From: Euglena gracilis
Lineage: Eukaryota
Direction: 5' to 3'
Assembly: GCA_039621445.1 (NCBI GenBank)
Contig: CP154954.1
Span: forward strand, 10,497,521 to 10,561,520
DNA: 64,000 nt
Under the pieces are notes generated by a model. It made no database searches. It was given only the letters and a program-made list of their open reading frames with translations, and was not told the origin of the DNA. This document shows, piece by piece, positions 1 through 64,000 of the stretch. Every line of letters begins with the position of its first letter. Position 1 is the stretch's first letter. A program made the position numbers and the translations under genes.

Positions 1-1014
1 GAAAGCTGATGGCAAAGGTCGCTGGGAAATGCACAGCAGAAAAATCCAAGTTTCCCCCCCCCTGCGTTGCAGACATTGACCACTGGATTTTACAAACAAA
101 GAACAGTGTTTTGGCCAAAGTTTTAAGGGGGGAACAGGACACCTTCGGCGCCACAGTCCCCGTTTCTCGCAATTTCCGCTTTTTTGGGGGGGAATTTTTC
201 CGCAATTTCCACAATTTTTCCACAATTTCTCTCAATTTTTCCCCTTTCTGCAATTTTTCCGCATGAACCTCAAATGAAAAGGGGAATGGTTTTGGCATTT
301 TTTTGAACGCTTCACAAACAAGGGTGGAAAACAGGCGCTTTTTTCGTTGTTCCGCATTTGCTTTGTTTTTTTTTTCAGCCAACAAATTCCGTATTTCCAA
401 AATCAGGGCAAATCATGTTTTTTTTGGAAAAAAATTTGTCATTTTTATTGGAAAAAGTGTGAGTGTGACAGCTCAAAACTCACAGAATGTCAAAATTTGT
501 TATTTTTTTCCAATTCCCTTCCAACAGAAGTACATTCCCAAAGATTTACACAATTTCCCCGCAATTCTCGCAATTTTTATGCAATTTCCCCCCTGCTTCT
601 GTGGGGAGAAGTTCTCCACCATTTGAGTTTCCCATGGATTGATATCCGCAGTTTTCCTGCACCCAGGCTGCCCCTCTTGGACCAAACACAATTGTTGACA
701 TATGGGAGGAGATCATCCTGTTGCCCAAATTGAGTCTTTCCACCGTTGACCGGCACCAACAACAAATTTTTGCCTTTTTCAATGTGACCAGCCCATCACC
801 ATCTTGTCTTTTGGGCAGCAAAATATTGTCCAAAGCGTGGAGAAAAAAATGCATTCTTCACACATGTCACGCCGATGAATTCTTAGTCTAGCCTGCCCCC
901 CGCTCCTTCAAGAATCCACCAAAGCCAAGTGAATGTCTGTTCCATGAGCGTTGGCCACTTGCTGGTATAGCGTAGCCAACGCCCCTGATCAAAATGATCG
1001 AGCCAGGAAAAGAA

Positions 1015-1467
<453 letters not shown>

Positions 1468-2581
1468 GCACAGAAGCGCGTGCTGAGTAACCATACTGAT
1501 AATGTGTATCCGTGGGTGTGCACAAAGCAAAGAGAAGCACACAAAGGAACAAACAAAGTCAATGTAGGGCTAGATGGTTTTTATTGGTGACCACATGAAT
1601 AATAAACCCCAAATCCCAAATTGGTTTGCCTGCTGTGCCAAAATTTTGCCTGAGATGCCAAAGTTTGAAGAATTTGCCCCTTTTCAAATTTCTGACCAAG
1701 TTGTCAAAAAATTCTTGCCCCCTGTCGGCAAATTTTACCCTGGTTAAATGAAATTCAGGCAACAACATGTTTCGACCCTTGAACTTCGCACTGCAAAAAA
1801 AAAATTCAGAGTGGCATGAGATCAAACAATGGGAAATGAACAAAAGGACAGACAGAAGAAAAGTGTCTCGGAAGAGTGACAAGAGATGTGCGCTAATATG
1901 GTGCCTTGTGGTGTCATAATCAAAGAGGATTCTTGCCAGACATGCGGTGTGGCTTGGCAGACATTCCTTTTCGAAAAAAGATTGGGAATGGAAACTTTGA
2001 GCGGATTTGGTTTTTCAACCCCCCCCCACAGGGGAAACTTCACAAGGTTAGCTGGCAAGAATTGCAATTGCTGCCTGAAGGGTTACGGGGAGTGGACTGA
2101 AAATTATTATTCCAATTTAAAAATTGAAATTACATTTTAGGCACAATTTGCTTCCGCTTCTAAGGCACATGGACTTTGGGCGGAGTCTTTGTTTAAGATG
2201 CATGACAGATTCTGCGCATCAAGATGCAGACTCCGTCTGAAGTACTGTGTCTTGAATGCCGACCCCCCCAAAAAAACGTGCAAAAAGCTTTATATGATAT
2301 TGAAGCGGAAATCGCCGATGAACTTGGATTTGTCACACTTCATTCCAAACTTTGGTGAATGAGGTGCATTGGTGTATGTCAAGTTGTTGGTTGTGGGTTT
2401 TTTGCCCATTCACAACAATTTGAATTTGAGATATTTGGAAGTAATTTGGAAGGGTTTTGGGCATGCACAGTTGCGAAAAAATGTCAACAGAACAAAACTG
2501 CTCAAAGAAGGATCACAGGTTATCACATGATCCAACTGGACAGAGCTGGGTATGAGAATTTTGACCAAAAAAATGCTTGTA

Positions 2582-2815
2582 CCACCTCCCCCCCCCTAAT
2601 TGACCGTGGGACCTCTCCACGGGACCCCCCTTTTGGTCAATTAGGGGGGGGGGGGTTCAATTAGGGGGGGGGGTCAATTAGGGGGGGTGGTACCGTCAAT
2701 TAGGGGGTGCTTCAGCACGGAATCCCCCCGGGCAGTCAATTAGGGGGGGGGTGAAAAAATTTTCCCCGGGGCGTTTGGTCAATTAGGGGGGGGGTTCAAT
2801 TAGGGGGGGAGGTGG
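2582..2815. mobile_element. MITE with TA target duplication (Tc1/mariner-like, non-autonomous)
   Basis: TA|CCACCTC(C)nTAATTGA ... TCAATTA(G)nAGGTGG|TA; internal repeats of GTCAATTAGGGG. Confidence 0.8.
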
Positions 2816-3676
2816 TATGTGATCTTGTGCTGGAACCCCAAAAAAAGGCAAAGATACACAAGCAGTTTTGAGCAACTGGGACAGCTTTGCAAAGCGAAAA
2901 TAGTCGTCACCAAGGCTTGGCCAAAGTTTTCTTTGGCCAACAAAGTAACTGGGGGGTTAATCGTGGTTCAGGGCTTTTCCCCTGTTTCACCACCTTGCCT
3001 ACTCTGTGCTGGAGGTGGGCAGGCATGCAGGCACACCAGGCCCGGTTGAGGCACCAGCTCCCATTGCGGCACCTCAAATGTTCCGGCAGTGGACACCAAG
3101 AAAAGGATGTGGGGGCCCCATGCTGAAAGCTAAAAAGTGAATTCCTGTGGATGGAGTTGAATATTTGTTAATAAATGGTTTAAACAAGATCAGTTTGCTT
3201 TTTAAATGAACCACAACTTTTCCAATTTTTGACAACTGAAAAAAACGACATGAAAATTTCCAAAAAAAAATGTTTCAATGTCACCCACCAAGACAAAATA
3301 TGTTGTGCACACTGGTAAATTTGAGACTTTGGCGTGTTGTTTTGACCCTTTTTGTGCCATTTTATGGACTTAGAGGAGGAAGTTGAGGTAGAGAGGGTTC
3401 AGAAACAAATTGGACAAAATGCAGAGGTGAGAGGGACCCCCAGTGAGGAATTGGTAATGGATTTTTGGTGGTCGCTGGCGACTAGTCGCTAGAAAATGGT
3501 CGCTGGCGACCATTGGTGGTCAGGCCGACTGGTCGCTACCAACCACCAATCACCCTCCAGGCACTGTGGGACAATGGCGGACAGAAGGGGGACACTCTGG
3601 AGGGGTCAATTTTTTGCCTTCGGCGCCAAAGGCAACGAAGGAAAATGGCCACTTTGAGGGATGCTGGGGGGGGGGG

Positions 3677-4393
3677 AGCTTCGCTCTTACTCTAAAGAGA
3701 TAAGTGCTCAGCAACCCCCCCCCATACCACCCACACCCCTTTTCTTGGATTTTTTGGACTATTATTGACCCATCTTTGACCCAAAGTCAATGGGTTGGCG
3801 GCCCAAAACGGGGCGCTGGCGGGTCGAAAAACGCTCATTTTCGGCCCAAAAAAACAGCTTTTCCGATCAAACAGATTTTTTCGAAAATATCTCGAGAAAA
3901 CTTACATTATTTCCAGAAATGCCAGTCTGACAAAATGTACCGAAATGTACCGCGGGGAGTTGCGGGGAAAACAAAATACCAGTTGATAGGGCGTTCCAAG
4001 GGCTTCAATTTAGGTCTCCGGACATTTCCTTTGATTTTTTGCATCATTTTCGAGATATTTTGAAAATATCCATTTTTGGGCCGGAAATGGCAGAGTCCAA
4101 AGGGGGGGCCTCATTCAGGGGGTGGGCAAATCCCACCCAGTTTGGTCCCCTTCGCGCGTGAATAACTCGGGCCTGACGGGGAGTTGGGGGTCAACCCAGG
4201 GTGATTCGGAAACTAGGAATCCAGTCGCTCGCGACTGAAAAAAAAATTCCGGAAACGGAGCCGGGATCATGGTGATAATCCGCCGGTTCCCGAGGTGGCC
4301 CCAACCAGGGGGAGGGGGGGGGGGCGGGGGGGTCCCCTTTTCCCCACGGGTAAGCTTCGCTCTTACCCATTAAGGGATAAGAGCTCGGCGACC
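3677..4393. repeat. Two diverged copies of a ~40-bp hairpin motif bounding a repeat-like segment
   Basis: AGCTTCGCTCTTAC...GATAAG(A/T)GCTC at 3677-3716 and 4353-4393; internal inverted repeat around 3880-3900 and 4047-4066. Confidence 0.5.
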
Positions 4394-4809
4394 TTCCCCT
4401 AACCCCCCTTTCCCCCCTACCTATTCCCCACTTTGTGCCATATGTGTCCCGGTGTGGTGAATTTTAAGTTATTTTGCCCTCTGTCCCCCCTTCAGGGTTG
4501 GTAGATCGTCTGCAGCTTTGCAGGAGCAGGGGATGTGGGAGAAATGTTCTGAATTCCCCACGAAAAAGGCCAAGCAAATGATTCTGACCTTTGGAGCGAC
4601 AACAATTGACTTAGACGGCCGTAACTGGACACTAAAAAATCAAATTGGGTCTTTCGCAAAATGTCAATCTTCAAAGCCCAAATAACGCCACAACTTCACC
4701 ATAGAAAGCAAAATTCTGGGAAATATTTTTGTCACAAAACCGCATGCTTTCTGCGGAATTAGCTAATAACTTGGGGAAATGAGGTCCAAAAAAGGATCAA
4801 CATAGGTAG

Positions 4810-6870
4810 TTCAGGCGCAAATGCGCCTGAAATATGTTCTTTTCAATCGGACAAGATCATTACATGAGTTATGTTGTTGTATGAGGCCTCGCTCAAATCC
4901 AGGCGCAATTGCGCCTGAACGCACTCTAAAAAGAGGCTAATTTGGTGGTCCCCAAAAAAATATGAAAAAAAGGTAAAAACAACATTCAAAACAAGCTCGG
5001 AGTATGCAGTCATGTGTCTTGAATAAAAGCACTTACTTCACTGACTCAACAGACTATTTTGTGGAACGCCCCCATACAGATTAGTGCACATGAGCGCAAA
5101 ACAATGCTGTCATATTTTTGGAGCCCTGTCACATCGAAATTTTAAAAGGACAAATGACGATAAACATAATTCATACATCAGATTTATTCCAAATTGACAT
5201 TTCAAATGGGATGTAATTGTGGCTTACCAGAAAATTACAGGCGCAATTGCGCTTGGATCTTCAGAGAAACGGCCCTTTTTTGCCTTCCCCACACAACCAT
5301 TCAGGCGCAAATGCGCCTGGATGGTTGCCAAAACAGGCCATTGGCAGTGGTGGTTAATTCACTTTTAATGAAAAGTTCATTTGTCGAGTTGTGAATGCAA
5401 CCCTGCGCGTACTGATTTTTGCATGTGACCGCTTTTTTCACTTCAGTGGTTATGTGGCAGATGTTTGGAAACACATTGACCAATTGACATTAGTGTTTCA
5501 TCGGAAAGATTAAACTTTTAGGCGCATGTGGACTTGCAACAATTGAATGACTCAGGAGAAAATCTTGCTGAGAGAAGCATTCGAATCTAAAAGAAATAAT
5601 TCTCACTTTTAACTTTAGTCCAAAAGTTGGGAATAGCGACTTTCGTCTTCTGGCCGTGTGCTTACCATGTGTTTCACTCAAATTTTTCCGTGTGGTAGGT
5701 ATGAGAATCTTTTTGTTTTGCAATGTTGGGTTAGGCTTTGACATCTTGATCACTTCTTCATGTTTCAATGATCAGCACTTCATAAAGAAGCACTCAACAC
5801 AAAGCTACCCTCACCCCCCCCCTATTTGCCCCCCCCCCCTAATTGGCTAATTGGCCTCCGGGACAAGACTGGCCAATTTCGGCAAGGCCGCAAAAAGGGC
5901 TCAGAAAACCTCCAAAAAATGTCCGTTTCGAAGATTTTAAAATTCGCCGGATAAGAAAAAGTCATGACCAGTCCAACTATGCTCAAAAAATTGACAAATT
6001 TTGCACAGGGGAAAAAATTGGGGTAGGGGTCCTCGAGCCCCCCCCCCCCTAATTGTCCCCCCCCCCCTAATTGGCTAATTGGAGGTCTGAAGGAGCCCGG
6101 CCATTAGCCAAATGGGGGGGGGGGTGAGGGTACCAATCTTTCTCCAATGATCCCGAAATGCTACAAAATTATTATTTTTTGTTTGCTTTTGAAATTTTCT
6201 CCAACAGCTAAACGGTATCAACGATCTGGTAGTTGACATTACGTGTTTTAAATTGTGTGATTCCTTGTGATGCTGCCCTTCAAAGTTTTTACATCTATAG
6301 CAGTTCTGGAGCTGTTTTGAACGACCAAAAATTTTTTAACAGTTGTAAAAAGATGGAAGGAGCAGAAAGAAAATTCAGAAATGTACACATTACCAACAAT
6401 TTCTTACCATTCCTCAATTAACCAACAAAAGTGATAGGTCATTAACGGATTCTCAGTAAGTGACAAATGCACTTTGGCAAGGAGCAACCCAGCACTCGAA
6501 TAGCAAGCACCCTGCTGTTGAGCATGCTTAGCTTCGGGTGTGGTTGGAAGGGTGAAGAGAAATGAACAGTGTTCTCAGATTCCTTTCCTCAATACGACTT
6601 TTTTTGTGTGCAATTCACAAATGTTCCAGGCGCAAATGCGCCTGACAATTAAATGAAGCCAATTGTGCATTGCCCAGTGGGTATCCGAACATTTGCCATA
6701 AAACCATAAAAAGTACATGCCAAATGCAAGATGGCTTTCACAACTTGACAAAATATATTATTCATGAAATTGAATTGACCACTGCCAATGGCCCGTTTTG
6801 GCAACTGTCCAGGTGCACATGCGCCTGGAGAAAAAATTTGGGCAAGGCAAAAGGACTTGGAGGGCCATAA
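4810..6870. mobile_element. Degenerate fold-back DNA transposon relic with repeated 18-bp palindromes
   Basis: 5301-5372 and 6762-6829 are inverted copies; CAGGCGCA-A(A/T)-TGCGCCTG-type palindrome at 4812, 4900, 5238, 5302, 6627 and 6810; ends not defined. Confidence 0.5.
5808..6130. mobile_element. MITE with TA target duplication nested in the fold-back relic
   Basis: TA|CCCTCA(C)n..ATTTG ... CAAAT(G)nTGAGGG|TA; internal CTAATTGGCTAATTGG repeats. Confidence 0.8.
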
Positions 6871-7322
6871 CAAAAACAGGAAATGCGCCTTCCCGGAGCA
6901 ATTCGGAAAATGCCTGAAACCAGGCTTTTTGCAGACTACAAAAAACAATTCACAAACGATGTCCAGATATTAGTGAAAAGTCAGAAACAAGTGAATATGG
7001 TTTGTGGGAATTCACCAAAAAACAGTGGACTTTCTTGAAATCATACATGAAAGACTCTGAAAACATGATGAAAGATGTTTGAAACAAATGCACCTGAAGC
7101 AATTCCTAGAAGCAAATAATGAATGAATGAACATGAAACAAGATGAGTGCAGATGCTTCTTAATATTCAAACGCATTTGCACCTTGCCGTACCCCAAAAA
7201 AGGTTATTTTGTCCTCCAAAACATGTGCAGACGTGCTTGCTGGTTGAGGTGCTTTTTCTATATTATGCAGCATTGTGAGGCTACATAGAGGTATAATGAC
7301 CATAGAGGTATTCTGACCATTT

Positions 7323-8282
7323 TTAACATACGAAAAACGACGACCATTGAAATGTACCCACATTACTACTAAATGTACACACTACCATGAACCCATGACC
7401 TATTCCCATTTCCGCTGCTTTGTGCCTGGTAATCTCTATGCAGCATTGGTCGATCAACCGACTTCCCAACAAAACGGCAATGTAAGGTTGCCTTGTGAAG
7501 GTCGACCACCCATCCATTGCCATTGTGCAATACCTTCCATCCAATGAAGCAGCAGACTTTTTCCATTCCTCGTCATGCACGGTGTTCAGAATTTGCCCTC
7601 CCATAGTTTGCCGCTTCGGTAACTTTATGGAAGGAGGGTCTCCAGGTGGCAACTTGGCATGGGCTATACGGGTGAGGTTAGACCAGTGGAGGCAGAAAAG
7701 GGCTTTCAGGCCTTTCAGACCTCTCCTATTCGCTTGTCAAAGTATGCAAAACAGTCCCGAAGTGAGCACCAACGGTGTGTCACTTGGTGATGGGGGCTGA
7801 TGCTGCAGACTGATTATCCATCTCGACCTAACCCCCGCACCCCCACCATTGAAACCACAGAGTGTGGAGAAGGTGGAGTGTGGAGAAGGTGACACCCCCC
7901 CCCCCACAAGTGGCTCGCAGTGGGGAGACCATACGAAGACTCAGCCTGCCCGAGAAATTTTATTTTCAAGGCACCGGACAAAGCATGCACGTTCCGAAAC
8001 TTAGTTAAAAAAAACAGTTGATTTCCTCCGTTTTCTCCGTACTGAAAACAAAAAAACAAACCCACCACAATTGCTTTTGTTTGGAGGCGTGTTTTCTCCA
8101 ACAACTGCTCCATCAACTTTTAACTTTGAAGGTAGTCCCCTGTGTGGGCAGTTCCCGCAATCCATTGCTTTGTGCAACCGTTCGTCAACCCGTAAATGAG
8201 ACACTGCGACAAGAAAGTTCATAAAAATAACCGGCATGCACTGTTTACAGCTAACGGGATGAATGTTGGCCACCAGACCCAA
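7323..8282 (-). pseudogene. Fragmented hAT-superfamily transposase (BED-finger-like region plus first catalytic Asp region)
   Basis: ORF 7323-7652 KLPKRQTMGGQILNTVHDEE...CTMAMDGWS resembles the hAT/DUF659 PsR..l...L...DGWS block; ORF 8001-8282 has CKQC...RLHKAMDCGNCP; broken by stops and frameshifts. Confidence 0.65.
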
Positions 8283-8736
8283 GAAGCATGGCCACTAGCC
8301 CTAGAACGATGGCCACAGAACCTAAAAATAGTGACCAAAAAATAGGGGCCCCTAGAGCTAAAAACTATGCGTGACCTAAAAATAGGGGCCCCTAGACCTA
8401 AAAACTATGGCCACTGGGACCTGGAACTGAAAAAACTTCCAACAATCGTCCGGAGAAATTGACCTTTATGCAGTGCCGTGGGTCAGGGAACACAAATGCA
8501 ACACACATTCCAAGGCTGATACATGACTACGGTGCCCAGTTGAAGTGGTCAGAGGCATGTGAGGGTCTATGAACACGTGTCCAACAAACAGCAACCTTGC
8601 AATCATGGGTGTGAAATCTTTCCCTGGCACACGGGGGAAAAAAGTGCAAAGCACATACCATTACCCCCTCGTAAATGACCCCCCCCTAATTGCAATTTTG
8701 GCAACTGGACAAAAACATGAATTTTTTTTGCATGTC

Positions 8737-11700
8737 TGTTGGGCAACAAAAGGGATTTGCCCCCCAAAACAGGTGGGTAACACAAGGGATTTTGTTATTT
8801 TGGGGCCCTCGAACAGTTGGGCAACAAAAAGGATTTGCCCCCCAAATCAGTTGGGTTGCACAAGGGATTTGCCCCCCAAAACGGTGTGGGTAACACAAGG
8901 GATTTTGTTATTTAGGGGTCCTCGAACAGTTGGGCAACAAAAGGGATTTACCCCCCAAATCAGTTGGGTGAATCAAGGGATTTGCCCCCCAAAACGGGTG
9001 GGTAACACAAGGGATTTTGTTATTTTGGGGCCCTCGAATAGTTGGGCAACAAAAGGGATTTGCCCCCCAAAACGGGTGGGTAACACAAGGGATTTTGTTA
9101 TTTAGGGGCCCTCGAACAGTTGGGCAACAAAAGGGATTTGCCCCCCAAAACGGGTGGGTAACACAAGGGATTTTGCTATTTTGGGGCCCTCGAACAGTTG
9201 GGCAACAAAAGGGATTTGCCCCCCAAAACGGGTGGGTAACACAAGGGATTTTGTTATTTTGGGGCCCTCGAACAGTTGGGCAACAAAAGGGATTTGCCCC
9301 CCAAAACAGGTGGGTAACACAAGGGATTTTGTTATTTTGGGGCCCTCAAACAGTTGGGCAACAAAAGGGATATGCCCCCCAAATCAGTTGGGTTGCACAA
9401 GGGATTTGCCCCCCAAAACGGGTGGGTAACACAAGGGATTTTGTTATTTAGGGGCCCTCGAACAGTTGGGCAACAAAAGGGATTTGCCCCCCAGTTCAGT
9501 TGGGTTACACAAGGGATTTGCCCCCCAAAACGGGTGGGTAACACAAGGGATTGTGTTATTTTGGGGCCCTCGAACAGTTGGGCAACAAAAGGGATTTGCC
9601 CCACAAAACGGGTGGGTAACACAAGGGATTTTGTTATTTTGGGGCCCTCGAACAGTTGGGCAACAAAAGGGATTTGCCCCCAAAACGGGTGGGTAACACA
9701 AGGGAGTTTGTTATTTTGGGGTCCTCGAACAGTTGGGCAACAAAAGGGATTTGCCCCCCCAAAACGGGTGGGTAACAGAAAGGATTTTGTTATTTTGGGG
9801 CCCTCGAACAGTTGGGCAACAAAAGGGATTTGCCCCCCAAAACGGGTGGGTAACACAAGGGATTTGTCCCCCAAAATGGGTGGGTAACACAAGAGATTTT
9901 GTTATTTAGGGGACCTCGAACAGTTGGGCAACAAAAGGGATTTGGACCCCAGATCAGTTGGGTTACACAAGGGATTTGCCCCACAAAACGGGTGGGTAAC
10001 ACAAGGGATTTTGTTATTTTGGGGCCCTCGAACAGTTGGGCAACAAAAGGGATTTGCCCCCCAAAACGGGTGGGTAACACAAGGGATTTTGTTATTTTGG
10101 GGCCCTCTAACAGTTGGGCAACAAAAGGGATTTGCCCCCCAAAACAGGTGGGTAACACAAGGGATTTTGTTATTTTGGGGCCCTCGAACAGTTGGGCAAC
10201 AAAAGGGATTTACCCCCCAAAACGGGTGGGTAACACAAGGGATTTTGTTATTTTGGGGCCCTCGAACAGTTGGGCAACAAAAGGGATTTGCCCCCCCAAA
10301 ACGGGTGGGTAACAGAAGGGATTTTGTTATTTTGGGGCCCTCGAACAGTAGGGCAACAAAAGGGATTTGCCCCCCAAAACGGGTGGGTAACACAAGGGAT
10401 TTTGTTATTTTGGGGCCCTCGAACAGTTGGGCAACAAAAGGGATTTGCCCCCCAAATCAGTTGGGTTACACAAGGGATTTTGTTATTTTGGGGCCCTCGA
10501 ACAGTTGGGCAACAAAAGGGATTTGCACCCCAGATCAGTTGGGTTACACAAGGGATTTGCCCCGCAAAATGGGTGGGTAACACAAGGGATTTTGTTATTT
10601 TGGGGCCCTCGAACAGTTGGGCAACAAAAGGGATTTGCCCCACAAAACGGGTGGGTAACACAAGGGATTTTGTTATTTAGGGGCCCTCGAACAGTTGGGC
10701 AACAAAAGGGATTTGCCCCCCAAAACGGATGGGTAACACAAGGGATTTTGTTATTTTGGGGCCCTCGAACAGTTGGGCAACAAAAGGGATTTGCCCCGCA
10801 AAACGGGTGGGTAACACAAGGGATTGTGTTATTTTGGGGCCCTCGAACAGTTGGGCAACAAAAGGGATTTGCCCCCCAAAACGGTGTGGGTAACACAAGG
10901 GATTTTGTTATTTTGGGGCCCTCGAACAGTTGGGCAACAAAAGGGATTTGCCCCCAAAACGGGTGGGTAACACAAGGGATTTTGTTATTTTGGGGTCCTC
11001 GAACAGTTGGGCAACAAAAGGGATTTGCCCCCCAAAACAGGTGGGTAACACAAGGGATTTTGTTATTTAGGGGCCCTCGAACAGTTGGGCAACAAAAGGG
11101 ATTTGCCCCCCAAATCAGTTGGGTTACACAAGGGATTTTGTTATTTTGTGGCCTTCGAACAGTTGGGCAACAAAAGGGATTTGCACCCCAGATCAATTGG
11201 GTTACACAAGGGATTTGCCCCGCAAAATGGGTGGGTAACACAAGGGATTTTGTTATTTTGGGGCCCTCGAACAGTTGGGCAACAAAAGGGATTTGCCCCA
11301 CAAAACGGGTGGGTAACACAAGGGATTTTGTTATTTAGGGGTCCTCGAACAGTTGGGCAACAAAAGGGATTTACCCCCCAAATCAGTTGGGTGAATCAAG
11401 GGATTTGCCCCCCAAAACGGGTGGGTAACACAAGGGATTTTGTTATTTTGGGGCCCTCGAATAGTTGGGCAACAAAAGGGATTTGCCCCCCAAAACGGGT
11501 GGGTAACACAAGGGATTTTGTTATTTAGGGGCCCTCGAACAGTTGGGCAACAAAAGGGATTTGCCCCCCAAAACGGGTGGGTAACACAAGGGATTTTGCT
11601 ATTTTGGGGCCCTCGAACAGTTGGGCAACAAAAGGGATTTGCCCCCCAAAACGGGTGGGTAACACAAGGGATTTTGTTATTTTGGGGCCCTCGAACAGTT

Positions 11701-14700
11701 GGGCAACAAAAGGGATTTGCCCCCCAAAACAGGTGGGTAACACAAGGGATTTTGTTATTTTGGGGCCCTCAAACAGTTGGGCAACAAAAGGGATATGCCC
11801 CCCAAATCAGTTGGGTTGCACAAGGGATTTGCCCCCCAAAACGGGTGGGTAACACAAGGGATTTTGTTATTTAGGGGCCCTCGAACAGCTGGGCAACAAA
11901 AGGGATTTGCCCCCAGATGAGTTGGGTTACACAAGGGATTTGCCCCCCAAAACGGGTGTGTAACACAAGGGATTTTGTTATTTTGGGGCCCTCGAACAGT
12001 TGGGCAACAAAAGGGATTTGCCCCACAAAACGGGTGGGTAACACAAGGGATTTTGTTATTTTGGGGCCCTCGAACAGTTGGGCAACAAAAGGGATTTGCC
12101 CCCCAAAACGGGTGGGTAACACAAGGGAGTTTGTTATTTTGGGGTCCTCTAACAGTTGGGCAACAAAAGGGATTTGCCCCCCCAAAACGGGTGGGTAACA
12201 GAAAGGATTTTGTTATTTTGGGGCCCTCGAACAGTTGGGCAACAAAAGGGATTTGCCCCCCAAAACGGGTGGGTAACACAAGGGATTTGTCCCCCAAAAT
12301 GGGTGGGTAACACAAGATTTTGTTATTTAGGGGACCTCGAACAGTTGGGCAACAAAAGGGATTTGGACCCCAGATCAGTTGGGTTACACAAGGGATTTGC
12401 CCCACAAAACGGGTGGGTAACACAAGGGATTTTGTTATTTTGGGGCCCTCGAACAGTTGGGCAACAAAAGGGATTTGCCCCCCAAAACGGGTGGGTAACA
12501 CAAGGGATTTTGTTATTTTGGGGCCCTCTAACAGTTGGGCAACAAAAGGGATTTGCCCCCCAAAACAGGTGGGTAACACAAGGGATTTTGTTATTTTGGG
12601 GCCCTCGAACAGTTGGGCAACAAAAGGGATTTACCCCCCAAAACGGGTGGGTAACACAAGGGATTTTGTTATTTTGGGGCCCTCGAACAGTTGGGCAACA
12701 AAAGGGATTTGCCCCCCCAAAACGGGTGGGTAACAGAAGGGATTTTGTTATTTTGGGGCCCTCGAACAGTAGGGCAACAAAAGGGATTTGCCCCCCAAAA
12801 CGGGTGGGTAACACAAGGGATTTTGTTATTTTGGGGCCCTCGAACATTTGGGCAACAAAAGGGATTTGCCCCCCAAATCAGTTGGGTTACACAAGGGATT
12901 TTGTTATTTTGGGGCCCTCGAACAGTTGGGCAACAAAAGGGATTTGCACCCCAGATCAGTTGGGTTACACAAGGGATTTGCCCCGCAAAATGGGTGGGTA
13001 ACACAAGGGATTTTGTTATTTTGGGGCCCTCGAACAGTTGGGCAACAAAAGGGATTTGCCCCACAAAACGGGTGGGTAACACAAGGGATTTTGTTATTTA
13101 GGGGCCCTCGAACAGTTGGGCAACAAAAGGGATTTGCCCCCCAAAACAGATGGGTAACACAAGGGATTTTGTTATTTTGGGGCCCTCGAACAGTTGGGCA
13201 ACAAAAGGGATTTGCCCCGCAAAACGGGTGGGTAACACAAGGGATTGTGTTATTTTGGGGCCCTCGAACAGTTGGGCAACAAAAGGGATTTGCCCCCCAA
13301 AACGGTGTGGGTAACACAAGGGATTTTGTTATTTTGGGGCCCTCGAACAGTTGGGCAACAAAAGGGATTTGCCCCCAAAACGGGTGGGTAACACAAGGGA
13401 TTTTGTTATTTTGGGGTCCTCGAACAGTTGGGCAACAAAAGGGATTTGCCCCCCAAAACAGGTGGGTAACACAAGGGATTTTGTTATTTAGGGGCCCTCG
13501 AACAGTTGGGCAACAAAAGGGATTTGCCCCCCAAATCAGTTGGGTTACACAAGGGATTTTGTTATTTTGTGGCCTTCGAACAGTTGGGCAACAAAAGGGA
13601 TTTGCACCCCAGATCAATTGGGTTACACAAGGGATTTGCCCCGCAAAATGGGTGGGTAACACAAGGGATTTTGTTATTTTGGGGCCCTCGAACAGTTGGG
13701 CAACAAAAGGGATTTGCCCCACAAAACGGGTGGGTAACACAAGGGATTTTGTTATTTAGGGGCCCTCGAATAGTTGGGCAACAAAAGGGATTCGCCCCCC
13801 AAATCAGTTGGGTTACACAAGGGATTTTGTTATTTTGGGGCCCTCGAACAGTTGGGCAACAAAAGGGATTTGCCCCCCAAAACGGGTGGGTAACACAAGG
13901 GATTGTGTTATTTTGGGGCCCTCGAACAGTTGGGCAACAAAAGGGATTTGCACCCCAAATCAGTTGGGTTACACAAGGGATTTTGTTATTTTGGGGCCTT
14001 CGAACAGTTGGGCAACAAAAGGGATTTGCACCCCAGATCAATTGGGTTACACAAGGGATTTGCCCCGCAAAATGGGTGGGTAACACAAGGGATTTTGTTA
14101 TTTTGGGGCCCTCGAACAGTTGGGCAACAAAAGGGATTTGCCCCACAAAACGGGTGGGTAACACAAGGGATTTTGTTATTTAGGGGCCCTCGAATAGTTG
14201 GGCAACAAAAGGGATTCGCCCCCCAAATCAGTTGGGTTACACAAGGGATTTGTCCCCCAAAATGGGTGGGTAACACAAGAGATTTTGTTATTTAGGGGAC
14301 CTCGAAGAGTTGGGCAACAAAAGGGATTTGGACCCCAGATCAGTTGGGTTACACAAGGGATTTGCCCCCCAAAACGGGTGGGTAACACAAGGGATTTTGT
14401 TATTTTGGGGCCCTCGAACAGTTGGGCAACAAAAGGGATTTGCCCCCCAAAACGGGTGGGTAACACAAGGGATTTTGTTATTTTGGGGCCCTCGAACATT
14501 TGGGCAACAAAAGGGATTTGCCCCCCAAATCAGTTGGGTTACACAAGGGATTTGTCCCCCAAAATGGGTGGGTAACACAAGAGATTTTGTTATTTTGGGG
14601 CCCTCGAATAGTTGGGCAACAAAAGGGATTTGCCCCCCAAAACGGGTGGGTAACACAAGGGATTTTGTTATTTTGGGGCCCTCTAACAGTTGGGCAACAA

Positions 14701-17700
14701 AAGGGATTTGCCCCCCAAAACGGGTGGGTAACACAAGGGATTTTGTTATTTTGGGGCCCTCGAACAGTTGGGCAACAAAAGGGATTTGCCCCCAAAACGG
14801 GTGGGTAACACAAGGGATTTTGTTATTTTGGGGCCCTCGAACAGTTGGGCAACAAAAGGGATTTGCCCCCCAAAACAGGTGGGTAACACAAGGGATTTTG
14901 TTATTTTGGGGCCCTCGAACAGTTGGGCAACAAACGGGATTTCCCGCCAAATCAGTTGGTTTGCACAAGGGATTTGCCCCCCAAAACGGGTGGGTAACAC
15001 AAGGGATTGTGTTATTTTGGGGCCCTCGAACAGTTGGGCAACAAAAGGGATTTGCCCCCCAAATCAGTTGGGTTACACAAGGGATTTTGTTATTTTGGGG
15101 CCTTCGAACAGTTGGGCAACAAAAGGGATTTGCACCCCAGATCAATTGGGTTACACAAGGGATTTGCCCCGCAAAATGGGTGGGTAACACAAGGGATTTT
15201 GTTATTTTGGGGCCCTCGAACAGTTGGGCAACAAAAGGGATTTGCCCCCCAAAACGGGTGGGTAACACAAGGGATTTTGTTATTTAGGGGCCCTCGAATA
15301 GTTGGGCAACAAAAGGGATTTGCCCCCCAAATCAGTTGGGTTACACAAGGGATTTGTCCCCCAAAATGGGTGGGTAACACAAGGGATTTTGTTATTTTGG
15401 GGCCTTCGAACAGTTGGGCAACAAAAGGGATTTGGACCCCAGATCAGTTGGGTTACACAAGGGATTTGCCCCCCAAAACGGGTGGGTAACACAAGGGATT
15501 TTGTTATTTTGGGGCCCTCGAACAGTTGGGCAACAAAAGGGATTTGCCCCCCAAAACGGGTGGGTAACACAAGGGATTTTGTTATTTTGGGGCCCTCGAA
15601 CATTTGGGCAACAAAAGGGATTTGCCCCCCAAATCAGTTGGGTTACACAAGGGATTTGTCCCCCAAAATGGGTGGGTAACACAAGAGATTTTGTTATTTA
15701 GGGGACCTCGAACAGTTGGGCAACAAAAGGGATTTGCCCCCCAAAACGGGTGGGTAACACAAGGGATTTTGTTATTTTGGGGCCCTCTAACAGTTGGGCA
15801 ACAAAAGGGATTTGCCCCCCAAAACGGGTGGGTAACACAAGGGATTTTGTTATTTTGGGGCCCTCGAACAGTTGGGCAACAAAAGGGATTTGCCCCCCAA
15901 ATCAGTTGGGTTACACAAGGGATTTTGTTATTTTGGGGCCTTCGAACAGTTGGGCAACAAAAGGGATTTGCACCCCAGATCAATTGGGTTACACAAGGGA
16001 TTTGCCCCGCAAAATGGGTGGGTAACACAAGGGATTTTGTTATTTTGGGGCCCTCGAACAGTTGGGCAACAAAAGGGATTTGCCCCACAAAACGGGTGGG
16101 TAACACAAGGGATTTTGTTATTTTGGGGACCTCGAAGAGTTGGGCAACAAAAGGGATTTGGACCCCAGATCAGTTGGGTTACACAAGGGATTTGCCCCCC
16201 AAAACGGGTGGGTAACACAGGGGATTTTGTTATTTTGGGGCCCTCGAACAGTTGGGCAACAAAAGGGATTTGCCCCCAAAACGGGTGGGTAACACAAGGG
16301 ATTTTGTTATTTTGGGGCCCTCGAACAGTTGGGCAACAAAAGGGATTTGCCCCCCAAATCAGTTGGGTTACACAAGGGATTTGTCCCCCAAAATGGGTGG
16401 GTAACACAAGAGATTTTGTTATTTTGGGGCCCTCGAATAGTTGGGCAACAAAAGGGATTTGCCCCCCAAAACGGGTGGGTAACACAAGGGATTTTGTTAT
16501 TTTGGGGCCCTCTAACAGTTGGGCAACAAAAGGGATTTGCCCCCCAAAACGGGTGGGTAACACAAGGGATTTTGTTATTTTGGGGCCCTCGAACAGTTGG
16601 GCAACAAAAGGGATTTGCCCCCCAAAACGGGTGGGTAACACAAGGGATTTTGTTATTTTGGGGCCTCGAACAGTTGGGCAACAAAAGGGATTAGCCCCCC
16701 AAAAGAGGTGGGTAACACAAGAGATTTTGTTTTTTTGGGGCCCCCGAACAGTTGGGTAATTTATGGGTTTTGCCCGCCAAATCAGTTGGTTTACAAAAGG
16801 GATTTGCCCCCCAAAACGGGTGGGTAACACAAGGGATTTTGTTATTTTGGGGCCCTCGAACAGTTGGGCAACAAAAGGGATTTGCCCCCCAAATCAGTTG
16901 GGTTACACAAGGGATTTTGTTATTTTGGGGCCCTCGAACAGTTGGGCAACAAAAGGGATTTGCCCGCCAAATCAGTTGGATTACACAAGGGATTTGCCCC
17001 CAAAACGGGTGGGTAACACAAGGGATTTTGTTATTTTGGGGCCCTCGAACAGTTGGGCAACAAAAGGGATTTGCGCACCAAAACGGGGGGGTAACACAAG
17101 GGATTTTGTTATTTAGGGGCCCTCGAATAGTTGGGCAACAAAAGGGATTTGCCCCCCAAATCAGTTGGGTTACACAAGGGATTTGTCCCCCAAAATGGGT
17201 GGGTAACACAAGGGATTTTGTTATTTTGGGGCCCTCGAACAGTTGGGCAACAAAAGGGATTTGCCCCCCAGATCAGTTGGGTTACAGAAGGGATTTGCCC
17301 CAAAACGGGTGTGGGTAACACAAGGGATTTTGTTATTTTGGGGCCCTCGAACAGTTGGGCAACAAAAGGGATTTGCCCCCCAAAACGGGTGGGTAACACA
17401 AGGGATTTTGTTATTTTGGGGCCCTCGAACATTTGGGCAACAAAAGGGATTTGCCCCCCAAATCAGTTGGGTTACACAAGGGATTTGCCCCCAAAACGGG
17501 TGGGTAACACAAGGGATTTTGTTATTTAGGGGACCCTCGAACAGTTAAGCAACAAAAGGCATTTGCCCCCCAAAACGGGTGGGTAACACAAGGGATTTTG
17601 TTATTTTGGGGCCCTCGAACAGTTGGGCAACAAAAGGGATTTGCCCCCCAAAACGGGTGGGTAACACAAGGGATTTTGTTATTTTGGGGCCCTCGAACAG

Positions 17701-20700
17701 TTGGGCAACAAAAGGGATTTGCCCCCCAAAACGGGTGGGTAACACAAGGGATTTTGTTATTTTGGGGCCCTCGAACAGTTGGGCAACAAAAGGGATTTGC
17801 CCCCCAAAACAGGTGGGTAACACAAGGGATTTTGTTATTTTGGGGCCCTCGAACAGTTGGGCAACAAAAGGGATTTGCCCGCCAAATCAGTTGGTTTGCA
17901 CAAGGGATTTGCCCCCCAAAACGGGTGGGTAACACAAGGGATTGTGTTATTTTGAGGCCCTCGAACAGTTGGGCAACAAAAGGGATTTGCCCCCCAAAAC
18001 AGGTGGGTAACACAAGGGATTTTGTTATTTTGGGGCCTTCGAACAGTTGGGCAACAAAAGGGATTTGCACCCCAGATCAATTGGGTTACACAAGGGATTT
18101 GCCCCGCAAAATGGGTGGGTAACACAAGGGATTTTGTTATTTTGGGGCCCTCGAACAGTTGGGCAACAAAAGGGATTTGCCCCCCAAAACGGGTGGGTAA
18201 CACAAGGGATTTTGTTATTTTGGGGCCCTCGAACAGTTGGGCAACAAAAGGGATTTGCCCCCCAAATCAGTTGGGTTACACAAGGGATTTGTCCCCCAAA
18301 ATGGGAGGGGAACACAAGGGATTTGGGTTATTTTGGGGCCCCAGAACAGTTGGGCACAAAGGGATTTGCCCCCCAAAACGGGTGGGTAACACAAGGGATT
18401 TTGTTATTTTGGGGCCCTCGAACAGTTGGGCAACAAAAGGGATTTGCCCCCCAAATCAGTTGGGTTACACAAGGGATTTGTCCCCCAAAATGGGTGGGTA
18501 ACACAAGAGATTTTGTTATTTAGGGGACCTCGAACAGTTGGGCAACAAAAGGGATTTGCCCCCCAAAACGGGTGGGTAACACAAGGGATTTTGTTATTTT
18601 GGGGCCCTCGAACAGTTGGGCAACAAAAGGGATTTGCCCCCCAAATCAGTTGGGTTACACAAGGGATTTGTCCCCCAAAATGGGTGGGTAACACAAGAGA
18701 TTTTGTTATTTTGGGGTACTCGTACAGTTGGGCACCAAAAGGGATTTGCCCCCCAAAACGGTGGGTAACACAAGGGATTTTGTTATTTTGGGGCCCTCGA
18801 ACAGTTGGGCAACAAAAGGGATTTGCCCCCAAAACGGGTGGGTAACACAAGGGATTTTGTTATTTTGGGGCCCTCGAACAGTTGGGCAACAAAAGGGATT
18901 TGCCCCCCAAAACAGGTGGGTAACACAAGGGATTTTGTTATTTTGGGGCCCTCGAACAGTTGGGCAACAAAAGGGATTTGCCCGCCAAATCAGTTGGTTT
19001 GCACAAGGGATTTGCCCCCCAAAACGGGTGGGTAACACAAGGGATTTTGTTATTTTGGGGCCCTCGAACAGTTGGGCAACAAAAGGGATTTGCCCCCCAA
19101 ATCGGGTGGGTTACACAAGGGATTTTGTTATTTTGGGGCCCTCGAACAGTTGGGCAACAAAAGGGATTTGCACCCCAGATCAATTGGGTTACACAAGGGA
19201 TTTGCCCCGCAAAATGGGTGGGTAACACAAGGGATTTTGTTATTTTGGGGCCCTCGAACAGTTGGGCAACAAAAGGGATTTGCCCCACAAAACGGGTGGG
19301 TAACACAAGGGATTTTGTTATTTAGGGGCCCTCGAATAGTTGGGCAACAAAAGGGATTTGCCCCCCAAATCAGTTGGGTTACACAAGGGATTTGTCCCCC
19401 AAAATGGGTGGGTAACACAAGAGATTTTGTTATTTAGGGGACCTCGAAGAGTTGGGCAACAAAAGGGATTTGGACCCCAGATCAGTTGGGTTACACAAGG
19501 GATTTGCCCCCCAAAACGGGTGGGTAACACAAGGGATTTTGTTATTTTGGGGCCCTCGAACAGTTGGGCAACAAAAGGGATTTGCCCCCCAAATCAGTTG
19601 GGTTACACAAGGGATTTTGTTATTTTGGGGCCTTCGAACAGTTGGGCAACAAAAGGGATTTGCACCCCAGATCAATTGGGTTACACAAGGGATTTGCCCC
19701 GCAAAATGGGTGGGTAACACAAGGGATTTTGTTATTTTGGGGCCCTCGAACAGTTGGGCAACAAAAGGGATTTGCCCCACAAAACGGGTGGGTAACACAA
19801 GGGATTTTGTTATTTAGGGGCCCTCGAATAGTTGGGCAACAAAAGGGATTTGCCCCCCAAATCAGTTGGGTTACACAAGGGATTTGTCCCCCAAAATGGG
19901 TGGGTAACACAAGAGATTTTGTTATTTAGGGGACCTCGAAGAGTTGGGCAACAAAAGGGATTTGGACCCCAGATCAGTTGGGTTACACAAGGGATTTGCC
20001 CCCCAAAACGGGTGGGTAACACAAGGGATTTTGTTATTTTGGGGCCCTCGAACAGTTGGGCAACAAAAGGGATTTGCCCCCCAAATCAGTTGGGTTACAC
20101 AAGGGATTTGTCCCCCAAAATGGGTGGGTAACACAAGAGATTTTGTTATTTAGGGGACCTCGAACAGTTGGGCAACAAAAGGGATTTGCCCCCCAAAACG
20201 GGTGGGTAACACAAGGGATTTTGTTATTTTGGGGCCCTCGAACAGTTGGGCAACAAAAGGGATTTGCCCCCAAAACGGGTGGGTAACACAAGGGATTTTG
20301 TTATTTTGGGGTCCTCGAACAGTTGGGCAACAAAAGGGATTTGCCCCCCAAAACAGGTGGGTAACACAAGGGATTTTGTTATTTTGGGGCCCTCGAACAG
20401 TTGGGCAACAAACGGGATTTGCCCGCCAAATCAGTTGGTTTGCACAAGGGATTTGCCCCCCAAAACGGGTGGGTAACACAAGGGATTGTGTTATTTTGGG
20501 GCCCTCGAACAGTTGGGCAACAAAAGGGATTTGCCCCCCAAATCAGTTGGGTTACACAAGGGATTTTGTTATTTTGGGGCCTTCGAACAGTTGGGCAACA
20601 AAAGGGATTTGCACCCCAGATCAATTGGGTTACACAAGGGATTTGCCCCGCAAAATGGGTGGGTAACACAAGGGATTTTGTTATTTTGGGGCCCTCGAAC

Positions 20701-23700
20701 AGTTGGGCAACAAAAGGGATTTGCCCCACAAAACGGGTGGGTAACACAAGGGATTTTGTTATTTAGGGGCCCTCGAATAGTTGGGCAACAAAAGGGATTT
20801 GCCCCCCAAATCAGTTGGGTTACACAAGGGATTTGTCCCCCAAAATGGGTGGGTAACACAAGAGATTTTGTTATTTAGGGGACCTCGAAGAGTTGGGCAA
20901 CAAAAGGGATTTGGACCCCAGATCAGTTGGGTTACACAAGGGATTTGCCCCCCAAAACGGGTGGGTAACACAAGGGATTTTGTTATTTTGGGGCCTTCGA
21001 ACAGTTGGGCAACAAAAGGGATTTGCCCCCCAAATCAGTTGGGTTACACAAGGGATTTGTCCCCCAAAATGGGTGGGTAACACAAGAGATTTTGTTATTT
21101 AGGGGACCTCGAACAGTTGGGCAACAAAAGGGATTTGCCCCCCAAAACGGGTGGGTAACACAAGGGATTTTGTTATTTTGGGGCCCTCTAACAGTTGGGC
21201 AACAAAAGGGATTTGCCCCCCAAAACGGGTGGGTAACACAAGGGATTTTGTTATTTTGGGGCCCTCGAACAGTTGGGCAACAAAAGGGATTTGCCCCCAA
21301 AACGGGTGGGTAACACAAGGGATTTTGTTATTTTGGGGTCCTCGAACAGTTGGGCAACAAAAGGGATTTGCCCCCCAAAACAGGTGGGTAACACAAGGGA
21401 TTTTGTTATTTTGGGGCCCTCGAACAGTTGGGCAACAAACGGGATTTGCCCGCCAAATCAGTTGGTTTGCACAAGGGATTTGCCCCCCAAAACGGGTGGG
21501 TAACACAAGGGATTGTGTTATTTTGGGGCCCTCGAACAGTTGGGCAACAAAAGGGATTTGCCCCCCAAATCAGTTGGGTTACACAAGGGATTTTGTTATT
21601 TTGGGGCCTTCGAACAGTTGGGCAACAAAAGGGATTTGCACCCCAGATCAATTGGGTTACACAAGGGATTTGCCCCGCAAAATGGGTGGGTAACACAAGG
21701 GATTTTGTTATTTTGGGGCCCTCGAACAGTTGGGCAACAAAAGGGATTTGCCCCACAAAACGGGTGGGTAACACAAGGGATTTTGTTATTTAGGGGCCCT
21801 CGAATAGTTGGGCAACAAAAGGGATTTGCCCCCCAAATCAGTTGGGTTACACAAGGGATTTGTCCCCCAAAATGGGTGGGTAACACAAGAGATTTTGTTA
21901 TTTAGGGGACCTCGAAGAGTTGGGCAACAAAAGGGATTTGGACCCCAGATCAGTTGGGTTACACAAGGGATTTGCCCCCCAAAACGGGTGGGTAACACAA
22001 GGGATTTTGTTATTTTGGGGCCCTCGAACAGTTGGGCAACAAAAGGGATTTGCCCCCCAAAACGGGTGGGTAACACAAGGGATTTTGTTATTTTGGGGCC
22101 CTCGAACATTTGGGCAACAAAAGGGATTTGCCCCCCAAATCAGTTGGGTTACACAAGGGATTTGTCCCCCAAAATGGGTGGGTAACACAAGAGATTTTGT
22201 TATTTAGGGGACCTCGAACAGTTGGGCAACAAAAGGGATTTGCCCCCCAAAACGGGTGGGTAACACAAGGGATTTTGTTATTTTGGGGCCCTCTGACAGT
22301 TGGGCAACAAAAGGGATTTGCCCCCCAAAACGGGTGGGTAACACAAGGGATTTTGTTATTTTGGGGCCCTCGAACAGTTGGGCAACAAAAGCGATTTGCC
22401 CCCCAAAACGGGTGGGTAACACAAGGGATTTTGTTATTTTGGGGCCCTCGAACAGTTGGGCAACAAAAGGGATTTGCCCCCCCAAAACGGGTGGGTAACA
22501 GAAGGGATTTTGTTATTTTGGGGCCCTCGAACAGTAGGGCAACAAAAGGGATTTGCCCCCCAAAACGGGTGGGTAACACAAGGGATTTTGTTATTTTGGG
22601 GCCCTCGAACATTTGGGCAACAAAAGGGATTTGCCCCCCAAATCAGTTGGGTTACACAAGGGATTTTGTTATTTTGGGGCCCTCGAACAGTTGGGCAACA
22701 AAAGGGATTTGCACCCCAGATCAGTTGGGTTACACAAGGGATTTGCCCCACAAAATGGGTGGGTAACACAAGGGATTTTGTTATTTTGGGGCCCTCGAAC
22801 AGTTGGGCAACAAAAGGGATTTGCCCCCCAAAACGGGTGGGTAACACAAGGGATTTTGTTATTTTGGGGCCCTCGAACAGTTGGGCAACAAAAGGGATTT
22901 GCCCCCCAAAGCAGTTGGGTTACACAAGGGATTTTGTTATTTTGGGGCCTTCGAACAGTTGGGCAACAAAAGGGATTTGCACCCCAGATCAGTTGGGTTA
23001 CACAAGGGATTTGCCCCGCAAAATGGGTGGGTAACACAAGGGATTTTGTTATTTTGGGGCCCTCGAACAGTTGGGCAACAAAAGGGATTTGCCCCACAAA
23101 ACGGGTGGGTAACACAAGGGATTTTGTTATTTAGGGGCCCTCGAATAGTTGGGCAACAAAAGGGATTTGCCCCCCAAAACGGATGGGTAACACAAGGGAT
23201 TTTGTTATTTTGGGGCCCTCGAACAGTTGGGCAACAAAAGGGATTTGCCCCGCAAAACGGGTGGGTAACACAAGGGATTTTGTTATTTTGGGGCCCTCGA
23301 ACAGTTGGGCAACAAAAGGGATTTGCCCCCCAAAACAGCTGGGTAACACAAGGGATTTTGTTCTTTTGGGGCCCTCGAACAGTTGGGCAACAAAAGGGAT
23401 TTGCCCCCCAAAACAGGTGGGTAACACAAGGGATTTTGTTATTTTGGGGCCCTCGAACAGTTGGGCAACAAAAGGGATTTGCCCGCCAAATCAGTTGGTT
23501 TACACAAGGGATTTGCCCCCCAAAACGGGTGGGTAACACAAGGGATTGTGTTATTTTGGGGCCCTAGAAAAGAAGGGCAACAAAAGGGATTTGCCCCCCA
23601 AAACGGTGTGGGTAACACAAGGGATTTTGTTATTTTGGGGTCCTCGAACAGTTGGGCAACAAAAGGGATTTGCCACCCCAAAACGGGTGGGTAACAGAAG

Positions 23701-26700
23701 GGATTTTGTTATTTTGGGGCCCTCGAACAGTTGGGCAACAAAAGGGATTTGCCCCCCAAAACGGGTGGGTAACACAAGGGATTTTGTTATTTTGGGGCCC
23801 TCGAACAGTTGGGCAACAAAAGGGATTTGCCCCCCAAATCAGTTGGGTTACACAAGGGATTTTGTTATTTTGGGGCCCTCGAACAGTTGGGCAACAAAAG
23901 GGATTTGCACCCCAGATCAGTTGGGTTACACAAGGGATTTGCCCCGCAAAATGGGTGGGTAACACAAGGGATTTTGATATTTTGGGGCCCTCGAACAGTT
24001 GGGCAACAAAAGGGATTTGCCCCGCAAAACGGGTGGGTAACACAAGGGATTGTGTTATTTTGGGGCCCTCGAACAGTTGGGCAACAAAAGGGATTTGCCC
24101 CGCAAAACGGGTGGGTAACACAAGGGATTTTGTTATTTTGGGGCCCTCGAACAGTTGGGCAACAAAAGGGATTTGCCCCCCAAAACAGGTGGGTAACACA
24201 AGGGATTTTGTTCTTTTGGGGCCCTCGAACAGTTGGGCAACAAAAGGGATTTGCCCGCCAAATCAGTTGGTTTACACAAGGGATTTGCCCCCCAAAACGG
24301 GTGGGTAACACAAGGGATTGTGTTATTTTGGGGCCCTAGAAAAGAAGTCAAACAAAAGGGATTTGCCCCGCAAAACGGTGTGGTAACACAAGGGATTTTG
24401 TTATTTTGGGGCCCTCGAACAGTTGGGCAACAAAAGGGATTTGCCCCCAAAACGGGTGGGTAACACAAGGGATTTTGTTATTTTGGGGCCCTCGAACAGT
24501 TGGGCAACAAAAGGGATTTGCCCCCCAAAACGGATGGGTAACACAAGGGATTTTGTTATTTTGGGGCCCTCGAACAGTTGGGCAACAAAAGGGATTTGCC
24601 CCACAAAACGGGTGGGTAACACAAGGGATTTTGTTATTTTGGGGCCCTCGAACAGTTGGGCAACAAAAGGGATTTGCCCCCCAAAACAGGTGGGTAACAC
24701 AAGGGATTTTGTTCTTTTGGGGCCCTCGAACAGTTGGGCAACAAAAGGGATTTGCCCCGCAAAACGGGTGGGTAACACAAGGGATTTTGTTATTTTGGGG
24801 CCCTCGAACAGTTGGGCAACAAAAGGGATTTGCCCCCCAAAACAGGTGGGTAACACAAGGGATTTTGTTCTTTTGGGGCCCTCGAACAGTTGGGCAACAA
24901 AAGGGATTTGCCCGCCAAATCAGTTGGTTTACACAAGGGATTTGCCCCCCAAAACGGGTGGGTAACACAAGGGATTGTGTTATTTTGGGGCCCTAGAAAA
25001 GAAGGGCAACAAAAGGGATTTGCCCCCCAAAACGGTGTGGGTAACACAAGGGATTTTGTTATTTTGGGGCCCTCGAACAGTTGGGCAACAAAAGGGATTT
25101 GCCCCCAAAACGGGTGGGTAACACAAGGGATTTTGTTATTTTGGGGCCCTCGAACAGTTGGGCAACAAAAGGGATTTGCCCCCCAAAACGGATGGGTAAC
25201 ACAAGGGATTTTGTTATTTTGGGGCCCTCGAACAGTTGGGCAACAAAAGGGATTTGCCCCACAAAACGGGTGGGTAACACAAGGGATTTTGTTATTTTGG
25301 GGCCCTCGAACAGTTGGGCAACAAAAGGGATTTGCCCCCCAAAACAGGTGGGTAACACAAGGGATTTTGTTCTTTTGGGGCCCTCGAACAGTTGGGCAAC
25401 AAAAGGGATTTGCCCCGCAAAACGGGTGGGTAACACAAGGGATTTTGTTATTTTGGGGCCCTCGAACAGTTGGGCAACAAAAGGGATTTGCCCCCCAAAA
25501 CAGGTGGGTAACACAAGGGATTTTGTTGCTTTGGGGCGAACAGTTCGGCAACAAAACGTATTTGCCCGCCAAATCAGTTGGTTAACACAAGGGATTTGCC
25601 CCCCAAAACGGGTGGGTAACACAAGGGATTGTGTTATTTTGGGGCCCTAGAAAAGAAGGGCAACAAAAGGGATTTGCCCCCCAAAACGGGTGGGTAACAC
25701 AAGGGATTTTGTCATTTTGGGGTCCTCGAACAGTTGGGCAACAAAAGGGATTTGCCCCCCAAAACGGGTGGGTAACAGAAGGGATTTTGTTATTTTGGGG
25801 CCCTCGAACAGTTGGGCAACAAAAGGGATTTGCCCCACAAAACGGGTGGGTAACACAAGGGAATTTGATATTTAGGGGCCCTCGAACAGTTGGGCAACAA
25901 AAGGGATTTGCCCCCCAAAACGGATGGGTAACACAAGGGATTTTGTTATTTTGGGGCCCTCGAACAGTTGGGCAACAAAAGGGATTTGCCCGCAAAACCG
26001 GGTGGGTAACACAAGGGATTGTGTTATTTTGGGGCCCTAGAAAAGAAGGGCAACAAAAGGGATTTGCCCCCAAAACGGGTGGGTAACACAAGGGATTTTG
26101 CTATTTTGGGGCCCTCGAACAGTTGGGCAACAAAAGGGATTTGCCGCCAAAGCGGGTGGGTAACACAAGGGATTTTGTTATTTTGGGGTCCTCGAACAGT
26201 TGGGCAACAAAAGGGATTTGCCCCCCAAAACGGGTGGGTAACACAAGGGATTTTGTTATTTTGGGGCCCTCGAACAGTTGGGCAACAAAAGGGATTTGCC
26301 CCACAAAACGGGTGGGTAACACAAGGGATTTTGTTATTTAGGGGCCCTCGAACAGTTGGGCAACAAAAGGGATTTGCCCCCAAAACGGTGGGTAACACAA
26401 GGGATTTTGTTATTTTGGGGCCCTCGAACAGTTGGGCAACAAAAGGGATTTGCCCCTCAAAACGGGTGGGTAACACAAGGGATTTTGTTATTTTGGGGCC
26501 CTCGAACAGTTGGGCAACAAAAGGGATTTGCCCCCCAAAACAGGTGGGTAACACAAGGGATTTTGTTATTTTGGGGCCCTCGAACAGTTGGGCAACAAAA
26601 GGGATTTGCCCGCCAAATCAGTTGGTTTACACAAGGGATTTGCCCCCCAAAACGGGTGGGTAACACAAGGGATTGTGTTATTTTGGGGCCCTAGAACAGA

Positions 26701-28930
26701 TGGGCAACAAAAGGGATTTGCACCCGAAAACAGTGTGGGTAACACAAGGGATTTTGTTATTTTGGGGCCCTCGAACAGTTGGGCAACAAAAGGGATTTGC
26801 CCCCAAAACGGGTGGGTAACACAAGGGATTTTGTTATTTTGGGGCCCTCGAACAGTTGGGCAACAAAAGGGATTTGCCCCCCAAAACGGGTGGGTAACAC
26901 AAGGGATTTTGTTATTTTGGGGCCCTCGAACAGTTGGGCAACAAAAGGGATTTGCCCCCCAAAACGGGTGGGTAACACAAGGGATTTTGTTATTTTGGGG
27001 CCCTCGAACAGTTGGGCAACAAAAGGGATTTGCCCCCCAAATCAGTTGGGTTACACAAGGGATTTTGTTATTTTGGGGCCCTCGAACAGTTGGGCAACAA
27101 AAGGGATTTGCCCCCCAAATCAGTTGGGTTACACAAGGGATTTGCCCCGCAAAATGGGTGGGTAACACAAGGGATTTTGTTATTTTGGGGCCCTCGAACA
27201 GTTGGGCAACAAAAGGGATTTGCCCCCCAAAACGGGTGGGTAACACAAGGGATTTTGTTATTTTGGGGCCCTCGAACAGTTGGGCAACAAAAGGGATTTG
27301 CCCCCCAAAACGGGTGGGTAACACAAGGGATTTTGTTATTTTGGGGCCCTCGAACAGTTGGGCAACAAAAGGGATTTGCCCCCCAAAACGGGTGGGTAAC
27401 ACAAGGGATTTTGTTATTTTGGGGCCCTCGAACAGTTGGGCAACAAAAGGGATTTGCCCCCCAAAACGGGTGGGTAACACAAGGGATTTTGTTATTTTGG
27501 GGCCCTCGAACAGTTGGGCAACAAAAGGGATTTGCCCCCCAAAACGGTGGGTAACACAAGGGATTTTGTTATTTTGGGGCCCTCGAACAGTTGGGCAACA
27601 AAAGGGATTTGCCCGCCAAATCAGTTGGGTTACACAAGGGATTTGCCCCCCAAAACGGGTGGGTAACACAAGGGATTTTGTTATTTTGGGGCCCTCGAAC
27701 AGTTGGGCAACAAAAGGGATTTGCCCCCCAAAACGGGTGGGTAACACAAGGGATTTTGTTATTTTGGGGCCCTCGAACAGTTGGGCAACAAAAGGGATTT
27801 GCCCCCCAAAACGGGTGGGTAACACAAGGGATTTTGTTATTTTGGGGCCCTCGAACAGTTGGGCAACAAAAGGGATTTGCCCCCCAAAACGGGTGGGTAA
27901 CACAAGGGATTTTGTTATTTTGGGGCCCTCGAACAGTTGGGCAACAAAAGGGATTTGCCCCCCAAAACGGGTGGGTAACACAAGGGATTTTGTTATTTTG
28001 GGGCCCTCGAACAGTTGGGCAACAAAAGGGATTTGCCCCCCCAAAACGGGTGGGTAACACAAGGGATTTTGTTATTTTGGGGCCCTCGAACAGTTGGGCA
28101 ACAAAAGGGATTTGCCCCCCAAAACGGGTGGGTAACACAAGGGATTTTGTTATTTTGGGGCCCTCGAACAGTTGGGCAACAAAAGGGATTTGCCCCCCAA
28201 AAGGGGTGGGTAACCCAAGGGATTTTGTTATTTTGGGGCCCTCGAACAGTTGGGCAAAAGGAATTTGCCCCCTGAAATCAGTTGGGTGGCACAAGGGATT
28301 TGCCCCCCAAAACGGGTGGATAACACAAGGGATTTTTTGTTATTTTGGGGCCCTCAAACAGTTGGGCAACAAAAGGGATTTGCCCCCCAAAACGGGTGGG
28401 TAACACAAGGGATGGTGTTATATTGGCAACAAAAGGGATTTGCCCCCCAAAACGGTTGGGTAACACAAGGGATTTTGTTATTTTGGGGCCCTCGAACAGT
28501 TGGGCAACAAAAGGGATTTGCCCCCCAAAACGGGTGGGTAACACAAGGGATTTTGTTATTTTGGGGCCCTCGAACAGTTGGGCAAAAGGGATTGCCCCCC
28601 AAAACGGGTGGGTAACACAAGGGATTTGTTATTTTGGGGCCCTCGAACAGTTGGGCAACAAAAGGGATTTGCCCCCCAAAACGGGTGGGTACACAAGGTA
28701 TTTTGTTATTTTGGGGCCCTCGAACAGTATTTGCCCCCCCAAATTTTTGGGGCCTCGAACGTTGGGCAACAAAGGGATTTGCCCCCCCAACAAACAGGGA
28801 TTTGCCCCCCAAAAACGGGTGGGTAACACAAGGGATTGTGTTATTTTGGGGGGCCCTCGAAAAGTTAAGGGCAACAAAAGGGATTTGCCCCCCCCAAACC
28901 CGGGTGGGTTCACAAGGGATTTTTGTTATT
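8737..28930. repeat. ~20-kb tandem satellite, 78-bp monomer with 112-bp variants and higher-order repeats
   Basis: Consensus GTTGGGCAACAAAAGGGATTTGCCCCCCAAAACGGGTGGGTAACACAAGGGATTTTGTTATTTTGGGGCCCTCGAACA; roughly 230 units (estimate); right end degenerate. Confidence 0.98.
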
Positions 28931-29382
28931 TAGGGGGGGTCCCAAGCCAAAAAAAATTGGTCTTTTTTTGGGAACCCCCAGAAACGAAATTTTTGGGGGG
29001 TACCCAAAACCCCAAACCCAACCTTGCCCTGGAGGGCCCTCCAGGAGGTTCCAGGAGGTGGTCCCGAAACCAGGGGTTTTATAGACCCCTGGGGGGGGTA
29101 GGGTGGGTGGGTGGGTCCGGCCAAGCCCCCCCCCCCCGGGGGGGTTCCCCTGGGAGGTCGAAAGTTTTTGAAAACGGTGCTATTTTTAGGATTTTCGCGT
29201 TTTTTTGGCCATTTTCGGGGGGAAAGTAGGTGGGTCCCCTTCAGGACCTCCCCCCCCCCCCCGGGCGGCCCCCCCCGGGGGGGGGGGGGGGGGGGGGGGA
29301 CCCCCCTCCCCCCCGGTCTTAAAAAAAAAACCCTGTTTGAAACGCATTCCCCAAAGCTCGTACATTTGCGTGCTCCGGCCAG

Positions 29383-32300
29383 AACGGCGCAACCTGCTGG
29401 GGCAGCTGGAGCACGCCGCCTCCAACTCCAGCGCCCTCGTGCGGCAGCGGGAGGAGAACCACCACCTGCAGGCGTGCCCACAGTCCCCCATGGCCCTACG
29501 TCTGTTCCTGAAAAGTCAATTGTGCAATCACAAAGGTGCTGGTTGGACCTTTTTCTCTTGAGTTGAAACAGATATTTTTTGGAACTTTATTTATGAAAGT
29601 GAAAATTGAAATGCTATTCAAATTTTAAACATTTTCACATTTAATCATGATAATCAATGAATTTATCCAAGCATGAGGACGTAGAACCAACCTGCTCGAA
29701 CGCCTCAATGTTCGTCCTCCGTGTTTGCCTTTCAGGCACAGAAGCGACATCTGGAAGAAGCGAAAATCAGACTTGCACACGTTCAGCAAGCTGAATGGAT
29801 GCAGTGGAGTGTCTGCAGCTGGGTTTCTAACATCTTTGCAACCTTTCTTTTTTATGGCGCCAACCCATCTATCCTCTAAAATGGGGCGCTAAATGAATTT
29901 ATGAAGGGAATGATATTATTTCATCTTTTTTACACTCTGTTTTATTGAAAATTCTCTTTATTTTCTCATATTATATTATATTATATTCACATGTTATTCT
30001 CGTACACTTTTCCCCCATTCTCTTTCGCTGAAAAATGGCGCTCAGACACATGGGAAAATAGGTCATGCAATGATTTTCAGTAGATGTGGTTACAGAAATT
30101 GGAAAATGATAAATGAATGAATGTAAAGTATTTTCTGATCTCGGGGAGGCACCATCAGTTTCGCGCCGTTTTGGGTTTGGTTTAGTTGGGCAGATCGATG
30201 GGCAGGCGGGTCGACCCACGGGGGATGGGGGTTTTGGGTATTTTATTTGGTATTTTACTGCTCAGACTTTTTTCTTTCTTGTGTCACAATAAATTTTGGT
30301 TACATATCAGTGTGGGTATATGCTGTGTGTAAATTCCTGTGAACATTGTTTTTGTTTTGCTACCCTGCGCACGTGTGTTCGTGTGCGCGCATGCTTCCGC
30401 GTGGCAACATGCGCGCGCACACGTGTGTGAGTGTGCGTGTGTATTCCGTTTTTGCAATTCTCTTCTGCTTTTCCTCGTGTCTGCATGCAAGCCTGACACG
30501 GATCAAGTTGGAGTCTGAGGTGGGGACCGCCATGAGGGAACTGAAGGAAAAGGAAGCGGTGCTGCTGGAGGCCCGGCGGGCGGTGGACGAGAAAGGTGGG
30601 CCAGTTGTTTTTAATTGTTTTTAACTCATGATAATAATATTGATTCATAATTTAATTGTTTTAAAATCGTGATACTAATATTGATTCATAATTTAATTGT
30701 TTTTAAATCATGGTAATAATATTGGTTCTTAATTTAATTGTTTTTAATCATGGGGGGCAATGTTACATGTCATAAATTTCATTTGGCATTGCAACAAACG
30801 AAAGAAAGAAGCCCCCCAAAAAGCGACCAGGGTGCTTAGTCGTCAGTTACTTCCAGGCAGATCAGCGATTACACAGGTTGGAGGCAGGCCATATGGACAT
30901 GCAAGCGAGTTCGGAGGAAGGGGACATTTTTCATAGTTTGATTTTTTTTTTTGCCAAGAAGGGCTTTGGATTTCCTGCGTCAGCATTATCACCTCCTTTA
31001 ATTGATGCTTTGTTGCTGGAGGGGAACGGCGTTTGTTTTGCGAATCAATCTTTGCGTTGACATTCCCTGATTAATGGCAGCAAAAATCACAAACAAAGAC
31101 AACTCCAAAGTTATTGAAAAAGAGGAAGCAGGTGTGACACACAGCAAAGCCCCCCCCCCTGGACCCCAGGTGTGCTCGTCGTGCAGGAATCGGCGTTGGC
31201 CAAAGCTCAAACCGTTTGCGTTATATACACATACTATACACTCACATATACGGACTATATATAGTGTATTCTCTATCTCTCTATCGAATACATAATCCTC
31301 TACTAAATGCATCGTTACAACACCAACCACCAGCAGCGAACTATGAGCATTCCCCTACTCTTTGACCTTCCCTTGCAGGGATCGGCGTTGGCCAAAGCTC
31401 AAACCGTTTGCGGTTGCCGCAGTGCGGGAGATCGAAGCCAAGCAGCGCGACCTGCGGCAGTTCGAGGAGCGGACGGCGGAGCTGCAGCAGCAGATCGAGG
31501 CGCAGCAGCAGGAGAACGGCGAGCTGGAGGAGGAGTGGGCTGTGCCGCGACGTGTCAAAAGGGAGAAAGCAAAAAAAAACAGGAAGGCAATGGGGTTGCC
31601 ATCCTGTGCATTTTTGCTCAGTCAGACAACTGCAATAACTAGTGCGATCATTGTCTGTGCCGTCACACTGCTGTTTATTTTTTCTATGATAGTAAAAAAT
31701 AACAATAAATACTAATAAATTAATAACATCGTTGCATCGAGTGAACATCGTTGCATCGAGTGATTGTTCTTAACGTGTCAGTGTGTGTATGTTGTCCTTT
31801 TTTTGCATGTATCAGTGCACCACCTGCCCAAAATCCTCCCAATCGGCATCATTTTCCTCGTTCGGGCTTCTGGCTCATATTCCCAGGGATGCACGCCTCG
31901 GCCCCTCTCCACATTTCCAGTCTCGCCACGGCGTTTTTAAACGACCCCCCCGAGGGGTCCAGCTCAGCGGCTGGAAAATTGGCTGGTTGGAAATAATTTG
32001 CTGGCTGACCCCCTGGATAGGTTCCTGGACTGGAGCTGGGTCCGACCCGGACGGGTGAACTGGGTGCCAAAAAAAATAACCGAAAGCGCAAAAATGTCCA
32101 TAAAACTGCCAAGTATGCAGAAAAGTCGATTTTTGACCCCAAATTTGCCATGGCCAGCCCTTTTCCGACCCATTTTCGCCCATTTTTGGCCATTTTTTCA
32201 CCCCCGAAAGCGAAAGAATTCCGTTACCATCCAGCCGCACGAAGGGCGGCTGGAGATAAATCAAATTTGTTGGGGGGGGAGGGGGTCCCGGGCTGGAAAA

Positions 32301-33051
32301 AGGCTGCTGGCTGACTGGCTGGACCCCCACCCTGGGGGTGTGGTCAAATTGTTGTTAGCTACGCCCTGTTCTCAACAAGTTTAAAAAAATTATATTTGTA
32401 TGGTCGCACCAGCACGGGTGACTTCGCTTGGCCGCCTGGATGGATAGCCTTGGTGTCGCAGCCTGCCGGTGAGCTTCGGCACCTTTGTGGCGAGACGTTG
32501 GCCTTCCAGCGGTACTATGAACTGAAGAAGCAGAACCGCCATTTCAAGGTTTCTGTGCGAAGGAATTTCTGTTTTGAAAGGTTTTGCAAGCATGCATTTT
32601 TAAACCATTTTACAGTTTTTTTTAAAAAAAATCATGATCACTGCATTTCTCAAGCCGGAAGGGATGGTCCGGCCAGCAACCATTGCCAGCCGGCTGGCTG
32701 GACCACGGAGGTGCCTAAGAAATCCCTGTTCGTACTGAATTGATTGTTGAGGATTTCAGGTGATCCCAAGTGGTTGCTTCGATTTTTTGTCCCAGGCTTT
32801 TTGGGTAACCCTGATTGGGAAGGGGGGTCAGACAGCAGTTTTTCAGCCACGTTTTCCAACAGGGGGGTCGTATTGCGTGAATCACCATTATTGCTGTCTG
32901 GCACTCACAGACCATCCGCAAGGTGTTCGAGAAGGAGAAGCCCAGCGACTACAAACCCTGGATGCAGTATATGCCCTCAGAGCACACCGTGGAGCGCACC
33001 ATCAGCGCCATCCGCTCCAACTCCCAGACCAGGCTGAATTCAGGCGACTGA
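29383..33051 (+). CDS. Spliced coiled-coil protein gene, 3' part (5' exons not found)
   Basis: Exons 29383-29471, 29736-~29797, ~30489-30595, 31423-31532, 32471-32548, 32911-33051 (TGA) give ERRNLLGQLEHAASNSSALVRQREENHHLQ|AQKRHLEEAKIRLAHVQQAE..|SLTRIKLESEVGTAMRELKEKEAVLLEARRAVDEK|VREIEAKQRDLRQFEERTAELQQQIEAQQQENGELEE|ELRHLCGETLAFQRYYELKKQNRHFK|TIRKVFEKEKPSDYKPW...GD*. Phases agree across GC-AG 29472-29735, GT-AG 30596-31422 and GT-AG 32549-32910; the exon 2/3 junction is unresolved. Confidence 0.8.
30611..30752. repeat. 41-bp AT-rich minisatellite, ~3.5 copies, intronic
   Basis: TTAATTGTTTT unit starts at 30611, 30652, 30693 and 30734. Confidence 0.85.
31533..32470 (+). other. Euglenid-type nonconventional intron
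   Basis: gag|GAGTGGGCTGTG...CGCAGCCTGCCGGT|gag; +3..+12 pair with -5..-14 (3 G-U pairs); CTG at -8..-6; frame preserved. Confidence 0.7.
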
Positions 33052-33138
33052 CAGTAGCTCACCGTACACCCCGTACACAAATATAATTTTCTGTGTGTCA
33101 TGTGAAGGCAATGAAACAACAAAAGGCACGATATGATA

Positions 33139-38629
<5,491 letters not shown>

Positions 38630-38759
38630 ACACATACATATCAAGTCCTGTCATACCCTCTTCAGGGTGTTCCGAGATACCCACATCTGCTTTTTGGGGT
38701 CGCACCCCCGGCCCTATGTGAGGGGCTGTGGGGGTCCGTGCTCCCCGCTGCGGGCCCAT

Positions 38760-40408
38760 ATGGGCGTTCAGTGGCCGCTCTGGGTTGCCTGCATGCTGTT
38801 GGCACTGGGGGTCCCGAGCAGCAGCGAGGAGGGCACGTGTGACGTCCCGCCGGGCTTGCACACCCAGTGGGGACGTTGTGCACCCGGATGAGGTTTCTTT
38901 TTAACTCACAAGACCCCCCCCTGCCGGGGGAGGGGTTGATTGGGTGGGTGCGTCCGGTGCCAGACCCCCTGGGGGGGGGGTCTCAGGCCAGAGCATGGTT
39001 TCGGTGCGAAGCACCAAAAATTGTGGAAAATGCCCTTAGGTGCGAGTTGGGTACGTCGGAGATCCCCCCCGCCCCCCCCCCCCAGGTCTTTAAAAAAAAA
39101 GGCCTGAGCTGAATATGAGTGTCCGAGGAAAGGTCCCCCGAGTGATTTCATCTTCATGTGAAACTCAAAGGCTGGTTAAACAATGCACACAAAATTCTCC
39201 GGTCGAATTGTTGTTTTGAAATGTTATTTCTCAGAAAAGAAAACAGTTTCCAGAGAAAATACGTTGCCCTCATTATGGTTTGATAAATCTTCCATTTTGG
39301 GAATGCCTTTCTATCTTGTGGGAGCCCTCACCGACCGTCAACTCTTCCGCGCCGATGAAGCCGTTCTTAGGCTGGCAGCTCACATGCACCTGGCCCAAGT
39401 TTGAGCAGACCCCTCAAAACGCTATGATTTTATGAGGCATGTTCCTGTATTTGCGAATTTGCCCACAATTCAGAAACAAAAGAACACATATGTAGTGGAG
39501 ACATAGCGACACATAGGGTCCACGCTCAGCAATGAACTTGCAGGCTGTCATGCACTTCATCCCGCAGTTTGGGTCACCGCGGAGAGACCTCCCAAAGGGG
39601 TCGCGCTCGGAGGCTGGGATTTGAGGTTGGGTGGGAAAACGGGGAACAAGTGCAGGCGGACAGGGGGGAATCGCTGGGTCGGCATGCCCAGGAGGTGGCT
39701 GGCCCTCAACGGCACCTCCCCGATGGTGACGCAGCAGCGTGTGTTGGCTGACGGCGTGGTGCTGGCCGGGCTTCCATTTGATTTGGAATGGTCGATAATG
39801 GGCATGGTCAGCGATTTTTCAACTTTTGTTGGGAATTTGTCTCAATTTTTTTAAAAAAATATCTGCATTCTGGCGCTGTCATTTCCAACACCTTTTGTCA
39901 AAATTGACGCTCTGGTCCAGGGCATTGCTCAAGGACTCGCCCAGAGGCTGGGGAATTTTGGCTGGCTGGAAAACGGCTGCTGGCTGACCCCACCCCCTCC
40001 CGAAACTCCCCCTGACCTGAGCGGGGGGGGGGGGGGCAACCCCTCGGGAGTCTCAAAGGGAAGCCTGGGGGTGGTGGAGTACGGGGACGCCTTTGTGAAC
40101 CAGAACGGCTGCTTCTACGGCACGCAGTGCCACGCCGCCGCCTGGCCCAGTCGTGGGCTCCGCCCATTCTGGAACGGGAGCGTGCGGAAGGGCTTTGAAA
40201 CCTTCGAAGGAACGAAAAATTGCTGTGTGATTCGTTTCTGCAGATGTGGTATTCATTGCAAATTGTTGTCATTTATTTGTTGTTTTTTGCCGCCTTGTAT
40301 TGTTTGTTATTTTTTGTTTGCTTGCTTGCTTGCTTTGTTGTTTGTTTACAAATATGCACTGATTTTCAAGTCTTATTTACAAATTCGCAATTGCTATTAT
40401 TGATGTTG

Positions 40409-40473
<65 letters not shown>

Positions 40474-43400
40474 TTCTCCTCCTCCTCCTCCTCCTCCTCC
40501 TCCTTCCTCTTCTTCTCCTTATGATTTTCCGTCACGCCCCGTTTTTTTTATTTTCAAAATTGCATCATTCGATTTGCATTGAGTGATTTGCATCGCTCAA
40601 ATTGCACCACTCTATGGGGAACCCACAACAACCTTCTCCACACTGTTTTGGGCCCCATCGGGTGTCTCCTGACGACGTGGCCACTGCCGTAGTCGACGCC
40701 CTCCCCCACCGCTGCGAAGACCCCTTCCAGCGGGGGACGTGCCCCCAGCCGACGGCTGTGCAGCCGCTGCCCCGGCGCTGGTACCACCAGAAGTCCGACC
40801 AGGGCGGGGGAGGGGGAAGTGGTGGGGGGTCACACCCGGTCCAGCCAACCTGATGCCACCCCCTCCTGGTCAGGGGGTCAAGCACATCGCCAAAGAATGT
40901 GCATGGGCACCCAATCCAGGCACTTCGACGCCGGGAGCACAGAAAAGGACCACTTTTGACCTGATTTGGCCGGTGTTTGCTCATTCCCCGGGGTGGGGGG
41001 TTGTGCAGGTGGGCTGCCTGCGCAGGCACAGGGCTCTGGGGATGCTGCCCTGGGGGGAGGGTTCAGGGGGGACACTTCCACCCCGCGTGCACCGCGTGAA
41101 AAAAAATCATCACCGGTGCGCCTTTTTTTAAGCCGTAGTTTCAATAGATTGGTGTGCCCCCCCCCCGAAGATTAATATGACCCAAAATGCGGTGCACGCA
41201 GGGCAGAAGCTGTGCTGTTGTCTCTTGGGTGCACACGGTGCGGAAGGGTCCAGCCTGTACTACCCCACCCCCTTTCCCCCGATATCCACACGTGCGGCAG
41301 CCCCAGCCCTGGCCCCACCCCGTTCCTCCTCGTGGGCTACCACCACCCCTCGTTCTACCACTTCGTGTTCGAGATCCTGAGCTGCTTCCTCGTCTTCCTG
41401 GAGCAGGGGCTGACAGCCGGGACCCCGCCGGTCACGCCGGTCACAGTGTGAGCAGGGTGGCGTGGCTGACCACAGCCTCAGCTGCGTCGCTGGCTCCGTT
41501 CGTATCGTCCTGAACCGCCACCCAGCGCTCTGGCGATCAGGGGTTTTCTTAAGCTGGAGGGTACCAAGTCTGGGGGGGGGGTCCAGCCAGCCAGCACCTC
41601 CCAGCCGGGCTGTGAAATAAAGTTGGGTCCTGCCCAGCGAAGCGGGACTGGACCGAAAAATTTTTGGCGCAAAGCGCCAAAAATTTTTGGAAAATGTTGT
41701 TCAAAATCAAAAATGGTCAAAAATGGCGTTTTGGGTGTTTTTGGGGGTGGTTTTTTTCTCTGCGGGACCCTGGGGGGGGTCCTTAAGAAAACCCCTGCTG
41801 GTGATGGAATGGATGTGGGAGTTGTAATGATTTTCGAATCGCTGGTGTGTGGGTATTCGTATGTATTTGTGGCTTCGCATTTGACAATATTTGTGGTTTT
41901 TGTATCGCAACATCACAGGAAGTTTCCTGCCAGCCCAAAGTTCTTTTTAGCACCTTAGCCAGACCCCCCAGGTCACAAAGCAATGCCCTGCTCGAGACCA
42001 ACATCTCGAGCTGGCCACTAATTTCACACCAATCTAGCTGAACACAAAGAAAATCTCCCTCTTCCTGTCCCCAGACAAGGATTATGATTTGCAAATTTGA
42101 AAATGGGGTCTCGTGGTGGACAGACACTGCTTGGATGGGTTGGACATGTCAACACTCTCCCCAGGCCAGCTAGGGTTGTTTTTCTTCATGGAATGCCCTT
42201 CCGCGAGATGGAACAGCGGGGGTCAGCCAGCACCCTGGGCGCGACTTTTCCGCTCCCAAGCCGAGCTCGCACCCAGGCCATCGCGTGCCGACCGTGTCAA
42301 GACCCACCGGAAACGAGGTCTTCGGGGCAAAGCATACTCTTTTGTTAAGTGATAGCATTAGGGATGTGTTTGAGTGCAGTACTGATATAAATTTAACATA
42401 GTTACTCGAAATCATAATTTTAGGCACCGACATTTGAAGTTTTTTGTGAGATATTTTTTTGCCCAAAGCCGAGACTGAGTTTGTTTATTACCAGGTTCAT
42501 AAGCTTGTTGCAAACCCCTTTCCTTGCTTGGATGAAACTGGTATCATTCGACAACTCCCTCCAGGGGACCTGGAGGCCTGTGGGAGTGTGGTGGCAGTTC
42601 TTGAAGTTGCCCCCGGTAGTGGACAAGATGAGTTACAGCAAGGTGTACACTGCCACTGCCCAGGCGGCAACTGTGGTACAACTGCCGTTGGCAAGGCTGG
42701 ACAGGCCAGAAGTCCTATGTGTGGGATGAGTCACCCCTCACACCCCCCTCACCCCTACTGACTGACCATCAAACTTGAATGCCTTGCCCAGTCAACCATT
42801 CATGATGCAGTGCCCATTCAAGATTTCAAGATTTCTGTGGTGAAGAGGACCACCCTCCTGGGAAACTGTCCTACAACTGCCCGTGCTCGCTTATTTGTAC
42901 TCATCGACCTGTCTCCTCCCTCTGTTCTGGTGATTTGGCTGAAGACTCCAGCGACAAATCCCGGACTAATCTCAAAAATACCCCAACAGCACCAAAAATT
43001 CTTGCAAAAAGAAATGACACAAGGTAGACAAAAATTACGATTTGGAGAATTTTTGTCTGCCCTGTGTGGTCGGCCAGTGGTTTGTGCAACGCTTTTCAAC
43101 CTTTTCTCTTTGCTTTTCTTTTGGTGAAGAGGTTGTTTTGGAAATGAGAGCTGTTCATTTGTTGGAATTGAAAAAAAATTAATGCCGGCCAGTATGTTAT
43201 ATGAGAGCGTTTATCGTCAGCAAAGTATATGAGTTTTTTTTTTTGTGATGTGATTTTCGTTTTTTTTGCATCTGCATATGTTTCAGATATTTTTTTGGGA
43301 AATTTGCTGGGATGCCCCCCATAAAATGGCTGAAAATGCCAAAATGGCATGAAAATGGTTACAATAGCCCCTCAAAGAATGACTGCAAATTACAAAAATT

Positions 43401-46400
43401 GCAAAATTGCGACAAACAGCCCAGAGATGCTAAACATTGGCCAAAACTGGTCGGAATTGCCCTGGGATTTCCGAACGTTGCCCAAAACAAAAGAAAAGGC
43501 TACGCAACCTCAATTCTTTATTTCCCCATTTCCAGATGCATTTGCCGATATCTTGCACAACCAAGAATTATTTTCACTCCATATTTTGGCCTTTTTTGGA
43601 GAAAAATGTGGGGCTGTGTTCTGCTCACAGGTTGCAATAGCCCAATGTCAACCCTCTCTCTAATTCGTTGATTTTTTGCAGCTCATGAGCCCATGAGTCC
43701 CAATCAGGCTTTTGCTTAAAGGATTGCAGTACCCCCCCGGGGGGGGGGGCTGGGCTGCAGCTAGCCCAAATTTTGGCCAGTGGGAATTCCAGCAGACCCC
43801 CCCGGGGGGTCTGCTGGCAGGGCTAGCTAGTGGAATTTTTTTTTTCCAGTGACGGGCGCGAAGCGCCGGAAATTTTTTTTGGACCCCCCAAAATGGCCCA
43901 AAATGCCCGTTTTTTGGCCAGTTTTGGGAATTTTTGGAACAAAATCAGCCAAAAACCTCTTGAAAACCTCATTTCCACCTTGGCGCAGCGCTGGAGGAAA
44001 AATTTTCCAGTGGGGGGGACCCCGGACCCTCCCCCAGGGGGAGTCCTAGCTAGTCCATTTTTTCCAGTGTCTGATTGGCTAGCCAGTACCCCCCCCGGGG
44101 TCCTTAAGCAAAAGCCTGGTCCCAATGCCAGATAAAAAGGTTCTGGTTCGATGAATTATCAATCCCACAAATTACCATATGGTGGACCAGACGTTTTTTG
44201 TTTTAGATCAAATCCCTGCAAATGATGCGACCAGAGCCCCACCTCCAGCGTTCAAAGTCAAAGTCCGCCAAATCCCGACTAATCCTGACAAATCCCAACC
44301 ACAGCACCAACAATCCCAAGTGTCTGGAGGTGCTTGGTCTGGAGACAGTTTCTCGGTTTGAGAATCGGAAATTTGAGTCGAAAGTCGCTCCCTGGCTGCC
44401 GGAGCTCTCGCCACGCACTGCCCACCGAACCCGGGGTGGGCCTCGCCCCAAATGCAAGCGCTGCGCCGCCGGGTGGCTAAAGTGCAGCCTCGCACAAGGA
44501 TCGAACGCCGGTCGGGGAGCATTCGAACAAACCCCCGAGGGTGGGACACCCAAAACGAGCCACCACCATGAAGGCATTTTCCAAAAAAGACATTCTGGGG
44601 GGGGCACTCCGATTGAGAGATCGCCTCAAACGGCACAAACTTCAGGAAGCACAATGACTGACAACCCTCCGTACTGCTGCGTGCGAACTGACAAAATGAA
44701 AATGAAACGGTCCGATATGGCGGTCGTGGGCCCAACCTTCGCCGGGGACCCCTCCGGTGGGCCTTGAAGAAGCCTGATTGCACACCATACTGACCCAGTC
44801 ACCCACAACCCCCCCCCCCGTCCCCCCCCCCCCCCCCCCCCCAGTCCCCCCACAACTCACCCCCCACCCCCAGCCTTCCACCCCCCCCCCCCCAGCATTC
44901 CCACCTCCCGCCCAGCCGCCCCAACCCCCCCCCCCCCCCCCGCGGTGGTGGGTGACTTTTTTTTTAGAGTGACCGACTGGTTTTGAGCCCCTCACCCATG
45001 GCAAATAACCACCAAAGTCACGAGCACCGGAAAATTATTTCCAGAGTGGCCGACCCATACCATTGCTTAAAGTGTGTCCAACCCCCCCGGAGGGAGGTGA
45101 TTGACGTGGAGCATGTGCCTGGCACAGGCAATTACTTAAGCACTGACCGACCCCCCCCCCTGGGGGGTGGGTGACTGGTTTTTTCAGAGTGACTGACTGG
45201 TTTTTGGCCCGGACCCCCCCCCCCCCGGGGGGGGGGGGGGAGTCGGCCAGGAGTGGGCAAAACTGGCTTGAGTAACCCCAAAACTTTTTGGGGCCTAAAA
45301 TGGCCTAAAGTGACTGGAAAGTGGCCGTTTTTCTGAGTGGCCAACCCCCCCGGGGTACGGGGTACGGGGGGGGGGGGGGTAGTGACTGGCTGGTTTTTTG
45401 AAAATGAGTGACTGACTGGTTTTTTTTAAAAAAAAAGTGGAGTGACCCACCCCTCCCCCCCGGGGGGGTCGGTAAAAAATTGTATGGCCTGGCGGACGCT
45501 TGGTGGCCAGGAATGGCTGAAAGTTGCCAGCTGATTTTTTGGATTTTTGGTCAAAATCCCTTGCTTTTTGGCCATTTTTGGCCGAGTGGCCAAAGTGACT
45601 GACTCCCCCCCCCCGGGGTGGTTGGAAGTGTGTGACTTGTTTTTGAAAAGTGACTGACTATATTTTTGACAGTGGATAAGTGGGGGGTCGGGGGGGGGGG
45701 GGTCGGTAAAAAATGGTACGGCGCACACGCCCTCCCCGAGCCTTTCCGTTCCTTTCCTTTCCTTCCTTGGCGAACAACCCCGTGGCGGAGGGCCCGGCGG
45801 GGGCATCGCGGTCCTGCGGCGGGCGGGGCGCCGGGCGGTGGCCAACCACCGGGCCATGCCCTCGCCGGCCTTGGACCGCCGGGGGGCACCGCCGGACTGG
45901 GTTAGCCCTTCCACAACACCGCGTTTGGTTGCGTGGGGAGACAGGAGGGAGTTGAGGCTGGTCTGTACCCGGGGGGGGAGGAGATATGCAAGTAGCACAA
46001 CTGGCATTTGCATTTGCATAATCCAAATCTTGAAGTTTTGCATTTTTTTGCATATTTTGCATTTCTTTTGCACAATTAAAAAATTGTGAAAAATTGCATT
46101 CTTTTTTTTTGCATATTTTGACTTTCCGACTCTTTCGGAGCATTTGTGTGGACAAATTTTTCTATTTTCAGGTAACTGGAAGCTGTATACCCCACGTTTT
46201 TGGACCAATTTCACATTTAATGATGAAGTGGATGCAACGAGGAACCAACCATTTCACTTTGCAAGTTTGCACCACATTTTCTTTTGGTGTTGCATTTTAG
46301 GGCAGGTGAAATTTTTCTAAGTGCTTTCCAGCAGAAAAGTGCAGAGCCCCGGGGAGCTCCTAAAGGATTGACATGCAATTTACAATTTTTTTTGCATTTT

Positions 46401-49400
46401 TTGACGCTTTTTTTTTTGCTGATTTTGGGCTCAAAATATTTTCGGCCCAGCCCTTTGTGCCGGGCCAAAAATCAGACCAAACCTCCTAAAGTTGTCTTCC
46501 GACCAGGGGTGGTCGTTGGACATTAAGGGGTCGTTGGACATTGGAGGGTCGTGGATATTGTAGGGAGGTATTGACCAGGGGGGTGCAATAACACAGGGGG
46601 TCAGGAAGTGAAACACAGGCAAAACAAAAACTGATTTTGGTAAGGGGTCTGATCCCCCCAAATAGTTCATTTTACTGGATGGATGCAGGTTGCGACCCCC
46701 CAACCCCTGCGGGTCCACCAGTTTAGGGATGGGTTCATCAATTTTGAATTTGGGGGGGGGGCTGTCTTAAAAAAACAATCCCTGCACCAGAAGTGTGTTT
46801 GCTTGATTGTGAATCATCATCCCAAGAAGACACTTCTGCGGGGAAAACATTCCTCATCGTGCATCTTTGAACCCTGGGGGGGTCAGGCTGGGCCAAACAG
46901 TTTAACCCCCCACCTGATTTATATCGAGACCTGTGTTAGGGTCATGATGAAGCCGAAATTTAGGTCGATATTTGGGTCTCTAACTTAGACCGAATTTTTG
47001 GCCGACAGCCAAACTTCAGCCTCCTTAACACTATCCTGTTTTTTTTATTATTGAAAGCGGCTCCCTGTCCCTATTTCTCAAAATAACAGATTTTCCAAAC
47101 AATGGCAAATCCCCCCTCCTCCCCGCACACTTAATGTCCTGCCTTAGGCCTAAGGGACGGCTCTGGGGATTAAACGGGGCCAAATAAAGTCGAAAAACAC
47201 ATTTTTTTGCCATTTTTGTTGGACGATGCTGAAACATCGCCTTTTTTGGACCATTTTCATTGTGGATTTTCATTGAATGTGCTGGGATGGGAATATTTAT
47301 TTTTTCGGTTAAGGGCTGCCCCGACTGTGCCTGAAAGGCATTGCCCTCTGTGTTCCTTGATTTGGCTGGGGTAGTTTGTATTATTCTTTCAATATTTTTG
47401 GTTTCCCGACATTTTTAACGTAAATTTTGTCTCATTTCATTTCATTTGTTTGTGAATTTTTTCCGTACATTTTTTGATTCCCCCAGTTTTGCAGCGATAT
47501 CTGTTTGCATTTACCCCCTGTATTTTTCGAGTTTCCGAGTATTTTCGCATGCAGCAGAATTGGTGTGAATAGCACAGCAGATGCGTCTGACGACGCATTG
47601 CGAGGTGAGGTCTGTGTGCAAGGGGAAAAGAAACCATTAAATAGAGAGAAAATACCGAAAGACAAGCGCCTGGAACTGGGTACGAAGCATGGTCCATGCC
47701 GCATAATGCACACAAGCAGCAGCTAGTCATCGACTGAGTAGTTTGTTTTTTAATTCGGGCCCCGAGGGAAGCAAACGATTGCGGCGCGCCAATTGGAGAT
47801 CCCGATGGAGTAGCAACCAATTGGGTTATGTCCCACTGGAGGTGTTAGTTAGGGCCCCCCCCTCCCATCCCACTCTCAATTCTTTCTTTTCGGTGTGGAT
47901 GCCCATGGGTCCACCCATAGATCCTGTCATTTAAACGGAGGTTGGCGAGACCCAATGCACCGGCTTCAGAAGGACTTCCCAAACGTGACAGTGCGAGACT
48001 TGTTCCTTGAAAAGCTGCCAATCGGGATCTCGCTGTTTGCATTAGCACACTTGCATTTGTAATGTGCCAGTTTTAGTTTAATAAATCAGTGCCAAGAGTT
48101 TTCTGAATCTTTCTGGATTGGTAAATAAATATTTCAATCGGTTTGTACCACCAATTTTGAAATGATTGGCACTGGCCCTGAAATGCCATATTTAAGCATC
48201 GGCATCATTGAACCTAAACCAAATCCCCTCCCTTGTCTGGTGGTCATCAACTGCCGAGCACAAGGCAAACGCGGACGAAATATAAGTTTTGATAACTACC
48301 TTCCCCCCATGTGTAATGAAACCCCTTGTTGAATGAGCAGGTGATTTCAATGCTGGACGTTATGTTTGTGGTGTTAATAATAATGATGAGGGTTATCAAG
48401 TGAACTCCCAATTATACAGACCTCCCGAAAATGTATGTCCCCCCAACTAAATATCAGCCTGCATATTTGACCCCCCCTGAATTGACTTTCCCACATGTAT
48501 TTAAACCCCCACCCCCCGACATAAGCAAGGGTGCGATTCAGGGCAAAGTAGGTAAATATTTTGGGAGGATGGTACAATTTTTCACAAGAAATGAAAATAT
48601 ATTTGGGCATGAGGTACACGGGGGCCTCTGCACATTTTCATTTCCTCCAACTGTAATCAAACACCAACCAACGTTTTATTTAAGCTTTAATTTTTTTTGA
48701 GCATCTCCTCCTGATTTCCTAAAATGATGTTTCCCCCCCTGAAATAGATAATTTCTTCCATCCATGCTTTGCCCTAGAATAGCATCCCAAAGGGGCTGTA
48801 AACTGTGGCATGCTCATACTCAAATGGTGGAATTTGATTGTCTAAAAACCAGGGTGCGGGCTTCACATTTGGGACTTTAAGTTCGTCATTAACTTAGCAG
48901 ATTAGCCCACCCAAGTACAAAGTCCGCCTGGCTTTGTATTTGGGCAGGATTTCAAGACCTTTGGGGTCAGGCTTCTGCTCAAGGATCCTCAGTACCTTCC
49001 CCCCCCCCCACAGGGTGGACTGCAGCTAGTCAAATTTGGCTAGTAAATCCTAGTGGACCACCCATAGGGGTCCGCTTGCAGGGCCAGCTAGTGGATTTTT
49101 TCCCCCAGTTACCGGCGCGAATCGCTGGAGACCCTAAAGCCTGCCAAAAAAATGCCCATTTTTGGATTTTTTTTGCTACTTTTTTGGAATAAAATCAGCA
49201 AAGGAAACACAGTACTAACCTCATTTCCACTCAACGCGGAGGAATTTTTTTTCTGCTTGAGGGGACCCTGCATCCCCCCTGGGATGGGGGGTCCCAGCTA
49301 ATAGCCAGCGTGTCTTCAGCATTGCGAAACAGAAAACCTGTCTTTGATTCGGAAGACAGAAAATACTTTCAGGCCTGAGTCGGAAAACGAATTGGTTAAT

Positions 49401-52400
49401 TGATAAACCAGACAGTCTGTCATCTCCTCCGGATTTGTGTCACAACAATGTTTCACATCTTTGCCAGCTTGCCAGGTGCATTTCGCCAAAAATGTGACCA
49501 CAGAGCATTTTTTGCTTCTTGGCGCATTTTTTGCATGATGTAACCAAAAATTTCGCATTTTTTTCGACCATCTTTGCAATTTTTTTTAGCATTTTTTTGC
49601 ACATTTTTGCATTTTTTTTGAAACTGACATTTTCCATATGATTTGCATTTTCATGATTTTGAGATCTTTTTGAGCGCCAAGGAATTGTTCCGGGGCCCCG
49701 CACCCCGCTGCCGGAGGCGCTGGCCCACCTCGCCGCGGCGGAGGTCATCGTCAGCCCGCACGGCGCCCAGCTGAGCCACATCGCACTGCTGGAGCACCCC
49801 AACGTGCTGGAGCTGCTCCCGGAGAGCTGGGCCGCGGGCACCAACCGCAGAGGGGGCAGCTGGGCGCCGTCCCCGGCCCGAAGTGTGCGGTGGGGCAGGT
49901 CAGTGTCATTCAGTGATGCTCTTGGATCCCAATGTCTTGCTGGTTCTCTGTGTTGCTCTGTGTTGCAGGGCAGATGATCGCTGCAATTTTTGACGGTTTT
50001 CTGCAATTGTACGCAAATTGCTTCAAAGACAAGGACAGAAATCCCCCTTGGAAGTGCGGTGTTGGAGGGTTGCATGGTGACGGGTAGCCTTGTGCCTGGG
50101 AGGCGGGGGCTGGGTGAGATTGGATGAACTTCTGGGCTGCAATCTGGCACAGGTGGGCGAGTGGTTTTGGCGGCAACCAACCTGAAGAATTGAAGGGCTT
50201 GAGTGAGACTGGGGGAACAAAGACCTGCAAACAGCGAAAAACTAAAAAAAAATGGCGAAAAATGACCAGAAATCCAGTCCAAAATGACGTATTTTTCTCT
50301 GTTTAAATCCTTTCCCAGCAAAAACCGAAATCGGCATGGAAAAGAAATGCAAAAAAAAAACAGGGAGGAGAAAATTCATTTCACGTTTTTTTGTATTTTT
50401 GCGCATTCTTTTGCACATTTTTTTCAAATTTTCCAACAATGAGCAGTTTTGCGGATGTTTGCGCAGTCGTCGCACATTTTTCTTTTTTTTTTTGGAGCAT
50501 TTTTTGCTTCCTGGTACATTTTTTTTCGTGATTTAGCCAAGATTCTCGCATTTTTTGACCATTTTTTTTGCAAGTTTTTCATTTTTTTCCCAATTTTGGA
50601 TTTTTTTTTTGAAACTGACATTTTCCACATGATTTTCATTTTCGTGATTTTTGTGCTTTTTCTCTCAGATTTTGCATATTTCTGTGCATTTTCCCCCCAT
50701 TCATTTTCTCAAATGTATGGGCTGTTTTTGAAGCTCAAAAAATTTTCCCCCTGCCCACCAGGTTTTCCACGAATCTACACCCCTCCCCGTGATAAAGGTG
50801 GTCCAGAGCTGCCCTTCTTCTGCTCATTTCCTCTCACTCAATACCATGCCCATGGGGCATCCTCCGCAGGCTCTCGCCCCATTCCCCCAACTGTTCCCCT
50901 TCCTCTTCCTTTCCTGTCCCTCCCAGCTGGTCCACTGTCTCTCCGTTTTTGTTGCATCCTGATTGTGTCTCTGCCGCGGCAGTCGGCTGCGCCCTCAGTT
51001 CCAGAAGCTGGCGTGCAACTACGTCGCCCTGGTGGTCCGCGGGGCGGGCTACGCCGATGCGATGGCGCCTGCGCCGGGGGCTTTTCGGGGGGTTGAGCGG
51101 CAAGCCTGCCCGCAGCAACTGCCCGTTCAGAAAGTGACATTCTTTTTCCGAGATGAAGGAGGGTCCGAAGGTGTCCAAAACGGCGCAGTAGCACGATTCA
51201 GATCGCGATTTCCGCAAATCTGAAAAAAAAATTGCGGGGAATGCGACGGAAATCGTGGTTTTCAAGGTTTCGATCGCAATTTCTGCAATTCTGGAAAAAA
51301 ATTCACAGGAAATGCGACGGAAATTCACGATTCCGATCGCGATTTACGCATTTCAGATCAAGATTCCCGCAAATCTGAAAAAATTTCGTGGGAAATGCCA
51401 CAGAAATTGTGGTTTTCCGAGCCGTCGTAGTTGGTCATCGGAAATTCAGGCAGTCCTCCAAAATGCAAGCCAACGGCTGACGGCGGTGCAAGAGGCTCTC
51501 GTCTCCCAAGGAGTCAGGCTTCTGTGGAATGTCACCCGTGACGGAGGCTGCACAATAGCAACCAGCGAGGTGTTTTGTTTGAGGAGTTTTTTTTGTCCAT
51601 TTGGGCCAGAAACAATCACTTATGTGCAAAGTGCTTTATGTGCAAAGAACACCCCCCTAAAGACCATCCCCTTTTTTGAAGGTTATGTCTTGCGGCTGCC
51701 AACTTTCCCTGGCATTTTCAGCCTAGGAACCCAGAACTGCACATAAAACTGTCCACAAGAAGGCAGTTGTCGCCAACCAGGCATTGTTTTAAGGCGAAAT
51801 TCGCAAAAAAAATCCAAGGTTATTCATGGCGTTTTTTTTAGTTTTTTTTTAATAAAAAAGTTTATTGAGGCATTTTGAAAATTTGAAGATTTTTTAAGTG
51901 TCCATTTTCCATTGGCGGTCAAAGAGCCATCTGTTCATCGAACCAGCGTCGATCCAAGTTGAAAACCAAACCCATGTTTTTTGGTGGATAGACAATGCCA
52001 GAAATCATTTTCCCCGAGTTTTTTGCCAAGATTTTTTGCGACTTCAATTCGAGTTTATTTCCAGGACCAATAAATTATTTAGGTTTTTTAAGGTTTTATA
52101 AAGGCTTTTTTTAAGGCCTTTTGTTTTTTTTAAGTTGTTTTTTTTCCAGGATTTTTAAGGTGCTTTAAAAAAAATTCTGCCAGCGGCAGGAAGGGAGGGG
52201 TTCTTGAGCCAAATAAGGTCTTTGAAGCTTGCAATATTTGATGCTGAAAGCAGGAACGATGCCTTGCCATATTTGATTCAACTGTCTTCCGGTCTGACCA
52301 AACCTTGTGCACTTTCTCAATTTGCTGGCGTTTCCAAATTCTCAAAAAATAACAAATTCCGTCTCTTTTATGTGGGGACGTGTTCAATGTGTGATTTATC

Positions 52401-52630
52401 AGGGTTTGAAGATGATTGCACGGCGATGGAAGTCAATAATGGACAAATGTTTGCAGGGGCTGGAGGAGGGGGGGCGGTTTCTGTCGTACTGTTCTGTTTC
52501 TGTCGGACTGGTGCAGCCTCATTTGCAACCACACTGCAATGCGGCAGTGCCTTGTACAATTGCGCTGGATGACAAACAACGGCACGCAATGATTTCTCGC
52601 CACCACGGCTACGCAGCAAACACCAAGTGA
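38760..52630 (+). CDS. Spliced secreted glycosyltransferase family 61 (DUF563)-like gene
   Basis: Signal-peptide exon 38760-~38885 (MGVQWPLWVACMLLALGVPS); exons ~39566-39763, 40073-40175, 40650-40796, 41317-~41400 (HPSFYHFVFEIL), ~45770-45850 (IAVLRRAGRRAVANH), ~49685-49848 (AAAEVIVSPHGAQLSHIALLEHPNVLELLP), ~50999-51056, ~51433-51569, 52517-52630 (TGA). The YH, R..R..N and HGA.L...VLE.P motifs occur in GT61 order; exons at 41.9-47.9 kb are unresolved. Confidence 0.8.
39764..40072 (+). other. Euglenid-type nonconventional intron with MITE-like TIRs
   Basis: ct|GGCCGGGCTTCCATTTGA...TCAAAGGGAAGCCTGGGGGT|gg; Y|R at both ends; joins GVVL-VEYGDAF in frame. Confidence 0.8.
40176..40649 (+). other. 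Nonconventional intron containing a (CAT)n-(CCT)n microsatellite
   Basis: aac|GGGAGCGTGCGGAAGG...CCTTCTCCACACTGTTTT|ggg; 11 of 13 pairs in +n/-(n+2) register; joins PFWN-GPHRV. Confidence 0.6.
40408..40520. repeat. (CAT)n then (CCT)n microsatellite
   Basis: Directly visible. Confidence 0.9.
40797..41316 (+). other. Euglenid-type nonconventional intron
   Basis: tcc|GACCAGGGCGGGGG...CCCCAGCCCTGGCCCC|acc; CAG at +4..6, CTG at -8..-6; 11 of 12 pairs; joins WYHQKS-TPFLLVG. Confidence 0.8.
41538..41797. mobile_element. hAT-type MITE (intronic)
   Basis: 16-bp perfect TIR CAGGGGTTTTCTTAAG; TSD CTGGCGAT/CTGGTGAT (7 of 8). Confidence 0.9.
43705..44118. mobile_element. hAT-type MITE (intronic)
   Basis: 15-bp TIR CAGGCTTTTGCTTAA; perfect 8-bp TSD GTCCCAAT; a decayed relative lies at ~48968-49320. 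Confidence 0.93.
44930..45720. repeat. Cluster of G/C-run-rich repeats with a recurring GTGACTG(ACT)GGTTTT motif, probably MITE-derived
   Basis: Motif at ~44968, 45171, 45188, 45382, 45407 and 45650; ends and TSD not defined. Confidence 0.5.
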
Positions 52631-52750
52631 AGTCATGCCTTGTTTGCGGGCTTTTTAGGAGGCGAATGCTTTTAGGAAGGCAAGGCTTTGCTCCTGTCGC
52701 GCCTGCTTTTCCAGAGGTTGGTTCTAATCGCGATGGCTATCGCCCCATTT

Positions 52751-53157
52751 TCCCCCCCCCCCCCCCTATGTCCAACGACCCCCCCCCCGGTCAGAGGACA
52801 CCTTTTCGGAGGTTTGACCGAATTTTTGGTCCCGGCGTGAAGCGCCGGGACGAAAAATTTTGCCCAAAAATTTTCCAAAAATTTGGCCAAAGTGCCATTT
52901 TTGACACTTTTTGGACAAAAATTTGTCAAAATTGCCCAAAATTTTCGGCGCAAATCGCCGGAAGGGAAAATTTGGGAATTTTTGGGTGGGTAGGGACCCG
53001 GGTACCCACCAACTTTCTTTTGACCCCATGTCCAACGACCCCCCCCCCCGGTCAGAGGACACCTTTTTGGTCACTACCCTATGTCCAACGACCACCCCCC
53101 CCCCCCGCCGTCAGAGGACAGAGGTTACCGGCCATTGGGCATAGGGGGGGGGGGGGG
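52751..53157. mobile_element. MITE-like element with poly-C TIRs
   Basis: (C)nTATGTCCAA ... TTGGGCATA(G)n; three copies of ATGTCCAACGACC..GTCAGAGGACA; related inverted copy at ~46420-46545. Confidence 0.65.
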
Positions 53158-53718
53158 TAACGAGTTTGAAGCGCATCCGAGTTTCACTCCGAAAGCCGAG
53201 GGGCGGAAGGCCTCATTCAATGCGCACCCCTCGGGTATCGACCCCTCTGATGCCCCGGGGGCCAGTAGATCTGCGGTTCCAAATGGTGCTGCACCCCGCC
53301 GGTGAAGCGAGCGTGCTGCAGTGCCGCAACCCCCCAAATATCGAAACGCTAATTGCGCAGAAGTTGGCGCAGCCCACTTCACGCGCCTTTTTCAGCCCAC
53401 AGAAAGAGGAAAGTGGGCAATTACCCACCCGACAAGATCACGACCATTCAGGCTCCGCACTTCGAGATGGTGAGGTCCTGCTTTCCTTGCCGGCTGCTCT
53501 TTTCTGGTGTGTTTGTGCGTGCGCGGGGGGTGCTTCTTACTGCGTTTTGTTGCCGGAGTTGGCTGATTCCTAATTCTGCCCTTCGACCACAAGGAAGAAG
53601 AATTTCAACTCAACGAGTTCAACAACGTTCAGCATAGCATCCAATCAATACAGAGGAGGAAGAGCAATTCAGACGATAACGAAAAGCGCAGGAAGAAAAA
53701 ATTTGATTTCCATGAAAG

Positions 53719-56100
53719 ATGCAACATACCTGGAGTCCAGCGGCGCAGCAGAGCAACAAAGAACCCCTGCGAAGGCAGCAGAAGCTGGAGAAGATGGAGT
53801 TCCAGCAGGCGCCGGAGCAACCAACATGGAAAGTCAAGCAGCGTTACAAGGAGTTTCAAGGAAGAAACCTGAAGTGGAGAAGAGCGGAGGAGCAGCAGGC
53901 GCTGGAGACGATGACGGTTCAGGAGCGGAACACCAGTCCGTGGCCGTCGCAACCCCCCCACCTTCCAATTTCCCGAAAAATTTTCAATTCCAGTTCTACC
54001 ACGGCCATGGACCCTGGACATTGGTGGCCAGAAAGTCGAGGAGACAAAGACACCAACAGCCCACAGTCCAGAGGGACAGAAATGGGGAGACAGGTCTGGA
54101 AGACTACCCCCGCATTTTCACATCACCACCCCCCACCCAGGGGGAACATTCCAAGGAGAAGTGGAAGGCATCAAGGGCATGGCGACCCTTTCCGACAAGG
54201 CTATGGCAGCCATCATCAAGGGTATGGCGCCCAGCTGCAAGGCTATGGCAGCCATCATCAAGGGCATGGAGCCCAGCTGCAAGGCTATGGCAGCCATCAT
54301 CAAGGGCATGGCGCCCAGCTGCAAGGCTATGGAAGCCAGATGCAAATACTGCAAACTTGCCCCAGGGGAAAGGCATGTCCAACTTACCCCACAGCTGTCT
54401 CAAACATAAATCCCTCAGGAGCTGTCAATCAATGCAGCAAGCAGCCCCCCCTTCAGGGACAGAAGGCCAATGGAGGCCATTATATTCAGAATCAAGAGGC
54501 CAACGGCGGCCAGTGGAGGAATCAAGACCTCAAGGCCAGGGCAGGCCATTTCAATCAAAATCAGGAGGCCAATGGGGGCCAATATATGATTCAAGATCAC
54601 CACATCAGCCCTTGGGGGGGAGGCCCAAGATTGGCTGCAACAGGGCCCACCCAGAAGATAATCAGCCCCCCAGCCTTATATGTACCACCCCACTGCAGAC
54701 ACAGACCTTCCCTCATCATTCAAAATCAGGGGGAAAGCCTGTCCTTGGAAAGCCCTATGACAGGGCCAGCTGCAGCCCCAGTGATGGGGCAACCAGGGGG
54801 AAGGACCCCAGTGATGGGGCCTGGGGAATCCCCAGACACATTACACCCAGGGGTGCCCCCTTACAAGGCCCTGCAGGCCAGCCTTCCCCATTGGGTCAAA
54901 GCAGGTGCCAGCAGAGAGGTATTAAACCTGATAAGGGAGGGGGTTATGGCAGATCTTACCCTCCCCCCTCAAATGTCCTTAAAAGTTCCCTTCAAAACCC
55001 CCCAAGAAATATTGACAGCCCAGAAAATTCTGAGAGAATACGAATGTGCAGGGGCAACCAGGCAGATCCCCCCACAGGAGGCAAAACATTTTGTCCCTTA
55101 TTTCATCATTTCCAAAAAAGAAGGGGAAAAGACCAAAGAAAGACTGATTTCAGATTGTCGACAGTTAAATCTCCATTTCACCCCCCAGAAGTTCAGATTG
55201 GAACACATGGGAAACATCTTCCCATATCTAAGAAAAGGTTGGTTCTGTGGAAAAATAGATTTGAAAGATGCTTATTTCCACTTAAAACTGCACAGCAGCC
55301 TGGAAAAACATGTTTGTATGCAGGTGGGGGGGGAAATTTGGCAGTTTCAAGCTGCATGCTTTGGTATAAGCAGCCTGCCACAGAAATTTATGGCTCTCAT
55401 GAGAGTCTGGGAAAGGAAATGGAGAAAGGAGGGAAAGGTGGTTTTCATCTACCTCGACGACATTTTGCTGTTAGCCCCCAGCAAACAGACAGCAGCCCAA
55501 CATTTGGTAGAAATGCAACAGGACCTTTTACTGGCAGGTTTCAGATTAAACCTCCCCAAATCCTGTTTGGAGCCCACTCAGGAAATAAAGCATTTGGGCC
55601 AGTGGATCAATTTGAAAAAAGGCCAACTGGAGATTCCTCAGGAAAAATTAAAATCCTTGAGAAAGGAGCTAGGCAATGTGCTCACAGCACAAAAAATGAG
55701 CTGCAGAAAACTCAGCTCCATTGTGGGGCAGGTCAGAAGCTATTTAGTCTCCATGCCATTTCTCAGAATTCTGACAGATCAACTTTGCAAAATGGTGGAT
55801 TTGCACACCAAGTGGGGTTGGGACCACACCCTGACCATTCCTCAGGGAGTCAAAGATCAGATTGTGGAGTTAAAAACGTTTTTACAGCCAGGGGTTGGCA
55901 GGGCATTTCAATCCAAGGCCTGTCAGGAACTCTTTTCAGACAGCAGCACCTGGCAATGGGGGGGGCTGGACAAGGAATCAGGCCAAAAGGTGCAGGATTT
56001 TTGGAGGGACCTGCATGTCCTTCATATCAACCAAAAAGAGTTGCAAGCTGCAGTGGAAACTGTAAAAGCACTGGCCAAGCCGACAGCCAGGTGGCTGTGA
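53719..56100 (+). CDS. DIRS pol: Q/G/H-rich N-terminus, reverse transcriptase, N-terminal part of RNase H
   Basis: YFIISKK..ERLISDCRQLN, KIDLKDAYFHL, QAACFGISSLP, IYLDD (~55447-55461), LFSDSS, HINQKEL; frameshift near 56080. Confidence 0.93.
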   Translation: MQHTWSPAAQQSNKEPLRRQQKLEKMEFQQAPEQPTWKVKQRYKEFQGRNLKWRRAEEQQALETMTVQERNTSPWPSQPPHLPISRKIFNSSSTTAMDPGHWWPESRGDKDTNSPQSRGTEMGRQVWKTTPAFSHHHPPPRGNIPRRSGRHQGHGDPFRQGYGSHHQGYGAQLQGYGSHHQGHGAQLQGYGSHHQGHGAQLQGYGSQMQILQTCPRGKACPTYPTAVSNINPSGAVNQCSKQPPLQGQKANGGHYIQNQEANGGQWRNQDLKARAGHFNQNQEANGGQYMIQDHHISPWGGGPRLAATGPTQKIISPPALYVPPHCRHRPSLIIQNQGESLSLESPMTGPAAAPVMGQPGGRTPVMGPGESPDTLHPGVPPYKALQASLPHWVKAGASREVLNLIREGVMADLTLPPQMSLKVPFKTPQEILTAQKILREYECAGATRQIPPQEAKHFVPYFIISKKEGEKTKERLISDCRQLNLHFTPQKFRLEHMGNIFPYLRKGWFCGKIDLKDAYFHLKLHSSLEKHVCMQVGGEIWQFQAACFGISSLPQKFMALMRVWERKWRKEGKVVFIYLDDILLLAPSKQTAAQHLVEMQQDLLLAGFRLNLPKSCLEPTQEIKHLGQWINLKKGQLEIPQEKLKSLRKELGNVLTAQKMSCRKLSSIVGQVRSYLVSMPFLRILTDQLCKMVDLHTKWGWDHTLTIPQGVKDQIVELKTFLQPGVGRAFQSKACQELFSDSSTWQWGGLDKESGQKVQDFWRDLHVLHINQKELQAAVETVKALAKPTARWL

Positions 56101-56660
56101 GTTATTTAACCAAGTGGGGAGGCAAAAAGCCCTACCTCAATTCTATTTTAAAACCCCTGCTGTATCATTGCCAAGAAAAGCAAATCAATTTGCAGGTGGT
56201 CTGGGTTCCCACAAAGGAGCAATTGGCAGACTCCCTGACCAGGGAGCAAAAGGACCCAGGGGATTATACCCTAAACCCAAACATCTTTCACCAAATTCTT
56301 CATATTTTCCGGAAGGACATAACCCCAGAGGTGGATATGTTTTGCACACCCAGCAACAAAAAATTCCACAAGTTCGTTTGTCGATACCCCCACCAAGGGG
56401 CCTTGCTGGTGGATGCCTTGAGGGCAGACTTGAGGGACCTCCCCCCAGTTTATGCAAACCCCCCCTGGAGCATCATTCCCCAGTGGGTTCAGAGGTTAAT
56501 GGTAACCCCAGACCTGCGTCGTCTGTTGATCGTACCCCACTGGGCTTCGACATCATGGTGGCGCCAATTAATGTCAATCAGGCAGCCGGGCAGCAAAGTT
56601 TTACTGGTACCCCCCCAGTGGGCTCTGTTCACCAACTGCTGGGGGGAGGAGATGCCCCCC
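56082..56660 (+). CDS. DIRS pol C-terminus: end of RNase H plus Dam-like N6-adenine DNA methyltransferase domain
   Basis: DSQVAVSYL..WVPTKEQLADSLTR (RNase H); EVDMFCT and VYANPPW methylase motifs, LLIVPHW..SWW. Confidence 0.88.
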
Positions 56661-56663
56661 CCC

Positions 56664-57720
56664 AAGGTGGAAGTTGGCCTGCTTGACTGTGTCAGGCAAA
56701 TATTACAATCCCAGAAAATTTCGATGTCCAGTATCGACACTTACATAAAAAATCTGAAAAATGTCAAGAGATATGACTCGGCATTCAGGACATTGGTGAG
56801 CCAATTGTTGCACAAGGGGGTGCCCCTGCAGGACTGCACAGTCCACAGGATGGCTGAGGCCATCCTTGATCTCGCTGTCCACAGCCTCAACACTGCACGA
56901 AATGCATATGCAGCAGTTTTATTACTCCCAGGGTTTGGGTCATTGAGGTTTTCCCCTCTTTTGTCTCCATTGAAAAGGAAATGGAATTCCAATGTCTGCA
57001 AGTATGCCCATTTTTGGGACCCCACTGATTTCTTAGAAAACATCATCAGAAAATGCAAACCCCTCTCAGACCTATCTGTAAAGGAGCTCAGAAACCGACT
57101 CATCATCTGTTGGAGGCTGTTGGCCCTCCACAGGGGGGTTGATTTAGCCAGGACACAGTGAAAAATCAGTTTCGTGGGAGAAAAAATTTTCATTTTATTG
57201 CAAAGGAAAGGGTGGCAATTCCCCAGATGGGAGGAAGTTTTGAATTTGCCACACACCCTCCTCATAAGCCCCTGGCATTTATTGAAAGAATATGTGGAAA
57301 GGACAGCCCACATGATTGGGCACAAAAATAATTTGTTATGGTCTTTGGATGGAAAAAGACCTTTGACAGCAGAAAGAGTGAATTCACTTACCAGAGAAAT
57401 TCTGCAAGAGGGGGGGGTGGACACCACCCACTGGAAACCCCACAGCACCAGAGGAGCTGGGGTTTTATGGTGGAAAAATGCTGGTTTGCAAGTGGAAGAA
57501 GTCCAGCAATTGGGTCACTGGAAAAATTTTGTGGCATTCCAAGCTCATTATTTACGAATCGGTGTCGTTTCAAAAATTCAAAATATTATGGCCCAAAGGG
57601 GGGTGCACAGTACCTCACCATCTCGAAGTGCGGAGCCCGAATGGTCTCGGACTCCCACGACAGAGGAAGGGGGAGGAAGGGACCAAGAGGGCGAAGCACA
57701 AGAAGATGGTGAGCCCAACC
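56664..57720 (+). pseudogene. DIRS tyrosine recombinase with an in-frame TGA at 57159-57161
   Basis: LHRGVDL (R), PHSTRG (HxxR), LGHW, AHYL (Y); same frame on both sides of the stop; the neighbouring element has Arg at the aligned position. Confidence 0.9.
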
Positions 57721-58096
57721 CCCCCACCCAAAAAATCAGCAGAAAAAGAAAGACATCCCAACCAGAAAGGGGACCCCCAAAAAAGCAACCCCGACCACCC
57801 ACCCAGAAACACAAAGAGAGACAACCATCCCCATCGAGGGGGGGGGCCCACCAAGCAAACATGGGAGAAGGGGGGGGCGGGGCCACGACGGTTCAGCTTC
57901 GCCAAGGTGTCGGAGGAGGCCTCATCATCGCCAACTCCGGCAACAAAGGCGCAGTAAGAAGCACCCCCCGCGCACGCACAAACACACCAGAACAGAACAG
58001 CCGGAAAGGAAAGCAGGACCTCACCATCTTCTTGTGCTTCGCCCTCTTGGTCCCTTCCTCCCCCTTCCTCTGTCGTGGGAGTCCGAGAAATTTGTG

Positions 58097-59015
58097 TCGT
58101 ACTCCCTCGAGGAAAGCCGACGAGGGAGGAAGGGACACCGAGGGCGAAGCACAAAGACATTGTGAGGCCATGCCTTGCTGTCCGGCGGTCTGCTGTGACT
58201 GTTTGGTGTGCTGGGTTAGGGGGTCCCGCTTAGGGCCGCGTCGCCAGAGTTGGCTGCATCGTCCCCGACGTGGCGACCATGGCGCCGGTTCTTTGCCTGG
58301 GGGGGTCCGGCCACCCCACCTCCCCCCCCCCCGGCCCCCATCTTCTGACCGAGGGCGTTTGAAGACAATTTTTCCTATATGGGTGGGGGGGGTCGGGCTC
58401 ACAATGTCCTTGTGCTTCGCCCTCGGTGTCCCTTCCCCCCTGTGGGCTTGCCTCGAGGGAGTACGAGACACCTCGGGCTCCGCACTTTGCCATTGAGAGG
58501 CCAGATTGTGCACTGAAAAAATGGGGGCCAGGACATTCTCCAAAGCATTTTGGGCACCAAGTCTTTGATAATGGGCTGCGAAAGCCTCCACCCCCTTCAA
58601 CTGACCAATTTCACAAACTTCTTGGGCAGAAAGGCCCAAGTTTTTGAGCAAACCAACCCCAGCCCCTCTGGTGGAGTGGGGTCCCCACACCTGGGGTGGT
58701 ACCCCATGCTGGGCCAAAAAGTTTTTGGTTATGGAGGCAACGGTATCTGCCTTAATGACTTTTTAGGAGGTTTTAACATAATTAAAAGGGGGCCCCCAGG
58801 TTACACAGAGCAACGTGTTGCCGCCACATAAGACATCATCAAATGAAAGGGACTGATTTGGGGGCACTGGGTAACAGAGACAACTCTCTCCCACTTGTGA
58901 ATTTTTGACCTTTACGTTTGATTTTGATGTAGGGTGCCACCACCCCAACATGCTGGTGGTTCTTTGGACCTGTGCCAAATCAGACGAACGATATAAACAG
59001 AGGATACGTGAACAG
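58097..59015 (-). mobile_element. 5'-truncated second DIRS element of a related family (YR C-terminal half, ICR, right end)
   Basis: LCLYRSSDLAQVQR, GPHSTRGAG, FAAHYQRLG; ICR ~58398-58500 complementary to its terminus 58097-58166; frameshifts present. Confidence 0.88.
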
Positions 59016-61063
59016 CGGCTCGAAGTAGTGATTCTTGCAAGGTTTAAAACATCAGGGTCACGCAAACGAAGAGCTGGGGGTTGATTGTCGACGCTTGCGA
59101 TGAGCATCACGTCACTTCCTAGGTTTTCATCCCGGGCAACAGGGTCCCTCAACAGCTTCCTCCTCTTAATTGTGCGGATGGAGTGTGTCCACAGGCGCAG
59201 TTTCAGTGCTGATTGTTACTCCCTCTGGTTTGGGGTCTCCAACACGTGCGGCAGAGGACTTAATATCCTGTCACGTGCTGTTTTTTTGTGCAGGTTTTTG
59301 TCTGCCGCCACGTTGTTGCCCCTGAAGATTTGGAGAAGGTCCTGCGGGAACTCTGAATTTGGACATAGGACGGAGGGTACGGCCTTGCGGAAATTCTTAA
59401 TAAAACTCCGTATCTGACCCATGCATTTGTAGGCGGATCTAAGCTTGAACTTTCCCTCTGGCTGCAAGCTGAAGTGGGAAAGTATTTTGGGAAGAAAACC
59501 CGGAATTTCTAGAAACTATTTTTGTCGAAAATGGAACTCAGAATACGAAGAGTTCATTTGGGATTATGAGGAGAATTTACGGACTGTTCAGGCTTCCATG
59601 TGGTCTTTGCATGCCCAGAGGCCGCAGGTGAAGGGGTTTACACTGAAGCTGAAAAGTCTCTGGATTACTGGATTGAATGAAGCTGGCTCAGTCAGTGTGC
59701 AATAATGGAGGTTGATAGGGTGCATACAGGGGAGGAGAAAAAGTCGTGCGTTCGTGCAAACTGCGTAAGTTCGTGTGTCTGGAACCTCTCTAGCCCAAGG
59801 TTGCACAGTCCTGTGGCCAGTAAGGAGCACGATGGGCCGCAGCCCAATCTGTCATTCCCTCTTTTTTAAGGCTCTGATTAGGTGGCATTACGTCATTCCC
59901 TAGTTCGTTTCTTACTGATGTGACTCATAACCAGGCGACAGGCTCCGTAGCCGAAATAACCGAGTTCGGTTTTCATGACTTTACAGTTTTCCAAACATGT
60001 CCTCAAAAATTCTTCCAAGAGTTTTGAATGATCAGTCTCATTTGGTGAACCGATTCAAAAATCATGGAAAAGGCTCCACAAAGTATATTTTCGAAAATTG
60101 GTTTCATTTCATTCTTTTATTGGACGATCCAACAAAAAATATCCATCATTTCTTGAAACATCCCCGGCGCTTGTTGCAAGCCAAAAGGAATTCATAGCCA
60201 TCGGAAGCATCTTCCACTTGGAGTTGTGAAATTCGTTAAGTCTTGGGCATGGTTTTTTAGAGAAAATGGCACAAAAACCACTTCATAAATTCAATTTCTT
60301 TGAATTTAGACGAAGAAAGTTGTTCGATGAGTCGTTCCATGTTGGGGAGGTAACTGGCGTGGGTCTTTGTCCTCTTGTTCAGCTTTTGATGTTTACACAC
60401 CATTGGTCTCGTCAGATGCTTTCTTTGCTACTATCAAAGTCAGTGGGCCAAAACGCGGAAACGTCCCCGGCGAGAATACTTCGACAAGGTTGGCTTGGAC
60501 CAACTCCTCGACTTGATTTTCAGTTTCCTACTCATCTTTTTTCGCGTGGGACAACATTTACCTCTCATCGGAAAGTTTTCAATTTTATTTTTCAAGTCGA
60601 TATGAACCACGGCTAGTTTGAGTGTTTTTCCAATGGCGATGTTTTGCAAGCGTCCGAACACTTCCTTCAGTGTGCAAGAGTGCAAGAGTTGTGCCGCCGG
60701 TGGGCCAGTTGGGCAAGGAATCTATCCATCCCTTGGAAAGCCAATGGCAATTAAAAAATTGGATCAACCCCAAAAAATGAGGTGTCTACGTGCTTTTCTT
60801 GGGGTTGCAAAATATGAAAACTCCTATTTGAAGGATTTTCCCTTGCCCATATTTTTGCGTTCCTTCAGTATAAGCACAAAGCTTCTTGATTGGTGGGCAA
60901 TAAGGGCTTCAAGGAATTTTTATGTTGGGAATCATCCGACATTGAAAAATATAATAAAACATTGAAAAATACGATATATGAAAAATAAATCACTGTTTGT
61001 TTGCAGTGAATTAATTTTGCAAAATTTAATCCAGACAAACCATGTCTTTTAAGAGAGGATGCT

Positions 61064-61345
61064 AGTGTACGTCCCCTGCCACTATTCCCACTGCCTGTCG
61101 GCCTACTTAAACCTTCCCGTGGGAACAGAACCAGGAGAGAAACAAAAAAAAGTCTTTCACTTAACTATTAGTTTTTATTGCCTTTGGGCGTATGCAGAGC
61201 ACAACGCAAACCAGGTTGTGATTTTGGAACTTCAGTTCCACAATGTTCTCCTATCAGAGATTTGATCTTGAAATTGCCTTTGATCATGCTTTTGATGACA
61301 TGAAAAAAATAATACCACCTGTGAAAAGAGGGGCAGATCCGAGAT
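61064..61345. repeat. 282-bp direct repeat, copy 1
   Basis: Colinear with 63605-63886, about 90% identical by eye. Confidence 0.92.
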
Positions 61346-61899
61346 TGGCCCTATTATTACGGTGTGCGCGCTGTACGCTGTGCGTCTTCTTACTGGCGGC
61401 ATATACCGCTGCGAAGTCTGCACAGCGCAGCGCGAGCACGGTGTTGTCGATGGGGTATCCCCAGAGGCGTATACCCCATAGTAATGGACTATCGCCCAAG
61501 AGAAGGGAGCATTTTGGCAAATGTGCCCGGGTTGATGTGGTTGGAGGAGAGGGGGGGGTACGCACGAACAAAAAAATTTGTCATTGCAACAAGTGCAAAG
61601 ATCCTCACGATCCTTGGTAACCGTATCGGTGTTACCCATGTGTATTTTGCAGCTTACACAGCTACAGGATTATCTCAGCCAAACGCCAAAGCACCGGTGA
61701 GATGATTTGGAAACCCATCATAGGTTTCAGAGGTTGAGAAAATAAGTTAAAAAAATGATATGAAGCCAAGCTTCGCTGTCCCTTTGGGACTGTTCGTGAC
61801 ACCGAAAACGGTGATGCACAAAACAAAATGTATGTTGTCAAGCATGTTGTGGTAACTATCCACCAAGGCAAAATAATGTATGACACAAAAAAATACACC

Positions 61900-63536
61900 A
61901 ACATGTTTTGAGCCATAGGCTCTTTAATGACACCATGATGGTGCTGCACGTGATATTTCGCCAAATATCGATTCTGGATTCGGAAATGTGAAAAAGTGGG
62001 TTGGAAATAACCATAAATTCTGCGATTCGCATGATGGTCCTAAAACCTACTCGCAATATTTGTGATTTGGGTATGAAAACATGCAATTTCAGCATGAACT
62101 TCACCACAATGACGAGATTTTTGCTCCAACCGAGAAAGTCTTTCCTCCAATTCTTGCACATAAGTTCTGGGAGCAAAACTTTCACACTGTTGTGCAATAA
62201 AGTAACCCCCCCCCAAATAACACCCCCCCGGTGTGTTTTTTGGGCACCCGAACTGGGGCCCCCAGGGGGTGTTATTTGGGGGGGTTATTTTTACATGGAA
62301 AACCAAAGGAAAACAGGGGGGGGTGTTATATGGGCGCTCGAAATCGGCCCCCGAGGGGGGGGGTGTTATTTGGGGGGGGGGGTGTTATTTGGGGGGTGGT
62401 GTTATTTGGGGGGGTTTAGGAATCACCGCTCAGTTGGAAAATGCGCTGTTGCGCTTCCTGAAAAGAAGTTGCAAGGGTGTAAAACTGCTCCAATGTAATA
62501 AATTTCCCCAATTCGGGAATTCAAAACCTTTGCTGTAATTGCAGAAAACTTGCCGTAATTGTCTCCACTTGATCAGACAAAGCCTGCAAACTAAGTTGCA
62601 AGTGGGAAAATTTTGAATCATTGCAGCATTGTGTTTCACACACCGTCTCACTCACCTTTTGGAATTTTTGTGGCAATTGTGCCTGCAAATGTGTCTCAAA
62701 TCTTTGGCGCAAATTTGTCAATTCCATACAGGGCAATGCAGGAAAGGGACCCGTATCGGGTGGTGCTTGGAATTGTCCTATAGGACTTGGATCTGTGAGC
62801 ACATGGGGAGGTTGGATAAAACATGGTGTTTCTAACCCACACTCAACAAAAATTTGATGTGGCGCAACCGCCTCAGAATCAAATCTGCCTATCGGCATTA
62901 GTGCGAGATCTCGCTGGGCAGAATAGCTGTCAGCCGATCGGCTTTCCACCAAAAGGGGTTGTGCCCGATAGAGCTGGAGTCGATAGGTGTGGAGGAGGTG
63001 GGGGAGCCCATTTGGCGCGGGGATTGCGAGACACACACATGTAGGTGTCACCCACACTGAGAGGGGGGATTACCTGTTGGTTGAGCCGCCGTTAGATGTG
63101 GACCCCGTTGGGGCTGGGAATGCTCAATAGAGCTGGGCATTTGGGTCAGGGGATGCTCAATAGAGCTGGGGAAGGGAACTATGGAGTGTGGCACACCCTG
63201 GATGGGGAAGTGCTCGAAAGAGCTGAATGTGTCCCCCGATAGGGATGAACAAGCTTGTAGGAGCCTATTATCCTCCTGCAACAATGCATAACAATTGCTT
63301 CTAAAAGAACTAGTCAATTCTTTGTAATACATGAGGGTGTTGGTGCTTGAGCTCTGCATATTTTCGGTTTGCAGAAACAAACACAAGCAAACACCAAAAG
63401 GTAAGCAAAGGAACAAACGTAGAAGGATGTGGCAGCGTATACAGCCCACAGCCTCCTGAAGCTTGTACCTGTGCTTAGCGGTTGGCTCCAAACAGCTCGT
63501 GGATGCTTTGTAGCCTATACGATTAGCACCACTCAC
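61900..63536 (-). pseudogene. Decayed ORF, Pro-rich then coiled-coil (possibly retroelement gag-like), interrupted by a MITE
   Basis: Pieces 63048-63536, 62521-63057 (LQLSLQALSDQVETITASFLQLQQRF) and 62040-62200 (YVQELEERLSRLEQK) lie between the 282-bp repeats; no diagnostic motif. Confidence 0.35.
62205..62416. mobile_element. MITE with poly-C TIRs and probable TA duplication
   Basis: TA|A(C)nAAATAACACC ... GGTGTTATTT(G)nTT|TA; internal GGTGTTATTTGGGG repeats. Confidence 0.7.
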
Positions 63537-63604
63537 CGTTTGAAGTCACCCGTTAAGATGAGGGTGGGAGAAGGGGCGTAGGAAAGAAACCGAATCTGCT
63601 ACCA

Positions 63605-63886
63605 AGTGTACGTCCCGTGACTCTATTCCCGCTGCTTGTCGGCCTACTTAAACCCTCCCGTGCGAACAGAACCAGGAGAGTAACCAAAAAAGGTCTTTCA
63701 CTTAAATATTAGTTTTTATTGTCTTTGGGCTTATGCAGAGCACAAGGCAAACCAGGATGTGATTTTGGAACTTCAGTTCCACAATGTTCTCCTATAGGAG
63801 ATTTGATCTTGAAAATGCCTTTGATCAGGCTTTTGATGACATGAATAAAATAATACCACCTGTGAAGGGAGGGACAGATCCGAGAT
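63605..63886. repeat. 282-bp direct repeat, copy 2
   Basis: Colinear with 61064-61345. Confidence 0.92.
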
Positions 63887-64000
63887 AGGATAGGCTATTC
63901 CTAATTCTGCAATTTGTATTGCAGAACCTGGAATAGTACTATTTGGCATGCCACTGTACGTTCTGCAGGTTGCTGCTATGCACAGTGTCATGGTGGTAAT

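What the first reader, a model, noticed from the sequence alone, without database searches (positions are those of the whole stretch)
39759..40075. A nonconventional intron that looks like a hAT MITE: candidate introner system explaining euglenid intron geometry
Seen: the intron stem is a 15-bp imperfect TIR (39767 CGGGCTTCCATTTGA vs reverse complement of 40053-40067, CAGGCTTCCCTTTGA; 13/15). It resembles the TIR of the intact MITE at 43705 (CAGGCTTTTGCTTAA). The intron contains the MITE family's GCTGGCTG motifs, and the 8-mers flanking the TIRs match 5/8 (GTGCTGGC / GGGGTGGT). Three intact MITEs in this window end CAG...CTG with 8-bp TSDs. Established: hAT elements make 8-bp TSDs, and euglenid nonconventional introns have CAG at +4..6 and CTG at -8..-6. 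Inference: 3 nt before CAG plus 5 nt after CTG is exactly 8 nt, so such splicing would remove a hAT MITE plus one TSD and restore the exon without a scar. A general transposon origin for these introns has been discussed before; I cannot check whether this specific hAT 3+5=8 match is already described. TSD traces at the other introns here are weak: only the first 3 nt match at 31533 and 40176.
Basis: partly seen in the sequence, partly recalled or inferred. Interest (0 to 1): 0.88.

Follow-up and report, generated by a model that had tools for sequence, protein, structure and literature searches.

The report
Transposon-derived nonconventional intron in Euglena
A 309-base intron in a Euglena sugar-transferase gene ends in the same kind of inverted repeats as small mobile DNA elements lying free nearby, which supports but does not prove the published idea that Euglena's unusual introns began as such elements and are cut out together with the 8 bases duplicated at insertion.

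Summary
The stem 39766-39781/40053-40068 pairs at 14 of 16 positions. Three CAG...CTG MITEs have 8-bp target-site duplications (8/8, 8/8, 7/8), and a fourth weaker one exists. The 8-mers flanking the intron stem match 5/8.

The window is Euglena. The stretch is a real nonconventional intron of a GT61 glycosyltransferase gene: 309 nt, 39764-40072, slidable by 3 nt. A transcript-derived protein reads across the junction, and an RNA-contig length fits it. The intron fits the published splicing code (N3-CDG...CH'G-N5|purine) as a CGG-CTG intron.

It contains MITE sequence: an M33306-type terminus at 39918, the family motif, and a 3' arm matching the 34911 element's terminus 12/15. A degraded hAT-like transposase fragment also lies in the window.

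The 3+5=8 reading agrees with published spacer experiments and with a published, recently gained E. agilis intron that has 8-nt direct repeats. The evidence here is still weak. The 5/8 match has p about 0.03, the other introns show no flank signal, and no genome-wide test was possible.

A MITE origin for these introns is already in print. I did not find the hAT/8-bp match in print.

The parts
38760..52589 (+). GT61-family glycosyltransferase gene, 15 exon blocks, matching EukProt EG_transcript_12729 (P0001)
   Evidence: tblastn exon blocks; PF04577, E 3.2e-13; RNA joints
39708..39763 (+). exon 3 (56 nt), ...NGTSPMVTQQRVLADGVVL
   Evidence: Its length fits the 192-nt gap in the X17 contig
39764..40072 (+). 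nonconventional intron, 309 nt, CGG-CTG class. Equivalent placements run from 39763-40071 to 39766-40074 (TGG repeated at both borders)
39759..39766 (+). left flanking 8-mer GTGCTGGC (putative TSD copy 1; last 3 nt intronic)
39767..39781 (+). 5' stem arm / putative 5' TIR, CGGGCTTCCATTTGA
39918..40000 (+). internal terminus of an M33306-type MITE (TIR-like start 12/15 to the M33306 TIR, plus subterminal GGCTGCTGGCTGAC motif at 39975-39988)
   Evidence: (E 8.7e-6 and 3e-5 within the window)
40053..40067 (+). 3' stem arm / putative 3' TIR (reverse complement CAGGCTTCCCTTTGA)
40068..40075 (+). right flanking 8-mer GGGGTGGT (putative TSD copy 2; first 5 nt intronic)
40073..40136 (+). exon 4 (64 nt), VEYGDAFVNQNGCFYGTQCHAA
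   Evidence: The X15 contig piece ends 31 nt after 40106
40137..40685 (+). next intron (549 nt, slidable by 4). TGG.../...CCA stem with 6+2 spacers and 5/8 flank identity.
33306..33809 (+). free MITE, TIR 14/14, TSD CACCCAAC 8/8
34911..35069 (+). small MITE-like element, TIR 12/14, flanks 6/8. Its 3' terminus is the closest match to the intron's TIR
41538..41797 (+). free MITE, TIR 14/14, TSD 7/8, lying inside intron 41451-42242
   Evidence: (joint 41450>42243; four X15 contigs diverge exactly after 41797)
43705..44118 (+). free MITE, TIR 14/14, TSD GTCCCAAT 8/8, lying inside intron 42658-44400
7449..7634 (-). degraded hAT-like (DUF659-type) transposase fragment. A second, non-colinear piece lies at 8051-8158
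   Evidence: Pfam run directly on the ORF found nothing

Best explanation
Bases 39764-40072 are a nonconventional (non-spliceosomal type) intron of a Euglena GT61 glycosyltransferase gene.

The two ends pair through a 15-16-nt inverted repeat. The euglenid nonconventional splicing machinery cuts 3 nt upstream of the 5' CGG and 5 nt downstream of the 3' CTG, then joins the exons. I infer that the inverted repeat is the terminal inverted repeat of a degenerate, composite hAT-like MITE that once inserted into the exon. On that reading, what is removed equals the element plus one copy of its 8-bp target-site duplication, and the original reading frame is restored.

- **Shown:** the stem, the removal of 309 nt from the mRNA, the fit to the published code, MITE-family sequence inside the intron, and free MITEs with 8-bp TSDs that meet the same code.
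- **Inferred:** insertion into an exon as the origin, the hAT superfamily, and the general rule.
For: - **Stem.** 14/16 complementary. The arms-only duplex is -24.9 kcal/mol, in the range of the four free MITE TIR pairs (-18.4 to -31.6).
- **Borders.** P0001 (EukProt E. gracilis transcript) reads LADGVVLVEYGDAF, and 4 slidable placements reproduce it with 0 mismatches. RNA-run contig X17 record 11 has exactly 192 nt between window positions 38846 and 40686. That equals exons of 72+56+64 nt with a 309-nt intron removed.
- **Code.** The intron reads GGC-CGG...CTG-GGGGT|G. Nomura et al. 2025 showed three things by knock-in: the 3-nt and 5-nt spacers matter, CGG-CTG introns splice, and synthetic 50-bp introns carrying only the code splice.
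- **MITE content.** Positions 39918 onward match the M33306 terminus (12/15 TIR; blastn E 8.7e-6 and 3e-5). The family motif occurs 7 times against 0.16 expected. The 3' arm matches the exact 3' terminus of the 34911 element 12/15.
- **Free MITEs.** TSDs are 8/8, 8/8 and 7/8. 4 of 4 meet the code on the + strand and 2 of 4 on the - strand.
- **hAT.** The superfamily is defined by 8-bp TSDs and 5-27-bp TIRs, and the hAT MITE Mar starts CAG(G/A)GG (passages of PMC3517528). ORF 7323-7736(-) has 25 relatives at E up to 1e-3; 5 of the 10 I scanned carry DUF659 and 1 also carries Dimer_Tnp_hAT.
- **Literature.** A recently gained E. agilis gapC intron has eight-nucleotide direct repeats at its junctions (passages of PMC4770533).
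Against: - Flank identity is only 5/8, with an empirical chance of 0.033 and no correction for having been chosen.
- The 7 code-fitting introns of this window have flank identities of 3, 2, 5, 3, 1, 1 and 3 out of 8. The mean is 2.6 against 2.0 by chance.
- Junction slidability of the 18 introns averages 1.39 against 0.91 in controls, permutation p 0.068.
- Only 4 of 18 introns have the strict 3+5 geometry and 3 have 3+6.
- The clearest MITE homology (39918-40000) is inside the intron, not at its border. The left 150 nt match no MITE in the window.
- TIR-like 15-mers are not more frequent than chance: 4 found, 3.28 expected.
- None of the 4 free MITEs is itself an intron. At least 3 sit inside introns, so MITEs do land in pre-existing introns.
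- The unconstrained fold does not form the terminal stem (pair probability about 0.005, z -1.04).
- The junction reads themselves were not among the 15 of 163 joints that read laying printed.
- The hAT-like fragment is not linked to these MITEs by shared TIRs, and Pfam run directly on it finds nothing.
Confidence: 0.55

Rival explanations
1. An ordinary, old nonconventional intron whose stem is kept by selection for splicing. On this view the MITE-like sequence inside it is a later insertion or fragment, and the likeness of the stem to MITE ends reflects a shared need for CAGG-type termini rather than descent.
For: - The best MITE homology is internal, at 39918-40000.
- MITEs 41538 and 43705 lie inside introns of the same gene, and 34911 lies in an intron of the upstream gene.
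- The left half of the intron has no MITE match.
- The 5/8 flank identity is marginal.
- The TIR 15-mer count is at chance level.
Against: - The 3' arm coincides base for base with where a MITE terminus would end, and it matches the exact terminus of the 34911 element 12/15.
- The internal mini-element 39918-40067 has no flank repeat (1/8; 8-mers read) and poor TIRs of its own (6/15). The outer pair is therefore the better element boundary.
- The published 8-nt repeats at a newly gained intron.
Confidence: 0.3
2. The agreement between the 3+5 spacers and the 8-bp TSD is a coincidence. On this view the direct repeats at nonconventional intron borders come from double-strand-break repair or from splicing constraints (pyrimidine|purine at both junctions), not from transposition.
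For: - The authors of PMC4770533 read their 8-nt repeats as a trace of break repair.
- The 3' spacer tolerates 6 nt.
- 3 of the 7 code-fitting introns here have N6.
- There is no flank signal in this window.
Against: - Free elements with CAG...CTG ends and exact 8-bp TSDs exist in the same genome and satisfy the code.
- The 5' spacer is rigidly 3 nt and the preferred 3' spacer is 5 nt.
Confidence: 0.12
3. The MITEs, and hence the intron, belong to a superfamily other than hAT that also makes 8-bp duplications (P or Merlin). The rest of the model stands.
For: - Merlin families with 8-bp TSDs are described in E. gracilis (passages of PMC8101967).
- No autonomous hAT sharing these TIRs was found in the window.
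Against: - Merlin TIRs end in 5'-GG, whereas these elements end in CAG, like the hAT MITE Mar.
- A DUF659/hAT-like transposase remnant lies in the window.
- Two of the three intact TSDs fit the Ac-type pattern nTnnnnAn. That pattern is recalled from memory and comes from no call.
Confidence: 0.2

Closest known systems
Euglenid nonconventional introns (Tessier 1995; Milanowski 2014, 2016; splicing code of Nomura et al. 2025, PMC12501133)
   Same: - Non-GT-AG borders and a terminal stem.
- C(A/G)G after 3 nt and CTG 5 nt before the end.
- A purine at the start of the next exon.
- A short direct repeat that makes the border slidable.
- The CGG-CTG subclass was tested as spliceable.
   Different: Nothing in the intron itself departs from the class. 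What is added here is recognisable MITE-family sequence inside it, and free MITEs of matching end structure beside it.
MITE-origin hypothesis for nonconventional introns (Milanowski 2014, PMC3935182; review PMC11282704)
   Same: Inverted repeats are read as TIRs and junction repeats as TSD-like.
   Different: The 2014 paper states that no transposable elements had been identified in euglenid genomes. Neither the 2014 passages nor the review passages name a superfamily or a TSD length, and the review contains no occurrence of 'hAT'. Here, actual elements with 8-bp TSDs are shown and matched to the 3+5 spacers.
Introners, i.e. DNA-transposon-generated introns (Huff, Zilberman & Roy 2016, as cited in PMC11170887 and the review PMC11282704)
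   Same: A non-autonomous DNA transposon plus one TSD copy is removed from the transcript, so insertion into an exon is tolerated.
   Different: In those systems the spliceosome is used and the TSD supplies a splice site. Here removal would be by the separate stem-dependent machinery, with cut offsets that add up to the TSD length. Multi-copy status could not be tested here.
hAT-superfamily MITEs such as Mar of Drosophila (PMC3517528)
   Same: 8-bp TSD, short TIRs starting CAG(G), no coding capacity, a few hundred bp long.
   Different: No autonomous partner with matching TIRs was found. The TSD pattern rests on 3-4 copies.

Membership tests
Euglenid nonconventional intron (published code 5'-N3CDG-/-CH'GN5-6|R) | 3-nt spacer, then C-D-G at the 5' end | tested here: met
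   GGC then CGG in placement 39764-40072
Euglenid nonconventional intron (published code 5'-N3CDG-/-CH'GN5-6|R) | C-H-G followed by a 5-6-nt spacer at the 3' end, pairing with the 5' motif | tested here: met
   CTG then GGGGT; the middle pair is G-U. The CGG-CTG type is reported as spliceable
Euglenid nonconventional intron (published code 5'-N3CDG-/-CH'GN5-6|R) | purine as first base of the downstream exon | tested here: met
   G at 40073
Euglenid nonconventional intron (published code 5'-N3CDG-/-CH'GN5-6|R) | base pairing of the regions after CAG and before CTG | tested here: met
   14/16 complementary. The duplex is -24.9 kcal/mol, but the stem is absent from the unconstrained MFE
Euglenid nonconventional intron (published code 5'-N3CDG-/-CH'GN5-6|R) | absent from mature mRNA, without GT-AG borders | tested here: met
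   The transcript-derived protein reads across the junction, and the contig gap is 192 nt. None of the 4 placements is GT..AG. The junction reads themselves were not printed
Euglenid nonconventional intron (published code 5'-N3CDG-/-CH'GN5-6|R) | excised as a full-length circular RNA | not testable with these tools
   Known only from citations of Guminska 2021; that paper was not seen
hAT-superfamily MITE (free elements 33306, 41538, 43705) | 8-bp target-site duplication | tested here: met
   8/8, 7/8 and 8/8; enrichment over weak-TIR pairs
hAT-superfamily MITE (free elements 33306, 41538, 43705) | short TIRs (5-27 bp), small size, no coding capacity | tested here: met
   TIRs are 14/14 over the 14 nt tested and continue to 16 nt; lengths are 260-504 bp. 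Coding capacity was judged by eye only
hAT-superfamily MITE (free elements 33306, 41538, 43705) | an autonomous hAT element with matching TIRs in the same genome | tested here: inconclusive
   A degraded DUF659/hAT-like fragment lies at 7449-7634(-), but no shared TIR was found and the genome is not held
hAT-superfamily MITE (the intron 39767-40067 itself) | 8-bp target-site duplication | tested here: inconclusive
   5/8, chance 0.033
hAT-superfamily MITE (the intron 39767-40067 itself) | TIRs and internal sequence shared with other copies of a family | tested here: inconclusive
   TIR 12/15 to the 34911 terminus; an internal M33306-type terminus and motif. The left half is unmatched and no full-length second copy is available
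Introner (multi-copy intron-generating element) | many near-identical copies forming introns in unrelated genes | not testable with these tools
   No genome is held; earlier findings of this scan returned nothing

The most novel reading that the evidence does not exclude
Euglenid nonconventional splicing may be, in effect, an RNA-level excision system matched to one class of DNA transposon. Its fixed cuts, 3 nt before and 5 nt after the TIR stem, add up to the 8-bp stagger of hAT-type insertion. Any such MITE that lands in an exon would then be removed without a scar. On this reading, most nonconventional introns (about 72% of introns in E. agilis) descend from these elements, the pyrimidine|purine rule at both junctions is the two copies of TSD positions 5|6, and free MITEs in transcripts are still spliced today.
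Probability: 0.35. Interest if true: 0.85.

Novelty: new variant of a known kind. Interest (0 to 1): 0.6.

Why it matters
The origin of euglenid nonconventional introns, and the reason for their odd 3-nt and 5-nt spacers, are stated as open in the papers read here.

If the spacers are the two halves of an 8-bp target-site duplication, the geometry has a simple evolutionary explanation, and the MITE hypothesis gains concrete candidate elements. The published knock-in assay in E. gracilis could then test it directly with a natural MITE.

It would also add a non-spliceosomal case to the transposon-made introns known from algae, dinoflagellates and tunicates.

Tried and rejected
- **Whole genome.** Not held, so no genome-wide flank test, family clustering or empty-site search was possible.
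- **Sequencing-run index.** No RNA holder was listed. Raw RNA runs found by species label were laid instead.
- **Read laying.** It printed 15 of 163 joints.
- **Unconstrained RNA fold.** The terminal stem is not in the MFE, z -1.04. Forcing it costs 3.5 kcal/mol.
- **Rfam on 30000-53000.** No family reached its gathering score.
- **hAT-like ORF 7323-7736(-).** Pfam on this ORF and its neighbours found nothing. The word-indexed search for longer relatives also found nothing.
- **Relatives of P0001.** Only P0001 itself was found, so conservation across the junction in other species could not be checked.
- **Earlier findings of the scan.** Nothing relevant.
- **Automated stem finder.** It gave muddled spacer sums, because a chance extra pair can extend the stem. 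I used the C-D-G anchor instead.
- **Alternative 315-nt intron using the GTGGTG repeat.** Considered and rejected. It would give ...GVVEYG... and a 186-nt contig gap; the protein reads GVVLVEYG and the gap is 192 nt.
- **39918-40067 as an independent 150-bp MITE.** Considered and rejected. Its flanks match 1/8 (8-mers read) and its TIRs match 6/15.
- **Supplements closed.** Table S3 of PMC4770533 (the 8-nt repeat intron) and the SI of PMC12501133 (sliding-distance distribution) could bear on the claim and were not seen.
Full report
**What the window is**

A 43-residue translation of 40050-40178 found one protein, P0001. It is 395 aa, comes from EukProt and is named EG_transcript_12729 there, and has a precomputed Pfam hit to PF04577 (sequence). 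A Pfam scan confirms Glyco_transf_61 at E 3.2e-13. tblastn of P0001 against the window gives 15 colinear exon blocks on the + strand from 38760 to 52589. Most are 82-100% identical; the block at 49699-49932 is 67% because its alignment runs past the exon. The window is therefore nuclear DNA of Euglena (E. gracilis or a close relative), and the finding lies in a GT61-type glycosyltransferase gene. No whole genome is held for it.

**The observation**

- The inverted repeat is there: 39766-39781 against 40053-40068, 14 of 16 complementary, the best of 16 pairs reported in 39600-40250.
- The flanking 8-mers are GTGCTGGC and GGGGTGGT, 5/8 identical. For 8-mers 301 nt apart in 29.5-64 kb, the empirical chance of 5/8 or better is 0.033.
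- A scan of all CAG...CTG pairs 60-3000 nt apart with TIR at least 11/14 gave 121 pairs, 7 of them with flanks at least 5/8.
  - Three are clear MITEs: 33306-33809 (14/14; CACCCAAC 8/8), 41538-41797 (14/14; 7/8) and 43705-44118 (14/14; GTCCCAAT 8/8).
  - A fourth is weaker: 34911-35069 (12/14; 6/8).
  - I take the other three as chance or unrelated.
- In 29.5-64 kb, 3 of 101 strong-TIR pairs have flanks at least 7/8, against 25 of 37875 weak-TIR pairs.
- Four RNA-run contigs diverge exactly after 41797, as expected for the end of a repeat family.

**The borders**

I laid two raw RNA-seq runs and two runs of contigs guessed to be RNA on 34800-46000. The printed joints, 15 of 163, define nine introns in that stretch, none GT-AG as listed. 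Two of them start with GT. The target joint was not among the printed rows, so the direct reads were not seen. Two indirect lines agree with each other.

- P0001 reads ...LADGVVLVEYGDAF.... Only a 309-nt removal reproduces this, in four equivalent placements (exon ends 39762-39765, exon starts 40072-40075), because TGG stands at both borders.
- Contig record 11 of run X17 has exactly 192 nt between its pieces ending at 38846 and starting at 40686. That equals exons 39331-39402 (72 nt), 39708-39763 (56 nt) and 40073-40136 (64 nt).

An alternative 315-nt intron using the GTGGTG repeat would give 186 nt and ...GVVEYG..., so it is excluded. The X15 contig piece covering 40106 ends 31 nt away, at 40136.

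**Fit to the known class**

Nomura et al. 2025 (PMC12501133; I read the abstract, sections 5, 7, 8, 10 and 11, and passages of the Discussion) report the following.

- 71.8% of E. agilis introns are nonconventional.
- CAG follows 3 nt at the 5' end, and CTG lies at -8 from the 3' end.
- The genetically defined code is 5'-N3CDG-/-CH'GN5-6|R.
- The 5' spacer does not tolerate +1 or -1. The 3' spacer prefers 5 nt and tolerates 6.
- CGG-CTG introns splice.
- Fully synthetic 50-bp introns carrying only these features splice.

The target reads GGC-CGG...CTG-GGGGT|G and meets every term. Of the 18 introns I could place in the window, 9 come from printed joints and the others, the target among them, from contig pieces and/or the protein. 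7 of the 18 meet the strict code: 4 with N5 and 3 with N6.

**MITE content of the intron**

- blastn of the intron against the window finds 32291-32315 (25 nt, 96%, E 8.7e-6), 31962-32012 (E 3e-5) and the 3' subterminal part of the 33306 MITE.
- The alignment shows that 39918 onward is a terminus of the 33306 family. Its first 15 nt match the M33306 TIR 12/15, and the family's GGCTGG...AAAA.GGCTGCTGGCTG block follows.
- The motif GGCTGCTGGCTGAC, with up to 2 mismatches, occurs 7 times against 0.16 expected. The sites are three in MITE 33306, one at 32302, one at 35172, one in the intron and one at the 3' end of intron 41451-42242.
- The intron's 3' arm matches the exact 3' terminus of the 34911 element 12/15 and the 43705 TIR 10/15. 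Different free MITE families match each other 8-13/15.
- As a count, 15-mers within 3 mismatches of the arm are not above chance (4 against 3.28). The weight lies in where the 35055-35069 hit falls.
- The stretch 39918-40067 is not an element of its own: its flanks match 1/8 (8-mers read) and its ends 6/15.
- The left 150 nt match nothing else in the window.

I read the intron as a degenerate, composite MITE whose outer TIR pair is the splicing stem.

**The superfamily**

Passages of PMC3517528 state that hAT elements are flanked by 8-bp TSDs and have 5-27-bp TIRs, and that the hAT MITE Mar begins CAG(G/A)GG. The free MITEs here fit that.

An ORF at 7323-7736 (-) caught my eye.

- Pfam run directly on it finds nothing.
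- The language-model atlas places it beside ZBED1_RNase-like and DUF659 clusters at 0.93. This is a lead only.
- An exhaustive HMMER search gives 25 relatives at E up to 1e-3.
- Of the 10 relatives I scanned, 5 carry DUF659 above Pfam's cut-off and one also carries the hAT dimerisation domain.
- tblastn places the similarity at 7449-7634 (-), with a non-colinear second piece at 8051-8158.

hAT-type transposase remnants therefore exist in this genome. Nothing ties them to these MITEs.

Merlin families with 8-bp TSDs are described in E. gracilis, but Merlin TIRs end in GG (passages of PMC8101967).

**The 3+5=8 argument**

- **Shown by others:** the spacers are 3 and 5 nt, and the code is sufficient for splicing.
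- **Shown here:** elements with CAG...CTG ends, perfect TIRs over the first 14-16 nt and exact 8-bp TSDs exist in the genome. With their flanks, 4 of 4 satisfy the code on the + strand and 2 of 4 on the - strand.
- **It follows by inference:** such an element landing in an exon would be removed together with 8 flanking nt, which restores the pre-insertion mRNA.
- **Independent support in print:** passages of Milanowski et al. 2016 report that gapC intron 4, present in one E. agilis strain only, has eight-nucleotide direct repeats at its junctions. The authors took this for a trace of break repair.
- **Against, or at least not for:**
  - The 7 code-fitting introns here have flank identities of 3, 2, 5, 3, 1, 1 and 3 out of 8.
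  - Slidability is 1.39 against 0.91 in re-paired controls, p 0.068.
  - N6 introns cannot be element-plus-8 without a later indel.
  - The free MITEs in this window sit in introns and are not introns themselves.

Three differences in eight unconstrained spacer positions are what an old insertion would show. The same picture is expected if there never was a duplication.

**What is already known**

- The MITE origin was proposed in 2014. That paper states that no transposable elements were then known in euglenids (passages of PMC3935182).
- The 2024 review describes CAG/CTG at +4-6/-8-6 as TIRs and the junction repeats as TSD-like. It has no occurrence of 'hAT' (passages of PMC11282704).
- Nomura 2025 and the diplonemid paper repeat the MITE idea.
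- Six full-text searches found no paper linking Euglena introns to hAT, to an 8-bp TSD or to named free MITE families.
- The library lacks most subscription journals. Guminska et al. 2021 was not seen, and supplements were closed.

**Verdict**

That it descends from a hAT-like MITE is the best-supported reading, at about 0.55. The general scarless-excision model is coherent and newly testable, but it is unproven here.

Noticed in passing
window 8900-28730: A very long tandem array with a unit of about 78 nt (also 138/156-nt higher-order periods), a constant GC skew near 0.18 and open 'reading frames' of repeated peptide.
   Followed up: partly
window 53574-58800: A retroelement with a 1195-aa ORF containing a YLDD reverse-transcriptase-like motif (seen by eye). 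A downstream ORF has a weak Phage_integrase hit (E 1.3e-4, below the cut-off). There are also 69-nt perfect inverted repeats at 57645-57713/58020-58088. It looks like a DIRS-type tyrosine-recombinase retrotransposon.
   Followed up: partly
window 7449-7634 (-) and 8051-8158 (-): Degraded, non-colinear fragments of a DUF659/hAT-like transposase.
   Followed up: yes
window 5238-6827: Four copies of a palindromic motif starting CAGGCGCA...TGCGCCTG (at 5238, 5302, 6628 and 6827). The outer pair forms 50-nt inverted repeats 1426 nt apart, and there is no 8-bp flank repeat (2/8 for 5302/6827). This may be the ends of a larger CAGG-type element next to the hAT-like fragment.
   Followed up: partly
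TSDs of 33306, 34911, 41538, 43705 and the target site at 39759: All five 8-mers, read on the + strand (the sense strand of the host genes), have a pyrimidine at position 5 and a purine at position 6. This is the pyrimidine|purine rule reported for both junctions of nonconventional introns. Two of the TSDs share CCCAA. The sample is too small to judge.
   Followed up: partly
window 41451-42242: Both ends of this 792-nt intron carry CAGGGTG followed by the MITE subterminal motif (G)CTGGCTGACC. Its spacers are 2+5, and MITE 41538 is nested inside it.
   Followed up: partly
window 40137-40685: An intron with a TGGCC.../...GGCCA stem instead of CAG/CTG. Its spacers add up to 8, its flanks match 5/8 and it is slidable by 4 (GCCG). 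It lies outside the published strict code.
   Followed up: partly
window 42654-42657 / 44398-44401: The RNA runs join 42657>44401 (giving ...YTATGAL...), whereas P0001 reads ...YTAAGAL.... This is either an allele difference or an alternative junction 3 nt away.
   Followed up: no
window 39064-39083, 44809-44941, 45150-45240: Long C and G runs attract very many RNA reads and give spurious joints such as 39083>44809 and 44842>39064.
   Followed up: no
window 34414-34704 and 40409-40509: Long microsatellites, (TAT) about 98 copies and (TCA)21(CTC)11, lie inside introns.
   Followed up: no
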